The translations under genes were made by a program, and so were the position numbers. From NCBI RefSeq assembly GCF_002854065.1, contig NZ_CP024147.1: a stretch of DNA of 64,000 nucleotides, one strand, 5' to 3'. The notes below the pieces were generated by a model. That model saw only the letters and a list, made by a program, of their open reading frames with translations. It was not told the DNA's origin and did no database searches. This stretch comes from Escherichia coli. GTDB lineage: Bacteria; Pseudomonadota; Gammaproteobacteria; Enterobacterales; Enterobacteriaceae. Of the stretch, positions 1-64,000 are shown in pieces. How positions within the stretch are numbered: the first letter of the stretch is position 1; each line of letters opens with the position of its first letter.

Positions 1-659
<659 letters not shown>

Positions 660-660
660 G

Positions 661-1572
<912 letters not shown>

Positions 1573-1685
1573 TTAAATGTCGAGATAACGATCACAAAAC
1601 GACAATATGAAAATTGTTCGAGGAGTGAAAGGCAAAAAAACGGCCTCCCGATAGGGAAGCCGTAGCAAAGTGCGCGTGTTTTTAT

Positions 1686-1719
1686 GCCGGATGCAGCGTA
1701 AACGCCTTATCCGTCCTAC
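1686..1719. repeat. REP (repetitive extragenic palindrome) element in gatY-fbaB intergenic region
   Basis: gccggatgcagcgtaaacgccttatccgtcctac matches the E. coli REP family motif (GCCGGATGCGGCG...CCTTATCCGGCCTAC). Confidence 0.7.
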
Positions 1720-1746
1720 GGGGTGGTGTTGTTCGTATAAGGCGTA

Positions 1747-2799
1747 TCAGGCGATAGTAATTTTGCTATCGAGATAAACGTCCTGCACGGCGTTAATCAG
1801 TTTCACGCCGTCAGCCATCGATTTCTTGAACGCCTTACGTCCAAGAATCAGCCCCATTCCGCCAGCGCGTTTGTTGATAACCGCAGTACGCACTGCATCG
1901 CTGAGGTCAGTTTCACCGCCCGCAGCACCGCCGGAGTTTATCAACCCAGCCCGGCCCATATAGCAGTTAGCTAACTGATAACGCACCAGATCAATCGGGT
2001 TTTCGCTGGTCAATTTGCTGTAAACACGATCGTCGGTGTAACCGTAATTAATCGCTTTATAGCCGCCGTTATTTTCCGCCATTTTTTGTTTGACGATATC
2101 TGCACCTATGGTTGCCGCCAGATGGTTTGCCTGACCGGTCAGGTCGGCGGAAACATGGTAATCAACGCCATCTTTCTTAAAGGCGGAGTTACGCAAATAG
2201 GCCCACAGCACGGTCACCATGCCCAGCTCGTGCGCACGTTCAAAAGCCGCAGAAATTTCTTCAATCTGGCGACGTGACTCTTCCGAGCCAAAATAGATAG
2301 TCGCACCAACCGCCACCGCGCCCATGTTGAAAGCCTGCTCCACGCTGGCATACAGCGTTTGATCGTAGGTATTCGGGTAACTTAGCGTCTCGTTGTGATT
2401 AAGTTTGACGAGAAATGGAATGCGATGCGCATAGCGCCGCGATACCGACGCCAACACGCCGTAAGTTGATGCCACACAGTTACAGCCCGCTTCGATCGCC
2501 AGTTCAACAATGTTTTTCGGGTCAAAGTAGAGCGGGTTAGCAGCAAATGAAGCTCCGGCAGAGTGCTCAACGCCCTGGTCAACCGGCAGAATAGAAAGAT
2601 ATCCTGTGCCAGCCAGACGCCCGGTGTTGTACAACGTCTGCATATTACGTAACACCGCTGGCGGGCGATTATTGTCAATCATTACGCGGTCTACGTAGTC
2701 ATGTCCGGGGAGATAAAGCTGGTCAGAAGGAATTGTCATACAACGGTGCTGTAAAAGGTTGTCGGCGTCTTTGCCAAGCAACTGCGCAATATCTGTCAT
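1747..2799 (-). CDS. fbaB: Fructose-bisphosphate aldolase, class I
   Basis: Translation [19 protein letters not shown]... (350 aa after trimming the 374-aa ORF to the internal Met) recognised as FbaB. Confidence 0.9.
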
Positions 2800-3055
2800 T
2801 ACTATGCTCCCGTAAATTCCGATTGGATATCGGCTATGGATTGTCCTGGCCCGCCTTTTGCGGGCAATCATAATCCTGGTCGTTACGGGCGAGTTTTTCC
2901 ATCTTTTGGATGTTTTTTCAGCGTTTTCTGTTGGCTCGATTCATCAGAAAAAATGTTAGCGCGGTCAAGTTTTCACCGTAAAGGTATTTAAAAGGTATTA
3001 TTAAGTAGTATTGTCATCGCGTACCTTACATTACCTGTCATGAAGGAATTAAAAG

Positions 3056-4333
3056 ATGAAAACAACAGCAAAGCTGTCGTTCATGATGTTTGTTGAATGG
3101 TTTATCTGGGGCGCGTGGTTTGTGCCATTGTGGTTGTGGTTAAGTAAAAGCGGTTTTAGTGCCGGAGAAATTGGCTGGTCGTATGCCTGTACCGCCATTG
3201 CGGCGATCCTGTCGCCAATTCTGGTTGGCTCCATCACTGACCGCTTTTTCTCGGCGCAAAAAGTGCTGGCGGTATTGATGTTCGCAGGCGCGCTGCTGAT
3301 GTATTTCGCTGCGCAACAGACCACTTTTGCCGGGTTCTTTCCGTTACTGCTGGCTTACTCTCTAACCTATATGCCGACCATTGCGCTGACTAACAGCATC
3401 GCTTTTGCCAACGTGCCGGATGTGGAGCGTGATTTCCCGCGCATTCGTGTGATGGGCACTATCGGCTGGATTGCCTCCGGTCTGGCATGTGGTTTCTTGC
3501 CGCAAATACTGGGGTATGCCGATATCTCACCGACTAACATCCCGCTGCTGATTACCGCCGGAAGTTCTGCTCTGCTCGGTGTGTTTGCGTTTTTCCTGCC
3601 CGACACGCCACCAAAAAGCACCGGCAAAATGGATATTAAAGTCATGCTCGGCCTGGATGCGCTGATCCTACTGCGCGATAAAAACTTCCTCGTCTTTTTC
3701 TTCTGTTCATTCCTGTTTGCGATGCCACTGGCGTTCTATTACATCTTTGCCAACGGTTATCTGACCGAAGTCGGCATGAAAAATGCCACCGGCTGGATGA
3801 CGCTCGGCCAGTTCTCTGAAATATTCTTTATGCTGGCATTACCGTTTTTCACTAAACGCTTTGGTATCAAAAAGGTATTATTGCTTGGTCTGGTCACCGC
3901 TGCGATCCGCTATGGCTTCTTTATTTACGGTAGTGCGGATGAATATTTCACCTACGCGTTACTGTTCCTCGGTATTTTGCTTCACGGCGTAAGTTACGAT
4001 TTTTACTACGTTACCGCTTACATCTATGTCGATAAAAAAGCCCCCGTGCATATGCGTACCGCCGCGCAGGGGCTGATCACGCTCTGCTGCCAGGGCTTCG
4101 GCAGTTTGCTCGGCTATCGTCTTGGCGGTGTGATGATGGAAAAGATGTTCGCTTATCAGGAACCGGTAAACGGACTGACTTTCAACTGGTCCGGGATGTG
4201 GACTTTTGGCGCGGTGATGATTGCCATTATCGCCGTGCTGTTCATGATTTTTTTCCGCGAATCCGACAACGAAATTACGGCTATCAAGGTCGATGATCGC
4301 GATATTGCGTTGACACAAGGGGAAGTTAAATGA
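3056..4333 (+). CDS. yegT: Putative nucleoside transporter (MFS, NHS family)
   Basis: 425-aa polytopic membrane ORF, MKTTAKLSFMMFVEWFIWGAWFVPLWLW..., recognised as YegT; position after fbaB. Confidence 0.85.
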   Translation: MKTTAKLSFMMFVEWFIWGAWFVPLWLWLSKSGFSAGEIGWSYACTAIAAILSPILVGSITDRFFSAQKVLAVLMFAGALLMYFAAQQTTFAGFFPLLLAYSLTYMPTIALTNSIAFANVPDVERDFPRIRVMGTIGWIASGLACGFLPQILGYADISPTNIPLLITAGSSALLGVFAFFLPDTPPKSTGKMDIKVMLGLDALILLRDKNFLVFFFCSFLFAMPLAFYYIFANGYLTEVGMKNATGWMTLGQFSEIFFMLALPFFTKRFGIKKVLLLGLVTAAIRYGFFIYGSADEYFTYALLFLGILLHGVSYDFYYVTAYIYVDKKAPVHMRTAAQGLITLCCQGFGSLLGYRLGGVMMEKMFAYQEPVNGLTFNWSGMWTFGAVMIAIIAVLFMIFFRESDNEITAIKVDDRDIALTQGEVK

Positions 4334-5334
4334 AAACAGAACGTATTCTCGGTGCTCTTTATGGGCAGGCGTTAGGGGATGCGATGGGGATGCCCTCCGA
4401 GCTTTGGCCACGCAGCCGCGTTAAAGCACACTTTGGCTGGATTGACCGTTTTCTGCCTGGACCAAAGGAGAATAACGCGGCCTGTTATTTTAACCGCGCC
4501 GAATTCACCGACGATACCTCGATGGCGCTGTGTCTGGCGGATGCGTTGCTGGAACGTAAAGGCAAGATCGATCCGGATCTGATTGGGCGTAATATCCTCG
4601 ACTGGGCGCTGCGTTTCGACGCCTTCAACAAAAACGTGCTAGGTCCGACCTCGAAGATTGCGCTTAACGCCATTCGCGACGGTAAACCCGTTGCTGAACT
4701 GGAAAACAACGGCGTAACCAACGGCGCAGCGATGCGCGTCTCGCCATTAGGTTGTTTGCTTCCGGCGCGCGATGTTGATTCTTTTATTGATGATGTGGCG
4801 CTGGCGTCGAGCCCGACCCATAAATCCGATCTGGCAGTTGCAGGTGCGGTAGTCATCGCATGGGCGATTTCTCGTGCTATTGACGGAGAAAGCTGGTCAG
4901 CGATTGTTGATTCACTGCCTTCAATTGCGCGACATGCCCAGCAAAAACGCACCACCACGTTCAGCGCCTCACTGGCGGCGCGGCTGGAGATTGCGCTGAA
5001 AATTGTGCGCAATGCCGACGGCACCGAATCCGCCAGCGAACAGCTTTACCAGGTCGTTGGCGCAGGTACCAGCACTATTGAGTCCGTTCCGTGCGCCATT
5101 GCGCTGGTTGAACTGGCACAAACCGACCCGAACCGTTGCGCCGTCCTCTGCGCTAACCTTGGCGGCGATACAGACACCATCGGTGCTATGGCGACGGCAA
5201 TCTGCGGCGCGTTGCATGGCATTAACGCTATCGATCCTGCGTTAAAGGCGGAGCTGGATGCGGTAAATCAGCTTGATTTCAACCGCTATGCCACAGCGCT
5301 GGCGAAATATCGTCAACAACGGGAGGCGGTATGA
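4330..5334 (+). CDS. yegU: ADP-ribosylglycohydrolase family protein
   Basis: 334-aa ORF with ADP-ribosylglycohydrolase-like features (LGDAMGMP... and DTDTIGAMA motifs); overlaps yegT stop by 4 nt. Confidence 0.8.
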   Translation: MKTERILGALYGQALGDAMGMPSELWPRSRVKAHFGWIDRFLPGPKENNAACYFNRAEFTDDTSMALCLADALLERKGKIDPDLIGRNILDWALRFDAFNKNVLGPTSKIALNAIRDGKPVAELENNGVTNGAAMRVSPLGCLLPARDVDSFIDDVALASSPTHKSDLAVAGAVVIAWAISRAIDGESWSAIVDSLPSIARHAQQKRTTTFSASLAARLEIALKIVRNADGTESASEQLYQVVGAGTSTIESVPCAIALVELAQTDPNRCAVLCANLGGDTDTIGAMATAICGALHGINAIDPALKAELDAVNQLDFNRYATALAKYRQQREAV

Positions 5335-6296
5335 GCGGCGCTCGATTACACACGCTGCTGCCTGAATTAACCACGCGTCAGTCGGTGATGGTCGTCGGCG
5401 CGGCGGTCATTGACGTGATCGCCGACGCTTATGCCCTCCCCTGGCGTGGGTGCGATATCGAACTGAAACAGCAGAGCGTTAACGTTGGCGGCTGCGCACT
5501 GAATATTGCCGTGGCGTTAAAGCGCCTCGGCATCGAAGCGGGTAATGCCTTGCCGCTCGGTCAGGGGGTATGGGCGGAGATTATTCGCAACCGGATGGCG
5601 AAAGAGGGGTTAATCAGCCTGATCGATAACGCCGAAGGCGATAACGGCTGGTGTCTGGCGCTGGTTGAGCCGGATGGCGAACGTACTTTTATGTCATTCA
5701 GCGGTGTGGAAAATCAGTGGAATCGCCAGTGGCTGGCGCGATTAACCGTTGCGCCTGGCAGCCTGCTCTATTTTTCCGGTTATCAACTGGCCTCGCCCTG
5801 CGGCGAATTGTTAGTGGAATGGCTGGAAGAGCTGCAAGACGTGACGCCGTTTATCGATTTTGGCCCACGTATTGGCGATATCCCGGATGCATTACTGGCG
5901 CGGATCATGGCCTGTCGCCCTTTAGTGTCGCTCAATCGTCAAGAGGCTGAGATTGCCGCCGAACGTTTTGCTTTATCCGCAGAGATAACAACACTTGGCA
6001 AGCAATGGCAGGAGAAATTTGCCGCGCCGTTGATCGTTCGTCTCGATAAAGAGGGTGCATGGTATTTCAGCAACGATGCTTCTGGCTGCATTCCGGCATT
6101 TCCAACGCAAGTTGTCGACACCATTGGGGCGGGCGACAGTCATGCAGGTGGCGTACTTGCCGGGCTGGCCTCTGGTCTGCCACTGGCGGATGCCGTATTA
6201 CTGGGCAATGCAGTGGCGTCGTGGGTTGTCGGGCATCGGGGCGGTGATTGTGCGCCAACGCGCGAGGAACTACTCCTCGCACACAAAAACGTATAG
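5331..6296 (+). CDS. yegV: PfkB-family carbohydrate/nucleoside kinase
   Basis: 321-aa ORF with ribokinase-family C-terminal motif DTIGAGDSHAGG; overlaps yegU stop by 4 nt. Confidence 0.8.
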   Translation: MSGARLHTLLPELTTRQSVMVVGAAVIDVIADAYALPWRGCDIELKQQSVNVGGCALNIAVALKRLGIEAGNALPLGQGVWAEIIRNRMAKEGLISLIDNAEGDNGWCLALVEPDGERTFMSFSGVENQWNRQWLARLTVAPGSLLYFSGYQLASPCGELLVEWLEELQDVTPFIDFGPRIGDIPDALLARIMACRPLVSLNRQEAEIAAERFALSAEITTLGKQWQEKFAAPLIVRLDKEGAWYFSNDASGCIPAFPTQVVDTIGAGDSHAGGVLAGLASGLPLADAVLLGNAVASWVVGHRGGDCAPTREELLLAHKNV

Positions 6297-7016
6297 ATCG
6301 CTGCGACAGTGGCTAATGCTGTACTCAATAGGCCGTTGCTGTTGGTCAAGCGCCACTTGCTTGATCACCAGCACCGGTATTTTGCTATCTAACTGAATAT
6401 GTGACTGAAACTCGGCATCCGGCATCCGGGCGCTAACGCGGGAACGCGTACGTTGTGGGTAAATGTGCTGGCTGCGGAAATAGTCATAAAGTGAAATCCC
6501 GATGGCATCAACATCATGAATTAAATGCGCCGGAACCCACGATTCCTCAATCGATACCGCTTCTTCATCGACATAGCGAATACGCTTAAGCAAAAAGACA
6601 TCACTTCCTGCTTCGACCGCCAGCTGCTGCGCGACTTCTTCGGGACATTTCACGACACGCTTGTTAACCCATAGCGTATCGGGCTTTTTCCCGCGCAATA
6701 CCACCTGCTGAGAAAAACCTCGCGCTTCTTTCAACGAGTATTCGAAGATGTTGTTGATCTGCGTGCCGTAACCGCGCGAACGCGTCACCACGCCCTCTTC
6801 TTCCAGCGCCTGCATCGCCTTGCGCACCGTAATGCGCGAAACGCCGGTTAACTGACTTAAATCACGCTCACCGGGCAAAATATTGCCATGCTCCAGCACC
6901 CCGCTGCGCACGGCATTTTTTACCGTTTCGGCAAACTTAATATAAAGCGGCGTGTTATCCGCCGCTAAAATACGTTCGTTCAGTTGGGCAATCAGCTGGG
7001 TATGCGCTTCTTCCAT
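6270..7016 (-). CDS. yegW: GntR/HutC-family transcriptional regulator
   Basis: 248-aa ORF with N-terminal GntR helix-turn-helix (LPGERDLSQLTGVSRITVRKAMQALEEEGVV) and UTRA-like C-terminal domain. Confidence 0.85.
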   Translation of the reverse strand: MEEAHTQLIAQLNERILAADNTPLYIKFAETVKNAVRSGVLEHGNILPGERDLSQLTGVSRITVRKAMQALEEEGVVTRSRGYGTQINNIFEYSLKEARGFSQQVVLRGKKPDTLWVNKRVVKCPEEVAQQLAVEAGSDVFLLKRIRYVDEEAVSIEESWVPAHLIHDVDAIGISLYDYFRSQHIYPQRTRSRVSARMPDAEFQSHIQLDSKIPVLVIKQVALDQQQRPIEYSISHCRSDLYVFVCEE

Positions 7017-7067
7017 TTGTCTTTTTCCTGCCAGGAAGTCTGGTGGGAGTATATCACTGCTTCTTAT

Positions 7068-7895
7068 TTAAGGCGTTTCTTTAATCCCATCAACGAATCC
7101 CTGCAACTCCTCCACCGTGCCATTAAACACATTAAAATCCACCGGACCATTGATGCCATCTACCTGTCCACGGTCGGAATGCTGCCAGAAGCGCCAGGCC
7201 ATTCCGTCATTGTCCGGACGACGTTGATAATAGTGAGCCACCCACCACGGATATTCATTAAAATAGCCCGCCAGATTCGTGTGATAAAAAACGGCTCCTG
7301 AGTAAATAATCGGCTTTTTTCCCGTGCGTTTTTCTACCATTTTTAGCCACTGACTTACCCGCTTGCGTAATTCTTTTGCCGATAATTTTCCCCGTTCTTC
7401 TACGTCCAGCACGGCAGGGAAATCGCCTTGTGAGAAATCTACCGTTTGCAGAAATAATCGCGCCTGAACCGGTGCTGCTACCGACGGGGAAAAATAATGA
7501 TACGCCCCGCGCAGCAGGCCATTTTCGCGGCTTAGTTGCCAGTTACGCGAAAAATACGGGTCCACCAGCTTTTCGCCTTCCGTCGCCTTAATAAAAGCAA
7601 ACTGTAAGCGGATACCGTTGTCGCGCATTTTTGCCACCCGCTGCCAGTCGATCCGCTCCTGCCAGCGAGAAACATCTATTCCGTGAATGGTGTAACTGGC
7701 AGGAATGCGAATAGCGAAAGATTTAACCGGGCGATAACCGTAGAAATGGATGTAGTCTGTAATCTGAACTGCTGTCGAATAGAAAAAATTCACCGTCTGA
7801 CGCGGATAAATTGCAACGATGGAAATTAGCCCAAGAGCGCATAATAGAGAGGTGAGTTTTTTTCGACTGGTAATTCTTAGCTGCATTGGTTTCAT
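7068..7895 (-). CDS. yegX: Glycoside hydrolase family 25 (lysozyme-like) protein with signal peptide
   Basis: 275-aa ORF; N-terminal hydrophobic segment and GH25-like region (IHGIDVSRWQ...); position matches yegX. Confidence 0.75.
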   Translation of the reverse strand: MKPMQLRITSRKKLTSLLCALGLISIVAIYPRQTVNFFYSTAVQITDYIHFYGYRPVKSFAIRIPASYTIHGIDVSRWQERIDWQRVAKMRDNGIRLQFAFIKATEGEKLVDPYFSRNWQLSRENGLLRGAYHYFSPSVAAPVQARLFLQTVDFSQGDFPAVLDVEERGKLSAKELRKRVSQWLKMVEKRTGKKPIIYSGAVFYHTNLAGYFNEYPWWVAHYYQRRPDNDGMAWRFWQHSDRGQVDGINGPVDFNVFNGTVEELQGFVDGIKETP

Positions 7896-7950
7896 CCCTG
7901 AATGTCAGTGCCAAAGGCTGACAATAACCAAAGCAGCTATAGTACGGTGC

Positions 7951-8751
7951 TCACCACCAGGCGTGGAAGTGGTGAACCGGACCAATACCGTGACCAACTT
8001 CCAGCGTGTCGGCCTGGGCTAATGCTGATGAAAGCCAGCTTTTTGCCTCCTGTACGGTGTCAGCCCAGTTTGTATGGCGCGGGCGTAGTGCAGCCAACGC
8101 CGCAGAGAGCGTACAACCAGTGCCGTGGGTGTTTTTGGTCATAATGCGCGGTGCGGTAAACCGTTGTTCACCCTCGCGGGTAAACAGCCAGTCCGGGCTT
8201 TGCTCATCATCCAGATGACCACCTTTCATTAGCACTGCGCCACAGCCCATCGCCAACAGCGATCGCCCTTGTTCCAGCATTTCCTGTTCGGTGCGCGCGT
8301 GTGGCGCGTCGAGCAAGGCGGCAGCTTCGGGCAAGTTTGGCGTTATTAATGAAACCTGTGGCAATAATCGACTGCGCAGCGTAGCAACCGCCGAAGGTGA
8401 AAGCAGCGGGTCGCCGCTTTTTGCCAGCATAACGGTGTCGAGTACCACGTTTTGGATCTGATAACGTTGCAACCGTTCTGCCACCGCTTCAACAATATCG
8501 GTTTCCGCCAACATACCGATTTTAGTGGTGTCGATTCGCACATCGCTGAACACCGAATCGAGCTGGGCGGCGACAAAATCAGGCTCAATGCGATACACTG
8601 ACTGTACGCCACGGGTATTTTGCGCCACCAGTGCAGTAATAACTGAGCAACCATAAGCGCCAAGTGCCGAGAAGGTTTTAAGATCGGCCTGAATCCCCGC
8701 ACCACCACTCGGATCAGTACCGGCAATCGTCAGAGCGTTAATTCGTTTCAT
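7951..8751 (-). CDS. thiD: Hydroxymethylpyrimidine / phosphomethylpyrimidine kinase
   Basis: 266-aa [37 protein letters not shown]... recognised as ThiD. Confidence 0.9.
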
Positions 8752-9536
8752 GCCTGCACCTCCTGCGTCAATTGCCAGAGCGCATCAAGGAAATGTGGAA
8801 CAAAACTGCCTGGCCCCTCGCTTCTGGCGACTGCGCGTTCTCCGGCTTGTTTCATCCAGTGACAGGCAGATGCGACATTTTCCAGCGTATCGCCTGGTAA
8901 CGCACAGCAGGCAGCGACAACCGCCGATAATGCACAGCCAGTTCCTACCACTTTGGTCATTAACGGATCGCCACCGTGAATACCAATGATACGATGTCCA
9001 TCGGTAACATAATCCATCTCGCCAGTGACCACGACGATTGCGCCAGTTTCCCGTGCCAGTGTTTGTGCAGCGGGTATCGCGTTAGCTGCGGCGTCAGTGG
9101 TATCCACTCCCCGTCCACCATTAGCAATGCCAGCTAATGCCATGATTTCCGAAGCATTACCACGTATCGCTGCCGGTTTAAAAGATAAAAGTTCATGACA
9201 AAAATGGCGGCGATAATCGAGCGCACCAACCGCTACTGGATCAAGCGTCCAGGGTGTTTGAGAGCTTTTTGCTTGCTCAACGGCAGCACGCATCGCCTGA
9301 GCGCGTGGCTGCGTCAGTGTGCCAACGTTAATCAACAAGGCACTGGCGATAGCCGCAAACTGACTGGCCTCTTCGGTTTCGATAACCATCGCTGGCGATG
9401 CACCGAGCGCCAGCAAGGTATTGGCGGTAAAGGTTTGCACCACATCATTGGTCATGCAGTGCACAAGAGGGGAATGTTGGTGAAAAAGGTGTAACGCGTG
9501 CGCAGATTGCGCTGAACCCAGCAGGTCGACTTGCAT
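8748..9536 (-). CDS. thiM: Hydroxyethylthiazole kinase
   Basis: 262-aa [37 protein letters not shown]... recognised as ThiM; 4-nt overlap with thiD. Confidence 0.9.
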
Positions 9537-9544
9537 AGTTTGCT

Positions 9545-9665
9545 CCTGCCATAACGTGAAGAAGCAATGACCTGGTGGTCCGTGACTTCCCTACGCTGGC
9601 ATTATCCAGATCAGGTGATACGGGTATTTCTCAGCCTTCACGCAGAAGGGCACCCCGAGTCGTTT
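9545..9665 (-). promoter_or_regulatory. TPP riboswitch (THI element) in the thiM leader
   Basis: Minus-strand sequence ...ggggtgcccttctgcgtgaaggctgagaaatacccgtatcacctgatctggataatgccagcgtagggaag... immediately upstream of the thiM ATG matches the thiM TPP aptamer as recalled. Confidence 0.85.
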
Positions 9666-9758
9666 GGTTGCGATGATAAATCGCAGAGGAGGATGGTAAT
9701 GTCCAGCGCACGCGTTGTAAACGAGGAAAAACGGCAGTTTTACAATCGCGTTAATAAA

Positions 9759-10031
9759 TTATTTGATATATGAATCCAGCACCTTCAGAACGACATCCAG
9801 ATCTTCTTCACGTTTTAGCTCATCCCCCTGGTGAACGATGTGTTCCGTCAGATGACCTTTAATCACTTCCCGCATCAGACCGTTTACCGCGCCACGGATA
9901 GCAGCAATCTGTTGTAAAACTGCAGCGCATTCGTGCGGCTCGTCGAGCATTTTCTTGAGCGCCACGACCTGGCCCTGAATCTTACTGGCACGCGCTTTCA
10001 GTTTCTGTTTATCACGGATTGTATGAGACAT
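9759..10031 (-). CDS. rcnR: Ni/Co-responsive transcriptional repressor (CsoR/RcnR family)
   Basis: 90-aa [52 protein letters not shown]... recognised as RcnR. Confidence 0.9.
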
Positions 10032-10077
10032 GGCAACACCTGGTTAACAAGAATATGAAAAATCATAGCACTATTAA

Positions 10078-10112
10078 TCTACTGGGGGGTAGTATCAGGT
10101 ACTGGGGGGGAG
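10078..10112. promoter_or_regulatory. Two RcnR operator sites (TACT-G6/7-N-AGTA) in rcnR-rcnA divergent promoter
   Basis: tactggggggtagta at 10078-10092 and tactgggggggagta at 10098-10112; G-tract inverted repeats of the type described for RcnR binding. Confidence 0.75.
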
Positions 10113-10151
10113 TAGAATCAGATTGCCGAATTAATACTAAGAATTATTATC

Positions 10152-10976
10152 ATGACCGAATTTACAACTCTTCTTCAGCAAGGAAACGCCTGGTTCTTCA
10201 TCCCCAGCGCCATCTTACTTGGTGCGCTTCATGGCCTGGAACCAGGGCACTCAAAAACGATGATGGCGGCGTTTATCATCGCCATCAAAGGCACCATTAA
10301 ACAAGCGGTGATGCTCGGACTGGCAGCAACTATTTCGCATACCGCAGTGGTCTGGTTAATTGCCTTTGGCGGGATGGTGATCAGCAAGCGCTTTACTGCT
10401 CAATCAGCAGAACCGTGGCTCCAGCTGATTTCCGCAGTGATCATTATTAGCACCGCGTTCTGGATGTTCTGGCGTACCTGGCGCGGCGAACGCAACTGGC
10501 TGGAGAATATGCACGGGCATGATTATGAGCATCATCATCACGATCACGAACATCACCACGACCATGGACATCATCACCATCACGAACATGGCGAGTATCA
10601 GGATGCCCATGCACGAGCCCATGCCAATGACATTAAACGACGCTTTGATGGTAGAGAGGTCACCAACTGGCAAATTTTGTTATTTGGCTTAACCGGTGGC
10701 CTTATCCCCTGCCCGGCAGCAATTACCGTGCTGTTGATATGCATTCAGTTGAAAGCCCTGACACTGGGCGCAACACTGGTCGTCAGTTTCAGCATTGGCC
10801 TGGCGTTAACGCCTGTCACCGTAGGCGTTGGCGCAGCAATCAGCGTTCAGCAGGTCGCAAAACGCTGGAGCGGATTTAACACTCTCGCTAAACGCGCCCC
10901 CTATTTTTCCAGTCTGTTGATTGGCTTAGTCGGTGTGTATATGGGCGTACATGGCTTCATGGGCATAATGCGATAA
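10152..10976 (+). CDS. rcnA: Nickel/cobalt efflux membrane protein with His-rich loop
   Basis: 274-aa ORF with HGHDYEHHHHDHEHHHDHGHHHHHEHGEY histidine-rich segment and NiCoT-like transmembrane regions. Confidence 0.9.
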   Translation: MTEFTTLLQQGNAWFFIPSAILLGALHGLEPGHSKTMMAAFIIAIKGTIKQAVMLGLAATISHTAVVWLIAFGGMVISKRFTAQSAEPWLQLISAVIIISTAFWMFWRTWRGERNWLENMHGHDYEHHHHDHEHHHDHGHHHHHEHGEYQDAHARAHANDIKRRFDGREVTNWQILLFGLTGGLIPCPAAITVLLICIQLKALTLGATLVVSFSIGLALTPVTVGVGAAISVQQVAKRWSGFNTLAKRAPYFSSLLIGLVGVYMGVHGFMGIMR

Positions 10977-11194
10977 CTCAATCCTTTAGGCTTGCATGTT
11001 ATCTTCAGCCCAGGATGATTCTTAAATCAGCTATTTCCGCTGACTCTCTGCTCGCTAAGGATGCTTTTAGGGCATCCTTTCATTTACACTTTTTACGAAA
11101 TCATGGGATCACTAACAAAATATCGCTTGTCAGTTATATTGTATGGCAGGAAAGATATGCGACTGATATTACAGATCCCCAAAGTGGAGAGTTT

Positions 11195-11533
11195 ATGACC
11201 ATTAAAAATAAGATGTTGCTGGGTGCGCTTTTGCTGGTTACCAGTGCCGCCTGGGCCGCACCAGCCACCGCGGGTTCGACCAATACCTCGGGAATTTCTA
11301 AGTATGAGTTAAGCAGTTTCATTGCTGACTTTAAGCATTTCAAACCAGGCGATACCGTCCCAGAGATGTACCGCACCGATGAGTACAACATTAAGCAGTG
11401 GCAGTTACGTAACCTGCCCGCGCCTGATGCCGGGACGCACTGGACCTATATGGGTGGCGCGTACGTGTTGATCAGCGACACCGACGGTAAAATCATTAAA
11501 GCCTACGACGGTGAGATTTTTTATCATCGCTAA
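11195..11533 (+). CDS. rcnB: Periplasmic Ni/Co homeostasis protein
   Basis: Translation MTIKNKMLLGALLLVTSAAWAAPA... with signal peptide; 112 aa after trimming the 172-aa ORF. Confidence 0.85.
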   Translation: MTIKNKMLLGALLLVTSAAWAAPATAGSTNTSGISKYELSSFIADFKHFKPGDTVPEMYRTDEYNIKQWQLRNLPAPDAGTHWTYMGGAYVLISDTDGKIIKAYDGEIFYHR

Positions 11534-11558
11534 AAAAAGCCCCCTCATCATGAGGGGG
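11532..11558 (-). terminator. Stem-loop with U-run on the minus strand (candidate rho-independent terminator)
   Basis: gccccctcatcatgagggggc hairpin; on the minus strand it is followed by a T7 run. Confidence 0.5.
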
Positions 11559-11614
11559 AAATGCAGACACCTTGTTATTTTTTATTATTAGCCACTTGCT
11601 CGTCTTGCTTGTTA

Positions 11615-11761
11615 TTAGTCGTATTTCACGTTGATTAATGCGGTTGCCTCCAGTGCGCCAGATTTAATTTTATTTGTATCGTAGACGTAGTAACTGGCTG
11701 TTATCGGAATTGAAACCGTTGTATCTGTAAGTTTTGACTTTGCCGCAATTTCTTTTAAATT
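11615..11761 (-). pseudogene. yehA: 3' remnant of a fimbrial-subunit-like gene (yehA position) truncated by IS1
   Basis: Minus-strand frame reads ...NLKEIAAKSKLTDTTVSIPITASYYVYDTNKIKSGALEATALINVKYD* and runs open into the IS1 end at 11764; gene identity inferred from position next to rcnB. Confidence 0.5.
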
Positions 11762-11778
11762 TGGGTAATGACTCCAAC

Positions 11779-12282
11779 TTATTGATAGTGTTTTATGTTC
11801 AGATAATGCCCGATGACTTTGTCATGCAGCTCCACCGATTTTGAGAACGACAGCGACTTCCGTCCCAGCCGTGCCAGGTGCTGCCTCAGATTCAGGTTAT
11901 GCCGCTCAATTCGCTGCGTATATCGCTTGCTGATTACGTGCAGCTTTCCCTTCAGGCGGGATTCATACAGCGGCCAGCCATCCGTCATCCATATCACCAC
12001 GTCAAAGGGTGACAGCAGGCTCATAAGACGCCCCAGCGTCGCCATAGTGCGTTCACCGAATACGTGCGCAACAACCGTCTTCCGGAGCCTGTCATACGCG
12101 TAAAACAGCCAGCGCTGGCGCGATTTAGCCCCGACGTATCCCCACTGTTCGTCCATTTCCGCGCAGACGATGACGTCACTGCCCGGCTGTATGCGCGAGG
12201 TTACCGACTGCGGCCTGAGTTTTTTAAATGGCGGAAAATCGTGTTGAGGCCAACGCCCATAATGCGGGCGGTTGCCCGGCAT
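11779..12282 (-). CDS. insB: IS1 InsB reading frame (transposase made as InsAB' by -1 frameshift)
   Basis: 167-aa ORF ...[54 protein letters not shown]... recognised as InsB; overlaps insA 3' end. Confidence 0.9.
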
Positions 12283-12476
12283 CCAACGCCATTCATGGCC
12301 ATATCAATGATTTTCTGGTGCGTACCGGGTTGAGAAGCGGTGTAAGTGAACTGCAGTTGCCATGTTTTACGGCAGTGAGAGCAGAGATAGCGCTGATGTC
12401 CGGCAGTGCTTTTGCCGTTACGCACCACCCCGTCAGTAGCTGAACAGGAGGGACAGCTGATAGAAACAGAAGCCAC
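12201..12476 (-). CDS. insA: IS1 InsA protein
   Basis: 91-aa [46 protein letters not shown]... recognised as InsA. Confidence 0.95.
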
Positions 12477-12600
12477 TGGAGCACCTCAAAAACACCATCA
12501 TACACTAAATCAGTAAGTTGGCAGCATCACCGACTTTGTAGAGTTTCGGACGAAGGTCCGCAGAATATTCGCAGTATTAAATAAGTGTTCATTAATGCGG

Positions 12601-12642
12601 CAAAAACTAATACACCGCATCAATGTAACATCTCTGCGGTGT
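12601..12642 (-). terminator. Candidate rho-independent terminator downstream of mrp
   Basis: Inverted repeat acaccgca...tgcggtgt; on the minus strand followed by a T-rich run (rc of caaaaactaat). Confidence 0.55.
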
Positions 12643-12672
12643 ATGAAGAATAACCAGAATGGTTAATAGGCG

Positions 12673-13782
12673 TTAGACCGCGCGGAAGGAAATCTCGCCT
12701 GGAATGACTTCACCCTGCCAGTAGAGCTGAGCTGCAACGCGGTCAGCCAGCTGGCGGTAGATAGCGGTAAATTCGCTCTCCGGACGGCTGATAACCGTTG
12801 GCGTGCCTTTATCGAGATCCTCACGTAAGGAGATGTGTAACGGCATCTGCCCCAGCAGCTGTGTGTGGTATTTTTCAGCCAGTTTCTCTGCACCACCGGT
12901 ACCGAAAATCGGTTCATGGTGACCACAGTTACTGCAAATATGCACACTCATGTTCTCGACAATACCAAGCACCGGAACCTCGACTTTCTCGAACATCACA
13001 ATGCCTTTTTTCGCATCGATCAACGCGATGTCCTGCGGGGTGGTGACCACGACTGCACCAGTTACTGGAATGTTTTGCGCCAGCGTCAATTGAATGTCAC
13101 CGGTGCCTGGCGGCATATCAAGCACCAGATAGTCGAGATCCGGCCACAAGGTTTCCTGCAACATCTGCATTAACGCCTTGCTCGCCATCGGTCCACGCCA
13201 CACCATCGCATTGTCGTCAGTGACCAGATAACCAATTGAATTGGTTGCCAGGCCATGAGACATAATCGGTGCCATATGGGTACCGTCCGGCGAAGTTGGA
13301 CGCTGATTTTCTGCGCCCAGCATGGTGGGAATTGATGGGCCGTAGATATCGGCGTCCAGAATGCCGACTTTCGCCCCTTCCGCCGCCAGTGCCAGCGCCA
13401 GGTTTACCGCCGTGGAGGATTTACCCACGCCGCCTTTACCGGAACTGACCGCAATGATGTTCTTCACACCATTAATACCCGGCTGATTCTTCACGCGTTT
13501 TAAGGTGGCGATATTGTGCGACAGTTTCCAGTCGATAGCTTTCGCCCCGGTGATACGCAGCAGTTCGGCGCTACATTGCTCTTTTAACTCTTCAAACGCG
13601 CTATGCCAGACGAATGGCATAACCAGTTCCACATGCAACGTGTCGTCCATCCAGGCGACATGGTGCAACGCTTTCAGCGTGGTGAGGTTATGCTTCAGGG
13701 TTGGGTGCTGAAAATTGGCCAGTGTCCCGGCGACCATTGCGCGCAAGGCTTCTGGTGATTTGGCCTGGGATTGTTCGTTCAT
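12673..13782 (-). CDS. mrp: Fe-S cluster carrier ATPase (Mrp/ApbC/NBP35 family)
   Basis: Translation MNEQSQAKSPEALRAMVAGTLANFQHPTLKHNL... with Walker A GKGGVGKSS; 369 aa after start trimming. Confidence 0.9.
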   Translation of the reverse strand: MNEQSQAKSPEALRAMVAGTLANFQHPTLKHNLTTLKALHHVAWMDDTLHVELVMPFVWHSAFEELKEQCSAELLRITGAKAIDWKLSHNIATLKRVKNQPGINGVKNIIAVSSGKGGVGKSSTAVNLALALAAEGAKVGILDADIYGPSIPTMLGAENQRPTSPDGTHMAPIMSHGLATNSIGYLVTDDNAMVWRGPMASKALMQMLQETLWPDLDYLVLDMPPGTGDIQLTLAQNIPVTGAVVVTTPQDIALIDAKKGIVMFEKVEVPVLGIVENMSVHICSNCGHHEPIFGTGGAEKLAEKYHTQLLGQMPLHISLREDLDKGTPTVISRPESEFTAIYRQLADRVAAQLYWQGEVIPGEISFRAV

Positions 13783-13913
13783 CCCGACTCCTTTTTTGTA
13801 TAGATAAACCATCAGCTGATAGTTTACCTGAAGAATATAGAGAAGTACTTACTTAACATTTTCCCATTTGGTACTATCTAACCCCTTTTCACTATTAAGA
13901 AGTAATGCCTACT

Positions 13914-15947
13914 ATGACTCAAGTCGCGAAGAAAATTCTGGTGACGTGCGCACTGCCGTACGCTAACGGCTCAATCCACCTCGGCCATATGCTGGAGCAC
14001 ATCCAGGCTGATGTCTGGGTCCGTTACCAGCGAATGCGCGGCCACGAGGTCAACTTCATCTGCGCCGACGATGCCCACGGTACACCGATCATGCTGAAAG
14101 CTCAGCAGCTTGGTATCACCCCGGAGCAGATGATTGGCGAAATGAGTCAGGAGCATCAGACTGATTTCGCAGGCTTTAACATCAGCTATGACAACTATCA
14201 CTCGACGCACAGCGAAGAGAACCGCCAGTTGTCAGAACTTATCTACTCTCGCCTGAAAGAGAACGGTTTTATTAAAAACCGCACCATCTCTCAGCTGTAC
14301 GATCCGGAAAAAGGCATGTTCCTGCCGGACCGTTTTGTGAAAGGCACCTGCCCGAAATGTAAATCCCCGGATCAATACGGCGATAACTGCGAAGTCTGCG
14401 GCGCGACCTACAGCCCGACTGAATTGATCGAGCCGAAATCGGTGGTTTCTGGCGCTACGCCGGTAATGCGTGATTCTGAACACTTCTTCTTTGATCTGCC
14501 CTCTTTCAGCGAAATGTTGCAGGCATGGACCCGCAGCGGTGCGTTGCAGGAGCAGGTGGCAAATAAAATGCAGGAGTGGTTTGAATCCGGCCTGCAACAG
14601 TGGGATATCTCCCGCGACGCGCCATACTTTGGTTTTGAAATTCCGAACGCGCCGGGCAAATATTTCTACGTCTGGCTGGACGCACCGATTGGCTACATGG
14701 GTTCTTTCAAGAATCTGTGCGACAAGCGCGGCGACAGCGTAAGCTTCGATGAATACTGGAAGAAAGACTCCACCGCCGAGCTGTACCACTTCATCGGTAA
14801 AGATATTGTTTACTTCCACAGCCTGTTCTGGCCTGCCATGCTGGAAGGCAGCAACTTCCGCAAGCCGACCAACCTGTTTGTTCATGGCTATGTGACGGTG
14901 AACGGCGCAAAGATGTCCAAGTCTCGCGGCACCTTTATTAAAGCCAGCACCTGGCTGAATCATTTTGACGCTGACAGCCTGCGTTACTACTACACTGCGA
15001 AACTCTCTTCGCGCATTGATGATATCGATCTCAACCTGGAGGATTTCGTTCAGCGTGTGAATGCCGATATCGTGAACAAAGTGGTTAACCTGGCCTCTCG
15101 TAATGCGGGCTTTATCAACAAGCGTTTTGACGGCGTGCTGGCAAGCGAACTGGCTGACCCGCAGTTGTACAAAACCTTCACTGATGCCGCTGAAGTGATT
15201 GGTGAAGCGTGGGAAAGCCGCGAATTTGGTAAAGCAGTGCGCGAAATCATGGCGCTGGCTGATCTGGCTAACCGCTATGTCGACGAGCAGGCTCCGTGGG
15301 TGGTGGCAAAACAGGAAGGCCGCGATGCCGACCTGCAGGCAATTTGCTCAATGGGCATAAACCTGTTCCGCGTGCTGATGACTTACCTGAAGCCGGTACT
15401 GCCGAAACTGACCGAGCGCGCAGAAGCATTCCTCAATACAGAACTGACCTGGGATGGTATCCAGCAACCGCTGCTGGGCCACAAAGTGAATCCGTTCAAA
15501 GCGCTGTATAACCGCATCGATATGAAGCAGGTTGAAGCACTGGTGGAAGCATCTAAAGAAGAAGTGAAAGCAGCTGCCGCGCCAGTTACTGGCCCACTGG
15601 CAGATGATCCGATTCAGGAAACCATCACCTTTGACGACTTCGCAAAAGTTGACCTGCGCGTGGCGCTGATCGAAAACGCAGAGTTTGTTGAAGGTTCTGA
15701 CAAACTGCTGCGCCTGACACTGGATCTCGGCGGTGAAAAACGCAATGTCTTCTCCGGTATTCGTTCTGCCTACCCGGATCCGCAGGCACTGATCGGGCGT
15801 CACACCATTATGGTGGCCAACCTGGCGCCACGTAAAATGCGCTTTGGTATCTCCGAAGGCATGGTAATGGCTGCTGGTCCTGGCGGGAAAGATATCTTCC
15901 TGTTAAGCCCGGATGCTGGTGCTAAACCAGGCCATCAGGTGAAATAA
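13914..15947 (+). CDS. metG: Methionyl-tRNA synthetase
   Basis: Translation [38 protein letters not shown]... with HIGH and KMSKS motifs; 677 aa after start trimming. Confidence 0.95.
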
Positions 15948-15956
15948 TCCCCCTTC

Positions 15957-15986
15957 AAGGCGCTGCATCGACAGCGCCTTTTCTTT
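15957..15986 (+). terminator. Rho-independent terminator downstream of metG
   Basis: aaggcgctgcatcgacagcgcctt hairpin followed by ttctttat. Confidence 0.65.
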
Positions 15987-16034
15987 ATAAATTCCTAAAG
16001 TTGTTTTCTTGCGATTTTGGGTAATGACTCCAAC

Positions 16035-16538
16035 TTATTGATAGTGTTTTATGTTCAGATAATGCCCGATGACTTTGTCATGCAGCTCCACCGATTTTGA
16101 GAACGACAGCGACTTCCGTCCCAGCCGTGCCAGGTGCTGCCTCAGATTCAGGTTATGCCGCTCAATTCGCTGCGTATATCGCTTGCTGATTACGTGCAGC
16201 TTTCCCTTCAGGCGGGATTCATACAGCGGCCAGCCATCCGTCATCCATATCACCACGTCAAAGGGTGACAGCAGGCTCATAAGACGCCCCAGCGTCGCCA
16301 TAGTGCGTTCACCGAATACGTGCGCAACAACCGTCTTCCGGAGACTGTCATACGCGTAAAACAGCCAGCGCTGGCGCGATTTAGCCCCGACGTATCCCCA
16401 CTGTTCGTCCATTTCCGCGCAGACGATGACGTCACTGCCCGGCTGTATGCGCGAGGTTACCGACTGCGGCCTGAGTTTTTTAAATGGCGGAAAATCGTGT
16501 TGAGGCCAACGCCCATAATGCGGGCGGTTGCCCGGCAT
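16035..16538 (-). CDS. insB: IS1 InsB reading frame (copy 2)
   Basis: 167-aa ORF identical to copy 1 except one residue (YDSLRK vs YDRLRK). Confidence 0.9.
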
Positions 16539-16732
16539 CCAACGCCATTCATGGCCATATCAATGATTTTCTGGTGCGTACCGGGTTGAGAAGCGGTGTA
16601 AGTGAACTGCAGTTGCCATGTTTTACGGCAGTGAGAGCAGAGATAGCGCTGATGTCCGGCAGTGCTTTTGCCGTTACGCACCACCCCGTCAGTAGCTGAA
16701 CAGGAGGGACAGCTGATAGAAACAGAAGCCAC
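16457..16732 (-). CDS. insA: IS1 InsA protein (copy 2)
   Basis: 91-aa ORF identical in translation to copy 1 InsA. Confidence 0.95.
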
Positions 16733-16787
16733 TGGAGCACCTCAAAAACACCATCATACACTAAATCAGTAAGTTGGCAGCATCACC

Positions 16788-17282
16788 CTGCTGACGTTAT
16801 CCCTTCCGGCATCTGCCTGTTCTCCTTTTGCCGTTGAACGCATGGCGGCGCTTTTGCAACAAACAGACGACCCCGTGAGTCTGGTTTCTGGCTTTGTCAG
16901 CTTTGTAGAGGGGCAATTGACACTGGAACCACGGGTGATGATGACAAAAACCCGTGCCTGGGCGCTGGACGCGGAAACTGCGCCTGTGGCACCGCTACCT
17001 TCTGCCAGCGTTTTGCCTGTGCCGTCTACCGCTCATCAGTTGCTGATGCGCTGCCAGGCGTTACTTATTCAACTGCTCCATAACGGCTGGCGCTATCAGG
17101 AACAGAGCGCTATTAGTCAGGCAGAGTTGCTGGCGAATGACCTCACCGCGGTGGGTTTTTATCGGCTGGCACATGTGTTGGCACAATTTCGTAATACAGA
17201 AAGCGAGGCACGGGTAGAAGCAATGAATAACGGTGTTTTGCTTTGCGAACAATTATTCCCCATGCTTCAGCAACAAGGATGA
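16788..17282 (+). pseudogene. yehQ: 3' fragment of the gene upstream of yehR (yehQ position), truncated at its 5' side by IS1
   Basis: Plus-strand frame is open from the first base after the IS1 end (16788) through ORF 16842..17282; no start context or promoter; identity inferred from position. Confidence 0.45.
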
Positions 17283-17406
17283 AATAGTGCTTTTTACTAA
17301 GAGTTCTACTCCAGTTCCGGACTGCTCACACCACGGTATTAGGCATATCCTATATAGCCCCTGGTGAGAGTCACCAGTTTCTTGATTAAATAAAATGGAG
17401 TTTTAC

Positions 17407-17868
17407 ATGAAGGCTTTCAATAAGCTGTTTTCCCTCGTTGTTGCATCTGTTCTGGTTTTCTCTCTTGCTGGCTGCGGTGACAAAGAAGAATCGAAGAAAT
17501 TCAGCGCCAATCTGAACGGCACTGAAATTGCCATTACCTATGTCTACAAAGGTGACAAAGTGCTTAAGCAATCTTCTGAAACCAAAATTCAATTTGCCTC
17601 CATTGGTGCAACCACCAAAGAAGATGCTGCCAAGACACTTGAGCCGTTAAGCGCCAAATACAAAAACATCGCGGGTGTTGAAGAAAAATTAACCTATACC
17701 GATACCTACGCGCAGGAAAACGTGACTATCGATATGGAAAAAGTGGATTTTAAAGCCCTGCAGGGTATTTCAGGAATCAACGTTTCTGCTGAAGATGCCA
17801 AAAAAGGTATCACTATGGCGCAAATGGAACTGGTGATGAAAGCCGCTGGTTTTAAAGAAGTGAAATAA
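17407..17868 (+). CDS. yehR: Lipoprotein of unknown function (DUF1307 family)
   Basis: Translation MKAFNKLFSLVVASVLVFSLAGCGDKEE... with lipobox LAGC; 153 aa after start trimming. Confidence 0.85.
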   Translation: MKAFNKLFSLVVASVLVFSLAGCGDKEESKKFSANLNGTEIAITYVYKGDKVLKQSSETKIQFASIGATTKEDAAKTLEPLSAKYKNIAGVEEKLTYTDTYAQENVTIDMEKVDFKALQGISGINVSAEDAKKGITMAQMELVMKAAGFKEVK

Positions 17869-17908
17869 TCTGTCGGCGGCCATGTTTCGCATGGCCGCCA
17901 TACCCGTC

Positions 17909-18379
17909 TTAGCTTTTCTTCACATGCTGGCGCGCTGCCAGTCCACGCAGAAAATAACGTAAAAATTGATCGCCGCATTCGCGGAAGTTTTTATGATCCG
18001 GTGCGCGCATCATCGCTGTAATTTCCGGCATCGAAACGCGGAACTGCTGTTCGGTGAGGATAGCCAGAATGTCATCGGTTTTCAGCGAAAACGCGATGCG
18101 TAATTTTTTCAGCACGATGTTGTTATTAATGCGACGTTCCGGCTCCAGTGCCGGAGCAGACTCATCCTTGCCGCGTTTTTCATAAATCAGGCCATTGAGG
18201 AATGACGACAAAACAATGTCCGGACAACGCTGAAAACCCTCTTCGTCTTCTTTACGTAGCCAGACGGCGATCTGTTCCGCGGTGGCTTCGACATTACCCA
18301 GCGCCAGAATACGCACCAGGTCATTATTATTGGCTTTCAAAATGTAGCGCACGCTACGCAGAATATCGTTACTTAGCAT
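17909..18379 (-). CDS. yehS: DUF1456-family protein
   Basis: Translation MLSNDILRSVRYILKANNNDLVRILALGNVEATAEQIAVWLRKEDEEG...; 156 aa after start trimming. Confidence 0.8.
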   Translation of the reverse strand: MLSNDILRSVRYILKANNNDLVRILALGNVEATAEQIAVWLRKEDEEGFQRCPDIVLSSFLNGLIYEKRGKDESAPALEPERRINNNIVLKKLRIAFSLKTDDILAILTEQQFRVSMPEITAMMRAPDHKNFRECGDQFLRYFLRGLAARQHVKKS

Positions 18380-18425
18380 GAGGCCTTCAGGTGTTGATGA
18401 GGCAAAAAGCCATTTTAGCAGTCTT

Positions 18426-19145
18426 TTACAGGCCAATCGCCTCTTTTAAGCTTTTCAGATAACGGCGGCTGACCGGCACGGTTAAGCCATTACGCAAAAT
18501 CAACTCGGCCTGGCCGTTATCTTCCAGACGAATCTCCTGTAAATGCGCGAGGTTAACCAGATACTGACGATGGCAGCGCAGTAGTGGTGTACGACTTTCC
18601 AGGGTACGTAATGTCAATTCGGTAAAGCCCTCTTTCCCTTCGTGGCTGGTAACGTAGACACCGCTCATTCGACTGCTGACAAATGCCACATCTTTCATTT
18701 GCAGCAAATAAATCCGACTATGCCCCGTACAAGGGATAAATTTCAGCGCCTGTTGATTTTCCGGTAACAGCGAAACATCCTGCTTGCTGCGCTCCTGACG
18801 CAATCGCGCCAGCGTTTTCTCCAGCCGCGCTTCATCAATTGGCTTCAGCAGATAATCAAAGGCATGTTCTTCAAAGGCTTTAATAGCGTATTCGTCAAAC
18901 GCAGTGAGAAAAACAATATACGGCCGATGTTCCGGGTCAAGCATCCCCACCATTTCCAGACCACTGATGCGCGGCATCTGGATATCGAGAAACAGCACAT
19001 CCGGGCGCAGTTTATGCACCGCGCCGATCCCTTCCACGGCGTTTGAACACTCTCCAACGATTTCAATATCGCTCTGCTCCTGCAAAAATACACGCAGGTT
19101 CTCCCGTGCTAACGGTTCATCATCGACAATTAAGACTTTAATCAT
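18426..19145 (-). CDS. btsR: LytTR-family two-component response regulator
   Basis: Translation [23 protein letters not shown]... with receiver domain and LytTR DNA-binding domain; 239 aa. Confidence 0.9.
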
Positions 19146-20827
19146 GCCTCGTCCCTCCATGGTAGTCGTAACGTTATTCGGGTGTAACTATCAGGCTCAC
19201 AGGCGACGCTTGTTCCATAGTCATCGCCAAACCGTTCACGTAAACGCTTATCCACCAGATTCATCCCCAGCCCACTGGCATTGGTTACCGGTTGATACAA
19301 ACCGGCATTGTCTTCGATCTCCAGCATCAAATGTTGCCCCTCACGTCGGGCGCTGATTGCCACTCGCCCTGTATCCAGCAGTTGTGATGTCCCATGTTTA
19401 ATGGCGTTTTCCACTATCGGTTGCAGGGTAAACGCGGGCAATTGCTGCTGGGATAATTCTTGCGGAATAGCAATGTTGACCTGCAACCGCGACTGGAAGC
19501 GCGCCTTTTCAATTTGCAGATAAGCGTTCACATGTTCAATTTCGTCGGCGAGAGTAACAAACTCCGAAGGCCGCTTTAAGTTTTTGCGGAAAAAAGTGGA
19601 AAGATACTGCACCAGCTGGCTGGCCTGTTCGCTGTCGCGGCGGATCACCGCTTTAATGGTGTTAAGCGCATTAAACAAAAAATGAGGATTCACCTGGGCG
19701 TGAAGCAGTTTGATTTCTGACTGGGTGAGCATCGCTTTTTGCCGCTCATATTGCCCGGCAAGAATCTGCGCCGAAAGCAGTTGCGCAATCCCCTCGCCCA
19801 GCGTGCGGTTTATTGAACTGAATAAACGGTTTTTGGCTTCATACAATTTGATGGTGCCCATCACCCGCTGATTTTCACCACGCAACGGAATTACCAGCGT
19901 CGACCCCAGTTTGCATTGCGGATGCAAAGAGCAACGATAAGGTACTTCGTTGCCATCAGCGTAGACCACTTCACCGGTTTCAATCGCTTTTAAGGTGTAA
20001 GTCGAAGAAATCGGTTTGCCGGGTAAATGGTGGTCGTCACCAATTCCAGTAAAGGCCAGCAATTTCTCTCGATCGGTAATCGCGACTGCACCAATATCCA
20101 GCTCCTGATACAGCACCTGTGCCACTTTCATGCTGTTCACTTCGTTAAACCCCTGGCGCAAAATGCCTTCCGTCGAGGCTGCCACTTTCAGCGCAGTGGC
20201 AGAAAAAGCCGAAGTGTATTTTTCAAACATCGCGCGTTTATCGAGCAATATACGCATAAACAGCGCCGCGCCGACGGTATTGGTGACCATCATTGGCGCA
20301 GCAATATTACTCACCAGACGCACCGCATCTTCATAAGGTCGGGCGATCGCCAGGATGATCAACATTTGCACCATTTCAGCGACGAACGTGACGGCACCGG
20401 CGGTAATGGGGTTAAAGACTTTATCAGTGCGCCCGCGACGGATCAGGATGCTGTGTACCAGGCCGCCGAGCAATCCTTCAACGATGGTCGAGATCATGCA
20501 ACTTAGCGCGGTCATGCCCCCCATCGAATATCGATGTAACCCGCCGGTCAGGCCAACCAGCCCACCGACGACCGGACCGCCGAGTAAGCCGCCCATTACC
20601 GCGCCTATCGCACGGGTATTGGCAATAGAATCGTCAATGTGCAACCCAAACCAGGTGCCCATGATGCAGAAGATGGAAAAGACGATGTAGCAGAGAAATT
20701 TATGCGGCAGACGAACCGTGACCTGCATTAACGGTATGAATAATGGCGTTTTACTCATTAACCACGCAATGACTAAAAAAACGCACATCTGCTGAAGCAG
20801 CAGCAACACCAGATTAAAATCGTACAT
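19142..20827 (-). CDS. btsS: LytS-family sensor histidine kinase (pyruvate-sensing BtsS/YehU)
   Basis: Translation [30 protein letters not shown]... with 5TM-LytS N-terminus, GAF and His-kinase domains; 561 aa; 4-nt overlap with btsR. Confidence 0.9.
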
Positions 20828-21048
20828 ACCCGCAAACCACACTTCCCTTTAAAACGCGTAACATACATTGCCTGCGTTTAACTTTCTTTGAACTCTTGCA
20901 GAAAAATGAGAATTCGTGAGTACGATCACTCAAAATCGCCTGGCAAAAATAAAATCACCCTATAAATGCACAAAAAACGGGCAAAACTACCTGGTTCGCA
21001 AAACTGCGTCTAAAGTTAAACCGGGACCTCGCGAGCAAGGGTGAGACG

Positions 21049-21780
21049 ATGGCGCTTTACACAATTGGTGAAGTGGCGTTGCTTTGTGATATTAACCCTG
21101 TCACGTTACGCGCGTGGCAGAGGCGTTACGGATTGCTGAAACCGCAACGGACAGACGGCGGTCATCGGCTGTTCAACGATGCCGATATTGACCGGATCCG
21201 CGAGATCAAACGCTGGATCGACAACGGCGTGCAGGTCAGCAAAGTTAAAATGCTGCTCAGTAATGAAAATGTTGATGTGCAGAACGGCTGGCGCGATCAG
21301 CAAGAAACATTACTGACCTACCTGCAAAGCGGCAATCTGCATAGCCTGCGAACGTGGATCAAAGAGCGCGGTCAGGATTACCCCGCCCAGACACTCACCA
21401 CACATCTGTTTATTCCTCTGCGCCGACGGCTTCAGTGCCAACAACCGACTCTCCAGGCGCTGCTGGCGATCCTCGACGGCGTACTGATCAACTACATCGC
21501 CATTTGTCTGGCTTCGGCACGTAAAAAACAGGGTAAAGATGCGCTGGTGGTTGGCTGGAATATTCAGGATACCACCCGTCTGTGGCTGGAGGGCTGGATT
21601 GCCAGTCAACAAGGATGGCGCATTGATGTCCTCGCCCACTCGCTCAATCAACTACGCCCTGAACTGTTCGAAGGCCGTACATTGCTGGTGTGGTGCGGTG
21701 AAAATCGAACCTCCGCCCAACAGCAGCAACTCACCAGTTGGCAGGAACAAGTCCATGATATTTTCCCACTCGGCATTTAA
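21049..21780 (+). CDS. mlrA: MerR-family transcriptional regulator of csgD
   Basis: 243-aa ORF MALYTIGEVALLCDINPVTLRAWQRRYGLLKPQRTDGGHRLFNDADIDRIREIKRWIDNG... with MerR HTH. Confidence 0.9.
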   Translation: MALYTIGEVALLCDINPVTLRAWQRRYGLLKPQRTDGGHRLFNDADIDRIREIKRWIDNGVQVSKVKMLLSNENVDVQNGWRDQQETLLTYLQSGNLHSLRTWIKERGQDYPAQTLTTHLFIPLRRRLQCQQPTLQALLAILDGVLINYIAICLASARKKQGKDALVVGWNIQDTTRLWLEGWIASQQGWRIDVLAHSLNQLRPELFEGRTLLVWCGENRTSAQQQQLTSWQEQVHDIFPLGI

Positions 21781-21839
21781 TGATTCGTTAACAAATGCGC
21801 TTTACTGTACAATCCTTTCGTTAACATAAGGAGTGCATT

Positions 21840-21947
21840 ATGCGCATAGCTAAAATTGGGGTCATCGCCCTGTTCCTGTTTATGGCGTTAGGCGGAATTG
21901 GTGGCGTCATGCTCGCAGGTTATACCTTTATTTTGCGTGCTGGCTAA
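21840..21947 (+). CDS. yohO: Small membrane protein (35 aa)
   Basis: ATG at 21840 preceded by aaggag; translation [35 protein letters not shown] recognised as the small protein YohO; 3' end overlaps the convergent yehW stop. Confidence 0.75.
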
Positions 21948-22659
21948 GCGCCTGCACCAGCCTTTCAAACAGGCGGTCTGCGATGATCGCCGCCAGTGCC
22001 ACCAGTAACGCTCCCTGGATCACATACGCGGTATTAAATCCGCTAAGCCCGATGATGATGGGCGTACCCAGCGTGCTGGCCCCTACCGTTGAGGCGATCG
22101 TCGCCGTACCAATGTTGATAATCACCGAAGTTCGCACGCCCGCCAGAATCACCGGAGCCGCCAGCGGTAGCTCGACCTTACGCAGTCGCTGACCACGACT
22201 CATTCCCATACCCTTCGCAACTTCTGTCACGCTGGCATCAATCGCTCCCAGCCCGGCAAGTGTCGCCTGCAGGACGGGCAGCACGCCGTATAGGATCAAG
22301 GCGATAATCGCTGGTTGCAGACCAAAGCCGATCACCGGAACAGCAATCGCCAGCACCGCAACGGGCGGAAAAGTCTGCCCAACGGCGGCAATAGTTTCCA
22401 CCAGTGGGCGAAATTCCGCGCCCCACGGGCGAGTGACTGCAATTCCGGCACCAGTACCAATGATCACCGCAAACAGACTCGAAATTCCCACCAGCCAGAA
22501 ATGAGCCAGTGCCAGAGCTGCAAAACTTTCTTGCTGATAAACGGGTCGTGGCAGTTGTGGGAACAAGGCAGCAAACAGCGGCTGGCTGTAAGGCAGCCAG
22601 AAAATCAGTGCCGCAAACAAAGCAATGAGCCAGAACAGCGGATCGCGCAACATCTTCAT
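21928..22659 (-). CDS. yehW: ABC transporter permease (glycine betaine/osmoprotectant uptake system)
   Basis: 243-aa polytopic ORF with ABC permease EAA-like loop (...[24 protein letters not shown]...). Confidence 0.85.
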
Positions 22660-22663
22660 ACGC

Positions 22664-23590
22664 TTACGCCTCCACCAGCAGATCCTGAAAATGCAGCGTG
22701 CCGCAAGGCTGGCCCTGCGTGTTCACCACCGGCAGCACCTCGCATCCCCGCGCGACAAACAGAGAGAGCGCATCGCGTAGCGTCATCTCTTCTGCCAGTG
22801 CCTCACCTTCTGCTCGTTCTTCGCGACGCACGTAATCCGCCACACTACGTAACGAAAGCAGGCGCACACCCAGTTCACTACGTCCAAAAAAATGGCGGAC
22901 AAAATCATTCGCCGGACGAGTCAGCATCGTCAGCGGATTGCCCTGCTGCACCACTTCACCGTGATCCATCAATACCAGATGTTCTGCCAGCCGTAGCGCC
23001 TCATCAATATCATGAGTGACCAGCACAATAGTGCGCCCCAGCAAACGGTGAATGCGCGTCATCTCTTGTTGCAACGCGCCGCGCGTTACCGGGTCCAGTG
23101 CGCCAAAAGGTTCATCCATCAGTAAGACTTGCGGATCGGCAGCCAGTGCACGGGCCACTCCCACACGTTGCTGCTGACCACCGGAAAGCTGATGCGGATA
23201 ACGCTCACGCAAATTTGACTCCAGCCCCAGTAGCGCCATTAATTCGTCGATACGATCGTCAATCCGTGCCCGCGACCATTTTTGTAATTGCGGCACGGTA
23301 GCGATGTTTTGCGCCACGCTCCAGTGGGGGAACAGGCCAATAGATTGAATGGCATAGCCCATCCGGCGGCGCAACTCCAGTACTGGCAGCGAGCGAATTT
23401 CTTCTCCGGCAAAGCGGATCTCTCCGCTGTCATGCTCCACCAGGCGGTTAATCATTTTCAGGGTGGTGGATTTACCGGAGCCAGATGTGCCAATCAGCAC
23501 CGAAAAACTCCCTTCCTGAAAATTGAGATTGAGATCGTTAACGGCTTTTTGTGCGCCAAACAGTTTGCTGACATGGCTAAATTCAATCAT
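22664..23590 (-). CDS. yehX: ABC transporter ATP-binding protein
   Basis: 308-aa ORF with Walker [10 protein letters not shown], signature LSGGQQQRV and Walker [12 protein letters not shown]. Confidence 0.9.
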
Positions 23591-24740
23591 TACGTTTCAC
23601 CTTCAACAGTGCGATAAGTAAATCGAACAGCGCATCGATCAGCACCGCCAGAACAATTACCGGGATCACCCCCAGCAACACTAAATCAATGGCGCTGCTT
23701 AGCAGCCCCTGGAAAACCAGCGCACCAAAACCGCCTGCGCCGATTAACGCCGCAATCACCGCCATGCCTACAGTTTGCACCATCACCACCCGCAGGCTGC
23801 GCAGAAATACCGGTAACGCCAGCGGTAACTGAACATGCAGGAATCGCTGCGCCCCGCTCATGCCCATCGCTCTGGCGCTCTCCAGCACATCGCGCGGGAT
23901 CTGGTTCAAGCCGACTACCACGCCACGCACCAGCGGCAGCAAGGCATAGAGCACCAGCGCAATCAGTGCGGGTGTCATTCCGGTTCCTGCTATGCCAAGC
24001 TTCCCCAGCCACGGAAAGGCCGTAACCAGTCCGGCAAGCGGCGCAATCAGCAGGCCAAAGAGCGCCACCGAAGGCACGGTCTGAATGACATTGAGCAGAG
24101 AAAAAATCGCCCCCTGCCGCGCGGTGGAAAAGTAGCACCAGATGCCCAACGGCACACCAATCACTAACGCAGGCAGCACCGCACCAAACAGCAACGTCAG
24201 ATGTTGTGCCAGCGCGTCGTCAAACACATCCTGACGGTTGGCGTATTCTTTCATTAGTGAGAGATCGTTAAGCGTGCCGGAGTACAGCAACCACAGCGGA
24301 ATAATGGCAATCTGCATATGCAACAACCAGCGCCACAGCGGATGCGTGGAGATTCGGCGGATGGCATCGCTACAGGCCAGCAATGCCAGCGCCGCAGCCA
24401 GCCAGAAACCACTGCCGAGGCTGGTACGCGCCAGCGAACTGCCATTTTGCGCCAGTTGGGTCGCCGCCTTTCCAGCTCCCCACACCAGCAATACGAAGAC
24501 GAATTGCGCCAGAATGAGTGCAAAAATGCTGCCTTTTTTAGCGGGAATAAAACAGGCTGTCAGCCAGGCGCAACCAACGCCCACCAGCATCCAGATCGTT
24601 TGCGGCCACAGCTGCCAGAGATGTCGCCCTTCACCCGAGACTAAACGATTAGGCGCGTAGCTGATAAACGGCAGCGCTGCTGCGATTGCCGTCAGCAACA
24701 GCAGCAGCGCCAGAACAGGATTAATACGTAGATAAGTCAC
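23583..24740 (-). CDS. yehY: ABC transporter permease
   Basis: 385-aa polytopic ORF with permease motif (...[24 protein letters not shown]...). Confidence 0.85.
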
Positions 24741-24746
24741 GGGAAA

Positions 24747-25664
24747 TTACTTCGTCCACCCTTTTTGTTTCAGGTAGTCGGCAGCCACTTTTTTGGCATC
24801 CAGTCCTTCCACTGCAATGCTGGCATTCAGTTGCTGCAATGTTTTTGCATCGAGGCTGGCGAAGACTGGCTGTAGCCACTGTGCCATTTGCGGATACTCT
24901 TTCAGCACCGACTCACGCACCACTGGTGCTGGCGCGTAGATAGGTTGCACGCCTTGCGGATCGCTTAAGGTTTGCAGCCCCAGCGCCGCGACTGGACCGT
25001 CAGTGCCGTAAGCCATTGCGGCATTAACGCCAGAAGTTTGCTGGGCAGCGGCTTTAATCGTCACCGCCGTGTCGCCACCAGCCAGTGACAGCAACTGATC
25101 CTGACCGAGCTTAAAGCCATAGGCTTTTTCAAACACGGGTAAGGCATCGGCGCGTTCGATAAACTCTGCCGAGGCTGCCAGTTTGAAGGTGCCGCCCTCT
25201 TTCAGATAACGACTCAGGTCAGCAAGCGAAGTGAGTTTGTTTTTCTCTGCCACATCCTGACGCACGGCGATGGTCCAGGTGTTATTTGCAGGTGCGGGCG
25301 TCAGCCAGATTAACTTGTTTTGCTCTGCATCGAGTTTTTTGACTTTCTCGTAACCTTGCTGCGCGTTTTTCCACGCTGCATCGTTTTCATCTTTAAAGAA
25401 AAACGCGCCATTGCCGGTATATTCCGGATAGATATCCAGTTCACCGGAAGTAATCGCCCCGCGCACCACAGGAGTCGTTCCGAGTTGCACTTTATTGACC
25501 GTCGGTACGCCGTGGCTTTCCAGTACCTGCAAAATGATATTGCCGAGCAGCGCGCCTTCAGTATCGATTTTTGAACCGACTTTAACGGGAGAAGCTGCCT
25601 GTAGCGGCAGGCTCACGGCTGCCAACATAACCAGTGAACCTGCCCAGACCTTTGAGAGTGGCAT
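24747..25664 (-). CDS. osmF: Periplasmic glycine betaine-binding protein
   Basis: 305-aa ORF with signal peptide MPLSKVWAGSLVMLAAVSLPLQAASP; first gene of the osmF-yehYXW operon. Confidence 0.85.
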   Translation of the reverse strand: MPLSKVWAGSLVMLAAVSLPLQAASPVKVGSKIDTEGALLGNIILQVLESHGVPTVNKVQLGTTPVVRGAITSGELDIYPEYTGNGAFFFKDENDAAWKNAQQGYEKVKKLDAEQNKLIWLTPAPANNTWTIAVRQDVAEKNKLTSLADLSRYLKEGGTFKLAASAEFIERADALPVFEKAYGFKLGQDQLLSLAGGDTAVTIKAAAQQTSGVNAAMAYGTDGPVAALGLQTLSDPQGVQPIYAPAPVVRESVLKEYPQMAQWLQPVFASLDAKTLQQLNASIAVEGLDAKKVAADYLKQKGWTK

Positions 25665-25805
25665 GATGCTTTCCTCATTCTTTTACTGTTGTTTTCAGCG
25701 AATTAAGAGAAAAGCATAGTTGATAATGGCGGGGTTAGCCTGAGCGGACGGATTCAGTTGCAGAATCAGATAAATACTTAAGAGGCATATTCGGTCCGGC
25801 GTTTC

Positions 25806-25841
25806 CTGCCGGATGCGGCGCGAGCGCCTTATCCGGCCTAC
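25806..25841. repeat. REP element in osmF-bglX intergenic region
   Basis: cctgccggatgcggcgcgagcgccttatccggcctac matches the REP family motif. Confidence 0.7.
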
Positions 25842-25915
25842 AAAGGGCGAAAATTCAGCAAGTTAAGATATGAACATCAGGCAAAGGGCGCAAACGTCGC
25901 GCCCTTACTAAAGCA

Positions 25916-28213
25916 TTACAGCAACTCAAACTCGCCTTTCTTAACGCGTGCGGAATCAGTGCCGATAAAGACATTGAACTTGCCAGGCTCGGCGTCATAT
26001 TTCATCTGTTGATTCCAGAACTTCAGCGCCTCGATATCAATCGGGAAGCTGACGGTCTGAGTTTCGCCCGGCTTCAGCGTGATTTTCTCAAAGCCTTTAA
26101 GCTGCTTCACCGGACGACTCATGGAAGCCGTCACATCCTGCAAATACATCTGAATCACCGTGGCCCCCTCGCGCTTACCGGTGTTCGTCACCTGCACGCT
26201 GGCGGTCACTTTGCCGTCACGCTTCATGGTCGGCGCAGAAAGTTTCACATCAGAGACGGTGAAAGTGGTATAGCTCAGCCCATAGCCGAACGGATAAAGC
26301 GCCCCGTTAGCTTCATCAAAATAACGCGAAGTGTATTTGTTCGGCTTATCGGCATTATACGGACGCCCGGTATTCAGATGGCTGTAGTACACCGGGATCT
26401 GCCCGACAGAACGCGGAAAGGACATCGGCAGCTTGCCGGACGGGTTGTAATCGCCAAACAATACATCGGCAATCGCATTACCGCCTTCAGTCCCGGCAAA
26501 CCAGGTTTCCAGAATCGCATCAGCTTGCTGATCTTCTTTCACCAGCGCCAGCGGACGCCCGTTCATCAGCACCAGCACCAGCGGTTTGCCGGTGGCTTTC
26601 AGGGCGGCAATCAAATCACGCTGGCTTTGCGGAATAGTGATATCGGTACGGCTGGAGGCTTCGTGCGCCATCCCCTGGGCTTCACCGACCACAGCCACCA
26701 CCACATCAGACTGTTTCGCCGTCTGCACCGCTTCATCAATCATCTCTTGCGGCGAGCGCGGATCGACTTTGACCGCTTCTTCATACTGATTCAGGAAATC
26801 GATAATGCCTTTGTCACTGGTAACGTTCGCCCCTTTGGCATACAGCACTTTACCGTTTTCACCGACGGCATTTTTAATCCCTGTTAGCACAGTAACAGAT
26901 TGATCGGCGACACCGGCTGCGGACCAGCTGCCCATCACGTCACGTTTACTGTCCGCCAGTGGCCCAACCACCGCAATGGTGGCCGATTTTTTCAGCGGTA
27001 ACGTTTCGAGACGGTTTTTCAGCAACACCAGGCTTTCACGCGCCACTTCACGCGCTTCTTTACGGTGCAGGCGGCTTTCGGCATTGGTATCCATCGGGTC
27101 AGACTCTTTCGGACCGAGATGGCTGTATGGGTCGTTAAACAACCCCATATCATATTTAACGTTCAGTACATGGCGGGCAGCATCGTCCAGCTCTGCCATC
27201 GTCACTTTGCCGGATTTGATCAACCCAGGCAGATACTTCGAGTAGTACTCGTCGCTCATGCTCATGTTGATTCCGGATTTCAGCGCCACGCGCACCGCAT
27301 CTTCCGGGTCTGCCGCCGTGCCATGTTTAATCAGTTCTTTGATTGCACCATGATCGGAAACGGTGATGCCTTTAAAGCCCCACTGGTCGCGCAGAACATC
27401 TTTCAGCAGCCAGGAGTCGGAGGTGGCTGGCGTGCCGTTGAGTGAGTTCAGCGCCACCATTACCGCACCGCTGCCTGCGTCCAGCCCCGCTTTGTACGGC
27501 GGCATATAATCATTAAACAGGCGCTGCGGACTCATATCGACGGTGTTGTACTCTTTACCGCCTTCTACCGCACCGTATGCGGCAAAGTGTTTGACGCTGG
27601 TCATCACCGAGTAGCGATCTGCCGGGCTTTTACCCTGCATCGCTTCCACCATGGTTTTACCCATTATTGAGGTGAGATACGTATCTTCGCCAAAACCTTC
27701 GGAAGCACGTCCCCAGCGCGGATCGCGCGAGACATCGACCATCGGTGCCCAGGTCATATTCAGGCCATCATCTGCCGCTTCATAAGCAGAGACACGTCCG
27801 ACCGTTTTCACTGCATCGAGGTTAAAAGACGAGGCCAGACTGAGGCTAATCGGGAACACCGTGCGCTGACCGTGCAGCACGTCGTAAGCAAAGAAAAGAG
27901 GAATTTTCAGGCGGCTTAATTCCATCACCTGATCCTGCATGGCGCGGATATCCTGACGGGTTACGGTGTTGAAAATCGCCCCAACCTGACCGTCTTTGAT
28001 CATCTCGCGGATCGCCTCTTTCGGGTTATCCGGGCCGACGCTGATTAAGCGCAGCTGACCAATTTTCTCATCAACTGTCATTTTCTTAAGCAGTTCGGTG
28101 ACGAACGCATCCCGCGCTTCAGGCGTTAATGGATGGTTACCGAATAAATCATCCGCCAGTGCTGGCTGCAGGGCCAGACTCACCGCGATTCCTACTGAAC
28201 ATAGCCATTTCAT
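25916..28213 (-). CDS. bglX: Periplasmic beta-glucosidase (GH3)
   Basis: Translation MKWLCSVGIAVSLALQPALADDLFGNHPLTPEAR...; 765 aa after trimming the 789-aa ORF. Confidence 0.9.
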   Translation of the reverse strand: MKWLCSVGIAVSLALQPALADDLFGNHPLTPEARDAFVTELLKKMTVDEKIGQLRLISVGPDNPKEAIREMIKDGQVGAIFNTVTRQDIRAMQDQVMELSRLKIPLFFAYDVLHGQRTVFPISLSLASSFNLDAVKTVGRVSAYEAADDGLNMTWAPMVDVSRDPRWGRASEGFGEDTYLTSIMGKTMVEAMQGKSPADRYSVMTSVKHFAAYGAVEGGKEYNTVDMSPQRLFNDYMPPYKAGLDAGSGAVMVALNSLNGTPATSDSWLLKDVLRDQWGFKGITVSDHGAIKELIKHGTAADPEDAVRVALKSGINMSMSDEYYSKYLPGLIKSGKVTMAELDDAARHVLNVKYDMGLFNDPYSHLGPKESDPMDTNAESRLHRKEAREVARESLVLLKNRLETLPLKKSATIAVVGPLADSKRDVMGSWSAAGVADQSVTVLTGIKNAVGENGKVLYAKGANVTSDKGIIDFLNQYEEAVKVDPRSPQEMIDEAVQTAKQSDVVVAVVGEAQGMAHEASSRTDITIPQSQRDLIAALKATGKPLVLVLMNGRPLALVKEDQQADAILETWFAGTEGGNAIADVLFGDYNPSGKLPMSFPRSVGQIPVYYSHLNTGRPYNADKPNKYTSRYFDEANGALYPFGYGLSYTTFTVSDVKLSAPTMKRDGKVTASVQVTNTGKREGATVIQMYLQDVTASMSRPVKQLKGFEKITLKPGETQTVSFPIDIEALKFWNQQMKYDAEPGKFNVFIGTDSARVKKGEFELL

Positions 28214-28408
28214 ATGGATTTTTCTTCCTTTGTTGCCCGACGTGGCAGCGAAAATGGTGCAAAAACCGTAGTTTGCCATAAGCATGATGGAGAGAGAAAA
28301 AGAATGCTCAGTTTATTGTCTGAATTTTCAAAATATTCACTCGCTGAATTGTCATACAAGGCGCTATTCTAGTTTGTGATATTTTTTCGCCACCACAAGG
28401 AGTGGAAA

Positions 28409-30124
28409 ATGTCTTCCATGACAACAACTGATAATAAAGCCTTTTTGAATGAACTTGCCCGTCTGGTCGGTCATTCACACCTGCTCACCGATCCCGCAAA
28501 AACGGCCCGCTATCGCAAGGGCTTCCGTTCTGGTCAGGGCGACGCGCTGGCTGTCGTTTTCCCTGGCTCACTACTGGAATTGTGGCGGGTGCTGAAAGCC
28601 TGCGTCACCGCCGACAAAATTATTCTGATGCAGGCTGCCAATACAGGCCTGACCGAAGGATCGACGCCAAACGGTAACGATTATGATCGCGATATCGTGA
28701 TCATCAGCACCCTGCGTCTCGACAAGCTGCACGTTCTCGGCAAGGGCGAACAGGTGCTGGCCTATCCGGGCACCACGCTTTATTCGCTGGAAAAAGCCCT
28801 CAAACCGCTGGGACGCGAACCGCACTCGGTGATTGGATCATCGTGCATTGGCGCATCGGTTATCGGCGGTATCTGTAATAACTCTGGTGGTTCGCTGGTG
28901 CAGCGTGGCCCGGCGTATACCGAAATGTCGTTATTCGCGCGTATAAATGAAGATGGCAAACTGACGCTGGTGAACCATCTGGGGATTGATCTGGGCGAAA
29001 CGCCGGAGCAGATCCTTAGCAAGCTGGATGACGATCGCATCAAAGATGACGATGTGCGTCACGATGGTCGTCACGCCCACGATTATGACTATGTCCACCG
29101 CGTTCGTGATATTGAAGCCGACACGCCCGCACGTTATAACGCCGATCCGGATCGGTTATTTGAATCTTCTGGTTGCGCCGGGAAGCTGGCCGTCTTTGCA
29201 GTACGTCTTGATACCTTCGAAGCGGAAAAAAATCAGCAGGTGTTTTATATCGGCACCAACCAGCCGGAAGTGCTGACCGAAATCCGCCGTCATATTCTGG
29301 CTAACTTCGAAAATCTGCCGGTTGCCGGGGAATATATGCACCGGGATATCTACGATATTGCGGAAAAATACGGCAAAGACACCTTCCTGATGATTGATAA
29401 GTTAGGCACCGATAAGATGCCGTTCTTCTTTAATCTCAAGGGACGCACCGATGCGATGCTGGAGAAAGTGAAATTCTTCCGTCCGCATTTTACTGACCGT
29501 GCGATGCAAAAATTCGGTCACCTGTTCCCCAGCCATTTACCGCCGCGCATGAAAAAATGGCGCGATAAATACGAGCATCATCTGCTGTTAAAAATGGCGG
29601 GCGATGGCGTGGGCGAAGCCAAATCGTGGCTGGTGGATTATTTCAAACAGGCCGAAGGCGATTTCTTTGTCTGTACGCCGGAGGAAGGCAGCAAAGCGTT
29701 TTTACACCGTTTCGCCGCTGCGGGCGCAGCAATTCGTTATCAGGCGGTGCATTCCGATGAAGTCGAAGACATTCTGGCGCTGGATATCGCTCTGCGGCGT
29801 AACGACACCGAGTGGTATGAGCATTTACCGCCGGAGATCGACAGCCAGCTGGTGCACAAGCTCTATTACGGCCATTTTATGTGCTATGTCTTCCATCAGG
29901 ATTACATCGTTAAAAAAGGCGTGGATGTGCATGCGTTGAAAGAACAGATGCTGGAGCTGCTACAGCAGCGCGGCGCGCAATACCCTGCCGAACATAACGT
30001 CGGTCATTTGTATAAAGCACCGGAGACGTTGCAGAAGTTTTATCGCGAGAACGATCCGACCAACAGTATGAATCCGGGGATCGGTAAAACCAGTAAGCGG
30101 AAAAACTGGCAGGAAGTGGAGTAA
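28409..30124 (+). CDS. dld: FAD-dependent D-lactate dehydrogenase (membrane-associated)
   Basis: Translation MSSMTTTDNKAFLNELARLVGHSHLLTDPAKTARYRKGFRSGQGDALAVVFPGSLLELWR...; 571 aa after start trimming. Confidence 0.9.
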   Translation: MSSMTTTDNKAFLNELARLVGHSHLLTDPAKTARYRKGFRSGQGDALAVVFPGSLLELWRVLKACVTADKIILMQAANTGLTEGSTPNGNDYDRDIVIISTLRLDKLHVLGKGEQVLAYPGTTLYSLEKALKPLGREPHSVIGSSCIGASVIGGICNNSGGSLVQRGPAYTEMSLFARINEDGKLTLVNHLGIDLGETPEQILSKLDDDRIKDDDVRHDGRHAHDYDYVHRVRDIEADTPARYNADPDRLFESSGCAGKLAVFAVRLDTFEAEKNQQVFYIGTNQPEVLTEIRRHILANFENLPVAGEYMHRDIYDIAEKYGKDTFLMIDKLGTDKMPFFFNLKGRTDAMLEKVKFFRPHFTDRAMQKFGHLFPSHLPPRMKKWRDKYEHHLLLKMAGDGVGEAKSWLVDYFKQAEGDFFVCTPEEGSKAFLHRFAAAGAAIRYQAVHSDEVEDILALDIALRRNDTEWYEHLPPEIDSQLVHKLYYGHFMCYVFHQDYIVKKGVDVHALKEQMLELLQQRGAQYPAEHNVGHLYKAPETLQKFYRENDPTNSMNPGIGKTSKRKNWQEVE

Positions 30125-30160
30125 AAATTACGGATGGCAGAGTATCGCCATCCGTAATTC
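30124..30160. terminator. Bidirectional stem-loop between convergent dld and pbpG
   Basis: ttacggatggcagagtatcgccatccgtaa inverted repeat flanked by A-run upstream. Confidence 0.55.
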
Positions 30161-30162
30161 AC

Positions 30163-31095
30163 TTAATCGTTCTGTGCCGTCTGCCCCGCCGCCGCCATTT
30201 GGGCGGCTTTTTGTTTTTTATAGCTCAACGCTGCTGCCGGAACAGGCATCACTTTACCGGTTTCAATCCAGGTTCGCAGGCGGCTGGCATCGGCAAAATG
30301 GGTATATTTGCCAAACGCATCCATCACTACCAGCGCCACCGGTTTATTATTGATAACCGTACGCATCACCAGACAATGGCCCGCCGCATTGGTAAAGCCG
30401 GTTTTGGTTAGCTGGATATTCCAGTTATCGCGATACACCAGATGATTAGTATTGCGGAACGGCAGCGTATACGTCGGGTTAGAGAAGGTTGCCATATCTT
30501 CCCGGGTGGTACTTAACTGCCCGATCAACGGATATTGTTTGCTGGCAATGAGCAGTTTGGTTAAGTCACGGGCGGTTGAAACGTTATGCACCGACAATCC
30601 GGTCGGTTCAACAAAGCGCGTGTTGTTCATTCCGAGCGATTTCGCTTTCGCATTCATCGCCTTAATAAAGGCTTTGTAACCACCGGGATAATGGTGCGCA
30701 AGGCTTGCCGCCGCGCGGTTTTCTGAAGACATCAACGCCAGCAACAGCATATCTTTACGGCTGATTTCGCTGTTCAGTCGTACGCGCGAATAGACCCCTT
30801 TCATCTCCGGCGTCTGGCTGATATCCACTTTTAGTTTTTCATCCAGCGGCAGTCGTGCATCCAGCACGACCATCGCAGTCATTAATTTGCTGATAGACGC
30901 AATCGGACGCACCAGATCCGGGTGGTTCGAATAGATCACTTTGTTGGTATTCAGATCAACAATCATCGCGCTACCGGAGGCAATTTCCGGTTGTGAAGCG
31001 GTGGTAGCGGCTGCCGTTTTCGCAACGGCCTGCGGTGCAAAAGGCACAGCCAGCATCAGGGTCAGGCTAAATAAAGAAACTCGAAATTTCGGCAT
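30163..31095 (-). CDS. pbpG: D-alanyl-D-alanine endopeptidase (PBP7)
   Basis: Translation [11 protein letters not shown]... with SISK active-site motif ([11 protein letters not shown]); 310 aa after start trimming. Confidence 0.9.
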
Positions 31096-31268
31096 GATGA
31101 GCATTCAGATAGTGGTTCACGCGCACGGGTTGCGCACCGCCGGAGTAAGGATTTACTGAGGCTAGCGACGCCATCATAACGAGCAAAAAGTGCGATCGTC
31201 AAAGGAGAATCGTGAGGAAATGCTGCATTGCTGACATTTACGCCAGCAATGCAACGTCAAAGAACTTT

Positions 31269-31856
31269 CTAGAACAAACGATAACCGTAGCCCCATAGTA
31301 TAACGGTAAGGGCGAGCAGCACTTCCAGTACCAGCACGCCAATCGCCAGCGTCGAACTGGAGAAGCTAAGGCCTTCCTCTTTGTTGATATTCAGGAAGCT
31401 CGGAATACCAAGGTAAAGCAGGTAACCGGTGTAAAACAGTGCCACCGTGCCGACCAGCGCACACAACCAGACCAGCGGATAAAGCGCCACCAGACCGCTT
31501 AAAAACAGCGGAGTTGCAACGTAGCCCGCGAAGACCATGCAGTGCGCAAGTGACGGACGCTGCGGGTAATTGCGCGCCATCCACCAGATGACCCGCCCCA
31601 TCACCGCAACCCCAGCCAGCATAACGCCGTAAAACAAGACAGCCAGCGCCAGTCCGGTAAACCAGGATAACTTCAGGATAGTGCCATCGCCAAAATTCCA
31701 GCCAATCTGTGTAGTGCCAATGAAGGCGCAAATCACCGGAATCGCCGCCATCAGCAAAACGTGGTGGGTGTAATGGTGAGAAATCGTTTCGTTTTCGCGA
31801 TTAATCACCTGCATTTCACGATCGGGATGGGAAAACAGTCCCCAGACATGGCTCAT
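31269..31856 (-). CDS. yohC: Inner membrane protein (Yip1 family)
   Basis: Translation MSHVWGLFSHPDREMQVINRENETISHHY...; 195 aa, multiple TM segments. Confidence 0.8.
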   Translation of the reverse strand: MSHVWGLFSHPDREMQVINRENETISHHYTHHVLLMAAIPVICAFIGTTQIGWNFGDGTILKLSWFTGLALAVLFYGVMLAGVAVMGRVIWWMARNYPQRPSLAHCMVFAGYVATPLFLSGLVALYPLVWLCALVGTVALFYTGYLLYLGIPSFLNINKEEGLSFSSSTLAIGVLVLEVLLALTVILWGYGYRLF

Positions 31857-32025
31857 ACCGCCCCCTTGTTGTGAGTTCATGAACCTGACAGTTCAAGTAT
31901 AAGTCAGCTTGTGATTATTTTTTGTTCGCCCATGTAATTTGCACCGTCTGATGTACGTCCTTTTTCAGCGTGAATGATTCACAGGGTGTATGCTTACAGG
32001 CAACCAAAGGGAGACAGACTGGCCT

Positions 32026-32604
32026 ATGGATCTCAATACACTCATCTCACAATATGGTTATGCCGCGCTGGTGATCGGTAGCCTGGCGGAAGGTGAAACC
32101 GTGACTTTGCTGGGAGGCGTTGCGGCGCATCAGGGGCTATTAAAGTTCCCGCTGGTGGTACTTTCTGTGGCGCTTGGCGGCATGATTGGCGACCAGGTGC
32201 TTTATCTGTGCGGGCGGCGGTTTGGCGGCAAGCTGTTACGCCGTTTCTCGAAACATCAGGATAAAATTGAGCGGGCGCAGAAACTTATCCAACGCCATCC
32301 GTATCTGTTTGTCATTGGTACGCGCTTTATGTATGGCTTTCGGGTGATTGGCCCGACGCTGATTGGTGCCAGCCAGCTGCCGCCGAAAATCTTTCTGCCG
32401 CTTAATATTCTCGGCGCATTTGCCTGGGCGTTGATTTTTACCACTATCGGTTACGCTGGTGGTCAGGTGATTGCGCCGTGGTTGCACAATCTCGATCAGC
32501 ATTTGAAGCACTGGGTCTGGTTGATTCTGGTCGTGGTTCTGGTGGTAGGCGTGCGCTGGTGGCTGAAACGACGCGGGAAGAAAAAGCCGGATAATCAGGC
32601 GTAA
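32026..32604 (+). CDS. yohD: DedA-family inner membrane protein
   Basis: Translation MDLNTLISQYGYAALVIGSLAEGETVTLLGG...; 192 aa. Confidence 0.8.
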   Translation: MDLNTLISQYGYAALVIGSLAEGETVTLLGGVAAHQGLLKFPLVVLSVALGGMIGDQVLYLCGRRFGGKLLRRFSKHQDKIERAQKLIQRHPYLFVIGTRFMYGFRVIGPTLIGASQLPPKIFLPLNILGAFAWALIFTTIGYAGGQVIAPWLHNLDQHLKHWVWLILVVVLVVGVRWWLKRRGKKKPDNQA

Positions 32605-32611
32605 AACCATT

Positions 32612-32693
32612 GCCCTGGATAAGGCGTTCGCGCCGCATCCGACATCCGGGGCACCATGCCTGATGCGACGCTTGTGCGTCTTATCATGCCTAC
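32612..32693. repeat. BIME-like pair of REP elements in yohD-yohF intergenic region
   Basis: ggataaggcgttcgcgccgcatccgaca and gcctgatgcgacgcttgtgcgtcttatcatgcctac are REP-family palindromes in opposite orientation. Confidence 0.65.
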
Positions 32694-32733
32694 CAAAATT
32701 TTACCCATTGAAATAACCACGCACCTCACTGCG

Positions 32734-33495
32734 CTATTCTGGGTTGAACTGCGGATTCGCCAACATAAAGCCGCCATCCACTATCAACGACTGCCCGGTG
32801 GTGTAATTTGCGCCCTCTGAGCACAGCCACGCTACCAGGCTGGCAATCTCATGCGTTGCGCCAAAACGCCGCAGAGGAATCGAAGGCTCCGCGTCGGGCT
32901 TCACGTCGCTGTCATCCATGCCATTCATTGGCGTGGCGATCGCCCCAGGCGCGACTGCGTTCACCAAAATCTTATGCCTGACCAGCTCCAGCGCCATCGC
33001 TTTGGTTAACCCACCGAGCGCATGTTTAGCGGCTGTGTAGGCGCTGGCATCCGGCAGCGGCGTATGTTCATGTACCGACGTAATGTTGATGATGCGACCG
33101 CCCTGCCCTTGTTTCACCATCTGGCGGGCCGCAATTTGTGAGCATAAAAATGCACCATCGACATCAACGGTAAAAATCTTGCGCCACTCATCGAAAGCCA
33201 TATCAAGAAACGGCGCTTTGGTCATTGCGCCCGCATTATTCACCAGCACATCAATACGCCCCAGCCGTTGAATGAGTTTCTCCAGCGCCTGCGCACCTTC
33301 TGGCAGTTTACCGAGATCCAGCTGCACAATCTCCGCACGTACGCCGTGGCTAACTACCTCACGCGCGGTATCTTTTGCCCCTTCTTCATCTGAGTGCCAG
33401 GTAATGCCAATATCAAACCCTTGCTGCGCCAGTAATAACGCGCACTCTTTGCCGATCCCCGAATCGGAGGCGGTAATAATCGCTACCTGTGCCAT
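32734..33495 (-). CDS. yohF: Short-chain dehydrogenase/reductase
   Basis: Translation MAQVAIITASDSGIGKECALLLAQQGFDIGITW... with SDR Rossmann motif and YxxxK; 253 aa. Confidence 0.85.
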   Translation of the reverse strand: MAQVAIITASDSGIGKECALLLAQQGFDIGITWHSDEEGAKDTAREVVSHGVRAEIVQLDLGKLPEGAQALEKLIQRLGRIDVLVNNAGAMTKAPFLDMAFDEWRKIFTVDVDGAFLCSQIAARQMVKQGQGGRIINITSVHEHTPLPDASAYTAAKHALGGLTKAMALELVRHKILVNAVAPGAIATPMNGMDDSDVKPDAEPSIPLRRFGATHEIASLVAWLCSEGANYTTGQSLIVDGGFMLANPQFNPE

Positions 33496-33547
33496 CGAGT
33501 TCTCCACTTAACGCTGAATAAACGTTAAGTATAGAAGTCACATATCA

Positions 33548-34984
33548 TCAGCGTTTGTAACCCCCGCCCAACGCACCAGTGAGTTGAATGGAGGCATCCA
33601 GCCACTGCCCTTGCAATAACAGGCCATTGGCCCGCTCACGCAGCGCGGGGATTCTGGCTTCGCTGACGCGGGAACCAGCAATGATGCCCGCGTTAAAGCG
33701 GGCCTGCGCAAGACCTACCACACGCAAGGCATCGCGCTCAATTTGCGCCTGATGCTGGTTTTTCTCCGCCAGTGTCTGAACCTGACTGGCTGCCCGCGCC
33801 ACGTCATTCACCGCTTCAACCACCGCTTTGTTGTAGCTGGCGATAGACAAGTTGCTTTCGGCTTTTGCGATATCGAGGTTGGCGTTAAGACGACCACTAT
33901 CGAAAATGGGTAGCGTCAGGCCTGCCGTAACGCCCATTTGCTGCGCGGAATGACGGAACAGATCGCTTAAGTGCAACGCATCCTGTTGCAGGAAGGCCAT
34001 CAGGTTGATGTCAGGATAAAATGCCGCTTTTGCCGCATCAATGGTGCTTAGCGATGACTCAACGTACCAGTGCGCCGCCTGCAAATCTGCCCGCCGGGCC
34101 AGTAAGGAGTACCCCAGTTCATCAGGAAGCTGGCTTGCCACTTTCGGCAACGCGACCGGTTTAAGCTTCAATGACTTTGTCTGGTGATTTGTAAGTGCGC
34201 TTAACCGTGCCTCAATAATTTTCATTTTCCCCGCGACATCGTTGAGCTGCTGCCGGGTTTTGCTGGCATTAATATCGGTTTCCACACCTTCAACTGAAGA
34301 AGTAATCCCGTTCTGATATAGCTGACGATCGGTCGCGATAATGGTGTTCTGCTCTTTTTCTATTTGCTGCAAGACCGTGTTTAACGCCGCCTGGGTTTGC
34401 CACTCCCAGTACAGGCGGGCTACGCTGCCAGCCAGCAATTGGCGGGTTTGCTCGCGTTCCGCCGCCCGTGCTTTAACCGTACCCAGGCGGGCAGTAACCT
34501 CCGCCCGATTCTTTCCCCAGATATCGAGATGCCAGCCCGCCGTTAAGCCAAAAGTTCCGTTGGTGTACCACGGACCGGTCGTACCTGCGGCCGGATCGTT
34601 CAGAGCAAACGGCCCCATTAGCCCTTCTGCCGACATTTTTTGCCGCTCCATATCCGCAGAAAAGTCGATCTGCGGACCATCCTGAGTGGCAATTGCCTTC
34701 GCCTGGGCTTCAGCTAGCTGAATGCGCTGTTCAGCCACCTGCATATCCGGTGCGTTCTGTAGTGCATTGTTAATTAATGAAGTGAGTTGATTATCGTGAT
34801 ACTCCAGCCACCATTGGCTGTCTGGCCAACCATTTTTCAGCGCCGTGGGTAATGCGGTGTCAACTTGTGCAGCGGGCGTTTGCTGGCTTAACGCCTGGCG
34901 GGTTTCATGCATAGGCGCACACCCGGTCAGCATCAGTAACAGCGGAAAACAGGCGATGGCTGGATAAAAGGAATCACGATTCAT
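33548..34984 (-). CDS. mdtQ: Outer-membrane efflux lipoprotein (NodT/OMF family); reading frame intact here
   Basis: Translation MNRDSFYPAIACFPLLLMLTGCAPMH... (lipobox LTGC); single uninterrupted 478-codon frame after start trimming. Confidence 0.8.
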   Translation of the reverse strand: MNRDSFYPAIACFPLLLMLTGCAPMHETRQALSQQTPAAQVDTALPTALKNGWPDSQWWLEYHDNQLTSLINNALQNAPDMQVAEQRIQLAEAQAKAIATQDGPQIDFSADMERQKMSAEGLMGPFALNDPAAGTTGPWYTNGTFGLTAGWHLDIWGKNRAEVTARLGTVKARAAEREQTRQLLAGSVARLYWEWQTQAALNTVLQQIEKEQNTIIATDRQLYQNGITSSVEGVETDINASKTRQQLNDVAGKMKIIEARLSALTNHQTKSLKLKPVALPKVASQLPDELGYSLLARRADLQAAHWYVESSLSTIDAAKAAFYPDINLMAFLQQDALHLSDLFRHSAQQMGVTAGLTLPIFDSGRLNANLDIAKAESNLSIASYNKAVVEAVNDVARAASQVQTLAEKNQHQAQIERDALRVVGLAQARFNAGIIAGSRVSEARIPALRERANGLLLQGQWLDASIQLTGALGGGYKR

Positions 34985-35207
34985 GGGGGAATAATCAGGT
35001 AAGAAAAGGTGCGCGGAGATTACCGTGTGTTGCGATATATTTTTTAGTTTCGCGTGGCAATACATCAGTAGCAATAAAACGACATATCCAGAAAAATATA
35101 CACTAAGTGAATGATATCTTCCGATTTATCTTAATCGTTTATGGATAACGGCAAAGGGCTTCGTTTTTTCCTATACTTATTCAGCACTCACAAATAAAGG
35201 AACGCCA

Positions 35208-35291
35208 ATGAAAATTATACTCTGGGCTGTATTGATTATTTTCCTGATTGGGCTACTGGTGGTGACTGGCGTATTTAAGATGATATTTTAA
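35208..35291 (+). CDS. yohP: Small membrane protein (27 aa)
   Basis: ATG at 35208 preceded by aaagg; translation MKIILWAVLIIFLIGLLVVTGVFKMIF* recognised as YohP. Confidence 0.75.
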   Translation: MKIILWAVLIIFLIGLLVVTGVFKMIF

Positions 35292-35359
35292 AAATCAGAT
35301 ATGACATATAAGTTGTCAGGTCAGGAACTAGATATTTTGTGTACTTGATTTGCAAACAG

Positions 35360-35620
35360 CTCCGGTGTTGGTGGCGTCAAAATCGCTGAAGCGTTCCCCG
35401 AAGGCCGGGGCAGCCCACATGGATGTGGGCTGAGGGCGCGTCTTACAAGGACGTTTCCTCGCGCCCGACCCGGTAGCCGAAGGGGATAAGCTGAAGGTAC
35501 CGCGCAGCGGCGATTTTGTTCGCCAGAGCCCGGGGGTGCAGGGGGAGGAGGCGATTGTCCTCCCCCTGCGCGCTCCTTGCGCCAGTGGCAATATGTGGCT
35601 TAGCTCATGAAAGGAGCGCA
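35360..35620. other. GC-rich, hairpin-rich intergenic element of unassigned function between yohP and dusC
   Basis: Perfect inverted repeats cagcccacat/atgtgggctg (35411-35432), gcagggggagga/tcctccccctgc (35538-35569) and gcgctcctt/aaggagcgc (35570-35578 / 35611-35619); composition unlike flanking DNA. Confidence 0.4.
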
Positions 35621-35678
35621 ACAAGATGATGAAGCTGAATAAGCGATTCATTGTCTCTGATAAACTGCGATTCCACTA

Positions 35679-36629
35679 TTATCGCAGCTTATCGATATCA
35701 ATTGCCTGAATAGCCCTTGCAATATCATGGGAATTATTCAACACCCGAACATGCTGAAATAATTCCGTTGCTTCATCGTATTCTTTACGCAAATAACCCA
35801 ACCACTGTTTAATCCGCGCTACGTGATATAACCCGGTATCGCCCTGCTTTTCCAGACGGGTATATTTTTGCAGCAAAGCAACCACCTCCGGCCACGGCAT
35901 TCGCGGTTCGTTATATTTTACCACCCGGCTCAGGTTGGGAATATTGAGCGCCCCGCGACCAATCATCACTGCGTCGCAGCCGCTGATCGCCATGCATTGT
36001 TGCGCACTCTGCCAGTCCCAGATTTCACCGTTGGCAATCACCGGAATATTCAGCCGCTGGCGAATATCGCCAATCGCCTGCCAGTCAATATGCTCCGCGC
36101 GGTAACCCTGCTCTTTTGTCCGCCCATGCACCACCAGCTCCGTAGCGCCAGCCTGTTGAACCGCATCGGCGATTTCAAATTTCTTCTCACCGCTGTCCCA
36201 GCCCAGACGCACTTTCACGCTGACGGGCAAATGCGCCGGTACAGCTTCACGCATCGCTTTTGCCCCCTGGTAGATGAGTTCAGGATCTTTGAGTAACGTC
36301 GCGCCGCCGCCGCTACCGTTAACCGTTTTTGACGGGCAGCCGCAATTGAGATCCACGCCCCAGGAACCTAACTCCACCGCACGGGCGGCGTTCTCTGCCA
36401 ACCATTGCGGGAACTGGCCTAACAACTGCACGCGCACCAGCGTACCGGATGGTGTCCGGCTGGCGTTTTGTAGCTCAGGGCAAATGCGATGAAAGACTTT
36501 TACCGGCAGCAGTTGATCCACCACGCGGACGAACTCGGAGATGCACAGATCGTAGTCGTTAACTTCGGTCAGCAATTCACGCACCAGAGAGTCAAGCACT
36601 CCCTCCATCGGTGCCAGTAACACACGCAT
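35679..36629 (-). CDS. dusC: tRNA-dihydrouridine synthase C
   Basis: Translation [37 protein letters not shown]...; start trimmed from the 338-aa ORF. Confidence 0.9.
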
Positions 36630-36831
36630 ATCATCACCCGCAAAAAAATGAGGCGCTATGTTAGCGCCTATGGTCAGCGGATTAAAGGTCTGCAAAGAGG
36701 GATTGCTGCAAACTGCAATCCCTCTCTATGCTTGATGTATGCCTGAGTTCGCTGCTCATTGCGTAATACCGGGGAGCGAAAAAATAAGCGCTGATTTCTT
36801 AATGTGATCGGTAGCACGTTTTACGAATTAA

Positions 36832-37958
<1,127 letters not shown>

Positions 37959-37959
37959 A

Positions 37960-38035
37960 ATTTGCGATGCGTCGCGCATTTTTGATGTGAGTTTCACGCG
38001 TTGCATAATTAATGAGATTCAGATCACATATAAAG
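37960..38035 (+). promoter_or_regulatory. cdd promoter region with tandem CRP sites (CytR-regulated)
   Basis: tgcgatgcgtcgcgca (37963-37978) and tgagattcagatcaca (38013-38028) resemble the CRP-2 and CRP-1 sites of the cdd promoter as recalled. Confidence 0.6.
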
Positions 38036-38087
38036 CCATAACGGGTTCGTAAACTGTTATCACATTACATGATTATGAGGCAACGCC

Positions 38088-40083
<1,996 letters not shown>

Positions 40084-40276
40084 TATTTTCTCTTTTCTGT
40101 TAATTATTGAGAATAATTATTACTTCACTCAATAAGCTGCGGATATAACATTCTGAACCGCAGCTATTTGTGAATCCTTTCACAGTTTAAATTTCCCCAC
40201 GCGCATAGCCTTAATATCAGCACGCAATATTTATTTAGCGTTCGCCTTAATTACTCATAGCATTAAGGAAGATCAC

Positions 40277-41515
40277 ATGTCGCAACAAAATTATCTGGAT
40301 GAACTCACTCCGGCTTTTACGCCGTTACTGGCGATTAAAGAAGCCTCTCGCTGTTTATTATGTCACGACGCTCCCTGTAGTCAGGCTTGCCCGGCACAGA
40401 CCGATCCGGGGAAATTTATTCGCTCAATCTACTTTCGTAATTTTAAAGGCGCTGCCGAGACAATTCGCGAAAATAATGCCCTCGGTGCCGTTTGTGCCAG
40501 AGTGTGCCCGACGGAGAAATTATGCCAAAGCGGTTGTACCCGTGCCGGTGTTGATGCTCCCATTGATATCGGCCGCTTACAGCGTTTTGTTACTGATTTT
40601 GAACAACAAACCGGGATGGAAATTTATCAGCCCGGTACTAAAACGCTCGGCAAAGTCGCGATTATTGGCGCAGGTCCTGCCGGATTGCAGGCCAGTGTGA
40701 CACTGACAAACCAGGGTTATGACGTCACGATTTATGAGAAAGAAGCGCACCCCGGTGGCTGGTTGCGTAACGGTATTCCGCAATTCCGGTTACCGCAATC
40801 AGTGCTGGATGCAGAGATCGCCCGTATTGAAAAAATGGGCGTGACCATTAAGTGCAATAACGAAATCGGTAAAACACTCACCCTGGAGCAACTGAAAGCG
40901 GAAAACCGCGCGGTACTGGTCACCGTGGGGTTATCAAGCGGTTCCGGGCTACCGCTGTTTGAGCATAGCGACGTTGAGATTGCCGTCGACTTCCTGCAAC
41001 GCGCACGACAGGCGCAAGGCGATATCAGCATTCCACAAAGCGCATTAATTATCGGCGGCGGTGATGTCGCGATGGACGTAGCCAGCACGCTGAAAGTTCT
41101 CGGCTGTCAGGCGGTAACTTGCGTAGCGCGTGAAGAGTTAGATGAGTTTCCGGCAAGCGAAAAAGAGTTTGCCTGCGCCCGGGAGCTGGGCGTTTCGATC
41201 ATCGATGGATTCACGCCAGTAGCCGTGGAAGGCAATAAAGTCACGTTTAAGCATGTACGGTTATCGGGCGAAGTGACGATGGTGGCAGATAAAATTATTC
41301 TCGCCGTCGGTCAGCATGCCAGACTGGATGCCTTTGCGGAGTTAGAGCCGCAGCGTAACACCATCAAAACACAAAATTATCAGACCCGCGATCCGCAAGT
41401 CTTTGCTGCTGGCGATATTGTTGAGGGTGACAAAACCGTGGTCTATGCCGTGAAAACCGGGAAAGAAGCCGCCGAGGCGATTCATTACTATTTAGAGGGA
41501 GCTTGCTCATGTTAA
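40277..41515 (+). CDS. preT: NAD-dependent dihydropyrimidine dehydrogenase subunit PreT
   Basis: 412-aa ORF with Fe-S Cys cluster near N-terminus and FAD/NAD Rossmann motif [11 protein letters not shown]. Confidence 0.9.
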
Positions 41516-42744
41516 CGAAAGATCTTTCGATTACTTTTTGCGGCGTGAAGTTTCCCAACCCGTTCTGCCTCTCTTCTTCGCCGGTAGGCAACTGCTATGA
41601 GATGTGTGCCAAAGCCTACGACACAGGTTGGGGCGGTGTGGTGTTTAAAACGATCGGCTTTTTTATCGCCAACGAAGTCTCGCCGCGTTTTGATCATCTG
41701 GTGAAAGAAGATACCGGTTTTATCGGCTTCAAAAATATGGAGCAGATTGCTGAACATCCGTTGGAAGAGAATCTGGCCGCCCTGCGTCGGCTGAAGGAAG
41801 ATTATCCGGACAAAGTATTGATCGCTTCGATCATGGGGGAAAATGAGCAGCAATGGGAGGAGCTGGCGCGCCTGGTGCAAGAAGCTGGCGCGGATATGAT
41901 CGAGTGTAACTTCTCCTGTCCGCAAATGACTTCTCATGCGATGGGTAGCGATGTCGGGCAAAGCCCGGAGCTGGTAGAAAAATATTGTCGGGCAGTGAAA
42001 TGGGGTTCCACGCTGCCAATGCTGGCGAAGATGACGCCGAATATCGGTGATATGTGCGAAGTGGCGCTGGCGGCGAAGCGCGGCGGCGCAGATGGCATTG
42101 CGGCGATTAACACCGTTAAATCCATCACCAATATCGATCTTAATCAGAAAATCGGTATGCCGATCGTTAACGGAAAATCGAGTATTTCCGGATATTCCGG
42201 TAAAGCGGTAAAACCGATCGCCCTGCGCTTCATTCAGCAAATGCGCACCCATCCAGAACTGCGCGATTTCCCAATCAGCGGTATCGGCGGCATTGAAACC
42301 TGGGAGGATGCGGCGGAGTTTTTATTGCTCGGCGCAGCAACGTTACAGGTCACCACCGGCATTATGCAGTACGGCTATCGCATCGTAGAAGATATGGCGA
42401 GCGGGTTATCGCATTATCTCGCCGATCAGGGATTTGATTCGTTGCAGGAGATGGTAGGTCTGGCGAATAACAATATTGTCCCGGCGGAAGATTTAGACCG
42501 CAGTTATATTGTCTATCCCCGTATCAATCTTGATAAATGTGTTGGCTGTGGACGCTGTTATATTTCCTGTTACGACGGCGGTCACCAGGCGATGGAATGG
42601 AGCGAGAAAACCCGCACACCGCATTGTAATACCGAGAAATGTGTGGGTTGTCTGCTTTGTGGTCACGTCTGCCCGGTGGGTTGTATTGAGCTCGGGGAAG
42701 TGAAGTTTAAGAAGGGAGAGAAAGAACACCCGGTAACGTTGTAA
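41509..42744 (+). CDS. preA: NAD-dependent dihydropyrimidine dehydrogenase subunit PreA
   Basis: Translation [28 protein letters not shown]... (dihydroorotate-DH-like fold) with C-terminal 4Fe-4S ferredoxin motifs CVGCGRC and CVGCLLC; overlaps preT. Confidence 0.9.
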
Positions 42745-42751
42745 AACCAGA

Positions 42752-42802
42752 GACGCATCCGGCATTTGGCACCGATTGCCGGATGCAGCGCATCCGGCAA
42801 TA
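42752..42802. repeat. REP elements between preA and mglC
   Basis: gacgcatccggcatttggcaccgattgccggatgcagcgcatccggcaata contains REP-type palindromes. Confidence 0.65.
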
Positions 42803-42814
42803 TCCGCAATCACA

Positions 42815-43825
42815 TCACTTCTTACGCGCGTATTTCAGTGAATCCAGCGCTACGGCGAAGATAATAATCGCCCCTTTGATGATGTACTGCCAGTATGGGT
42901 TTACGCCGATATACGTCAGGCCATAGTTGATGACGGTAAAAATAATTACCCCGGTCACCACGCCAATCACCGTCCCCACACCGCCGCTGAACGATACACC
43001 GCCTACCACGCACGCCGCGATAGCATCCAGTTCATACATAAAGCCGAGGTTGTTGGTGGCAGAGCCGATACGTCCGGCTTCTAACATCCCGCCGAAGGCA
43101 TAGAACACACCAGACAACGCGTAGATCATCAGCAGGTTCAGGCCGACGTTGACACCAGATACTTTTGCCGCTTCCGGGTTACCGCCAATGGCAAAAATGT
43201 TCTTACCGAAGCGGGTTTTGTTCCACAACACCCAGACGAACGCCACCGCAATCAACGCGTAGAAGGTGATGTAAGAGAGACGGAAACTCCCCAGTGCGAC
43301 AAAGCCCTGAGCAAAGGTAGAGAAGCCACTGTCAAAACCAGAAATTGGCGACGCCCCGACAAAGTCGTAATAGAGCGAGTTGATGCCATAGACGATGATC
43401 ATCGTGCCGAGCGTGGTAATGAACGGCGTCACGTTGAGATAAGCGATAATCAGACCGTTGATCAAACCGATCACCGCACCAATGGCACAGACAATCAGAA
43501 TAACCAGCGCAATCGGCATCGTCGCCATTTCCGGGAACACTTTGTTGGCGTTATCCATGGACTGCAATAATGTCGCTGCCACCACTGCCGCCAGCCCTAC
43601 TTGACGCCCCGCAGAAAGGTCGGTCCCCTGGGTGACAATTAACCCTGCCACACCGAGCGCGATAATAATACGCACCGATGACTGGGTGAGAATATTACTT
43701 AAGTTCAACAGAGTTAAAAATGTTGGGTCCTGGAAAATAATAATCGCCAGCAAAACTAAAAGAACGACGTAAATACCGCCCTCTTTCAGGTAAGTAAGAA
43801 AACTTTTCTTATTTAACGCACTCAT
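42815..43825 (-). CDS. mglC: Galactose/methyl-galactoside ABC transporter permease
   Basis: 336-aa polytopic ORF MSALNKKSFLTYLKEGGIYVVLLVLLAIIIF... Confidence 0.9.
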   Translation of the reverse strand: MSALNKKSFLTYLKEGGIYVVLLVLLAIIIFQDPTFLTLLNLSNILTQSSVRIIIALGVAGLIVTQGTDLSAGRQVGLAAVVAATLLQSMDNANKVFPEMATMPIALVILIVCAIGAVIGLINGLIIAYLNVTPFITTLGTMIIVYGINSLYYDFVGASPISGFDSGFSTFAQGFVALGSFRLSYITFYALIAVAFVWVLWNKTRFGKNIFAIGGNPEAAKVSGVNVGLNLLMIYALSGVFYAFGGMLEAGRIGSATNNLGFMYELDAIAACVVGGVSFSGGVGTVIGVVTGVIIFTVINYGLTYIGVNPYWQYIIKGAIIIFAVALDSLKYARKK

Positions 43826-43840
43826 GGGAAGCCCCTAATC

Positions 43841-45361
43841 TTAAAGGTGCAAAGACGCAAGACGCAGAATTTCGTTTTGCGTTGTTGTTTTTGTGTCGAC
43901 AATTCCGGAAACGAGACCGTTGCTCATGACCAGAATACGGTCTGTTATCCCTAACAACTCAGGCATTTCAGAGGAGATAATAATAATCCCTTTGCCTTTC
44001 TTCGCCAGTTCGGCAATTAACTGATAGATCTCAAACTTCGCCCCGACATCAATACCGCGCGTCGGTTCATCGAGCATTAATATTTCCGGTTGCGTTAGTA
44101 GCCAGCGCCCAATAATCACCTTTTGCTGATTACCACCTGAGAGCGAACCAATTTGCGTCCGATGCCCCGGTGTTTTTACCCGCATCGAATCAATCACCCA
44201 CTGGGTATCGCTTTTCATCCGCGAGTTATCCAGTAAACCAACTTTATTTTTGTAGTTGCGAATATTGGAAATTAACGAGTTAAAACCGATATCCAGATAG
44301 GCATAAATTCCCGTTGAGCGGCGCTCCTCAGTTACCAGAGCAAATCCGTGGTTTATGGCTTCATTGGCATTATGGTTATTGATCTTTTTGCCGTGCAACG
44401 TAATGGTGCCAGCCGATTTCTCGCGAATACCAAATAACGTCTCAACAATATCGGTACGTTTCGCCCCCACCAGCCCGGCAATACCGAGGATCTCCCCTTT
44501 ATGCAGATCAAACGAGACATCACGGATCGACGGCTGGCGCAGTGACGTCAGGTTACGCACCTCGAGGATGACTTCGCCCGGCTTGTTTTCTTTGTCAGGG
44601 AAACGCTGGTTAAGAGAACGCCCAACCATCATGGCGATAATCTTGTCCATCGTCAGCCCTGCCAGCGGTTCGGTGGCGATCCACTGACCGTCGCGCAATA
44701 CGGTAACTTCATCACATAACTGGAAGATTTCTTCCATTTTATGCGAGATATAAACAATACCGCAGCCGCGCTCTTTTAATTTACGAATAATAGTGAACAG
44801 ATGATTGACCTCTTTTTCGGTTAACGAAGAAGTCGGTTCATCCATAATCACAATTTTCGCGTTATAGGAAAACGCTTTGGCGATTTCGATCATCTGCATT
44901 TGCGAAACAGATAATGTGCCGACGCGCGCACGCGGATCGATATCAATATCCAGTTCATCAAAAATCGCTTTGGTTTCGCGGTACATTTTGTCCTGATCGA
45001 CAAACATGCCTTTGGTGGGGTATCGCCCAAGCCACATGTTGTCCATCACCGAACGTTGTAATACCAGGTTTAACTCCTGGTGTACCATCGAAATACCATT
45101 TTCCAGTGCTTCTTTGGCCGAATGGAAATCGATCTCTTTACCCTGGAATAAAATGGTGCCGGAGTCTTTTTGATAAATTCCAAACAGGCATTTTAATAAT
45201 GTTGATTTTCCTGCGCCGTTTTCCCCCATTAATGCATGGATAGAATGTGGCCGGACTTTTAAATTAACGTTATCAAGTGCCTTAACACCAGGAAAAGACT
45301 TGTTGATACCGCTCATTTCCAACAAGTATTCCCCGGAAGACGGAGTCGTTGAGCTGACCAT
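43841..45361 (-). CDS. mglA: Galactose/methyl-galactoside ABC transporter ATP-binding protein
   Basis: 506-aa ORF with duplicated ABC ATPase domains (GENGAGKST Walker A and signature motifs). Confidence 0.9.
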
Positions 45362-45421
45362 ATAATTTTACCTTGTTGGCCATACAATAAGGGCGCAGTA
45401 ATAGACTGCGCCCAATCAGTC

Positions 45422-46420
45422 TTATTTCTTGCTGAATTCAGCCAGGTTGTCTTTATCTACGCCAACATAAGGTACGCGGACCACTTTGTTGTCGATTTTC
45501 CAGTTGGTGCCATCAGCCGCACCTTTACCATCGGCCAGGTTTTTCGCCAGATCAAAGGTCGCTTTCGCCTGGTTGTTAGCATCGTTCAGTACGGTGCCCG
45601 CCAGTGCACCGGATTTCACCAGCGCCAGCGCTTCTGGCAGAGCATCGACGCCAAACACCGGAATGCTGGACTTGTTGTGTGCTTTCAGCGCTTCAACCGC
45701 GCCCATTGCCATCGCATCGTTGTTGGCGATAACCACTTCGATTTTGTTGGCGTTCGGGCCAGACAGCCAGGCGTCCATCTTATCTTTCGCCTGAGCGGTA
45801 TCCCACATAGCGGTATCTAACTGTAACTGTTCAGTTTTGATGCCTTTATCGTTCAATTCTTTAATCACGTAAGTGGTACGTGCTTCTGCATCCGGATGAC
45901 CCGGTTCACCTTTCAGCAGTACGAACTGAATCTGACCGTCTTTGTTCAGATCCCAACCCTGATTCGCCGCCCAGTGTTTAGCAATCAAATCGCCCTGAAT
46001 AATGCCGGACTCTTTGGAGTCAGTGCCAACGTAGTAGGCTTTGTCGTAGCTATCCAGCGCCTTACGAGACGGTTCTTTGTTGAAGAAAACCACCGGCACA
46101 TTTTGCCCACGCGCTTTCTCAATCACCGTACCCGCAGCTGCCGGGTCAACCAGGTTGATTGCCAGTGCCTTCACCCCTTTCGCCAGCAATACGTCGATCT
46201 GATCGTTCTGCTTGGACTGGTCATTCTGTGAATCATTCATCAGCAGCTGAACATCTGGCGCGGCTTTCGCATCTTGCTCAATAGCCTTGCGCACTACAGA
46301 CATAAAGTTATCGTCGTACTTATAGATTGTTACACCAATGCGAGTATCAGCAGCGTGTGCAGCGGCACCGAATAACATGCTGGCCATCACAGCAGACAGG
46401 GTTAACACCTTTTTATTCAT
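45422..46420 (-). CDS. mglB: Periplasmic D-galactose/D-glucose-binding protein
   Basis: 332-aa ORF with signal peptide [30 protein letters not shown]... Confidence 0.9.
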
Positions 46421-46670
46421 GGTATCTCCGGTTTTTCTTATGCAGTGTAGTGCTTGAGATAAATGCTCGGCGGGGCAGTAGAGTTAATGAAGTGTTACTG
46501 AACGCCGAAGCTCACTTTTTAAAATTCGTTCTTCCATGCCCGGTAACGCTCCAGAAAACGGCTTTAATTGTTGTTATGACGCTATTACCTCGGTGAAAGT
46601 GATTATTCACTGTTACATACGGGTTACAACGTTAAAACGGTGCGATCATAGCTATCACATTGTTAAGATA

Positions 46671-46688
46671 CTGTGAAATCACTCACAG
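46671..46688. promoter_or_regulatory. CRP-consensus palindrome in the galS-mglB intergenic region
   Basis: tgtgaaatcactcaca = TGTGA-N6-TCACA, a perfect match to the CRP half-sites. Confidence 0.55.
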
Positions 46689-46699
46689 ATTGAAAGCGG

Positions 46700-47740
46700 T
46701 TACATCGCCTGATTTGTTGAGTTAGTGATCGCCGCCGCATTCTGGCGTGTTGCGACAGAATGGCGACGCACTAACGTCGGCATAAAACAGTGGCTGGCAC
46801 GAGGATCAATATTGCCTGCTGCCCCCTGCAAGGCCAGTTCGGTGGCTAATTTCGCCATTGAAGCAATGGGATAACGCACGGTCGTTAATTGCGGGTCGGT
46901 GTAACGGGCGATGGGAATATCATCGAAACCGATGATTGAGAGATGTAACGGAATCGCAATGCCATTATCTTTTAATGCTGTCAGTGCGCCAGCGGCCATA
47001 TTGTCGTTATAAGCAAATACAGCGGTAAGTTGTAGATTGCGCCCCAGCAGTTCAACCATCGCCGCCTCACCGCCCGGCATGTCCGGCGTGCCAGTGCCAA
47101 TCCAGCTTTCCGGCGGAATAATATCCTGCTCTTTCAACGCACTCATCCAACCTGCTTTACGCATGGCGTCATCTTCAATGCCGTGGCTGGAAGAAAGATA
47201 ACCAATACGTTGATGACCGTTATTCAGCAACATGCGCGTCGCCATTCGGGCACCGCTGAGATTATCCAGGCAAACGCAACGATGGGCGTACCCCGGCACA
47301 ACGCGGTTGATTAACACCATACCGGGAATGTTATCCATAAATTGCGCCAGTTCATCGTCACTCAATGCTTTTGAATGAACAATCAACGCATTACAACGCT
47401 GGCGAATTAACACCTCAATGGCGTGACGCTCTTTTTCCGCTTCATGATAGCTATTGCCGATTAGCACGTATTTCTGATGCTGCTGAGCGACCAGATCCAC
47501 CGCTTTTACCAGCGCGCCGAAAAACGCATCAGAAACGTCCATCACCACCACGCCAATGGTGTCGCTAACCTGAGTTGCCAGCGCCTGGGCATTGGCGTTT
47601 GGCCGATAATCCAGCTCACTCACGGCTTTCATTACTGCTTCACGCGTATCGGCACTGACCAGCGTGCTGTTATTGAGCACCCGGGAAACCGTTGCCACAG
47701 AGACGCCAGCCTGACGCGCTACATCACGAATGGTGATCAT
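46700..47740 (-). CDS. galS: LacI/GalR-family repressor (mgl/gal isorepressor)
   Basis: Translation [40 protein letters not shown]...; 346 aa after start trimming. Confidence 0.9.
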
Positions 47741-47881
47741 ATTCACTACCTGTTATGAGATTGCAGTAAATGACTGCTTGCTGGCGGCTATTTTGTCAGC
47801 ACTGAATACAGGACTTCGTGAATCGAGTCACAGCAATGGAAACGGTTACAGCCGTTTTGTTAACGAATGTGATCCAGATCG

Positions 47882-49039
47882 TTATCTTGATGTTTTAGAT
47901 ATTGCCGGTCCGGCAGCACGCAAAGTTAACTGACGCCAGAGCCATTCCACCGGCCCCTGGCGGAAGTAACGCAGCCAGATAACAGAGAAGAGGATATTCG
48001 CCAGCCATACCGGAATAACAAACGCCAGCAGCTCCAGGCGGTCAAAATGCATAAACAAACCGAGGTGGTAAAAAAGCGTGGTACAAATCAGCGTTTGCAA
48101 TAGATAGTTGGTCAGCGCCATCCGTCCGACGCAGGCGATCGCAAGCACCAGCTTAAAGCGGCTCAATTGCGGCCAGAAGCCATAAAACAGCGACGCATAG
48201 CCAATCGCCTGAAACGGCGCACTCAGTTCCCGCGGCATTTGAAGTAAGAAGGCACACCAGCGATACGCCCAGTCCAGCTGCCATTGCAGGGCGATGGCAG
48301 GAAGGTTAATGGTCACCCCAATCGCCACCAGCACAAAACCAGTACGACGATAGTGACGTAAGCTGAACTGCCCTTTCAGCCAGCCGCTGCGTATCAGCGC
48401 CGCACCAATGAGCATCATCCCTGCCAGTTGCCAGCCATACTGTGCGCCCAGTGCCAGTAAACTGTTGCCAACACCATCGGCACGATTACTGATCGCTTCA
48501 ACGCCGCCGTGAAGCTTCCAGTATTTTTCATACAAAATAGCCGATGCATCCGGCGTCCAGGCGCGGCTGGTCTGGCTGTCGGAAATCAACCCCAATAACA
48601 GCAAAACGCCAAGCCCCACCAGATAAAGCATGACGCCGGTATTAAACAGGCTTTTTACCGATGGCGCATCGCGCACCAGCCGCCAGCAGATTAAGCCCAC
48701 CAGCCCGTAAGCCAGCAGAATATCGCCGTCCCAGAACAATAAACCGTGAATAAAGCCCAGCAAGACTAACAGCGTTAAACGCGACTGGATCCAGCGTCTG
48801 CCACGGGGCAGCAACATTTGCAGGCCAGCACCAAACAGCAGCGCAAAAAGCGTGAGGAATTTCACCTGGCCGATGAGATCGAGAAATGCCCAGGTCCATG
48901 CATCCTGCGGCGTAATAGCGCCGTACCAGGCGGGATTAAGATAAGCCGCCTTTGGTAGCCCAAAGGCGCTGATGTTTAATAGCAGGATCCCCAGAATGGC
49001 GACGCCGCGAACAAAATCGAGCGTGACGTTGCGCTCCAT
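47882..49039 (-). CDS. yeiB: DUF418-family inner membrane protein
   Basis: 385-aa polytopic ORF MERNVTLDFVRGVAILGILLLNISAFGLPKAAYL... Confidence 0.8.
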   Translation of the reverse strand: MERNVTLDFVRGVAILGILLLNISAFGLPKAAYLNPAWYGAITPQDAWTWAFLDLIGQVKFLTLFALLFGAGLQMLLPRGRRWIQSRLTLLVLLGFIHGLLFWDGDILLAYGLVGLICWRLVRDAPSVKSLFNTGVMLYLVGLGVLLLLGLISDSQTSRAWTPDASAILYEKYWKLHGGVEAISNRADGVGNSLLALGAQYGWQLAGMMLIGAALIRSGWLKGQFSLRHYRRTGFVLVAIGVTINLPAIALQWQLDWAYRWCAFLLQMPRELSAPFQAIGYASLFYGFWPQLSRFKLVLAIACVGRMALTNYLLQTLICTTLFYHLGLFMHFDRLELLAFVIPVWLANILFSVIWLRYFRQGPVEWLWRQLTLRAAGPAISKTSR

Positions 49040-49055
49040 GGTTCCTGCCTTTTAA

Positions 49056-49724
49056 TCAGTTGTGATGACGCACAGCGCGCAGAAACTCGTGGCGCGTATT
49101 CTGACTGGATTTGAACAATCCACCAAGAGAGGTCGTTGTCGTGGCACTGGTTGCATCGCGGATGCCACGCGCCTTCACGCAGTAATGCACCGCGTCGATA
49201 GAGACAGCCACGTTATTGGTGCCCAGCAGCGTTTGTAGCGCAATAAGAATTTGCTGCGTCAGACGTTCCTGCACCTGCGGACGCTGGGCAAAGAACTGCA
49301 CGATACGGTTAATTTTTGACAGACCGATCACCGAATCTTTCGGGATATAAGCCACCGTCGCTTTGCCATCGATGGTAACAAAATGGTGTTCACAGGTACT
49401 GGTCAGAGTGATATCGCGCACGGTGACCATTTCATCGACCTTCATTTTGTTTTCAATGAGGGTGATTTTCGGGAAGTTGGCGTAATCCAGACCGGAGAAA
49501 ATTTCATCGACATACATTTTAGCGATGCGATGCGGCGTTTCCATCAAACTGTCATCAGCCAGGTCGAGATTCAGCAGCTGCATAATTTCGGTCATATGAC
49601 CAGCAATAAGGCTTTTGCGCGTTTCGTTATCCATTTCATGCACGGGCGGGCGCAGCGGTGTTTCCAGTCCTCGCGCAACTAACGCTTCATGAACCAGGGC
49701 CGCTTCTTTACTGAGTGATGGCAT
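49056..49724 (-). CDS. folE: GTP cyclohydrolase I
   Basis: 222-aa [54 protein letters not shown]... recognised as FolE. Confidence 0.95.
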
Positions 49725-49948
49725 TTATGATTTCTCCTGCAGGTGTGACGCCTCCGCCCTGCGTGGGGGCAAAGTTATTAAGCTGATTTACAGCCTGATT
49801 ATTGTGCGTGAGGCGGCGCACATAATCCAGTATTCACAGCGATAATTATTGTAATTGCCGCTGCCTTTCATCAGCAGATGTTAAAACATCGTTATGCAAA
49901 TACGGAAGTGAAAGTTACTCACTGCACATTGAATAAACGGTATGATGA

Positions 49949-50818
<870 letters not shown>

Positions 50819-50849
50819 AAGTCCGCCCGGTTCGCCGGGCATCTTCTCA

Positions 50850-52829
50850 TCAGAAGCGATAATCCACTGCCATAAAGTAACGACGTCCGTCTTCGTTATA
50901 GCTGTAGTCGTCACGACTGAGATCCTTGTCGCCAAGGTTCAGCACGCCTGCGCGCAGTTTGACGTCTTTAGTCACCTGCCAGGCCGCGCCGGTATTCCAG
51001 ATGGTATAACCGCCCGGTGTTTTAGCCGTCGCGCTGTCGGCTCGTTTCTGCCCGGTATAGTGACCAGAAACATAGAATGACCAGTCTTCCAGCGCCAGCG
51101 GTTTCCAGTCCAGCGTACCGTTAGCGGTATGGAACGGCAGATCGGATAGCGGTTTGTTTTCGCCGTTGCTGACATCACGACCATCGTTGTAGGTGTAGTT
51201 GAGTGACAGTTTCCATTCATCGTTGAACGGAATTTTCAGCTCGGTTTCCACGCCCTGAATACGTGCTTTGTTAACGTTGTAGTAGCTAAATACCGGCACA
51301 CCGTTCGCTGTAAAACCAACAAAGTTTTGGTAGCCCGGTGCAGCATTGACGTCAGACGTACGGCTGATGCTGATACGATCTTTCACATCGTTACGGAAAA
51401 CGGTAACGCTGGATTCAACCCCTTCCAGCCAGCCTTCTTCACCCATGTAGTAAAGCCCCAGCTCCCAACTTTCGCTGGTTTCTGGTTTCAGATCCGGGCT
51501 ACCCACAATCTTACATGCGCCACGGCAGGAATTGCTCGTCCAGTCAGGGCTAAGTTGCAACAGAGAAGGTGCTTTAAATGCCGTCGCCCAGCCCCCTTTC
51601 ACCGTTACGGTGTCGGTGGCGTTATAAACCAGGTAGGCACGCGGACTCCAGTGTTCACCGTAGGTTTCATGATCGTCCATACGCACGCCGGTCGTCAGCG
51701 CCAGCGGCTCGAAGATCCGCCATTCATCTTCCACAAACAGCGCGTACTGGCTGGCAGACGTTTTGGAGCTGGTTCCCCCGGTCAGGTTCACCGCATCGCT
51801 AAGTTTGTCGTAACGCCATTCACCGCCAACCGTGAGAAACTGATTAATCGCCGTCAGCGGCAACGTGTATTTGCCGTCGACCGTATTGCTTTCGGAAGTT
51901 ATCGGGCTGCTGTTGCCAGGGTTTTTGTTCTCGACTTTCTCACCGTAGTATTTCAGTTCGCTGGTGCCGTAATCCCAACGCCCATTATGGCTGACGGAGT
52001 AGTTCTGGCGTTCCAGGCGGTTTTTGTCCAGCGAGTCGGAATCACGATCCTGACGGTCGAAACCGTATCCGGCAGTAAAATCGTGATTTTGATTCGGTGT
52101 CCAGGCAAATTCGACATTGCCGTCGCGGCTGGAGAATCCTTCAATACGCGGCGTTTCTCCGGTATCGGTGGTCGTTGAGTTTTGCGGGTCATCCTTTTCA
52201 CGTTTTGCCAGGCTGCCGTAAGCTTTCATTCCCAGCACACCATCAATTAATGGTCCACTGGTAAAGAACTGACCGTTATAGGTATCACCGCGATCGCGAT
52301 GTTCCTGAATGGTGGTATCGACGGTAACGGTACTCGACCATTTCTGACCGATTTTTTTGGTGATGATATTCACTACACCGCCGAGCGCATCGGAACCGTA
52401 CAGCGACGACATCGGGCCACGGACCACTTCAATACGTTCGATGGAATCGACCGGGATCCAGTTCAGATCGAAATCATTGTGGCGGAAGACGGCATTGCGG
52501 GAGTTAACGCGTTTACCGTCGACAAGAATCAGGGTGTAGCTGCTGTCCAGACCACGAATACTAACGCCCTTACGGTTATCCCCTTCGTTCGTCAGTTGTA
52601 CGCCAGGCACTTCTTTGAGGACATCCTTCAGATTCTGTACCGGTTTTCGCTGCAGGTCTTCCTGGGTAATGACGCTGATACTGGCGGGTGCATCTTTAAG
52701 GTTTTGTTCAACGGAAGATGCAGTGACAACCATCGTTTCGCCATCATCATCGACCGCTAACACAGGCCATGCACAAGAAATAGCGGACAAACACAGCCCG
52801 ACCCGTACGAAAGGGTTCAACCTAAACAT
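50850..52829 (-). CDS. cirA: TonB-dependent catecholate siderophore / colicin Ia-Ib receptor
   Basis: 659-aa [41 protein letters not shown]... with TonB box and C-terminal aromatic residue (..VDYRF). Confidence 0.9.
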
Positions 52830-52994
52830 TCCATATCTCCATGAGGTAACTACGAAAATAAAATGGGTTATCGCTCACATCTTCTTCACGTCCCCTTGCG
52901 TACGGCAGCATCGCGGTGGACTTATTTGTATGCAGGTGATCACCCCAGCAAGCCGGACCAGCCTCTGATTTGTCAGCCTTTTTTGATTGCGGCG

Positions 52995-53024
52995 TAACGA
53001 TAATGCAAACAATAACAATTATCA
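52995..53024 (-). promoter_or_regulatory. Fur box in the cirA promoter region
   Basis: Reverse complement tgataattgttattgtttgcattatcgtta resembles the Fur consensus GATAATGATAATCATTATC and the cirA operator as recalled. Confidence 0.6.
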
Positions 53025-53075
53025 ATCCAAATGTTAAATTTTATATCCGCATGATTTGTCAGGGAAATGGAATTG

Positions 53076-53102
53076 AAAAAGCCCTCTCGGTTGAGAGGGC
53101 TT
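53076..53102 (-). terminator. Rho-independent terminator downstream of lysP
   Basis: agccctctcggttgagagggct hairpin; on the minus strand it is followed by ttttt. Confidence 0.7.
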
Positions 53103-53120
53103 AGCAAGGAAGGGAGAAAC

Positions 53121-54590
53121 TTATTTCTTATCGTTCTGCGGGAACTTCATTTCGCTGTAGCGTACGAAGTGGGTTCCTTTAATCAGCTTGTAGCCGAACC
53201 AAATAATCAGGAACAGCGGGATACCAATATACGTTGCCGCTACGCCGCCCCAGTCAATGGTATCTTTCAGGAATGCTTCGTAGTTCTGGCCCAAAGTGAT
53301 AATCAGACACAGAATGAATGCGAAGATCGGACCCAGTGGGAAGAAACCTGAACGGTACGGCAGATCGTTAATGTCGTGTCCCTGCAATACGTAACCGCGA
53401 CGGAAGCGATAGTGGCTAATGGCAATCCCCAGCCAGGCGATAAAACCGGTCATCCCGGAGGTGTTCAGCAGCCACAGGTATACCGTCTGGTTGCCAAACA
53501 TGGAGGTCAGGAAGCACAGACCGGCAATCGCCGTCGTCGCATACAGCGCATTACGCGGCACGCCACCACGCGACAGTTTAGCGAAAATGCGCGGCGCTTT
53601 ACCGTCACACGCCAGGGTGTACAGCATACGAGTAGACGCATACATACCGGAGTTACCCGCTGACAGCACCGCCGTCAGAATAACTGCGTTCATCACCGCC
53701 GCCGCAGAGAGCAGACCCGCGTGCTGGAACACCAGGGTGAACGGACTAACGCTGATGTCTTTAACATCGTTACGCAGCAGGCTCGGATCGGTGTACGGAA
53801 TAATCAGGCTGATAATCAGGATCGCGAACACATAGAACAACAGGATTCGCCAGAACACCTGACGTACCGCGCGTGGAATGTTTTTCGCCGGATCTTCGGA
53901 CTCGCCTGCAGCAATACCGATCAGCTCGGTTCCCTGGAAAGAGAAGCCGACAATCATAGCTACGCCGATCATCGCCGCAAAACCACCAGCAAACGGCGCT
54001 TCGCCGATTGTCCAGTTGCTCCAGCCCGCAGGCTGCGCGCCTTTGAAGATACCGATAATCATCAGCACGCCAACGATGATAAAGACAATAACTGTCGTGA
54101 CTTTGATCAGTGAGAACCAGTATTCCGCTTCACCAAAGCCGCGAACAGAGATGTAGTTCAGCAGGAAGATAACGCCGAGGAACAACGCACTCCAGATCCA
54201 GCCCGGTGTATCCGGGAACCACCAGCTCATGACCAGCTGAGCTGCAACCAGATCAACGGCAATAGTCACCGCCCAGTTGTACCAGTAGTTCCAGCCCAGC
54301 GCGAAGCCAAAGCCCTCTTCAACATAGTTCTGACCGTAAGTGGCAAACGAACCGGAAACCGGCATATATGCAGCCAGTTCACCGAGACTGGTCATCAGGA
54401 AGTAAACCATCAGGCCAATCAGCATATACGAGAGCAATGCCCCGCCCGGACCTGCCTGAGAAATCGTTGCGCCAGAGGCAACAAAAAGACCTGTACCGAT
54501 GGAACCGCCAATGGCAATCATCGTCAGGTGACGCGCCTTTAATTCACGGCGTAAGCCCGGCGCTTCTGTGGTTTTAGTTTCGGAAACCAT
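53121..54590 (-). CDS. lysP: Lysine-specific permease (APC family)
   Basis: 489-aa ORF MVSETKTTEAPGLRRELKARHLTMIAIGGSIGTGLFVASGA... Confidence 0.95.
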   Translation of the reverse strand: MVSETKTTEAPGLRRELKARHLTMIAIGGSIGTGLFVASGATISQAGPGGALLSYMLIGLMVYFLMTSLGELAAYMPVSGSFATYGQNYVEEGFGFALGWNYWYNWAVTIAVDLVAAQLVMSWWFPDTPGWIWSALFLGVIFLLNYISVRGFGEAEYWFSLIKVTTVIVFIIVGVLMIIGIFKGAQPAGWSNWTIGEAPFAGGFAAMIGVAMIVGFSFQGTELIGIAAGESEDPAKNIPRAVRQVFWRILLFYVFAILIISLIIPYTDPSLLRNDVKDISVSPFTLVFQHAGLLSAAAVMNAVILTAVLSAGNSGMYASTRMLYTLACDGKAPRIFAKLSRGGVPRNALYATTAIAGLCFLTSMFGNQTVYLWLLNTSGMTGFIAWLGIAISHYRFRRGYVLQGHDINDLPYRSGFFPLGPIFAFILCLIITLGQNYEAFLKDTIDWGGVAATYIGIPLFLIIWFGYKLIKGTHFVRYSEMKFPQNDKK

Positions 54591-54794
54591 ACAAAAATGC
54601 TATCCATCTAAAAAATGAGGCGCGATTGTAGCAGACGATTGGCAATCCTTCCGGCAGAAATACACGGTTATAAGACACCTTCATGATCGCCCAGGGATTA
54701 TAAGTAAAGCAGCCAATCTCTTTTCTGGCGAATGCATGCTGAAGGCGCTGCGTCACGAAATCGACACAGCACCAGCATGTTCTTGTACAGCAAC

Positions 54795-55676
54795 TTAACG
54801 CGGCACATTTGCGGGATCGCAATAGTCCAGAAAGCGCCGTAGCGCGTTGGAAAGGTGTTTTTGCCGATGATGTATACGCCACAACGTACGCATCAGGCGC
54901 GGCAGAGGGACCGCAACTTCACTTAATGTGCCTGCCTGCAATTGGTCTTCAATCACCCGTCGCGACAGGCAACTAATTCCCAACCCATGACGCACCGCAT
55001 GTTTGATTGCCTCGGAGTTACCTAATTCCATCGCCATCTCAAACTTCGGTAAATGTGACAGCAACAGATAATCGACAATCTCCCGCGTGCCGGAACCGCG
55101 TTCACGCAGGATCCACGGCGCAGCGGCCAGCTGTTCTAAGGTGACCGGACCACGGGCCAACGGCGAAGTCGGCGCGGCGAAAACCACCAGCTCGTCTTCC
55201 AGCCACGGTTCAGAAATGATTTCAGTGCTGTGGCACGGTCCTTCAATAAAGCCAATATCAACGCGGAAATCCAGCACCGCTTGCATCACGTCCTGGCTGT
55301 TCCCAACGCTAAGTTCAATCGGCAACTGTGGATAATCATGGCGATAACGGGCGATAACTGCAGGCAGAATGTAGTTACCGATGGTACTACTGGCATAGAT
55401 ACGAATCGCGCCGTTGTCTTCGCGAAACAGTTGTTCGATTTCAACCGCCTGTTCAAGCAATGCCAACGCACGCGGATAGAGCAGCCGCCCGTGTTCATTA
55501 ACAACCAGTCTTTTCCCCACGCGATCAAACAGTTGCACGCCAAGCTGCCCTTCCAGGTCGGTCAAGGCTGCGCTCACTGCTGATTGCGACAACGCCAGCA
55601 TCACCGACGCCTGGGTGGTTGATCCACTTTTCAATACTTCTGCAAAAACTTCCAACTGCCGGAGGGTGATGTGCAT
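54795..55676 (-). CDS. yeiE: LysR-family transcriptional regulator
   Basis: 293-aa [45 protein letters not shown]... with LysR HTH; divergent from yeiH. Confidence 0.85.
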
Positions 55677-55774
55677 AGTCGCTTACCACTTATAAAGATT
55701 AATTATAAATATATAATCAATTTTATTTTTAAACCAGTTAGTCGTAACCTTATGCCCGGTTAAAGGAGAGGGTT

Positions 55775-56824
55775 ATGACGAATATCACCTTACAGAAACA
55801 ACATCGTACACTGTGGCATTTTATTCCGGGGTTAGCCCTGAGTGCAGTTATCACCGGGGTCGCCCTGTGGGGTGGTTCCATTCCCGCGGTTGCGGGTGCC
55901 GGGTTTAGTGCCCTCACCCTCGCAATCTTGTTGGGGATGGTTTTAGGCAACACCATCTATCCGCACATCTGGAAAAGCTGTGACGGTGGTGTGCTGTTTG
56001 CCAAGCAATATTTATTACGTCTGGGTATCATTCTTTATGGCTTCCGTCTGACGTTCTCGCAAATTGCCGATGTCGGTATCAGTGGGATCATCATTGACGT
56101 GTTGACGCTGTCCAGTACCTTCCTGCTGGCTTGCTTCCTGGGGCAGAAAGTGTTTGGTCTGGATAAGCACACCAGCTGGTTGATCGGTGCCGGTAGCAGT
56201 ATCTGTGGTGCTGCCGCGGTACTGGCGACTGAGCCGGTAGTGAAAGCGGAAGCCAGTAAAGTAACCGTGGCTGTTGCAACCGTTGTTATCTTCGGGACCG
56301 TCGCGATTTTCCTCTACCCGGCGATATATCCGCTGATGTCTCAATGGTTTAGTCCGGAAACTTTCGGTATCTACATTGGTTCTACTGTGCACGAAGTGGC
56401 GCAGGTGGTGGCGGCAGGTCATGCCATCAGCCCGGATGCGGAAAACGCAGCAGTTATTTCCAAAATGCTGCGCGTGATGATGCTGGCTCCGTTCCTCATC
56501 CTGCTGGCGGCGCGTGTTAAACAGCTGTCTGGGGCGAACAGCGGCGAGAAAAGCAAAATCACTATTCCGTGGTTTGCTATCTTGTTCATCGTAGTTGCCA
56601 TCTTTAACTCGTTCCACCTGTTACCGCAGAGCGTGGTGAACATGCTGGTAACGCTGGATACCTTCCTGCTGGCAATGGCGATGGCGGCGCTGGGTCTGAC
56701 CACTCACGTCAGCGCGCTGAAAAAAGCTGGGGCGAAACCTCTGCTGATGGCACTGGTACTGTTTGCCTGGCTGATTGTTGGTGGTGGTGCGATTAACTAT
56801 GTGATTCAAAGCGTCATCGCATAA
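55775..56824 (+). CDS. yeiH: UPF0324-family inner membrane protein
   Basis: 349-aa polytopic [36 protein letters not shown]... Confidence 0.85.
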
Positions 56825-56897
56825 ACCACTACATCTTGCTCCTGTTAACCCGCTATCATTACCGTTTTCCTCCAGCGGGTTTAACAGGAGTCCTCGC

Positions 56898-57755
56898 ATG
56901 AAATACATTGGAGCGCACGTTAGTGCTGCTGGCGGTCTGGCAAATGCCGCAATTCGCGCCGCCGAAATCGACGCAACCGCGTTTGCCTTGTTCACCAAAA
57001 ACCAACGTCAGTGGCGTGCCGCACCGCTCACGACGCAAACCATCGATGAATTCAAAGCCGCCTGTGAAAAATATCACTACACATCGGCGCAAATTCTTCC
57101 CCACGACAGTTATCTGATTAACCTCGGACATCCGGTCACTGAAGCTCTGGAAAAATCGCGCGATGCCTTTATAGATGAAATGCAGCGTTGCGAACAGTTG
57201 GGGCTTTCTTTGCTCAACTTCCACCCTGGCAGCCATCTGATGCAGATTTCAGAAGAGGATTGCCTTGCGCGTATTGCCGAATCCATCAACATTGCGCTGG
57301 ATAAAACTCAAGGTGTGACAGCGGTGATAGAAAACACCGCCGGTCAGGGCAGTAACTTAGGGTTTAAATTCGAACATCTCGCGGCGATTATCGACGGCGT
57401 GGAAGATAAATCCCGCGTCGGCGTCTGCATTGATACCTGCCATGCTTTCGCTGCCGGGTATGATTTGCGTACTCCAGCCGAATGCGAGAAAACATTCGCG
57501 GATTTTGCCCGTACTGTCGGCTTTAAATATCTGCGCGGGATGCACCTTAACGATGCGAAAAGCACCTTTGGCAGCCGCGTTGACCGCCATCATAGCCTCG
57601 GTGAAGGCAATATCGGTCATGATGCGTTCCGCTGGATCATGCAGGACGACCGTTTCGACGGCATTCCGCTGATCCTTGAAACCATCAACCCGGATATCTG
57701 GGCAGAAGAGATCGCCTGGCTGAAAGCGCAACAAACTGAAAAAGCGGTAGCCTGA
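56898..57755 (+). CDS. nfo: Endonuclease IV (AP endonuclease)
   Basis: 285-aa [42 protein letters not shown]... recognised as Nfo. Confidence 0.95.
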
Positions 57756-57757
57756 AG

Positions 57758-58846
57758 ATGAATAACCGGGAAAAGGAGATCCTTGCAATTTTACGGCGTA
57801 ACCCGCTGATTCAGCAGAACGAAATTGCGGACATGCTGCAAATCAGCCGTTCGCGCGTTGCGGCGCATATTATGGATTTAATGCGCAAAGGCCGGATTAA
57901 AGGCAAAGGTTACATTCTCACCGAGCAGGAATACTGCGTAGTGGTGGGGACAATCAATATGGATATTCGCGGGATGGCGGATATCCGTTACCCGCAATCG
58001 GCTTCTCATCCCGGTACAATTCATTGCTCAGCGGGCGGCGTGGGACGCAACATCGCCCACAATCTGGCGCTGTTAGGCCGTGACGTCCATTTGCTTTCAG
58101 TGATTGGCGATGACTTTTATGGCGAAATGCTCCTGGAAGAAACGCGCCGCGCCGGCGTGAATGTCTCCGGCTGCGTTCGTTTACATGGTCAAAGCACATC
58201 GACGTATCTGGCAATTGCCAATCGAGACGATGAAACCGTGCTGGCGATTAACGATACCCATCTGCTGGAACAGTTGACACCGCAACTACTGAACGGGTCG
58301 CGCGATTTACTTCGTCATGCGGGCGTGGTACTGGCTGATTGCAACCTGACAGCCGAGGCGCTGGAATGGGTCTTTACCCTCGCTGGTGAGATCCCGGTGT
58401 TTGTCGATACCGTTTCAGAATTCAAAGCGGGCAAAATCAAACACTGGCTGGCGCATATTCACACCCTGAAACCCACTTTACCGGAGCTGGAAATTTTATG
58501 GGGACAGGCGATCACCAGCGATGCTGACCGTAATGCTGCAGTGAATGCGTTGCATCAGCAAGGTGTTCAGCAACTGTTTGTTTATTTGCCCGATGAGTCA
58601 GTTTATTGCAGCGAAAAGGATGGAGAACAATTTTTGCTGACCGCACCAGCGCATACGACAGTAGACAGTTTTGGTGCTGACGATGGTTTTATGGCGGGCC
58701 TGGTGTATAGCTTTCTGGAAGGAAGCAGTTTCCTTGATAGCGCCCGTTTTGCGATGGCCTGCGCGGCAATTTCGCGCGCCAGCGGCAGCTTAAACAACCC
58801 TACCCTGTCTGCCGATAACGCGCTTTCATTAGTGTCAATGGTGTAA
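57758..58846 (+). CDS. yeiI: Uncharacterised PfkB-family kinase with N-terminal helix-turn-helix domain
   Basis: 362-aa ORF; N-terminus MNNREKEILAILRRNPLIQQNEIADMLQISRSRVAAHIMDLMRKG looks HTH-like; remainder ribokinase-like with DxxGAGD-type motif (FGADDGF). Confidence 0.8.
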   Translation: MNNREKEILAILRRNPLIQQNEIADMLQISRSRVAAHIMDLMRKGRIKGKGYILTEQEYCVVVGTINMDIRGMADIRYPQSASHPGTIHCSAGGVGRNIAHNLALLGRDVHLLSVIGDDFYGEMLLEETRRAGVNVSGCVRLHGQSTSTYLAIANRDDETVLAINDTHLLEQLTPQLLNGSRDLLRHAGVVLADCNLTAEALEWVFTLAGEIPVFVDTVSEFKAGKIKHWLAHIHTLKPTLPELEILWGQAITSDADRNAAVNALHQQGVQQLFVYLPDESVYCSEKDGEQFLLTAPAHTTVDSFGADDGFMAGLVYSFLEGSSFLDSARFAMACAAISRASGSLNNPTLSADNALSLVSMV

Positions 58847-58901
58847 CAATGTTGCCGGATTCGACGCTTGACCGCATCTTATCCGGCTCATAAATCGCAC
58901 A

Positions 58902-60152
58902 CTACGCTAAACCAATAAAGAACCCGGCAATGGTGGCACTCATCAGATTAGAAAGTGTCGCCGCCGCCAGCGCGCGTAAACCAAGCTGGGCGATTTCCGG
59001 CGCACGGTGTGGCGCAACCGCAGAAAACGCCCCCACCACCACCCCGATAGAACCAAAGTTAGCGAAACCGCACAACGCGAAGGAAATAATCGCCACGGTT
59101 TTTGCATCGAGAGTGCCAGCTGTTTGCAGATAGGGTGAGAAATTGAGATAAGCGACAAATTCATTTATTGCCAGTTTCTGTCCAATCAAACTCCCGGCAA
59201 GATTCGCATCAGTCCAGTCAACACCCATTACCCACGCCAGTGGGGCCAGCAGGTAACCTAAAATGGACTCCAGCGAGGCATGTTCAAAACCAAACCAGCC
59301 GCCAACGCCGCCGATAATACCGTTAATTAACGCAATGATGGCAACAAATGCCATCACCACTGTTGCCACACCCGCAGCGATTTTCAGCCCGGTCATCGCC
59401 CCTGTCGCGGCGGCTTCAATAATGCTTTTTGGCGGTGTTTCGGTGAAAGAGAGGTTATTAAAAGAAACCTGCGAAGATTCCGTAGCCGGGCTTAGCATGC
59501 GGGCAAACAAGATCCCGCCGGGGATCGCCATTAACGATGCCGCCAGCAAATATTCCACAGGCACGCCCAGTGCGGCGTAACCAATCATCGTCGAACCAGC
59601 AATTGAGGCCATGCCACTACAAATCGCTGTAAATAACTCATTGCGATTCAGCCGATCGATAAAGGGTTTGACGATTGCCGGAATTTCGTTTTGCCCGAGG
59701 AAAATGGTAGTGACCGCGACGAATGACTCGATCTTGCTGATATTTAACGCTTTCTGGAAGATACCGCCGAGAATGCGAATTAAGATCCCCATCACACCGA
59801 TGTAATAGAGAATACTCACCAGCGCGGTGACGAAGATAATTGCCGGTAACACCCTGAAACCAAAGATAAATCCTGCGCCATCAAACAGCGTGTCCATTTT
59901 CGGCCCGACCAGCGAACCGAAGATAAATGCGCTACCTGCATCGCTGTACGCCATCACTTTATGCACGCCAAAAGCGACTTTTTCAGCGACCCAACGCCCT
60001 GGCGGTAACCAAAGCATAATCCCGCCAATCACAACCTGTAACACTAACGCCGCGCCAACGGTACGCAGGCTGATCTTCTTCTTGTTTACTGACAGTAAAA
60101 ACGCAATCGTCAGCAATACCACCATTCCCAGAACACTTCTCATGACATCCAT
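58902..60152 (-). CDS. nupX: NupC-family concentrative nucleoside transporter
   Basis: 416-aa polytopic ORF MDVMRSVLGMVVLLTIAFLLSVNKKKISLRTVGAAL...; paralogue of psuT in this window. Confidence 0.9.
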   Translation of the reverse strand: MDVMRSVLGMVVLLTIAFLLSVNKKKISLRTVGAALVLQVVIGGIMLWLPPGRWVAEKVAFGVHKVMAYSDAGSAFIFGSLVGPKMDTLFDGAGFIFGFRVLPAIIFVTALVSILYYIGVMGILIRILGGIFQKALNISKIESFVAVTTIFLGQNEIPAIVKPFIDRLNRNELFTAICSGMASIAGSTMIGYAALGVPVEYLLAASLMAIPGGILFARMLSPATESSQVSFNNLSFTETPPKSIIEAAATGAMTGLKIAAGVATVVMAFVAIIALINGIIGGVGGWFGFEHASLESILGYLLAPLAWVMGVDWTDANLAGSLIGQKLAINEFVAYLNFSPYLQTAGTLDAKTVAIISFALCGFANFGSIGVVVGAFSAVAPHRAPEIAQLGLRALAAATLSNLMSATIAGFFIGLA

Positions 60153-60251
60153 AGTTATTATCTCTTCATGTCATATTGGGCGACGGCTTTCTGCCCCTCA
60201 GAAATAGCCGGGCCTGCATCTTGCGATACTGACCCGGCTTGTTATCAACAC

Positions 60252-61193
60252 TTAATGGGTTTTGATGTAGCCGCGCACGCACTCTTCGACTAAGCCCCAG
60301 AACCAGTCGGTATCAATAGTGATGCCGACTTTGGTATTAGCGGGCTTGCCAAGAACGCCCAGCTCGTCGCAGATGGTACGCCCATAGCAAGGGCCACTGT
60401 TGACGTCCACTTCGACGTACATCTCCTGGGTTTTAATGCCATCAGGGTTAATCAGATAACCGATGCAGGTGGCGTCGTGCACCGGGCCGCCAGCCAGCCC
60501 GTAGTTTTCGAACTGGGTTTTGAGAGTGAAGTTCATGATGTCGCTGAACAGTTCTCCGGCAGGGCCGCCTGCCCTTTCCATCCGAGCAATCACATCCGGG
60601 GTGCAAACGGTCTGGTTGGTGAGATCGAGGCCCATCATTACTAATGGAACGCCGGAGGTGAACACCACACGCGCCGCTTCCGGGTCAGCAAAGATGTTGA
60701 ACTCGGCAGATGGGGTGAAGTTGCCAGTACCGTAAGCGCCGCCCATTAGCACAATTTCACGGATTTTCGGCAGGATTGCGGGTTGCATACGCATTGCCAC
60801 CGCGATATTTGACAACGGACCAACCGGCACCAGAGTGATATCGCCATCGCTTGCCATCAGGGTATCAATGATGTATTTCACCGCGTGGGTACTTTCTGCC
60901 TGGCGGGTCAGCGGCTCGAATACCGGGCCATCCAGTCCGGTTTCACCGTGAATATTATCGGCAACGATTTGTTGACGCATAATGGGTTGCGGCATCCCCG
61001 CATAAACCGGAACATTAATCTCCAGTTTCTGGCAAACATTCAGGCCATTAATTAATGTTTTATCAAGCGTCTGATTACCCGCAACAATGGTGATACCTAA
61101 TAAATCAATCGCCGGATGTTTCGCCGCCATCATTATAGCAATAGCATCATCATGACCCGGATCACAATCCAGAATAATTTTTCTCTTTTCCAT
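60252..61193 (-). CDS. rihB: Pyrimidine-specific ribonucleoside hydrolase
   Basis: 313-aa [26 protein letters not shown]... with the nucleoside hydrolase DxDxxxDD motif. Confidence 0.9.
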
Positions 61194-61361
61194 TGTTTAT
61201 TTCCTCTGTTTCCAGTTGCGTTATTTTTTCTACAGCAAAGAAATTTCGATCGGGCCGATGATTGAATCTTAACAACAGCGTACGTATGCTAAATATGAGA
61301 AATCTCATAGCGGATAAACATCGTGAAAGAAATCCACAATAATGATCTTAAGCTGCAATTG

Positions 61362-62021
61362 ATGAGTGAATCCGCGTTTAAGGATTGCTTTTTAACGGAT
61401 GTTTCAGCCGATACGCGGCTGTTTCATTTTTTAGCGCGTGACTACATTGTGCAGGAAGGGCAACAGCCGTCCTGGCTGTTTTACCTGACGCGAGGCCGCG
61501 CCAGGCTTTACGCCACGCTAGCTAATGGTCGCGTGTCGCTGATCGATTTCTTTGCCGCCCCCTGTTTTATTGGCGAGATTGAGTTAATCGATAAAGACCA
61601 TGAACCACGTGCAGTACAGGCGATTGAAGAGTGTTGGTACCTTGCGCTCCCTATGAAACATTACCGTCCGCTGTTATTAAACGATACCCTATTTTTACGA
61701 AAGCTCTGCGTTTCTTTAAGCCATAAAAATTATCGCAATATTGTTTCTTTAACTCAGAATCAATCATTTCCGTTAGTGAACCGCCTGGCAGCTTTTATAT
61801 TACTCTCGCAGGAAGGTGATCTTTATCACGAAAAACATACCCAGGCAGCAGAGTATTTAGGCGTTTCTTATCGACATCTTTTATATGTTCTCGCGCAATT
61901 CATTCACGACGGTTTATTAATTAAAAGCAAGAAAGGGTATCTCATTAAAAACAGAAAGCAGTTGTCAGGACTGGCGCTGGAGATGGACCCGGAGAATAAA
62001 TTCTCCGGGATGATGCAGTAA
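61362..62021 (+). CDS. yeiL: CRP/FNR-family transcriptional regulator
   Basis: Translation [33 protein letters not shown]...; 219 aa after start trimming; C-terminal HTH. Confidence 0.85.
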
Positions 62022-62039
62022 AAATTATTTGCAATAGCG

Positions 62040-62085
62040 CGATTGCCGGATGCAACGCTTAATAAGCGAGTACATCCGGCAATGA
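62040..62085. repeat. REP-like palindrome between yeiL and psuT
   Basis: gcgattgccggatgcaacgcttaataagcgagtacatccggcaatg contains inverted ccggatg / catccgg arms. Confidence 0.55.
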
Positions 62086-62088
62086 AAC

Positions 62089-63339
62089 TCAAGCTAAACC
62101 AATAAAGAACCCGGCAATGGTCGCGCTCATCAGGTTGGAAAGCGTTGCTGCTGCCAGCGCCCGTAAACCAAGCTGGGCGATTTCCGGAGCACGTTTTGGC
62201 GAAATAGCCGAAAATGCCCCAACGACAACACCGATAGAACCAAAGTTAGCAAAACCACAAAGCGCAAAGGAGATAATCGCAATGGTTTTCACTTCCAGCG
62301 TGCCGCCCGTTTGCAGGTATGGGGAGAAACTCAGGTAAGCGACGAATTCGTTAATCGCCAGTTTCTGCCCAATCAGGCTACCCGCAAGGTTGGCATCACT
62401 CCAGTCCACACCCATGATCCACGCCAGCGGTGCCAGCACATAGCCAAAAATACTTTCCAGAGAAGCATTGGCGAAGCCAAACCAGCCGCCAATTCCGCCG
62501 ATAATGCCATTGATCAGCGCAATAATTGCCACAAATGCCATTACCACCGTCGCCACACCAGCGGCGATTTTCAGCCCGGTCATCGCACCGCTCGCCGCCG
62601 CTTCGATAAAGCTTTTTGGCGGCGTTTCGCTGAACGACAGATTTTCAAATGTGACCTGCGAAGGCTCGGTTGCCGGGCTAAGAATACGTGCAAACAAAAT
62701 CCCGCCAGGGATCGCCATCAGCGATGCCGCTAACAGGTAGTCAATTGGTACGCCCATTCCGGCATAACCAATCATCATCGAACCCGCAATGGACGCCATC
62801 CCGCTACAAATTGCGGTAAACAACTCGTTGCGATTCATGCGATCGATAAACGGTTTAACGATCGCCGGGATCTCATTTTGCCCGAGGAAAATAGTGGTAA
62901 CCGCAACAAAAGATTCGATTTTGCTGATGTTGAGGGCTTTCTGGAAAATGCTACCAAGGATGCGAATCAGCAGCCCCATCACGCCAATGTAGTACAGCAG
63001 ACTAATGAGCGCAGTGACGAAGATAATCGCCGGGAGTACGCGAAAGGCGAAGATAAAACCCGCACCGTCAAAGAGGACATCCATTTTCGGCCCGACCAGC
63101 GAACCAAAAATGAAGGCGCTACCGGCATCACTGTAAGACATCACTTTATGAACGCCTAATGCCGCCTGTTCTACAGCCCACTTTCCCGGCGGAAAATAGA
63201 GCATGATGCCACCAATAGCAATTTGCAGCAGTAGTGCGGCTCCAACCGTACGCAAACTGATGCTCTTTTTATTCACTGACAACAGAAATGCTATTGCCAG
63301 TAACACCACCATCCCCACAACACTTCTCATTATGTCCAT
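62089..63339 (-). CDS. psuT: NupC-family pseudouridine/nucleoside transporter
   Basis: 416-aa polytopic ORF MDIMRSVVGMVVLLAIAFLLSVNKKSISLRTVGAALLLQIA...; immediately upstream of psuG. Confidence 0.9.
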   Translation of the reverse strand: MDIMRSVVGMVVLLAIAFLLSVNKKSISLRTVGAALLLQIAIGGIMLYFPPGKWAVEQAALGVHKVMSYSDAGSAFIFGSLVGPKMDVLFDGAGFIFAFRVLPAIIFVTALISLLYYIGVMGLLIRILGSIFQKALNISKIESFVAVTTIFLGQNEIPAIVKPFIDRMNRNELFTAICSGMASIAGSMMIGYAGMGVPIDYLLAASLMAIPGGILFARILSPATEPSQVTFENLSFSETPPKSFIEAAASGAMTGLKIAAGVATVVMAFVAIIALINGIIGGIGGWFGFANASLESIFGYVLAPLAWIMGVDWSDANLAGSLIGQKLAINEFVAYLSFSPYLQTGGTLEVKTIAIISFALCGFANFGSIGVVVGAFSAISPKRAPEIAQLGLRALAAATLSNLMSATIAGFFIGLA

Positions 63340-63432
63340 AATGATTTTCCCTTCATGCCAGTAAACCCGGCGTCAGCGCCAGGTTTTGGTATGTTTGATG
63401 AGTACGGGCGACGGCTTTCTGCCCGTCAGAAA

Positions 63433-64000
63433 TTAACCCGCGAGACGCTGGTATTCTTTGGCAATTTCACTCGCCAGAATGGCGTTGTTGAACACCAGTT
63501 GGATGTTGGATTTCAGGCTGTCACCGCCGGTCAGTTCAGCAACGCGCGCCAGCAGGAATGGCGTACTTTCTTTACCAATAACACCCTGCGCTTCAGCTTC
63601 AGCTACCGCCTGATCGATCGCCGCATTGATAGTGTGTTCCGGCATCGCAAACTGTTCCGGGATCGGGTTCGCTACCACGAGGCCACCGTTCAGCCCGCTT
63701 TGCCATTTCACCGCCATTGCACGGGCAATTTCGCTGGCGCTGTCGAGACGAATGCTGACGTCAAACGGGCTGGTGCGGCAGAAAAACGCAGGCAGCGCTT
63801 TAGTCTGATAGCCAATTAACGGCACACCGAAGGTTTCTAAATACTCAGTGGTTAATCCTAAATCGAGAATAGATTTCGCCCCGGCACAAACAACGGTGAC
63901 ATTAGTATTTGCCAGTTCTTGCAAATCGGCAGAAATATCGAAGGTATGTTCCGCCCCGCGATGCACACCACCAATTCCCCCGGTGGCAAATACTTTAATT
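63433..64000 (-). CDS. psuG: Pseudouridine-5'-phosphate glycosidase, 3' part only (gene continues beyond window end)
   Basis: Minus-strand frame open to the window end; C-terminal translation ...IGKESTPFLLARVAELTGGDSLKSNIQLVFNNAILASEIAKEYQRLAG recognised as PsuG/YeiN. Confidence 0.85.
   Translation of the reverse strand, partial: IKVFATGGIGGVHRGAEHTFDISADLQELANTNVTVVCAGAKSILDLGLTTEYLETFGVPLIGYQTKALPAFFCRTSPFDVSIRLDSASEIARAMAVKWQSGLNGGLVVANPIPEQFAMPEHTINAAIDQAVAEAEAQGVIGKESTPFLLARVAELTGGDSLKSNIQLVFNNAILASEIAKEYQRLAG

Follow-up and report, generated by a model that had tools for sequence, protein, structure and literature searches.

Convergent Overlap of the Small-Protein Gene yohO with yehW in Escherichia coli: Transcript Ends, Double-Stranded RNA, and Putative Regulatory Coupling

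Introduction

Convergent neighbours in Escherichia coli frequently run into each other's transcripts—276 of 370 convergent operons (about 75%) overlap, by a mean of 286 nt (Conway et al. 2014, PMC4161252). The same study reports 18 small sense transcripts that are completely overlapped by an opposite-strand operon, and a row of the p19 study (PMC7373196) that is attributed to its data set reads 'Overlap cds annotated yohO'. More recently, ExcludonFinder (2025) placed yohO–yehW among 165 convergent excludons in its Table 1, with the core set defined as those called in at least 50% of 58 MG1655 transcriptomes (PMC12288877). Double-stranded RNA (dsRNA) has been captured at such loci with p19, and its density at convergent 3' overlaps averaged 37.9-fold below that at divergent 5' overlaps (PMC7373196).

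The locus described here resembles the known convergent excludons (PMC4161252, PMC12288877) in its opposite-strand neighbours, a transcript overlap of a few hundred nucleotides, and RNase III products. Unlike in other convergent excludons, the coding sequences of yohO and yehW themselves overlap, which makes the transcript overlap obligatory rather than a result of leaky termination. The functional hallmark of an excludon is antagonistic expression, which for yohO–yehW is putative. The pair is also similar to the 'Full' class of the p19 study (for example, tpx between tyrR and ycjG), in that more than 50% of the yohO coding sequence lies within dsRNA reads. It differs from a non-contiguous operon, since yohO lies at the very 3' end of the operon it opposes and not in its middle.

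A further parallel concerns transcript termination. In 2018, Dar and Sorek reportedly described a general model in which Rho-dependent 3' ends are trimmed back to a hairpin without a U-tract. The yohO transcript shares two aspects of this model: a GC-rich hairpin of 7 bp, not followed by a U-run, stands 5 nt before its 3' end, and a bicyclomycin-sensitive region follows about 180 nt downstream in C-rich, G-poor sequence. It departs from the cases behind the model in that the trimming step is putative for yohO.

All coordinates refer to the window, the whole 64,000-nt stretch of E. coli DNA that was analysed, unless another map is named. The yohO gene of the window is the same gene as that of the YohO/UPF0387 small membrane protein of K-12 (b4542, NF010225), with no difference between the copies. 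Public annotation or published tables already cover yohO itself, its overlap with yehW, the mapped mRNA 3' end, the Rho region, the dsRNA, and the classification as an 'excludon', and the idea of coupling through the overlap has been catalogued in the E. coli 'excludome' (PMC12288877). Here we add a species survey, a frame analysis, a conserved yohO promoter, and an operator-like palindrome. As a discovery the overlap matters little, and it has modest value as a clean example; a tail-to-tail overlap of coding sequences is a convenient natural case for the cost or regulatory use of obligatory 3'–3' dsRNA.

The Gene Pair

21049–21780, plus strand: mlrA coding sequence, MerR-family regulator (Pfam MerR_1, MlrA_helical, MlrA_C; RefSeq)
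21828–21833, plus strand: Shine–Dalgarno sequence AAGGAG, 6 nt 5' of the yohO ATG
21840–21947, plus strand: yohO coding sequence, 35 codons with an ATG start (six-frame ORF list; RefSeq-annotated)
21928–22659, minus strand: yehW coding sequence, 243 aa, BPD_transp_1 permease (Pfam; RefSeq-annotated)
21928–21947: tail-to-tail overlap of the yohO and yehW coding sequences, 20 nt

yehW is the last gene of osmF-yehYXW and encodes a glycine betaine ABC transporter permease, while mlrA is the upstream neighbour of yohO, separated from it by a gap of 59 nt. Within the overlap, codons 30–35 and the stop codon of yohO lie opposite the final 6 sense codons and the stop codon of yehW. The yehW stop codon (21928–21930) falls within the Phe30–Ile31 codons of yohO, 17 nt inside the gene; the yohO stop codon falls within Leu–Ser codons of yehW (Leu/Ile–Ser/Thr across species). 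An earlier sequence-only reading had described a 35-codon yohO ORF that ends at 21947 and has a good Shine–Dalgarno sequence, as the ORF list and the sequence bear out; its minus-strand yehW ORF ending at 21928 agrees with the ORF list and with RefSeq for strain 100416 and K-12.

A 1.7-kb query from the locus is 100% identical to E. coli strain 100416, where RefSeq gives the order mlrA, yohO, yehW, yehX and the yohO/yehW pair has the same 20-nt overlap. The K-12 MG1655 RefSeq record (yohO, b4542, 2215657–2215764, plus strand; yehW, b2128, 2215745–2216476, minus strand) likewise has a 20-nt overlap. The window is collinear with K-12 at the locus, and a window position equals the K-12 position minus 2193817.

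The reading that yohO is a spurious ORF, or the overlap an annotation artefact of a wrong stop or frame, can draw on the very short length of the ORF, the lack of a Pfam match for YohO, and an exhaustive phmmer search of 1.84 billion representative proteins that returned only 17 YohO representatives, all of them enterobacterial-type or frameshifted read fragments or artefacts. We reject this reading as next to impossible on the strength of an equivalog match, codon diversity, a conserved start, mass spectrometry, and Ribo-seq. The YohO peptide, whose 35 residues are identical to the K-12 protein, matches the NCBIfam equivalog NF010225 'protein YohO' over residues 1–35 of 35 with 80.1 bits (E = 8.8e-23), against a curated cut-off of 57 bits. 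For the species survey, one genome per species was scanned with YehW, giving 80 loci and a 79-sequence alignment. Nucleotide diversity at codon positions 1/2/3 in the yohO-only part is 0.229/0.083/0.495 (28 codons, 79 enterobacterial sequences), a pattern typical of a coding frame and the signature of purifying selection on yohO. In 78 species the yohO ATG and Shine–Dalgarno sequence (AAGGAG or CAGGAG) are conserved; top-down mass spectrometry has picked up the protein (PMC12529367), and published Ribo-seq supports the frame. Both stop codons are the first in-frame stops, and a 3' overlap is independent of start-codon choice.

YohO is a hydrophobic small protein with an invariant MAxxGIGGVML core; it is membrane-bound, with one predicted hydrophobic helix. 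Judging from the phmmer search, the family is narrow. No function for YohO was found in the accessible literature, and yohO is reported to be down by about 3 log2 units in anaerobic Shigella.

Transcript Ends and Termination

21972–21991, plus strand: hairpin GGCGGUC-UGCGAU-GAUCGCC, 7 bp, GC-rich, in the yohO 3' UTR and the yehW coding sequence
21996 (K-12 2215813), plus strand: yohO mRNA 3' end (Term-seq and TRS)
22104–22259, plus strand: C-rich, G-poor stretch around the Rho peak, C/G 1.6–2.3

The yohO 3' end has been mapped by two independent data sets. Term-seq has three listings of K-12 2215813, one tab per growth condition, as 'primary yohO, antisense yehW' (PMC7815308, supp. 1), and TRS gives a yohO terminus range of 2215809–2215818, which makes the 3' UTR about 50 nt long (PMC10687069). 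This end is 49 nt past the yohO stop codon, 69 nt inside the yehW coding sequence, and 5 nt after the hairpin at 21972–21991. The hairpin has no U-tract after it; the TRS table also gives this structure, with -13.5 kcal/mol and U counts of 1 and 1 (PMC10687069). In a covariation test across species, 79% of cells in its helix are paired and 3 pairs are double-changed; its outer pairs fail in about half of the species, and the helix lies in conserved coding sequence.

Further downstream, a Rho termination region has been reported on the plus strand, antisense to yehW, with a peak at K-12 2215995, or window 22178 (PMC7815308, supp. 2). The call comes from DirectRNA-seq with and without bicyclomycin (score 5.6, p = 9e-16), and the coverage upstream/downstream was 124/44 without the drug and 76/152 with it (PMC7815308). 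The plus-strand C/G ratio is 1.3–2.3 over 21948–22259. The yohO transcript thus shows what is expected of Rho-dependent termination: read-through raised by bicyclomycin, C-rich and G-poor RNA, and an end without a U-tract.

Intrinsic termination fits the locus poorly. A scan of both strands found no convincing intrinsic terminator after either stop codon, and the folds of both 3' regions were not better than those of shuffled sequences (z = -1.5 and -1.2). Nor was a bidirectional intrinsic terminator recognized between yohO and yehW, which have no intergenic space. With neither intergenic space nor an intrinsic terminator, each mRNA must therefore enter the other gene. Since the yehW stop codon lies inside yohO, a translatable yehW mRNA cannot end before reaching yohO.

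For the minus strand, neither 3'-end data set lists a yehW 3' end (PMC7815308, PMC10687069). A row attributed to the Conway data set, whose column meanings are inferred, would put the end of the osmF-yehW operon at about window 21821 (PMC7373196), and the stretch antisense to yohO is mildly C-rich on the minus strand (C/G 1.35–1.64). Rho ends plus-strand read-through further inside antisense yehW, and we propose that the stable yohO 3' end at 21996 would be the product of 3'–5' trimming back to the hairpin at 21972–21991. The yehW transcripts may in turn be ended by Rho in the untranslated antisense-yohO stretch, at about 21820–21850; for this minus-strand end point we rely on the dsRNA cluster and on our interpretation of the table row.

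Double-Stranded RNA Across the Overlap

21852–22142, both strands: dsRNA region, p19-captured 21-nt RNase III products (PMC7373196, Table S1e and duplex list)

The dsRNA region corresponds to p19 cluster 173, labelled 'yehW yohO' and of type 'Full' in the stationary-phase data set; it spans U00096.2 2213690–2213981 and reached 368 (S data set), 57 (R1), and 239 (R2) RPM (PMC7373196). Its coordinates were anchored by duplex matches, with UAAGCGCCUGCACCAGCCUUU placed at window 21945 (the yohO stop codon) and AUGAUCGCCGCCAGUGCCACC at 21983. Complementary 21-nt duplexes from the p19-expressing strain lie at 21945–21965, 21949–21969, and 21983–22003 (PMC7373196). Hence, minus-strand RNA extends into yohO as far as codon 5 or beyond, and plus-strand RNA continues for at least 195 nt past the yohO stop codon. 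The cluster is a weak one: the top coding clusters have 4,478–17,960 RPM, which makes it about 10–50 times weaker (PMC7373196). In the same source, a Conway-attributed record appears to describe a yohO transcription unit of 254 nt that the osmF-yehW operon overlaps along its full length, again with inferred column meanings (PMC7373196).

According to these published data, both strands are transcribed across about 250–290 bp, and RNase III-type 21-nt dsRNA products exist in vivo. The sequence-only reading had put the transcript overlap at about 20 nt, which holds as the logical minimum set by the coding sequences; as a size it falls well short of the measured span of about 250–290 nt. The locus shares two features with convergent excludons—adjacent opposite-strand genes with overlapping transcripts, and RNase III-processed dsRNA, the latter from published data.

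Conservation of the Overlap

The arrangement is ancient and widespread in the species survey: yohO and yehW overlap at 79 of 80 enterobacterial species loci, and yohO is intact at 78 of 80. An overlap of 26 nt occurs in 43 species, one of 20 nt in 33, and one of 17 nt in 2; each length is 2 mod 3, which keeps the frame relation identical in every species. The 26-nt and 20-nt groups are separated by a 6-nt indel inside the overlap that changes both proteins together, YohO from 35 to 37 aa and YehW from 243 to 245 aa. yohO is single-copy and strictly syntenic, with a median of 1 place per genome.

Two loci stand apart. At Citrobacter amalonaticus AUH_CA_2023_1 (L008, about 3760–3790), an additional T in a T5 run puts yohO out of frame; comparison with two other genomes of C. 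amalonaticus makes a long-read assembly error more probable than a pseudogene. The only locus of the 80 without the overlap is that of Enterobacterales bacterium CwR94 (L081, 3001–5929), where yehW encodes 241 aa and yohO, mlrA, and btsS are all missing. A convergent gene of 714 aa lies 58 nt past this yehW; from its translation by eye, it looks like pta.

Four further loci have no mlrA between btsS and yohO, and in each of them yohO still overlaps yehW:

L035: Intestinirhabdus alba, mlrA-less locus
L050: Klebsiella spallanzanii, mlrA-less locus
L058: Enterobacteriaceae MAG, mlrA-less locus
L079: Pseudocitrobacter MAG, mlrA-less locus

At these loci yohO (about 3713–3826) is directly beside btsS (from about 4030–4210). 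As a separate observation, the mlrA–yohO gap is enlarged to 228–529 nt in Klebsiella oxytoca, K. indica, and K. michiganensis.

Within E. coli, a 201-bp core of the locus is present in 5423 of 5426 complete genomes, with at least 99% identity in 5403 records. The 1.7-kb query, unlike the 201-bp core, reaches at least 99% identity in only 77 records. Between the window and K-12 there are 0 differences over 21753–22011 (259 nt), where about 5 would be expected from the divergence of about 1.9% in the surrounding 6.4 kb. The 79/80 conservation and the 259-nt identity could alternatively be due to selection on the arrangement itself. Conservation alone cannot separate a by-product from a function, because overlapped genes are hard to part again.

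Frame Relation and Selection Inside the Overlap

In the shared frame relation, a third codon position in either gene lies opposite a second codon position in the other. With the stop codons excluded, diversity inside the overlap at yohO positions 1/2/3 is 0.19/0.20/0.38, over only 14 positions; variation is therefore greatest at the yohO wobble position, which is also the yehW second position. Just upstream in the yehW frame (21948–21958), codons outside the overlap have diversities of 0.35–0.73 at all three positions. The C-terminal tails follow the same trend—that of YehW is widely divergent between species, and that of YohO is constantly FILRAG or FIVRGGVG. Selection inside the overlap thus seems to follow yohO and not yehW, as far as 14 positions in an alignment can tell.

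The position of the yehW stop codon can be read from YohO. On the plus strand the stop appears as TTA or TCA, the reverse complement, and is made up of bases 2–3 of the Phe30 codon and base 1 of the Ile31 codon. YohO keeps a Phe/Val–Ile pair (xTT or xTC, then A), and therefore yehW stops there. In the mechanism we propose, the weakly constrained C-terminal tail of YehW would read on until a stop is supplied by the conserved YohO Phe–Ile codons, and the coding overlap would be a by-product of how tightly the genes are packed, not a purpose-built switch. Synonymous sites of yehW that lie under the yohO 3' UTR are at least as variable as those further upstream (diversity 0.50 over the first 60 nt vs 0.48 over 120 nt).

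The yohO Promoter Region

21777–21791: palindrome TTAATG-N3-CGTTAA, 15 bp (TTAATG-N3-CATTAA in most species)
21808–21813, plus strand: yohO -10 element TACAAT (TATAAT in most species and genera)
21837–21865, minus strand: promoter-like site ATGACC-17-CATAAT from a consensus scan, its -10 overlapping the yohO start codon

The gene has a conserved promoter of its own, together with a strong ribosome-binding site. The -10 element is at a fixed distance from the yohO ATG in nearly all species of the 79-sequence alignment, and the four mlrA-less loci keep it. A published row gives the start of the yohO transcription unit as 2213660 (U00096.2), or about window 21821, which is about 8 nt past the -10 (PMC7373196); this row is attributed to the Conway data set, and its column meanings are inferred.

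Upstream of the -10 lies a palindrome (21777–21791) that includes the mlrA stop codon; its centre lies some 37 nt before the inferred start site of yohO. Nearly all of the 79 sequences retain it, those of the four mlrA-less species among them, so that mlrA coding does not account for its conservation. The palindrome looks like a candidate operator for a regulator of yohO. An exact 10-nt direct repeat, TTCGTTAACA, is also present at 21784–21793 and 21817–21826, its copies 33 nt apart and flanking the -10; GTTAAC, itself palindromic, occurs in each copy, and both copies have a TTAACA core that is conserved across species. We had also considered TGTACAAT, at the yohO -10, which presumably resembles an MlrA-box half-site; this was dropped, as most species have CGTATAAT and the conserved feature is the -10 itself.

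On the minus strand, an antisense transcription start at 2213668 (U00096.2), about window 21829, lies about 8 nt downstream of the promoter-like site (PMC7373196 row); its source is either Dornenburg or Thomason, the column heading being uncertain. RNA from this start reads into the mlrA 3' end in antisense, away from yohO. Conservation of the minus-strand -10 (CATAAT) is limited to Escherichia and a few other genera.

By-Product or Regulatory Switch

A regulatory coupling of yohO and osmF-yehYXW, as the sequence-only reading suggested, is plausible and remains putative. We consider it probable that the locus is a tightly packed tail-to-tail pair with an obligatory, Rho-limited transcript overlap and incidental dsRNA. 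Any coupling would then amount to a modest lowering of each unit's expression by the other, brought about by dsRNA cleavage or polymerase collision while the two are active together. The main competitor is a dedicated convergent excludon, in which mRNA pairing together with RNase III cleavage or polymerase collision would interlink YohO and osmF-yehYXW, for example under osmotic or stationary-phase stress. Much of what has been described above can be claimed for it: the transcript overlap and the RNase III-type dsRNA products are real, the pair belongs to the core excludome of E. coli, 79 of 80 species share the arrangement, and it was a stationary-phase data set that yielded the dsRNA cluster. 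These points are tempered by the background, since with about 75% of convergent operons overlapping, an overlap predicts little; the dsRNA of convergent pairs is far below that of divergent ones, and cluster 173 is weak even so. yehW synonymous diversity, moreover, is not reduced under the yohO 3' UTR (0.50 vs 0.48). Taken together, we regard a dedicated excludon, stress-responsive or otherwise, as unlikely.

The expected timing of expression bears on the same choice. The upstream neighbour mlrA is reportedly RpoS-dependent, according to work by Brown and colleagues in 2001. For the opposing operon, osmF is a core RpoS-dependent gene (PMC10654073), and minus-strand transcription through yohO should accordingly rise in stationary phase, as a dedicated excludon would have it. 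With osmF and mlrA both dependent on RpoS, both sides are expected to be active together in stationary phase; such co-activity is in line with the dsRNA and leaves room for mutual dampening, but a mutually exclusive switch would not agree with it. A more specific proposal is that YohO may be a small-protein partner or modulator of OsmF-YehYXW, with the overlap and dsRNA/RNase III setting the YohO:transporter ratio under sigma-S. Compatible with such a partnership are the four mlrA-less species, in which yohO remains locked to yehW, and the 6-nt overlap indel, which altered both proteins together; we nevertheless hold it to be quite improbable.

A 35-aa hydrophobic peptide whose coding sequence is almost fully covered by antisense transcription also brings to mind a type I toxin–antitoxin-like module, with a toxic YohO checked by antisense RNA. 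This we find scarcely credible, and reject it: no dedicated antisense sRNA with its own promoter was found at yohO. The only antisense start found in the published tables (about 21829) is upstream of the yohO ATG and reads away, and the antisense RNA over yohO is the 3' end of the transporter operon. An Rfam search of 20800–22800 gave no family at E <= 1, yohO occurs as a single copy in strict synteny, and a yohO ASKA clone induced with IPTG survived a growth-based screen (PMC10299036).

Other Features Near the Locus

Two observations concern the flanking genes. Within the first 13 codons of mlrA there is a terminator-like hairpin with a T-run (21053–21087), and a Term-seq 3' end at K-12 2214904 (window 21087; 'internal', 38 nt into the mlrA ORF) falls right after it, which may reflect premature termination or attenuation of mlrA. 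Inside yehW, at about window 22311, lies a genomic SELEX intragenic (type D) peak (map 2214150, U00096.2); it is placed between yohO and yehX and belongs to a minor-sigma holoenzyme, apparently RpoE as judged from the section heading.

Follow-up and report, generated by a model that had tools for sequence, protein, structure and literature searches.

Organization of the mdtQ locus

The DNA analyzed here is a 64-kb stretch of an Escherichia coli genome, hereafter the window, and the feature of interest is the mdtQ (yohG) gene on its minus strand. The open reading frame list gives a single unbroken frame at 33548..34984, with 478 codons plus a stop (1437 nt), which confirms the claim of the original prediction that the frame is uninterrupted from the ATG at 34984 to 33548. 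The gene, its internal landmarks, and its immediate neighbors are as follows.

32734..33495, minus strand: yohF (SDR oxidoreductase), 52 nt downstream of mdtQ on the same strand
33548..34984, minus strand: mdtQ (yohG) coding sequence, from the open reading frame list and NF008524; annotated as WP_202794524.1 in the near-identical NZ_CM128593.1
34833..34837, minus strand: run of five A (A5), gene nt 148-152, codons 50-51 (AAA AAT); K-12 has A4 in the alignment with b2139
34919..34930, minus strand: lipobox LTGC, residues 19-22, with Cys22 predicted to become the lipidated N-terminus and Ala23 following at +2
34922..34984, minus strand: lipoprotein signal peptide, residues 1-21 (MNRDSFYPAIACFPLLLMLTG), read from the sequence; cleavage and lipidation predicted from the lipobox rule
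34985..35207, no strand: divergent mdtQ-yohP intergenic region, 223 nt, read from the sequence
35208..35291, plus strand: yohP, a 27-aa small membrane protein divergent from mdtQ; translation MKIILWAVLIIFLIGLLVVTGVFKMIF

MG1655, W3110, REL606, and every other genome examined share with the window the gene order yohD / yohF-mdtQ / yohP / dusC. Across the locus the window is collinear with K-12, and mdtQ occupies the orthologous position between yohF and yohP/dusC. The yohP translation matches the annotated WP_000691708.1 of a near-identical genome in both position and length. Because yohF lies only 52 nt downstream on the same strand, and because a consensus scan detected no minus-strand terminator-like site between the two genes, co-transcription of mdtQ and yohF is possible. 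Upstream, the 223-nt spacer presumably holds the mdtQ promoter. A consensus promoter scan of this spacer found no promoter-like site above shuffle expectation, no Shine-Dalgarno-like purine run precedes the start codon (…CCTGATTATTCCCCC ATG), and an Rfam scan of window positions 33000..36000 returned no elements. A recent review describes the mdtQ promoter as lacking experimental confirmation (PMC11762307). No pump or adaptor gene was found anywhere within the 64-kb window.

The longest open frame at the locus runs on the minus strand from a TTG at 35074 to 33548 (508 aa), and some depositors have used this start. We rejected it in favor of the ATG at 34984, because the 30-residue extension would bury the signal peptide and because the equivalog profile starts at the ATG.

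A GC-rich element of 272 bp lies in the yohP-dusC interval at 35368..35639, ~380 nt upstream of the mdtQ start, and is an inverted match to K-12 positions 2229376..2229106 (88.6% identity). It is a known TRIP1c repeat (PMC10888264). We considered the inversion as an unusual regulatory change and rejected this idea: The TRIP1c arrangement of the window is found in 1998 of the 5426 complete genomes; both orientations are therefore common.

Rearrangements elsewhere in the window

Beyond the mdtQ locus, the window differs from K-12 in several places. Two IS1 copies in direct orientation (11760..12531 and 16016..16787; 772 bp aligned, 99.87% identical), annotated as IS1B in a near-identical genome, flank apbC(mrp)-metG, which looks like a composite-transposon-like arrangement around an essential tRNA-ligase gene. 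The right copy (16016..16787) stands in place of ~14.2 kb of MG1655 (2196405..2210607) that REL606 also carries. Compared with K-12 and REL606, the window lacks yehF, yehH, yehI, yehK, yehL, yehM, yehP, and most of yehQ, the 3' remnant of which is left as a “SWIM zinc finger family protein, missing N-terminus”; judged from the sequence, IS1 appears to have mediated the deletion of this MoxR/VWA-type yeh cluster. In the region of about 11615..12531, the left copy abuts a truncated fimbrial gene on one side and rcnB-rcnA-rcnR follows it directly; most of the yehABCDE chaperone-usher fimbrial region, whose yehD and yehE genes are next to mrp in K-12, is thus apparently missing from the window. 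Finally, the preA-mglC intergenic region is ~190 bp longer in K-12 (2236542..2236732) than in the window (42786..42804), probably as a result of a repeat-element difference.

Identity of the encoded protein

The window protein (N-terminus MNRDSFYPAIACFPLLLMLTGCAP) was identified by profile searches, in which the MdtQ equivalog model NF008524 was accepted only at or above its cut-off of 650 bits and with end-to-end coverage. The match to this model scored 1023.3 bits, with residues 1-478 aligned on profile positions 1-478 of 478. Given a frame of 478 codons together with a full-length equivalog match, a chance open reading frame is not a credible explanation. TIGR01845 (NodT outer-membrane subunit) was matched at 274.7 bits against a cut-off of 210.05, and Pfam OEP (PF02321) at 106 bits over two stretches, corresponding to tandem OEP repeats in the mdtQ product; the models for MdtP, AdeK, CusC-type proteins, and TolC all scored under their cut-offs. 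When sequences of solved structures were searched, the best match was VceC (1yc9; E 1.5e-39, residues 51-477), followed by OprM, CmeC, CusC/SilC, OprN, MtrE, and OprJ. A single-sequence AlphaFold2 model reached a mean pLDDT of only 43 and was set aside, the family being settled by the profile matches and the matches to PDB sequences. Outer-membrane-factor (TolC-like) genes number four in E. coli, and mdtQ is among them. By all appearances, the locus carries an ordinary, functional-looking mdtQ allele.

The N-terminus conforms to the lipobox pattern [LVI][ASTVI][GAS]C, with LTGC placed after a hydrophobic stretch and Arg3, and with Ala at +2. The description of the product in the original prediction as an outer-membrane-factor lipoprotein with a signal peptide and LTGC is therefore borne out by NF008524, TIGR01845, and the lipobox at residues 19-22. 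According to the Lol-sorting rule, Asp at +2 holds a lipoprotein in the inner membrane; MdtQ has Ala at this position (Ala23), which predicts sorting to the outer membrane. Codon 20 (34925..34927), within the lipobox, is polymorphic, encoding T in three of the eight alleles compared and A in the other five. The LTGC form is found in the window strain, SY3626, and FDAARGOS_1280, and the LAGC form in K-12, an O157:H7 isolate, MS6198, and others; both fit the lipobox consensus.

A single-base deletion defines the K-12 allele

The statement in the original prediction that mdtQ is annotated as a pseudogene in K-12 MG1655 proved correct. The MG1655 gene (b2139; NC_000913.3, 2227323..2228758, 1436 bp) is typed as “pseudogene”, and the RefSeq annotation of W3110-P calls mdtQ “frameshifted”. 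Pairwise alignment of the window gene with b2139, the check that had been proposed for locating the frameshift, yielded 13 substitutions and one indel (99.0% nucleotide identity). At the indel K-12 reads GCTGAAAATGG and the window reads GCTGAAAAATGG, so that one A has been lost from the A5 run at codons 50-51, and this loss is the sole frame-breaking difference between the two genes. K-12 thus does not share the intact 478-codon frame. Its frame stops after 69 residues, so that no channel domain is made; read in the +2 frame, the remainder has no further stop until the one that also ends the window gene. When the missing A is restored in silico, the repaired K-12 protein and the window protein are identical except at three positions (T20A, I98V, and H267N). 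With A5 at 34833..34837 and a gene of 1437 bp, as opposed to the A4 and 1436 bp of the K-12-type pseudogene, the window does not carry the K-12 allele.

Ahead of its early stop, the frameshifted b2139 retains the codons for the signal peptide, the lipobox, and another 47 residues, from which K-12 could make a pre-lipoprotein fragment of 69 residues.

Distribution of intact and broken mdtQ

We found mdtQ in 5420 of 5426 complete E. coli genomes, always on the chromosome, with 5390 of them covering at least 80% of the gene. The K-12 lesion was traced with an exact MG1655 76-mer centered on the deletion, for which an identity of at least 99% amounts to a perfect match. The exact deletion was present in 355 of 5403 matching records. 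Among the matches listed, the records with the deletion are K-12 stocks and derivatives (MG1655, W3110, C600, DH1, DH5alpha, J53, EMG2, WG1, XL1-Blue, ER strains, and strains of serotype O16:H48 from mouse-gut experiments). The other records sampled, including O157:H7 EDL933 and CFT073, span 77 nt, corresponding to the A5 state. Among the matches listed, the exact K-12 lesion is restricted to K-12-type records.

Annotation and gene length point the same way. In an evenly spaced sample of 40 records, 36 span 1437 bp, three are K-12-type at 1436 bp, and one is truncated. REL606, of the E. coli B lineage, has a 1437-bp mdtQ annotated as intact (protein WP_001078139.1), and intact copies are also annotated in an O157:H7 isolate, four divergent isolates, SY3626, and strain 100416. 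The last of these, from human stool in the Gambia, matches window positions 1..36689 at 99.962% identity with no gaps. Public collections already contain the exact window protein under the name MdtQ, from at least 1000 contigs, and place it in a 90%-identity cluster of 11,156 members. We conclude that an intact mdtQ is the species norm, occurring in about 90% of sequenced E. coli, as judged by spans and annotation. Because the Escherichia albertii ortholog is also full-length (94% identity), the intact state is the ancestral one and the K-12 state is derived.

Inactivation of mdtQ has been seen outside K-12 as well. STEC379 (NZ_CP091024.1; 2248..3573 of the extracted segment) shows an independent inactivation: IS1A takes the place of the first 60% of the gene (5' side), and what survives is a 3' remnant of 576 bp that carries the annotation “TolC family protein, missing N-terminus”. 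Some Salmonella Typhi and Paratyphi A isolates are reported to have premature stops in mdtQ (PMC9241588).

Selection on mdtQ and alternative explanations

Pairwise dN/dS was estimated by the method of Nei and Gojobori among seven intact alleles and the repaired K-12 allele. One pair of near-identical alleles had no synonymous differences and was hence uninformative; the remaining 27 pairs gave dN/dS values of 0.03-0.17, with dS up to 0.11. From these values we conclude that intact mdtQ is under purifying selection. Values for the repaired K-12 allele do not stand out from the rest (dN/dS 0.05-0.12), which fits a frameshift that is recent and lineage-specific.

Taken together, we consider it very likely that the window carries the normal, ancestral mdtQ allele, encoding an outer-membrane-factor lipoprotein that was lost in K-12 through deletion of one A. 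Three other explanations deserve attention. The difference between the window and K-12 could be a sequencing or assembly artefact, in the window or in the K-12 reference, given that the lesion falls in a homopolymer run, a typical site of error. However, a run of only five A is not long enough to cause frequent errors on most platforms, the identical A4 recurs in all 355 records (including MG1655, W3110, DH1, DH5alpha, C600, EMG2, and WG1), and ~5000 other records are one base longer over the 76-mer, as expected for A5. This explanation is effectively refuted. It is also conceivable, although improbable in our judgment, that the gene, although its frame is intact, is in practice silent for want of an effective promoter or ribosome binding site, in which case intactness would not imply function and the K-12 frameshift would have cost nothing. 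The absence of a Shine-Dalgarno-like sequence and of a promoter-like site above shuffle expectation in the spacer, the unconfirmed promoter (PMC11762307), and the tolerance of mdtQ loss by K-12 and some other lineages all lean toward silence, but promoters that rely on an activator or an alternative sigma factor escape scans with a simple consensus. Moreover, the low dN/dS among alleles that are up to 10% apart at synonymous sites, and the full-length ortholog in E. albertii, show a degree of conservation that would not be expected of a gene that is never expressed.

The third explanation accepts MdtQ as a real channel and questions only what passes through it. The physiological role would then be something other than multidrug efflux, perhaps, together with a partner outside the RND family, the export of an endogenous metabolite, a metal, a peptide, or a toxin, and “multidrug resistance” would be a historical label in the gene name. 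The cited evidence of drug efflux is limited to small susceptibility shifts, with the function not elucidated (PMC11762307, PMC9241588); the closest paralogue, MdtP, shares its operon with a pump of the MFS type and not of the RND type (PMC11762307); and mdtQ has no adjacent pump. We take this to be a serious possibility, if not the one we would bet on, and it would refine the explanation of the locus as a normal mdtQ allele rather than contradict it.

Proposed mechanism and implications for efflux studies

On the normal-allele explanation, MdtQ would leave the cytoplasm through Sec, receive its lipid at Cys22, and be processed by signal peptidase II, and its Ala at +2 would allow Lol-dependent sorting to the outer membrane. 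By analogy with related channels, the mature protein would be expected to trimerize, combining a beta-barrel pore with a long alpha-helical tunnel through the periplasm, and the trimer may serve as an exit duct that docks to a periplasmic adaptor and an inner-membrane transporter. As mdtQ is an orphan gene, such partners would be encoded elsewhere in the genome. In K-12, a slippage-type deletion of one A from the A5 run at codons 50-51 leaves at most the 69-residue fragment.

[quoted passage not shown] A 2026 preprint places MdtQ among the N-terminally acylated TolC homologs of E. coli. An intact mdtQ is thus already known, being annotated, present in public collections, and discussed in the literature (PMC11762307).

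These results bear on the choice of strain. K-12 and its derivatives (BW25113/Keio, DH5alpha, and W3110) are natural mdtQ nulls, a fact overlooked by some papers. The drug-susceptibility phenotypes of mdtQ nulls reportedly originate with Sulavik et al. (2001). Were the parent of these mutants a K-12 strain, where the gene is a pseudogene, the phenotype would call for another explanation, for instance polarity on yohF or an effect on the 69-residue lipoprotein fragment. A genome paper on a K-12-derived tolC strain describes mdtQ as “not affected”. Work on the partners and substrates of MdtQ should use a non-K-12 strain, or K-12 with the single A repaired. The original prediction had proposed the window strain as a better background for studying which pump MdtQ partners with. 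This holds in comparison with K-12, but not with almost any non-K-12 E. coli, including the B lineage: Because the intact gene is the species norm, the window strain has no advantage over other non-K-12 strains, and REL606 or about 90% of sequenced isolates would be equally suitable.

A broader and more speculative idea is that wild-type E. coli may possess an exit duct that works independently of TolC and is kept by selection, and that its partner pump and substrates have been systematically overlooked because nearly all efflux genetics has been done in K-12, where mdtQ is dead. If so, the efflux or export that remains when tolC is mutated in natural isolates would depend on MdtQ. Purifying selection, core-genome presence, and K-12-specific loss allow this idea, which is not specific to the window; we put it forward tentatively and think it rather unlikely.

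Comparison with known systems

The closest counterparts of the window gene are the intact mdtQ genes of O157:H7 (UniProt Q8X659) and REL606 (WP_001078139.1), which are the same gene, with 478 aa and the same synteny (yohF-mdtQ-yohP-dusC). The window protein differs from the O157:H7 isolate allele examined at four residues and otherwise in nothing of substance. At lipobox position -2 it has Thr (LTGC) rather than Ala (LAGC), and the Thr is shared with other isolates. K-12 b2139 is orthologous and has the same flanking genes, but it is one A short and its frame stops after residue 69.

Within E. coli, the closest paralogue is MdtP (YjcP, of the mdtNOP operon). The window protein scores 356 bits against the MdtP model NF007390, for which the equivalog cut-off is 597 bits, and is therefore not MdtP. 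Like MdtQ, MdtP is a lipoprotein whose physiological role is not established (PMC11762307; 2026 preprint), but it is encoded together with an adaptor and a pump, whereas mdtQ is an orphan gene (PMC11762307).

For MdtQ itself no structure has been determined, according to the review (PMC11762307), but several channels of solved structure, VceC (1yc9), OprM (1wp1), CmeC (4mt4), and CusC (3pik), are homologous to nearly all of the mature protein (residues ~51-477; E 1.5e-39 to 3e-21). Sequence identity to these channels is low, and unlike MdtQ they have known partner pumps; OprM and CusC also carry an N-terminal lipid (2026 preprint). TolC, by comparison, is the main partner for the pumps of E. 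coli; it is not lipidated (2026 preprint) and shares only ~12% identity with MdtQ (PMC11762307).

Follow-up and report, generated by a model that had tools for sequence, protein, structure and literature searches.

The question raised by this locus is whether the hairpin-rich DNA lying between yohP and dusC is the structured leader of a small regulated peptide or a member of a repeat family. The stretch analyzed, referred to below as the window, comprises the whole 64,000 nucleotides (64 kb) taken from Escherichia coli contig NZ_CP024147.1 (assembly GCF_002854065.1). An earlier note on this DNA had described three perfect inverted repeats, and all three are present: CAGCCCACAT/ATGTGGGCTG at positions 35411-35420 and 35423-35432, GCAGGGGGAGGA/TCCTCCCCCTGC at 35538-35549 and 35558-35569, and GCGCTCCTT/AAGGAGCGC at 35570-35578 and 35611-35619. 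The GC richness that it had called unusual was also confirmed (64.0% at positions 35360-35620 versus 51.4% for the whole window). The note had further pointed to a Shine-Dalgarno-like AAGGAG, which is indeed located in a 9-bp stem (35611-35616), 9 nt ahead of the ATG (35626) of a 27-codon open reading frame (ORF). The overlap of this ORF with convergent dusC, estimated at about 30 nt, was measured at 31 nt, the dusC ORF ending at position 35679. RefSeq has no annotated feature beneath the element.

Comparison with published repeats answered the question in favor of what the note had listed as an alternative, namely a repeat-family insertion. From its sequence, the element is identified as TRIP1c, the copy of the E. 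coli TRIP1 repeat located next to dusC, also known as the Replication Risk Sequence RRS-dusC. Both the repeat and its DNA-level function are already in the literature, as TRIP1c (Rudd 1999; Li 2024) and as RRS-dusC (Pham 2023, 2024). Identity to the K-12 yohP-dusC element (TRIP1c) was 88.6% over 272 nt, on the reverse strand, and identity to K-12 TRIP1a was 91.7% over 290 nt. The element thus belongs to the same sequence family as the TRIP1 repeats (TRIP1a-e; Rudd 1999; Li et al. 2024, PMC10888264), with 88-92% identity to the K-12 copies, and shares their length class of about 270 bp, their GC content, and their predicted 'double-Y' fold. Its location is intergenic, downstream of dusC (yohI) and beside yohP and mdtQ (yohG), as is that of K-12 TRIP1c, which lies between yohG/mdtQ-yohP and yohI/dusC. 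Nothing essential distinguishes it from the latter copy; the differences are the opposite orientation, other linkers, and another DusC C-terminus. Paralogues are located between lysO and aqpZ and, in the inverted orientation, between yohP and dusC of K-12. Of 5426 complete E. coli genomes, 5425 contained the 286-bp core by megablast; the median number of places per genome was 3, with copy numbers ranging from 1 to 8, and no further copy was found within the 64-kb window. The BLAST search against E. coli that the note had called for therefore pointed to a known dispersed repeat, the copies of which do not share a conserved ORF.

[quoted passage not shown] In K-12, the RRS-dusC core is defined as 58-281 bp downstream of dusC, and the K-12 G-quadruplex (G4) motif has been described together with its polymerase-blocking activity (PMC11194060). 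The GC content of the window element, 64%, falls in the 62-65% range published for RRS, and the fold predicted for both of its single strands is extensive and very stable. A putative G4 motif coincides in position with the published one and is confined to one strand, a regular-expression scan having detected none on the minus strand of the element. Its tract, GGAGGAGG here and GGCGGCGG in K-12, differs at two positions (GGCGGC to GGAGGA). Enterobacterial intergenic palindromic repeats such as REP/BIME are likewise GC-rich, extragenic, and hairpin-forming, lie between convergent genes, and can mediate rearrangements. The likeness considered here is one of features, and TRIP1 differs from them by its much greater length, very low copy number, fixed loci, and specific replication phenotype.

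Table 1. Features of the yohP-dusC interval (window coordinates).
Feature	Position	Strand	Basis or remark
yohP, small membrane protein, upstream neighbor	35208..35291	+	ORF and RefSeq annotation of identical DNA
Haplotype-specific cassette (repeat and both linkers)	35295..35691	.	Pairwise alignment with K-12
Full TRIP1c copy	35352..35640	+	Sense strand is the G4-bearing strand and the window plus strand; inverted relative to the same locus of K-12
Equivalent of the 222-bp RRS-dusC core (Pham et al.)	35366..35587	+	Pairwise alignment to K-12; definition of PMC11194060
5' domain	35378..35518	+	Outer stem 35378-35393 / 35503-35518 around a junction with two adjacent hairpins; TwoAYGGAY-like fold; based on inverted repeat, MFE and consensus structures, and a sub-threshold Rfam RF01731 match at 35377-35516
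Hairpin 1, CAGCCCAC-AUGGAU-GUGGGCUG	35411..35432	+	Invariant in 20/20 copies; helix 8, 9 never-varying pairs
Hairpin 2, GGGCGCG...CGCGCCC, tip ACAAGGACG (K-12: ACAGGGAUG)	35434..35466	+	Consensus helices 9-10
G-quadruplex-type motif GGGGGTGCAGGGGGAGGAGG	35532..35551	+	Regular-expression scan of both strands; K-12 version GGGGGTGCAGGGGGCGGCGG
Perfect 12-bp hairpin overlapping the G4 motif	35538..35569	+	Inverted repeat; consensus helix 12
3' stem GCGCTCCTT / AAGGAGCGC	35570..35619	+	Helix 13; AAGGAG is part of its 3' arm
27-codon ORF	35626..35709	+	Begins within the terminal bases of the repeat and extends through the linker into the 3' end of dusC
dusC, tRNA-dihydrouridine(16) synthase, convergent neighbor	35679..36629	-	ORF and RefSeq annotation of identical DNA

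The fold of the element exceeds chance expectation. The minimum free energy (MFE) of the RNA at positions 35351-35639 was -148.3 kcal/mol, in comparison to -116.8 ± 5.6 for 200 dinucleotide shuffles (z = -5.65), none of which was as stable; for the minus strand, the MFE was -132.5 (z = -5.44). The note had suggested examining comparative covariation, and the fold was found to be kept across an alignment of 20 copies with a mean column identity of 89%. The consensus structure contains 77 pairs, for which 99.0% of the cells are paired, versus 40-45% if the partners are slid. Compensatory changes were detected at seven consensus pairs, a number reached by 0 of 500 shuffles. Two such changes, from C-G to A-U, distinguish the 12-bp hairpin from that of K-12 (helix 12, pairs 202-217 and 205-214). 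The 7 pairs of helix 13, in the 3' stem, are formed in 100% of the cells in the 20 copies, which come from several genera, and vary by wobble changes only. The sense strand was the more stable in 20 of the 20 copies, with RNA and DNA parameters alike, in agreement with the published report that RRS-G4 is the stronger block.

Pairwise alignments indicated that the repeat is reverse-complemented in comparison to K-12 although the order of the genes is unchanged; in this haplotype, the sense strand of the repeat runs in the direction of yohP. The GC skew of the window plus strand is negative throughout, which marks this strand as the leading-strand template. Since the element is inverted relative to K-12 and the skew is negative, the G4 strand serves here as the template of leading-strand synthesis and the C-rich strand as that of lagging-strand synthesis. 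In K-12, in contrast, both loci have the G4 strand as lagging-strand template, so that the window copy resembles the 'inverted RRS' engineered by the authors of the K-12 work rather than the native configuration. The latter, with G4 on the lagging-strand template, characterizes the K-12 arrangement and does not define membership in the family. The window haplotype was present in 1998 of the 5426 complete E. coli genomes (37% reversed at dusC), about 18% of E. coli are reversed at lysO, and both RRS are reversed in O157:H7; both orientations thus occur at two loci. Li et al. had already counted TRIP1c in the two orientations, in 2952 and 2789 of 6725 genomes (PMC10888264).

The inverted repeat and its two linkers form a cassette, which replaces that of K-12 between conserved breakpoints located just past the yohP stop codon and within the last codons of dusC. 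DusC ends with IDIDKLR here and with IDIEKL in K-12. Inversion of the whole cassette was rejected because the linkers are not the reverse complements of the K-12 linkers. On the left, the linker showed weak collinear homology to its K-12 counterpart (z = 2.27, with 34 of 1000 shuffles scoring as well); on the right, there was none. The two haplotypes may have originated by in-place inversion or by independent replacement.

In K-12, the folded G4 strand blocks the polymerase when it is the lagging-strand template, and RecA and SSB are loaded on the resulting post-replication gap of single-stranded DNA (ssDNA), which can reach 2 kb; the two full copies lie on the two sides of the Ter macrodomain, each about 650 kb from dif, and at least one copy is required unless a 200-kb region is amplified (Pham et al., PMC10287960, PMC11194060). 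The 64-kb window does not extend to dif. Inverted constructs in K-12 gave no RecA/SSB peak in vivo, and the C strand led to about 66% blockage in a single-molecule assay; inverted RRS copies nevertheless complemented deletions (Pham et al.). The window element is best explained as a non-coding, GC-rich DNA of about 270 bp, the single strands of which fold into a very stable multi-hairpin structure, with a G4 motif on one of them. From the engineered K-12 strains and the in vitro assay, we infer that, in its natural reversed orientation, this copy would form gaps weakly or not at all. It would still supply the orientation-independent function by which inverted copies complement deletions. The Shine-Dalgarno-like AAGGAG is no more than an arm of a conserved repeat stem, and the 27-codon ORF is most likely a by-product. 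We consider this explanation as a whole, i.e. a TRIP1c/RRS-dusC copy inverted in place that triggers gaps weakly or not at all and abuts a fortuitous ORF, to be highly likely.

Two observations bear on gap formation as the selected function. A reversed allele at a frequency of 37% and the reversal of both copies in O157:H7 are unexpected under selection for G4 on the lagging-strand template, and a G4 alone would not require a structure of about 270 bp to be conserved through compensatory changes. Since reversed alleles are common, part of the conserved function may be something else. The native-orientation model, which places G4 on the lagging-strand template at each of the two Ter-flanking sites, fits K-12 but not a large fraction of natural E. 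coli. In strains resembling that of the window, the two full copies are direct repeats, of which only one has the 'active' orientation. Both O157:H7 copies have the orientation associated with the lack of a RecA/SSB peak and with an altered supercoiling landscape in engineered K-12. The reversed haplotypes are therefore natural strains for testing the relief-valve hypothesis, and the remaining value of the locus is for researchers working on RRS elements.

The earlier note had favored a structured leader occluding the Shine-Dalgarno sequence of a regulated 27-aa peptide, in a small-protein or type I toxin-like locus convergent with dusC. The AAGGAG located 9 nt before the ATG, within a 9-bp stem, fits this proposal, as does the persistence of 26-27 codons in E. 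coli E69, E. whittamii, and Escherichia sp. E1V33. The latter strains, however, share the haplotype (92-98% identity), the ORF of 26-27 aa persists only at the same locus and in the same orientation in close relatives, and the few substitutions that it has accumulated among them are mostly non-synonymous (D to N, K to M, I to L). The last 31 nt of the ORF are constrained by dusC in any case. The stem and its Shine-Dalgarno-like arm are conserved in the repeat at no fewer than five loci and also in other genera; because the stem is paired in 100% of the cells of the 20 copies, the AAGGAGCGC arm is a feature of the repeat and not of a leader of the ORF. The peptide, in contrast, is different or missing in every other copy: unrelated sequences of 5-17 aa, or no ATG, follow the arm, and the K-12 allele of the same locus encodes MRD followed by a stop codon. 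As the note had stated, the peptide is not hydrophobic; it is basic, with 6 Lys/Arg residues and no hydrophobic stretch. It had no family match, was not found among about 15 billion collected proteins, and had no gene-caller record. A scan for sigma-70 promoters and intrinsic terminators detected nothing on the plus strand; the single promoter-like site, on the minus strand (35307-35280), is no more than shuffles yield. The comparison with LDR/ldr-rdl and QUAD/sib-ibs, type I toxin-antitoxin repeats from the same K-12 repeat survey, leads in the same direction. These are likewise intergenic, multi-copy, and structured, and a short ORF is located within or beside the repeat, but their small ORF is hydrophobic, is conserved in every copy, and is overlapped by an antisense RNA, whereas the ORF next to TRIP1c is outside the repeat, not conserved, and not hydrophobic. 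Regulation of a peptide by the stem is accordingly the least credible of the readings considered, and the proposal is not supported. The ORF is most likely an accident of the end of the repeat abutting this flank; it may be translated, but it is not worth pursuing as a toxin or regulated peptide. The minus-strand 107-aa ORF (35328-35651) exists, and the suspicion that it is spurious was supported: it had no NCBIfam match and, in a few GenBank O157 records, is annotated only as a 'hypothetical protein'.

The TRIP1c copy might also be the inert relic of a non-autonomous, MITE-like mobile element, in which case its spread, variable presence, and two orientations would reflect past transposition and not function. 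This is very unlikely. Dispersal in 1-8 copies per genome, the occupancy of minor loci in only 3-23% of genomes (PMC10888264), both orientations at two loci, a 60-nt fragment on a plasmid, and a related composite repeat present in 11 copies in Edaphovirga are in keeping with such a relic. In contrast, no significant terminal inverted repeat emerged when the 5' end was compared with the reverse complement of the 3' end (z = 1.48, 97 of 1000 shuffles as good), no target-site duplication was evident at the junctions in the alignment with K-12, and no associated transposase was seen. Furthermore, the dusC and lysO copies are near-universal in E. coli; across Escherichia, Kluyvera, and Pseudocitrobacter, they are conserved at 84-98%, and compensatory changes maintain their fold. 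The published genetics also indicate conditional essentiality. A role as RNA is a further rival, which we regard as unlikely: with or instead of its role as DNA, the element would act as a TwoAYGGAY-type RNA, transcribed from the sense strand as an extension of the yohP transcript in the 3' direction (of the dusC transcript in K-12), and its two GGA-loop hairpins would bind a protein such as CsrA. The Rfam search proposed in the note did match a known RNA family, but below the gathering threshold: at permissive thresholds, the sole match was TwoAYGGAY (RF01731), with 25.9 bits and an E value of 0.19, versus a gathering score of 43. The match covers the full model on the sense strand and was the only one for every TRIP1 copy tested, the other copies scoring 29.8-30.9 bits (overall range 25.9-30.9). 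The likeness to TwoAYGGAY (Weinberg et al. 2010) involves an outer stem and two adjacent hairpins that are separated by AG and have GGA-containing loops. The loop of hairpin 1, AUGGAU, fits AYGGAY, whereas that of hairpin 2, AAGGAC (AGGGAU in K-12), has a purine at position 2. TRIP1 also continues in the 3' direction with a further domain of about 120 nt, consisting of the G4 hairpin and the Shine-Dalgarno-like stem.

Several results are nevertheless in favor of a role as RNA. Hairpin 1 and the next GAG, 27 nt in all, are identical to genuine Lachnospiraceae TwoAYGGAY RNAs (72-79 bits); in Pseudocitrobacter and Kluyvera, a diverged paralogue arranged head-to-head with TRIP1 exceeds the gathering threshold, at 49.2 bits; and related Edaphovirga elements score 41-42 bits. 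The presence of 105 G.U cells versus 1 A.C cell in the consensus structure fits a single-strand fold, no terminator was predicted between yohP and the element, and TwoAYGGAY has been proposed to be a CsrA-binding RNA (PMC4333381). However, part of the score comes from the very hairpin by which the related loci had been retrieved, and the G.U asymmetry is partly circular, the structure having been predicted on the sense strand, and would equally be expected from a folded G4-strand ssDNA. No sigma-70-like promoter was predicted on the plus strand, and the orientation relative to the neighboring genes flips between strains, so that there is no fixed transcript context. A supplement of K-12 CsrA CLIP-seq and RNA-seq data lists dusC and ybjE as negative and non-significant, although intergenic peaks may be unrepresented there. 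Finally, the RRS phenotypes have a direct explanation at the DNA level.

A broader view, to which we give some but limited credence, is that TRIP1/RRS would be the enterobacterial branch of a wider TwoAYGGAY-like family (Lachnospiraceae, Shewanella, Edaphovirga, and the head-to-head paralogue of Kluyvera and Pseudocitrobacter). Its fold would be selected on one strand for an orientation-independent role, as RNA (e.g. protein binding by GGA hairpins) or as ssDNA, and not for G4-lagging gap formation as such. The G4 tract was rejected as a trait of such a family, being consistent in TRIP1 only and absent in the Shewanella and Thiotrichaceae elements. A scan of 100,044 species genomes for the exact 18-mer gave many unrelated matches, which were discarded, some of them coding for PTWMWA in Rhizobiaceae, Methylobacterium, and Nitrososphaeraceae. 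The TwoAYGGAY-like fold remains a lead that would link an orphan Rfam motif to a DNA element with a phenotype.

The GC-rich hairpin repeat between yohP and dusC has the loci, length (~270 bp) and GC content of the TRIP1 repeat family, and the published core of RRS-dusC (Replication Risk Sequence) maps within it by pairwise alignment with K-12. The element is therefore TRIP1c, or RRS-dusC, which is already known, named and experimentally studied. The family was described by Rudd (1999) and surveyed anew by Li et al. (2024; PMC10888264), with TRIP1a at aqpZ-ybjE/lysO, a partial TRIP1b at putP, TRIP1c at yohG-yohI/dusC, TRIP1d at alx-sstT and TRIP1e at copA-ybaP. [quoted passage not shown] According to these papers, they block DNA polymerases in vitro, influence global supercoiling and, in vivo, generate post-replication gaps as long as 2 kb that are bound by RecA and SSB; deletion of both requires a compensating 200-kb amplification.

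A megablast search with window 35340-35625 matched the element in 5425 of 5426 complete E. coli genomes, at a median of three and a maximum of eight places per genome, with no RefSeq annotation beneath these copies. Only 8 of 17,478 places were on plasmids, among them 60 nt from the 5' region of TRIP1 (96.7% identity) on a 243-kb E. coli plasmid. The best match of K-12-type strains is at lysO-aqpZ, and the K-12 yohP-dusC copy is on the opposite strand, with 88.6% identity to the window element.

Coordinates of the features of the repeat, its surroundings and its relatives (L-numbers denote comparison loci).
Feature	Location	Strand	Remark
Perfect inverted repeat	window 35411-35420/35423-35432		
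Perfect inverted repeat	window 35538-35549/35558-35569		
Perfect inverted repeat	window 35570-35578/35611-35619		
Longer imperfect inverted repeat	window 35378-35393/35503-35518		surrounds first part of element
AAGGAG	window 35611-35616	+	
27-codon ORF	window, ATG 35626, end 35709	+	
dusC	window, end 35679	-	convergent ORF
Codons of DusC C-terminus	window 35679-35750	-	haplotype-dependent
107-aa ORF	window 35328-35651	-	across repeat
Published RRS-dusC core	window 35366-35587		
G4-type tract GGGGGTGCAGGGGGAGGAGG	window 35532-35551	+	
G4 hairpin	window 35538-35569		A/T variant
Cassette	window 35295-35691		K-12: L005:1746-2124
mdtQ	window 33548-35074	-	
lysO-aqpZ copy, two orientations	L004:2440-2860; L001:2440-2860		
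Strain SY3626	L088:15998-16417		NZ_CP059283.1
Plasmid fragment	NZ_CP194962.1 204426-204485		
Pseudocitrobacter faecalis paralogue	L016:2190-2380	+	TRIP1 at L016:1868-2135 (-)
Kluyvera sichuanensis paralogue	L065:4104-4167		

The three perfect inverted repeats, the AAGGAG motif, the ORF starting at ATG 35626 and its overlap with dusC were all present as the earlier note had described them. The GC content was 64.0% in 35360-35620 versus 51.4% for the whole window. The predicted single-strand fold of 35351-35639 (-148.3 kcal/mol) was equalled by none of 200 dinucleotide shuffles (-116.8 +/- 5.6; z -5.65), and the complementary strand gave -132.5 kcal/mol (z -5.44). The hairpin cluster is thus real and beyond chance.

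The same features had been read as a small regulated or type I toxin-like peptide with a sequestered ribosome-binding site. We aligned 20 full-length TRIP1 sequences (89% mean column identity) from five E. coli loci or haplotypes, E. albertii, E. whittamii, other Escherichia, Kluyvera, Pseudocitrobacter and unnamed Enterobacteriaceae. The stem GCGCTCC/GGAGCGC that holds the Shine-Dalgarno-like motif (helix 13) was paired in 100% of cells, with substitutions to wobble pairs only; it belongs to the structure of the repeat. Downstream of the AAGGAGCGC arm the sequence varies between copies, encoding MMNQHITTS in K-12 lysO, MNQYI in a further lysO allele and, from the corresponding ATG, MRD in the K-12 dusC allele, each followed by a stop codon. 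Several copies have no ATG within 40 nt of the arm, and the Kluyvera copy carries an unrelated 17-mer. An ORF of 26-27 codons is kept only at the dusC locus in the window orientation (E. coli E69, E. whittamii and Escherichia sp. E1V33), with three replacements (D to N, K to M, I to L) versus one synonymous change, in the E69 copy; the last 31 nt of the 27-codon ORF, its overlap with dusC, fall within the coding sequence of dusC. The peptide is basic, not hydrophobic, has no NCBIfam match and is absent among ~15 billion recorded proteins, and neither a sigma-70-like promoter nor an intrinsic terminator was predicted on the + strand. The locus is therefore, as the earlier note had envisaged for the contrary case, a known dispersed repeat without a conserved ORF; the toxin or regulated-peptide reading is unsupported, and the 27-codon ORF is most likely fortuitous. 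The 107-aa ORF on the - strand is on record only as a 'hypothetical protein', in certain O157 entries of GenBank (e.g. ECSP_3011 in O157:H7 TW14359), and is likely an annotation artefact due to the GC-rich repeat.

RNAalifold predicted from the 20 copies a consensus of 77 pairs in 13 helices, in which an outer stem leads to a junction with two adjacent hairpins, followed by a perfect 12-bp hairpin overlapping the G-rich tract and then by a 3' stem. Standard pairs occupied 99.0% of the pair cells, versus 40-45% when partners were slid by 1-3 columns, and seven pairs showed compensatory double changes, a count matched by none of 500 column shuffles. The G4 hairpin holds two of the seven, which convert K-12 GGCGGC/GCCGCC to GGAGGA/TCCTCC in the window. 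In all 20 copies, the sense (G4-bearing) strand was the more stable of the two, by both RNA parameters (mean -136.8 versus -124.0) and DNA parameters (-76.6 versus -73.0). The consensus contains 105 G.U/G.T cells and one A.C cell, an asymmetry to which the prediction itself contributes, as it was made on the sense strand. This strand bias agrees with published evidence of stronger polymerase blockage by the G4 strand, and is compatible with folded single-stranded DNA or RNA. The G4 hairpin is of the A/T form in L045 and L084 too, at different loci and in different species, which suggests either that copies have exchanged sequence by gene conversion or that compensatory changes arose in parallel.

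Beyond the known identity of the element, two results are of use, namely its reversed orientation and a sub-threshold resemblance to the orphan motif TwoAYGGAY (RF01731). This family gave the only Rfam match of the element (full model, sense strand, 25.9 bits), and other TRIP1 copies scored 29.8-30.9 bits; TRIP1 has a similar predicted fold, but all its scores are below the gathering score of 43. A search for hairpin 1 (GCCCACATGGATGTGGGC), with each species represented by a single genome, recovered full TRIP1 from Escherichia, Kluyvera, Pseudocitrobacter and two unnamed Enterobacteriaceae alone. It also recovered genuine TwoAYGGAY RNAs from Lachnospiraceae, which score 72-79 bits and share 27 identical nt with TRIP1. 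Pseudocitrobacter faecalis and Kluyvera sichuanensis carry a diverged TRIP1-like paralogue, head-to-head with TRIP1 at ~55 nt, which scores 49.2 bits, above the threshold, and shows compensatory changes relative to TRIP1 in both hairpins. Edaphovirga cremea has 11 copies (L052-L062) of a ~750-nt composite repeat with two divergently oriented GC-rich TwoAYGGAY-like arms (41-42 and 31.5-32 bits), an AT-rich spacer between them and variable 3' ends, which looks like a mobile or multi-copy TRIP1 relative. A conserved Shewanella element (five loci, L007, L013, L030, L080 and L081; 28.7-30.6 bits) has the exact hairpin GCCCACAUGGAUGUGGGC in common with a multi-copy Thiotrichaceae MAG repeat (L031-L034) that is unrelated to the others outside this hairpin; in the Shewanella element, a second hairpin is capped by a CAGGAUG loop, and a G/C-rich hairpin lies downstream. 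As a lead only, the predicted TRIP1 fold may be related to the TwoAYGGAY type. The role of TwoAYGGAY as a CsrA-binding RNA is a proposal without experimental evidence (PMC4333381), and dusC and ybjE were negative in the K-12 CsrA CLIP-seq and RNA-seq tables.

The order and orientation of mdtQ (-), yohP (+) and dusC (-) are the same in the window and in K-12, and the repeat is reverse-complemented. Its G4-type tract is on the + strand, with none on the - strand. The GC skew of the + strand is negative across the window, as expected for the replichore, indicating that this strand is the leading-strand template. Thus, the window copy is arranged as in the engineered 'inverted RRS' strains, which are reported to show neither a RecA nor an SSB peak where the RRS is inverted and still to complement the deletion of the other copy (PMC11194060). 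In a single-molecule assay (preprint 10.64898/2026.06.16.732529), the C strand on the lagging-strand template blocks ~66% of encounters versus nearly every encounter for the G4 strand.

The window haplotype was present in 1998 of the 5426 genomes (at least 80% coverage of a 901-nt query). The lysO-aqpZ copy also shows an in-place orientation polymorphism, with the K-12 arrangement in 4029 genomes and the reverse in 982, including O157:H7. With no more than two TRIP1 places in O157:H7, this lineage has each of its RRS in the reverse of the K-12 orientation; the window copy and both O157:H7 copies are therefore in the orientation reported inactive for gap formation. At dusC, strain SY3626 matches the window over 901 nt with 100% identity; its lysO copy is of the K-12 type. 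In such a window-like genome the full copies are thus direct repeats flanking the terminus, with one G4 per kind of template, whereas, according to published work, there is always at least one inverted pair. In the passages searched, the RRS papers take the K-12 arrangement to be the native one and leave natural inversions undiscussed; both TRIP1c orientations were counted by Li et al., who did not tie them to replication (PMC10888264).

The two yohP-dusC alleles differ across a cassette comprising both linkers and the last dusC codons, within which one breakpoint lies, so that DusC ends in IDIDKLR in the window versus AIQAIDIEKL in K-12. These are two deep alleles, with the repeat oppositely oriented and the linkers largely unrelated. 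They may have arisen by ancient in-place inversion or by independent replacement: the window and K-12 linkers are not reverse complements, their collinearity is weak at most (left z 2.27, right none), and the repeat ends are not significant as inverted repeats. The lysO-aqpZ alleles show the same pattern. In the window, mdtQ appears as a single uninterrupted ORF, while in K-12 MG1655 RefSeq marks it as a frameshifted pseudogene.

Follow-up and report, generated by a model that had tools for sequence, protein, structure and literature searches.

CirA of Escherichia coli K-12 (b2155, P17315) is represented by the structures 2HDF and 2HDI ('Colicin I receptor'), the latter with the colicin Ia R-domain bound, and by the cryo-EM structure of Cir with microcin V (MccV), PDB 9NN6, which is described in precursor numbering (PMC12511343). 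In that work the longest loops of the receptor, 7 and 8, cover the barrel and open upon ligand binding, swinging by 17 and 21 Å with colicin Ia and by 11.5 and 12 Å with MccV (PMC12511343). The key pocket is formed by R116 in the plug, R436 in loop 7 and R490 in loop 8. This electropositive pocket is needed for MccV and shared with colicin Ia, and MccV binding is abolished by the R490A substitution, whereas R513 belongs to a minor MccV interface, with a predicted contact to E61 of MccV (PMC12511343).

Variation in CirA was catalogued in 2025 for 2,803 strains, as part of work on the 'mosaic evolution' of E. coli outer-membrane proteins (PMC12175518). The 26-residue type HVR2_0_0 was found in 2,231 of these and type HVR2_1_0 in 560, including O157:H7 Sakai (NP_311074.1), while the class totals in Data set S3 are 2,235 long and 565 short (20.2% short), and recombinant HVR2/HVR3 combinations are also present in the catalogue. 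CirA has in common with the hypervariable surface-loop cassettes of FhuA, OmpC, OmpF, LamB and OmpA, where a limited set of loop types recombines locally, the existence of discrete extracellular types on a conserved scaffold, shared across lineages by intragenic recombination (PMC12175518). Compared with the porins and FhuA, however, CirA is far less diverse, since a single short site offers only two major types, of 5 and 9 residues, and no phage or bacteriocin is known to discriminate between them.

The cirA gene and its locus

We analysed a 64,000-nt stretch of E. coli DNA, referred to here as the window, in which cirA lies between yeiG and lysP:

49982-50818, plus strand: yeiG, adjoining cirA as in K-12
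50850..52829, minus strand: intact coding sequence of cirA, with an ATG start, 659 codons and a stop (from the ORF list)
52830-53120, 291 nt: cirA-lysP intergenic region, upstream of cirA
53121-54590, minus strand: lysP, the other neighbour of cirA, as in K-12

The translated frame runs from the ATG to the stop codon without a frame break and gives a protein of 659 residues. The folE-yeiG-cirA-lysP context was recovered, with the yeiG and lysP frames flanking cirA as in MG1655 and in E. coli strain 100416, and the gene is 100% identical to the annotated cirA of the latter strain. A phmmer search of the PDB matched 2HDF_A over query residues 26-659 (E=0, 1432 bits), and 2HDF, 2HDI and 9NN6 all aligned to this same range at E=0. 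Relative to solved CirA there are two gaps of 2 residues each, both in loop 8, and no others; the N-terminal region is identical, and the signal peptide, TonB-box region, plug and 22-strand barrel are all intact in the alignment, the barrel strands being visible, at low confidence, also in an AlphaFold2 model.

The overall amino-acid identity to K-12 CirA is 99%, at the same yeiG-cirA-lysP locus. The two proteins share the signal peptide, the TonB-box region, the plug, the barrel and residues R116, C435, R436 and R490, and differ in the tip of loop 8, which reads TANGV instead of ETGANGRRI, and in only three substitutions outside it, G166S, H340Y and I547L. By sequence, synteny, domain continuity and pocket residues alike, the gene is a bona fide CirA, and its product is predicted by orthology to be the TonB-dependent catecholate siderophore receptor and colicin I receptor. 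Aligned with its K-12 counterpart over 293 columns, the upstream intergenic region shows 8 differences, two of them 1-nt indels, and this comparison suggests an ordinary upstream region, with nothing in it pointing to altered regulation.

The loop 8 patch

The initial annotation had proposed that cirA, an ORF of 659 codons, may carry a short in-frame length variant, plausibly in a surface loop, relative to a K-12 length of 663 residues. The ORF list and the translation agree with the length and with the quoted segment, and the K-12 value proved correct, K-12 MG1655 cirA (NC_000913.3, 2244778-2246769) having 1992 nt and 663 aa. Pairwise alignment with K-12 CirA showed that the two proteins differ in both length and sequence, and placed the gap of 4 codons at the quoted segment, which is the sole length difference and reads GFETGANGRRIPVF in the K-12 protein against 10 residues in the window. 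The features concerned are as follows (AlphaFold2 loop boundaries are approximate, with a local pLDDT of about 68-72 and a global value of 58.5):

51267..51383, minus strand: extracellular loop 8, approximately residues 483-521, from the AlphaFold2 secondary structure
51270..51335, minus strand: CirA HVR2, type HVR2_1_0, G499-N520 (MG1655 residues 498-525), by exact string match to Data sets S1/S3 of PMC12175518
51297..51311, minus strand: variant patch of 15 nt, ACAGCGAACGGTGTG, encoding T507-A-N-G-V511, from DNA and protein alignment to K-12
51360..51362, minus strand: codon of R490 (loop 8), pocket residue, retained (PMC12511343 and alignment)
51522..51527, minus strand: codons of C435-R436 (loop 7), pocket residues, retained (PMC12511343 and alignment)
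52482..52484, minus strand: codon of R116 (plug), pocket residue, retained (PMC12511343 and alignment)

In K-12 the counterpart of the patch is formed by nt 1519-1545, a stretch of 27 nt, GAGACGGGCGCTAACGGACGGCGCATA, encoding E507-T-G-A-N-G-R513-R514-I515. The change from K-12 to the window thus amounts to a net loss of 12 nt together with 9 substitutions in the 15 columns that can be aligned, when the rest of cirA differs at only 18 of 1965 positions; a crude comparison gives 11/1518 on the 5' side of the patch and 7/447 on the 3' side. At the background rate, the probability of at least 9 differences in 15 columns is about 2e-15. Searching the K-12 sequence around the site, we found no flanking direct repeats longer than 5 nt. 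The 9 substitutions, together with nearby repeats of at most 5 nt, rule out a simple slippage deletion. The alignment therefore identifies the difference from K-12 as a replaced patch and not a simple deletion, so that the word indel used in the initial annotation holds for an in-frame difference of 4 aa but not for the replacement of 27 nt by 15 nt.

The proposed location in a surface loop was borne out by the published structure (PMC12511343) and by the AlphaFold2 model, in which loop 8 sits between barrel strands 472-482 and 522-534 and holds R490 and an internal beta-hairpin. Models of both alleles were built from a 40-sequence alignment and had mean pLDDT values of 58.5 and 48.3, and for this reason only their local secondary structure was used (local pLDDT about 63-72). 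In the short allele the hairpin strands span residues 503-506 and 512-515, with the turn at 507-511, and in the long allele 503-508 and 514-518, with the turn at 509-513. We infer from these models that a beta-hairpin within loop 8 turns at the patch, a placement that fits the symmetric gap of 2+2 residues around the shared A-N-G turn.

R116, C435, R436 and R490 are all present in the window and are invariant in 40 Enterobacterales CirA sequences. R490 is reported as of 'moderate' variability by ConSurf in PMC12511343, in contrast to its invariance in our 40-sequence alignment. The same paper names a contact residue 'S464', where both K-12 and the window have E464 in precursor numbering, so that the published number may be a slip. 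What the short patch lacks is one acidic residue, E507, and two basic ones, R513 and R514.

Distribution of the two loop 8 types

A 101-nt query spanning the patch found matches in 5,422 complete E. coli genomes. The short type (match of at least 95%) accounted for 1,039 of them, or about 19%, and the long type (match of 80-90%, with a target 12 nt longer) for 4,381; the 19-20% share of the short type reflects the sampling of a database rich in O157:H7 and is not a natural frequency. The weakest match of the query (H80) was considered as a possible third allele type but proved to be a cirA disrupted by ISVsa5, an IS4-like element. No intermediates between the two patch types were found in E. 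coli, either with the 5,422-genome query or in Data set S3 of PMC12175518. The 15-mer of the window was found unchanged in O157:H7, O169:H41, ETEC4068, GPEC856, strain 315 and strain 298, and the carriers of the short type include, besides O157:H7 and O169:H41, a porcine ETEC, a chicken isolate and a human blood isolate. The allele is annotated by PGAP as an intact cirA in many genomes.

The 22-residue HVR2 string of the window is identical to HVR2_1_0 in Data sets S1/S3 of PMC12175518, and the frequency obtained here (about 19%) agrees with the 20.2% of that catalogue, which was obtained independently. The occurrence of the same 15-mer in about 1,000 genomes, together with the catalogue entry, makes this an ordinary allele and not a peculiarity of the strain: the short loop 8 patch is one of two major, old and already catalogued E. 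coli allele classes. Taken together, the window very probably carries an intact, functional-looking cirA with the common short form of the loop 8 tip, of catalogued type HVR2_1_0.

The remaining substitutions relative to K-12 lie at three codons:

51201..51203, minus strand: codon of L543 (I547L in K-12 numbering), HVR3_0_1 (alignment and PMC12175518)
51810..51812, minus strand: codon of Y340 (H340Y), lineage-private, outside the catalogued HVRs; exact 61-mer in 2/5,409 matching genomes
52332..52334, minus strand: codon of S166 (G166S), lineage-private; exact 61-mer in 2/4,039 matching genomes

For both G166S and H340Y the two matching complete E. coli genomes are those of strains CUWW06 (wastewater) and 100416 (human stool, Gambia), which are 100% identical to the window over 24 kb. 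In the alignment of 40 CirA sequences from Enterobacterales, conservation at positions 166 and 340 is 90% or more, and G166S corresponds to HVR1_0_6, counted once among 2,803 strains (PMC12175518). Judging from these sequence comparisons, it is G166S and H340Y, and not the loop 8 patch, that make the allele of the window unusual. Compared with the catalogue, the window has an identical HVR2 and pairs HVR2_1_0 with the very rare HVR1_0_6 and the catalogued HVR3_0_1, which is common (583/2,803 strains, Data set S3 of PMC12175518). The CirA of O157:H7 (WP_000489254.1 / NP_311074.1) has the same 659 aa, the short patch and I547L, and its gene differs from that of the window at 4 of 1,980 nt; in contrast to the window, it lacks G166S and H340Y. 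I547L is usually, though not always, linked to the short patch, both being present in O157:H7, and recombinants between the two sites, about 30 codons apart, are seen in O169:H41 (short patch with I547) and in WP_000489224.1 (long patch with L547).

The backgrounds surrounding the identical 15-mer differ by up to about 1.3% among the E. coli alleles sampled. In strain 315 and O169:H41, both of the short type, the 3' flank lies closer to K-12 (2/447) than to the window (5/447), and in MIN6, of the long type, the 5' part is nearer to the window (8/1518) than that of several short alleles (13-18/1518). The fact that flanking SNPs are not sorted by patch type, together with the recombinant HVR combinations of the catalogue, points to intragenic recombination around the patch.

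Both types extend beyond E. coli proper. Short patches were found in the E. albertii type strain (TADGV) and in 'E. coli' SCPM-O-B-8794 (TPNGV), and long patches in E. whittamii, Escherichia sp. E1V33, strain E69 and Salmonella arizonae. Across the Enterobacteriaceae, Enterobacter, Citrobacter and Leclercia are of the short type, and Klebsiella, Kosakonia and Phytobacter of the long type. Within the classes, differences amount to 3/15 nt for the short and 4-6/27 nt for the long patch. The ETGANGRRI peptide is constant across Escherichia lineages, with 4-6 synonymous and 0 nonsynonymous changes in its 9 codons, which indicates purifying selection within the type and great age for both types. 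As for a trans-species polymorphism, both classes occur in more than one species and the differences within a class are comparable to species divergence.

Two observations concern the identity of the genomes that were searched. The DNA sequence of cirA in SCPM-O-B-8794 diverges by about 8.5% from E. coli, which makes it probable that this strain is not E. coli sensu stricto. Contig CACSKA010000001.1 ('Chryseobacterium sp. 18061', 800 kb) carries a full-length enterobacterial cirA with 81% amino-acid identity, for which a mislabelled or swapped assembly is the probable explanation.

Several complete E. coli genomes, in turn, have an inactivated cirA, namely strain 298 (pus, Egypt), MIN6, NZ_OW968111.1, LCP30S3_I5 and NZ_CP124372.1. 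In this set the gene is broken by frameshifts in strain 298 and in MIN6, and elsewhere by an insertion of IS150, by an insertion of the IS4-like ISVsa5 or by truncation. Changes of this sort, in which cirA is lost, have been linked to cefiderocol resistance, and such inactivated genes are not to be confused with the natural 4-codon allele.

Consequences and origin of the short form

On the models described above, the short patch would trim the loop 8 hairpin by about 2 residues per arm and remove E507, R513 and R514, giving the lid formed by loops 7 and 8 an outermost surface of different shape and charge. The plug, the barrel and the ligand pocket would be left untouched, so that uptake of catecholates and cefiderocol and the basic colicin I receptor function should be preserved. 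Any effect would be expected at the periphery, that is, on the predicted contact between R513 and MccV E61, on antibody epitopes and on other surface binders. The most likely consequence of the short type, to the extent that the models are a guide, is either none or a modest modulation of peripheral recognition. In overlays that used producer strains and not purified colicin, on receptors that were not isogenic, both MG1655 and several isolates of O157:H7 were inhibited by producers of colicin Ia and of colicin Ib (PMC6723558), and, as O157:H7 carries the short allele, the short type probably does not abolish colicin I receptor function. In the literature searched we found no isogenic comparison of the long and short types, nor, in work on positive selection in cirA and on cefiderocol-linked in-frame cirA variants, functional data for the short loop type; a preprint on Salmonella CirA and colicin Ib (10.1101/2024.06.29.601355) contains nothing on loops or alleles.

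In our view, the two forms most likely represent an old dimorphism kept circulating by intragenic recombination. It has a real chance, if a little below even, of being a neutral old polymorphism, in which the hairpin tip tolerates both lengths, the share of about 20% arises from population structure, sampling (with many O157:H7) and occasional recombination, and the two types do not differ in susceptibility. The inhibition of both MG1655 (long) and O157:H7 (short) by colicin Ia/Ib producers agrees with neutrality, as do the pocket residues, all identical between the types, and the free variation of the length and sequence of the loop tip across the Enterobacteriaceae. However, neutrality fits less well with the existence in E. 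coli of two discrete types without intermediates, with the presence of the patch on several recombinant backgrounds and with R513 being a predicted MccV contact (PMC12511343), and the perfect conservation of the long-type peptide in Escherichia, despite its synonymous changes, indicates that the tip is constrained.

The dimorphism may be maintained in part by antagonists that bind the cell surface and exert diversifying or frequency-dependent selection. The stronger proposal, that the two loop 8 types are not equally susceptible to one or more CirA-dependent antagonists and for this reason are kept by frequency-dependent selection as a trans-species polymorphism, we consider possible but rather unlikely. 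Candidate antagonists may be microcin V, whose predicted contact between E61 and R513 would be missing in the short type, a variant of colicin Ia/Ib, or an undescribed CirA-binding phage or antibody. The trans-species distribution could also stem from old lateral exchange instead of long-term balancing selection. The initial annotation had considered surface-loop indels plausible under selection by colicins and by some phages: the location of the patch and the occurrence of just two types make such selection plausible as a hypothesis, and no CirA-dependent phages are documented in the literature searched.

A recent strain-specific in-frame deletion, selected for example by exposure to colicin, phage or cefiderocol, would explain the length difference from K-12 and nothing further, and is most improbable in view of the 9 substitutions beside the 12 missing bases, the same 15-mer in about 1,000 other genomes including O157:H7, the related short patches in E. 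albertii and the absence of flanking direct repeats longer than 5 nt. That the allele is an artefact of sequencing or assembly, or a pseudogene in decay, is ruled out for practical purposes by the frame open from ATG to stop, the end-to-end alignment with solved CirA, the 100% identity of the 24-kb surroundings in two independent complete genomes and the annotation of the allele by PGAP as intact cirA in many genomes.

The common short allele has some practical bearing on how cirA sequences are read. Where 'mutations' in cirA are called against a K-12 or ATCC reference, for instance in surveys of cefiderocol resistance, the 4-codon gap with E507T/I515V, and I547L, should count as natural allelic variation and not as mutations conferring resistance. 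The docking structures and mutagenesis for colicin Ia and microcin V have so far covered the long type only, and in roughly a fifth of the E. coli sequenced, O157:H7 among them, the loop 8 tip is shorter and less basic and lacks R513/R514, which bears on therapeutics and vaccines that use bacteriocins or target CirA. If the two forms do differ in susceptibility to a CirA-dependent antagonist and are kept by frequency-dependent selection, the loop 8 type of cirA would predict bacteriocin sensitivity across lineages such as O157:H7.

Follow-up and report, generated by a model that had tools for sequence, protein, structure and literature searches.

Gene content of the locus

The analyzed window, a 64,000-nt stretch of an Escherichia coli genome (GCF_002854065.1, NZ_CP024147.1), contains two genes for CNT-family transporters, nupX and psuT, which lie on either side of rihB and yeiL and are accompanied by yeiI and psuG (Table 1). 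All six gene calls are correct and correspond to previously annotated E. coli genes. The window represents a rare E. coli haplotype and not K-12; strain CUWW06 matches it with 100% identity.

Most of what the initial annotation had claimed for these genes was confirmed, including the coordinates and 416-aa lengths of the two transporters, their similarity over the whole length (88% identity and 95% similarity, no gaps), their direct orientation about 3.2 kb apart (starts 3187 nt apart) and their position flanking rihB-yeiL. The Pfam domains of NupX all score above cut-offs (Nucleos_tra2_N, 79.8 bits; Gate, 56.3 bits; Nucleos_tra2_C, 241.6 bits); with the full CNT domain set, NupX and PsuT do not differ from the NupC/CNT family, as was already known, and the two have been reported as paralogues (PMC11241209). 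The described fusion of an HTH and a kinase domain in YeiI is likewise borne out by domain matches (HTH_24 and PfkB), and the literature agrees that YeiI has no assigned substrate (PMC9061257). The REP-like hairpin 3' of nupX forms the 3' boundary of the similarity between the paralogues. The suggestion that the two copies could recombine to delete rihB-yeiL was not substantiated: no such deletion was found, 5418 of 5426 complete genomes carrying rihB-yeiL, and the deletions examined have other end points. The interior of nupX is lost in about 18% of strains.

Table 1. Genes and RNA features of the nupX-psuT locus (positions counted from the first letter of the window).
Feature	Position	Strand	Description
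yeiI	57758-58846	+	HTH_24 and PfkB domains, kinase-like protein
REP-like hairpin 3' of nupX	58854-58887	-	weak naRNA4 match
nupX	58902-60152	-	CNT-family transporter, 416 aa, psuT paralogue
HP1, nupX leader	60176-60198	-	AGGGGC-AGAAAGCCGUC-GCCCAA, predicted -7.3 kcal/mol
28-nt motif, nupX copy	60178-60205	-	
Strong hairpin past the rihB stop codon	60206-60239	-	-24.1 kcal/mol, followed by AUUUCUG
rihB	60252-61193	-	gene 5' of nupX
yeiL	61323-62021	+	CRP/FNR-type regulator
REP-like hairpin 3' of psuT	62045-62080	-	
psuT	62089-63339	-	CNT-family transporter, 416 aa
psuT Shine-Dalgarno	63348-63353	-	AAGGGA
HP2	63363-63386	-	AAACCUGGCG-CUGA-CGCCGGGUUU, terminator-like, -14.9 kcal/mol
C/A-rich single-stranded linker	63387-63403	-	ACUCAUCAAACAUACCA, core AUCA-NNN-AUACC kept across genera
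HP1, psuT leader	63404-63426	-	ACGGGC-AGAAAGCCGUC-GCCCGU, predicted -10.0 kcal/mol
28-nt motif, psuT copy	63406-63433	-	corrected coordinates

The motif shared by the two leaders

Upstream of both transporter genes lies the motif ATTTCTGA[G/C]GGGCAGAAAGCCGTCGCCC, with 27 of 28 nt identical between the copies. Its existence had been recognized in the initial annotation, which placed the psuT copy about 23 nt off, at approximately 63385-63410. With up to three mismatches allowed, the 64-kb window contains exactly two copies of the motif (matched by none of 100 shuffles), and a BLAST search, from which copies with a different loop would escape, located a median of two and a maximum of three places per E. 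coli genome. The many copies per genome expected of REP/BIME elements were thus not seen, and with the covariance model described below also returning no further match in the window, a dispersed repeat or regulon-wide site was rejected. In the nupX leader, the strong hairpin that follows the rihB stop codon lies directly 5' of the motif.

The motif is distinct from the ribosome-binding region: between its end and the ATG there are 23 nt in nupX and 64 nt in psuT. The psuT leader has an additional 41 nt, among them a hairpin, that are missing from the nupX leader. The inverted repeat originally named within the motif, GACGG...CCGTC, is present in the psuT copy, but the nupX copy of the window reads GAGGG...CCGTC, with one mismatch. 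Across leaders this repeat is not conserved, pairing in 68-76% of cells with no compensatory change and not above shuffles; it was set aside together with a second inverted repeat, TTTCTG-N5-CAGAAA, neither of the two showing covariation (56-76% of pairs form).

A covarying hairpin within the motif

The conserved feature of the motif is a different one, a hairpin (HP1) with a 6-bp stem (NNGGGC/GCCCNN), an 11-nt loop, a bulged A and one more G-C pair, in which the 3' side of the loop (G-C-N-G-U) is nearly invariant. HP1 begins 6 nt past the psuG stop codon (63433-63435) in the psuT leader, where it matches the covariance model with 45 bits on the sense strand. In the nupX leader of the window, pairing is limited to the GGGC/GCCC core; K-12 and most other E. 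coli strains have AUGGGC..GCCCAA, with a U-A pair at the position that is mismatched in the window.

HP1 was found in 24 distinct leaders. Its pairs form in 93-94% of cells and three to four of them show changes on both sides (ACGGGC/GCCCGU, AUGGGC/GCCCAU, GCGGGC/GCCCGC and ACAGGC/GCCUGU, with the extra pair changing from G-C to A-U). The covariation score was reached by none of 500 shuffles, slid registers drop to 32-54% paired, and RNAalifold picked HP1 and HP2 (described below) independently. Compensatory and wobble pairing above both the shuffle and the slid-register controls is what is expected of a structured RNA, here on few independent events (about 4-6, three stem pairs being invariant); three additional loci contributed no new stem variants except one U·G closing pair. 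The pairing is also asymmetric between strands: HP1 contains G·U or U·G pairs in six distinct sequences, which would be A·C mismatches if read on the other strand, and covariance-model scores reach 35-45 bits for the sense strand and at most 17 bits for the antisense strand. Selection has preserved HP1 across about ten genera of gut bacteria. The element is absent from Rfam 15, the best overlapping match, isrJ, scoring 20.1 bits (E = 3.1) where the cut-off is 37.

Several other readings of the HP1 region were tried and rejected. The E. coli sequence GCCGTCG (GCGGTCG in most other genera) bears only a partial resemblance to the RfaH ops consensus, GGCGGTAG, which is read on the non-template strand. 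A bacterial SECIS requires an in-frame UGA at a fixed distance 5' of a GGUC-type loop; psuG ends with UAA in E. coli, Kluyvera and Enterobacter, and nupX leaders lack a stop codon nearby. An N-terminally extended ORF over HP1 is precluded by an in-frame stop at -36, and a candidate leader peptide or upstream ORF (AUG AAG GGA...) is conserved only in Escherichia, Citrobacter and Kluyvera and has no ribosome-binding site.

Distribution of HP1 and the operator alternative

HP1 occurs 5' of psuG-linked and rihB-linked transporters alike, and is therefore linked to the transporter in two operon contexts, in about ten enterobacterial genera (Escherichia, Citrobacter, Kluyvera, Klebsiella, Enterobacter, Leclercia, Buttiauxella, Superficieibacter, Entomohabitans); no other match was found in the 730 kb of sequence searched with the covariance model. 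An unrelated 13-bp hairpin takes the place of HP1 in the Entomohabitans psuT leader, and another unrelated long hairpin occupies the site in Serratia and Hafnia. Such replacements fit a generic structural role, which would leave the conserved loop of HP1 unaccounted for.

Considering that GGGC-N11-GCCC is also palindromic as DNA, that genes for two HTH-domain regulators lie beside the motif-bearing genes, and that YeiL targets are not known, the motif might instead be a double-stranded DNA operator for YeiL, for the HTH of YeiI or for another protein, controlling an internal transporter promoter. We consider this unlikely. HP1 is present at loci without yeiL (Citrobacter, K. michiganensis and Leclercia) or without yeiI (Buttiauxella and K. 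spallanzanii), and is absent in Serratia although the operon kinase there carries an HTH; this lack of co-occurrence with YeiL or YeiI argues against an operator. Nor is the position that of a promoter element: HP1 lies within the operon between cistrons, as close to the psuG stop codon as noted above, a consensus scan gave no sigma-70 promoter match in either leader, and no sigma-54-like site was seen by eye in the leaders. The compensatory or wobble-type, strand-asymmetric changes in the half-sites would also be unexpected for a protein reading DNA.

The linker, HP2 and the ribosome-binding site

In the psuT leader, HP1 is followed by the C/A-rich linker and by the second hairpin, HP2, which is preceded by an A-tract, followed by a short U-tract and located about 10 nt 5' of the psuT Shine-Dalgarno. 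Across genera the HP2 stem is kept, with a conserved U·G pair that would, as in HP1, become an A·C mismatch on the opposite strand, and its loop is variable. The G+C-rich 10-bp stem and 4-nt loop are those of a terminator; the number of U residues past the stem is 3-4 (UUUACUGG in E. coli, UUUUCAGG or UUUUCCAC in other genera), below five or more in 8 nt, and HP2 is not called by a consensus terminator scan because E. coli has only three. HP1 and HP2 are predicted to fold independently, HP2 remaining the minimum-energy fold with the 5' arm of HP1 blocked in six of six genera. The linker and HP2 are lost from the E. coli nupX leader, that of the window included as regards the linker, and are kept in psuT-type leaders and in the K. 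spallanzanii nupX leader; as several nupX leaders without HP2 keep HP1, the two hairpins do not form an obligatory pair.

The arrangement of a conserved-loop hairpin before an unpaired linker, likewise conserved, then a terminator-like hairpin and a Shine-Dalgarno, in a leader of about 95 nt that is far better conserved over its whole length than synonymous sites, recalls an attenuator in which HP1 and the linker, as a small ligand- or protein-dependent sensor (an aptamer or a site for an antiterminator protein), would decide on termination at HP2. That such a switch operates here seems rather unlikely to us: no pairing alternative to HP2 was found in six genera, and thus no mutually exclusive antiterminator overlapping the terminator, so that ribosome- or HP1-dependent antitermination of HP2 was rejected; Rfam gave no match; and HP1 persists where HP2 has been lost. 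A pseudoknot between loop and linker was rejected as well, since inspection of about 15 leaders by eye showed neither consistent complementarity nor loop-linker covariation.

We think it very unlikely that HP1, linker and HP2 make up a trans-acting sRNA of about 75 nt derived from the 3' end of psuG mRNA, with the C/A-rich linker as its seed. The shape is like that of 3'-UTR-derived sRNAs, and the full-length, insignificant Rfam alignment to isrJ (E = 3.1) spans exactly 63362-63436. Against this, the U-tail consists of just 3-4 U, the element always lies 10 nt from the transporter ribosome-binding site and has travelled with the transporter gene and not with psuG, and no RNA end is reported at the psuG-psuT junction in one published 3'-end supplement, in which the operon is barely expressed. 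GcvB pairing with the linker was rejected in a crude test, the energy of the full-length duplex being no better than that of shuffles.

Age of the duplication and constraint on the leaders

The duplication that gave rise to nupX and psuT is old, with a saturated dS of 1.44 and only 89 of 192 fourfold-degenerate sites (46%) identical, and nupX genes from seven genera form one clade. Against this background the E. coli psuT leader shows 78-80% identity to the psuT leaders of Citrobacter and Kluyvera and 78% to the nupX leader of K. spallanzanii, with 44-48% of fourfold sites identical in the same cross-genus comparisons. The proposal that the duplication had included an operator or leader element therefore holds in part: an element was duplicated with the transporter and has been under constraint (27/28 vs. 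46% at fourfold sites), although an operator is unlikely.

Part of the identity between the E. coli copies has another origin. The 5' flank ATTTCTGA and the loop AGAAAGCCGTC are Escherichia-specific states common to both leaders, and since they vary in other genera, homogenization of the nupX and psuT leaders, through gene conversion or parallel selection, is indicated; the near-perfect 28-nt identity thus seems to reflect in part this homogenization and not conservation since the duplication. Such shared states would also be expected if the motif had no function and its identity were left over from the duplication or from a recent short gene-conversion tract. We regard this as highly improbable given the age of the duplication, the retention of the HP1 core across genera with compensatory changes, and a leader identity of 78-80% where neutral sites reach 44-48%.

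Discussion

Overall, HP1 is probably a small, previously undescribed control element for transporter expression, as suggested by the comparative sequence evidence. In a more specific form, for which we would put the case at about even, the motif common to both genes forms the core of an mRNA leader that is old and structured, has moved with the CNT transporter cistron and acts in cis on transporter expression. The ancestral layout would have been HP1, the C/A-rich unpaired linker (AUCA-NNN-AUACC), HP2 with its short U-tract, and the ribosome-binding site. Regarding the mechanism, we infer that the leader most likely sets, in cis on the RNA, the amount of transporter relative to the products of the enzyme genes 5' of it (psuKG or rihB). 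HP2 would serve as a partial intra-operon terminator, and HP1 as an independently folding unit that either binds a factor or shields the 5' end of the transporter mRNA after processing.

Known systems provide partial parallels. In the E. coli rph-pyrE attenuator, a hairpin terminator lies between cistrons 5' of a gene of pyrimidine metabolism, and the terminating ribosome directly blocks formation of the terminator hairpin. The psuG stop codon likewise precedes the structured region by a few nt, but it abuts HP1 and not HP2, blocking HP1 leaves the HP2 fold unchanged, and HP1 of nupX leaders is far from any stop codon. Intercistronic stabilizers are exemplified by the hairpin/REP element of malE-malF; as in that case, HP1 is a stem-loop between cistrons for a soluble protein and a membrane transporter that could set differential expression, and the unrelated hairpins at its site in Serratia, Hafnia and Entomohabitans add to the likeness. 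Unlike those elements, HP1 is not dispersed (two per genome); its stem is short, with 6-7 bp, its loop is conserved and it follows the downstream gene. Finally, boxB of lambda nut is a protein-binding hairpin 5' of a terminator, with the stem GCCCU/AGGGC and a GNRA-like pentaloop. HP1 shares with it the short G+C stem (GGGC/GCCC), the sequence-specific loop and the position 5' of a terminator, and differs in its 11-nt loop, in having no boxA-like element and in having no partner protein known or encoded nearby.

A more far-reaching interpretation, which we hold to be fairly improbable, is that the leader of about 95 nt (HP1, linker and HP2) is a sensor RNA not described before, which would be riboswitch-like or else recognized by an RNA-binding regulator dedicated to it, and which gates the expression of pyrimidine/pseudouridine nucleoside transporters in Enterobacteriaceae; in that event, the joint change of loop and flank in both Escherichia leaders would amount to co-evolution with the partner.

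The scope of these observations is narrow, covering two genes in one bacterial family, and the two genes as such belong to textbook annotation. The novelty lies in a hairpin, supported by covariation and missing from Rfam, that has accompanied a gene for a nucleoside transporter across an ancient duplication and several operon rearrangements. If HP1 controls transporter output, it would offer a way into the regulation of psuKGT and rihB-nupX, about which very little is known and which is relevant to pseudouridine salvage, to engineered pseudouridine production and to how gut bacteria take up nucleoside drugs.

The shared upstream motif of nupX and psuT

The initial annotation had proposed that the CNT transporter genes nupX and psuT share an upstream motif, and such a motif does exist: a 28-nt element, ATTTCTGA[G/C]GGGCAGAAAGCCGTCGCCC, has 27/28 identity between its copies and occurs at just two sites in the window (with up to 3 mismatches allowed), with zero matches in shuffled controls. 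The psuT-side copy lies about 23 nt higher than originally placed. BLAST of 5,426 E. coli genomes gave a median of 2 and a maximum of 3 copies per genome, and the motif is therefore not a dispersed repeat. Pairwise DNA similarity of the paralogues begins exactly at the motif and runs across the coding sequence to REP-like hairpins past the stop codons; the psuT leader has 41 extra nt between motif and ribosome-binding site. Since the two genes have diverged to saturation at synonymous sites (dS 1.44; fourfold sites identical 89/192), the identity of the motif is not a neutral leftover.

The gene-level content of the locus (yeiH-nfo-yeiI-nupX-rihB-yeiL-psuT-psuG) is already known. NupX and PsuT (88% identity, gap-free alignment, all three Pfam CNT domains present) have been described as a pair, NupX as a uridine/cytidine transporter of low efficiency, the assignment of PsuT resting on operon context (PMC11241209).

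Features of the nupX-psuT region (window coordinates) and sequence variants of the leader elements
Feature	Position	Strand	Description
yeiI	57758-58846		HTH-containing, PsuK-related product
Rfam naRNA4 match	58843-58888		weak; REP-like hairpin after nupX
REP-like hairpin 3' of nupX	58854-58887		GCCGGAT...ATCCGGC, -20 to -22 kcal/mol
nupX	58902-60152	-	416-aa CNT transporter
Second HP1 stem pair, nupX	60177 and 60197		G·A mismatch
28-nt motif, nupX	60178-60205	-	
Strong hairpin straight after rihB	60206-60239		-24 kcal/mol, then AUUUCUG
REP-like hairpin 3' of psuT	62045-62080		GCCGGAT...ATCCGGC, -20 to -22 kcal/mol
psuT	62089-63339	-	416-aa CNT transporter
Weak A/U hairpin around psuT start codon	63330-63345		CAUUAU-GGAY-AUAAUG (RNAalifold); conserved, confounded by conserved MDIM coding sequence
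28-nt motif, psuT	63406-63433	-	
HP1 stem ACGGGC/GCCCGU			E. coli psuT, Superficieibacter
HP1 stem AUGGGC/GCCCAU			Buttiauxella, nupX of the GTDB E. coli representative (L004)
HP1 stem GCGGGC/GCCCGC			K. michiganensis, K. spallanzanii, Entomohabitans nupX
HP1 stem ACAGGC/GCCUGU			Enterobacter psuT, Leclercia psuT
HP1 stem with G·U or U·G wobbles			E. albertii, other E. coli psuT alleles, Kluyvera nupX, comparison locus L098
C/A-rich linker			AUCA-NNN-AUACC; psuT-type leaders and K. spallanzanii nupX leader
HP2			AAACCUGGCG-loop-CGCCGGGUUU; stem conserved, loop free, one conserved U·G

A covarying leader hairpin overlaps the motif

Leaders were gathered from related genomes by one genome-contig scan, eleven contig look-ups and several E. 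coli records. Every transporter leader from the genera listed below under the variation of the locus, except that of Entomohabitans psuT, which has a 13-bp hairpin at this place (L090 about 100-208), carries a hairpin (HP1: NNGGGC, 11-nt loop, GCCCNN) 5' of the transporter gene, and its stem substitutions are compensatory. Pairing in the 6-pair stem amounts to 93.1% over 24 distinct sequences (93.5% with an extra G-C pair, with both-side changes at 4/7 pairs), and 94.4% in the 18-sequence seed alignment; the covariation score was reached by 0/500 shuffles, pairing drops to 32-54% in slid registers, and RNAalifold recovered the same hairpin unprompted. The GACGG/CCGTC inverted repeat originally taken for the conserved element is paired in 68-76% of cells, with no compensatory change and nothing above shuffles. 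TTTCTG/CAGAAA, another candidate repeat, was rejected (56% paired only). The motif is real, but its anatomy had been misread; it is a small lineage-restricted leader hairpin with covariation support; the HP1 structure and selection on it are the demonstrated part of this analysis.

The wobble pairs of HP1 and HP2 (a second leader hairpin) fall on the sense strand; read from the opposite one, they would become A·C mismatches. With the seed alignment as input, a covariance model scored 35-45 bits on sense-strand leaders vs. at most 17 bits on antisense; outside the leaders it had no credible hit in 730 kb, including the rest of the window and 70 loci with more distant CNT genes. No Rfam 15 family matches the leader, the sole overlapping hit being isrJ (E = 3.1), and HP1 is not listed in any RNA family library. 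At the second stem pair, K-12 and most E. coli nupX have U-A, the compensatory counterpart of the psuT C-G, vs. a mismatch in the window that weakens HP1 from about -8.3 to -7.3 kcal/mol.

Ancestry of the leaders

In psuT-type and K. spallanzanii nupX leaders HP1 is followed in turn by a C/A-rich linker, HP2 and the Shine-Dalgarno sequence; the ancestral leader therefore had both hairpins, with HP2 lost later in several nupX lineages, E. coli included. In Buttiauxella and Kluyvera, HP2 seems to have been deleted between the direct repeats CCUGGC and CUGGC. Whole E. coli leaders share 78-80% identity with those of Citrobacter or Kluyvera (E. coli psuT vs. K. spallanzanii nupX, 78%), compared with 44-48% at fourfold sites in the same comparisons.

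In the 5' flank ATTTCTGA and the loop AGAAAGCCGUC, all E. coli nupX alleles share states specific to Escherichia with the psuT leaders of E. coli and of E. albertii, whose locus lacks nupX. The E. coli nupX stem and 3' flank are still like those of Buttiauxella and Kluyvera nupX. Such a mosaic suggests that short tracts were homogenised in Escherichia, or that selection acted in parallel there.

Variation of the locus

Across the genera examined the locus is modular: psuK-psuG-psuT stands alone in Citrobacter, K. michiganensis, Leclercia and E. albertii, yeiL/rihB-nupX alone in Buttiauxella, K. spallanzanii and Superficieibacter, and both occur together in one order in E. coli, Kluyvera and Entomohabitans and in the other in E. 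hormaechei. The two operon modules appear to have been shuffled or lost independently. These differences in gene order lie between fruA and nfo (comparison loci L084-L092, L098). In an identity-based neighbour-joining tree (no bootstrap) all rihB-linked transporters form one clade inside the psuG-linked ones, which indicates one old duplication within Enterobacteriaceae.

Strain CUWW06 is 100% identical to window 57758-64000. Only 2-3 of ~5,420 E. coli complete-genome records reach at least 99% identity over the region, and the window is therefore a rare haplotype, not K-12; its psuT differs from that of L004 by dS 0.31. Haplotypes here show unusual divergence for a single species. Recombination between nupX and psuT, suggested earlier as a route to rihB-yeiL deletion, finds no support: rihB-yeiL is kept in 5,418/5,426 genomes, and the inspected deletions, one from inside yeiI into psuK (joining yeiI' to psuK; L003:6001-7803) and one IS1-mediated from psuG to rihB' (L095:1800-3354), are not such recombinants. 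In the common polymorphism the nupX interior is missing (about 977/5,420 records, roughly 18% of E. coli complete genomes); the leader and both gene ends survive, as a 66-nt 5' stub (L002:4192-4257; L093:6683-6748) and the last ~70 nt, with three extra leader changes, all off the HP1 stem. A single strain has a frameshifted nupX (L096:1345-2594).

YeiI, stated initially to have no firmly assigned substrate, is still described as of unknown function (PMC9061257). It shares 39% identity with E. coli PsuK and 52%, over the full length including the HTH, with a Serratia HTH-fused kinase (L009:774-1889) at the psuK position of the psu operon; in place of the PfkB motif GAGD of PsuK, YeiI reads GADD. 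YeiI could be a regulator or sensor from an HTH-PsuK ancestor.

Possible roles of the leader

The motif had been read as a putative operator, against which argue both the lack of tracking between HP1 and yeiL or yeiI across loci and the absence of any promoter-like site in a scan of the nupX/psuT leaders. HP2 is stable, with an A-tract 5' and 3-4 U 3', and looks like a weak intrinsic terminator, though not called by a strict consensus terminator scan. HP2 is predicted to fold regardless of HP1, which gives no support to a classical alternative-fold attenuator. In psuT leaders HP1 starts 6-10 nt downstream of the psuG stop codon; its distance from the rihB stop codon in nupX leaders is 45-65 nt, with another strong hairpin in between. 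Coupling to a stop codon therefore cannot be a general mechanism. In the window this intervening hairpin looks like a terminator between rihB and the nupX leader, and hairpins of other sequence occupy the same place in orthologous loci. The one published 3'-end dataset searched has no RNA 3' end signal at the psuG-psuT junction. An antisense RNA 3' end within nupX (MG1655 coordinate 2253044, + strand; Term-seq supplement, Adams et al., 2021, PMC7815308) may reflect yeiI read-through.

A long hairpin unrelated to HP1, CCUGAAAGG...CCUUUCAGG, whose inner part covaries, sits between psuG and psuT in Serratia, Hafnia and a 'Klebsiella sp.' (L009-L012 about 2830-3000). Because unrelated long hairpins take this position in Serratia, Hafnia and Entomohabitans psuT, a generic structural role of HP1 is hinted at (e.g., processing or stability barrier, folding insulator); the almost invariant loop bases G19, C20, G22 and U23, on the other hand, hint that HP1 has a specific partner. 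Overall, our preferred reading, to which we give about even chances, is a cis-acting mRNA leader that would tune transporter output, with HP2 as a partial terminator ahead of the transporter gene and HP1 binding a factor or protecting the RNA end.
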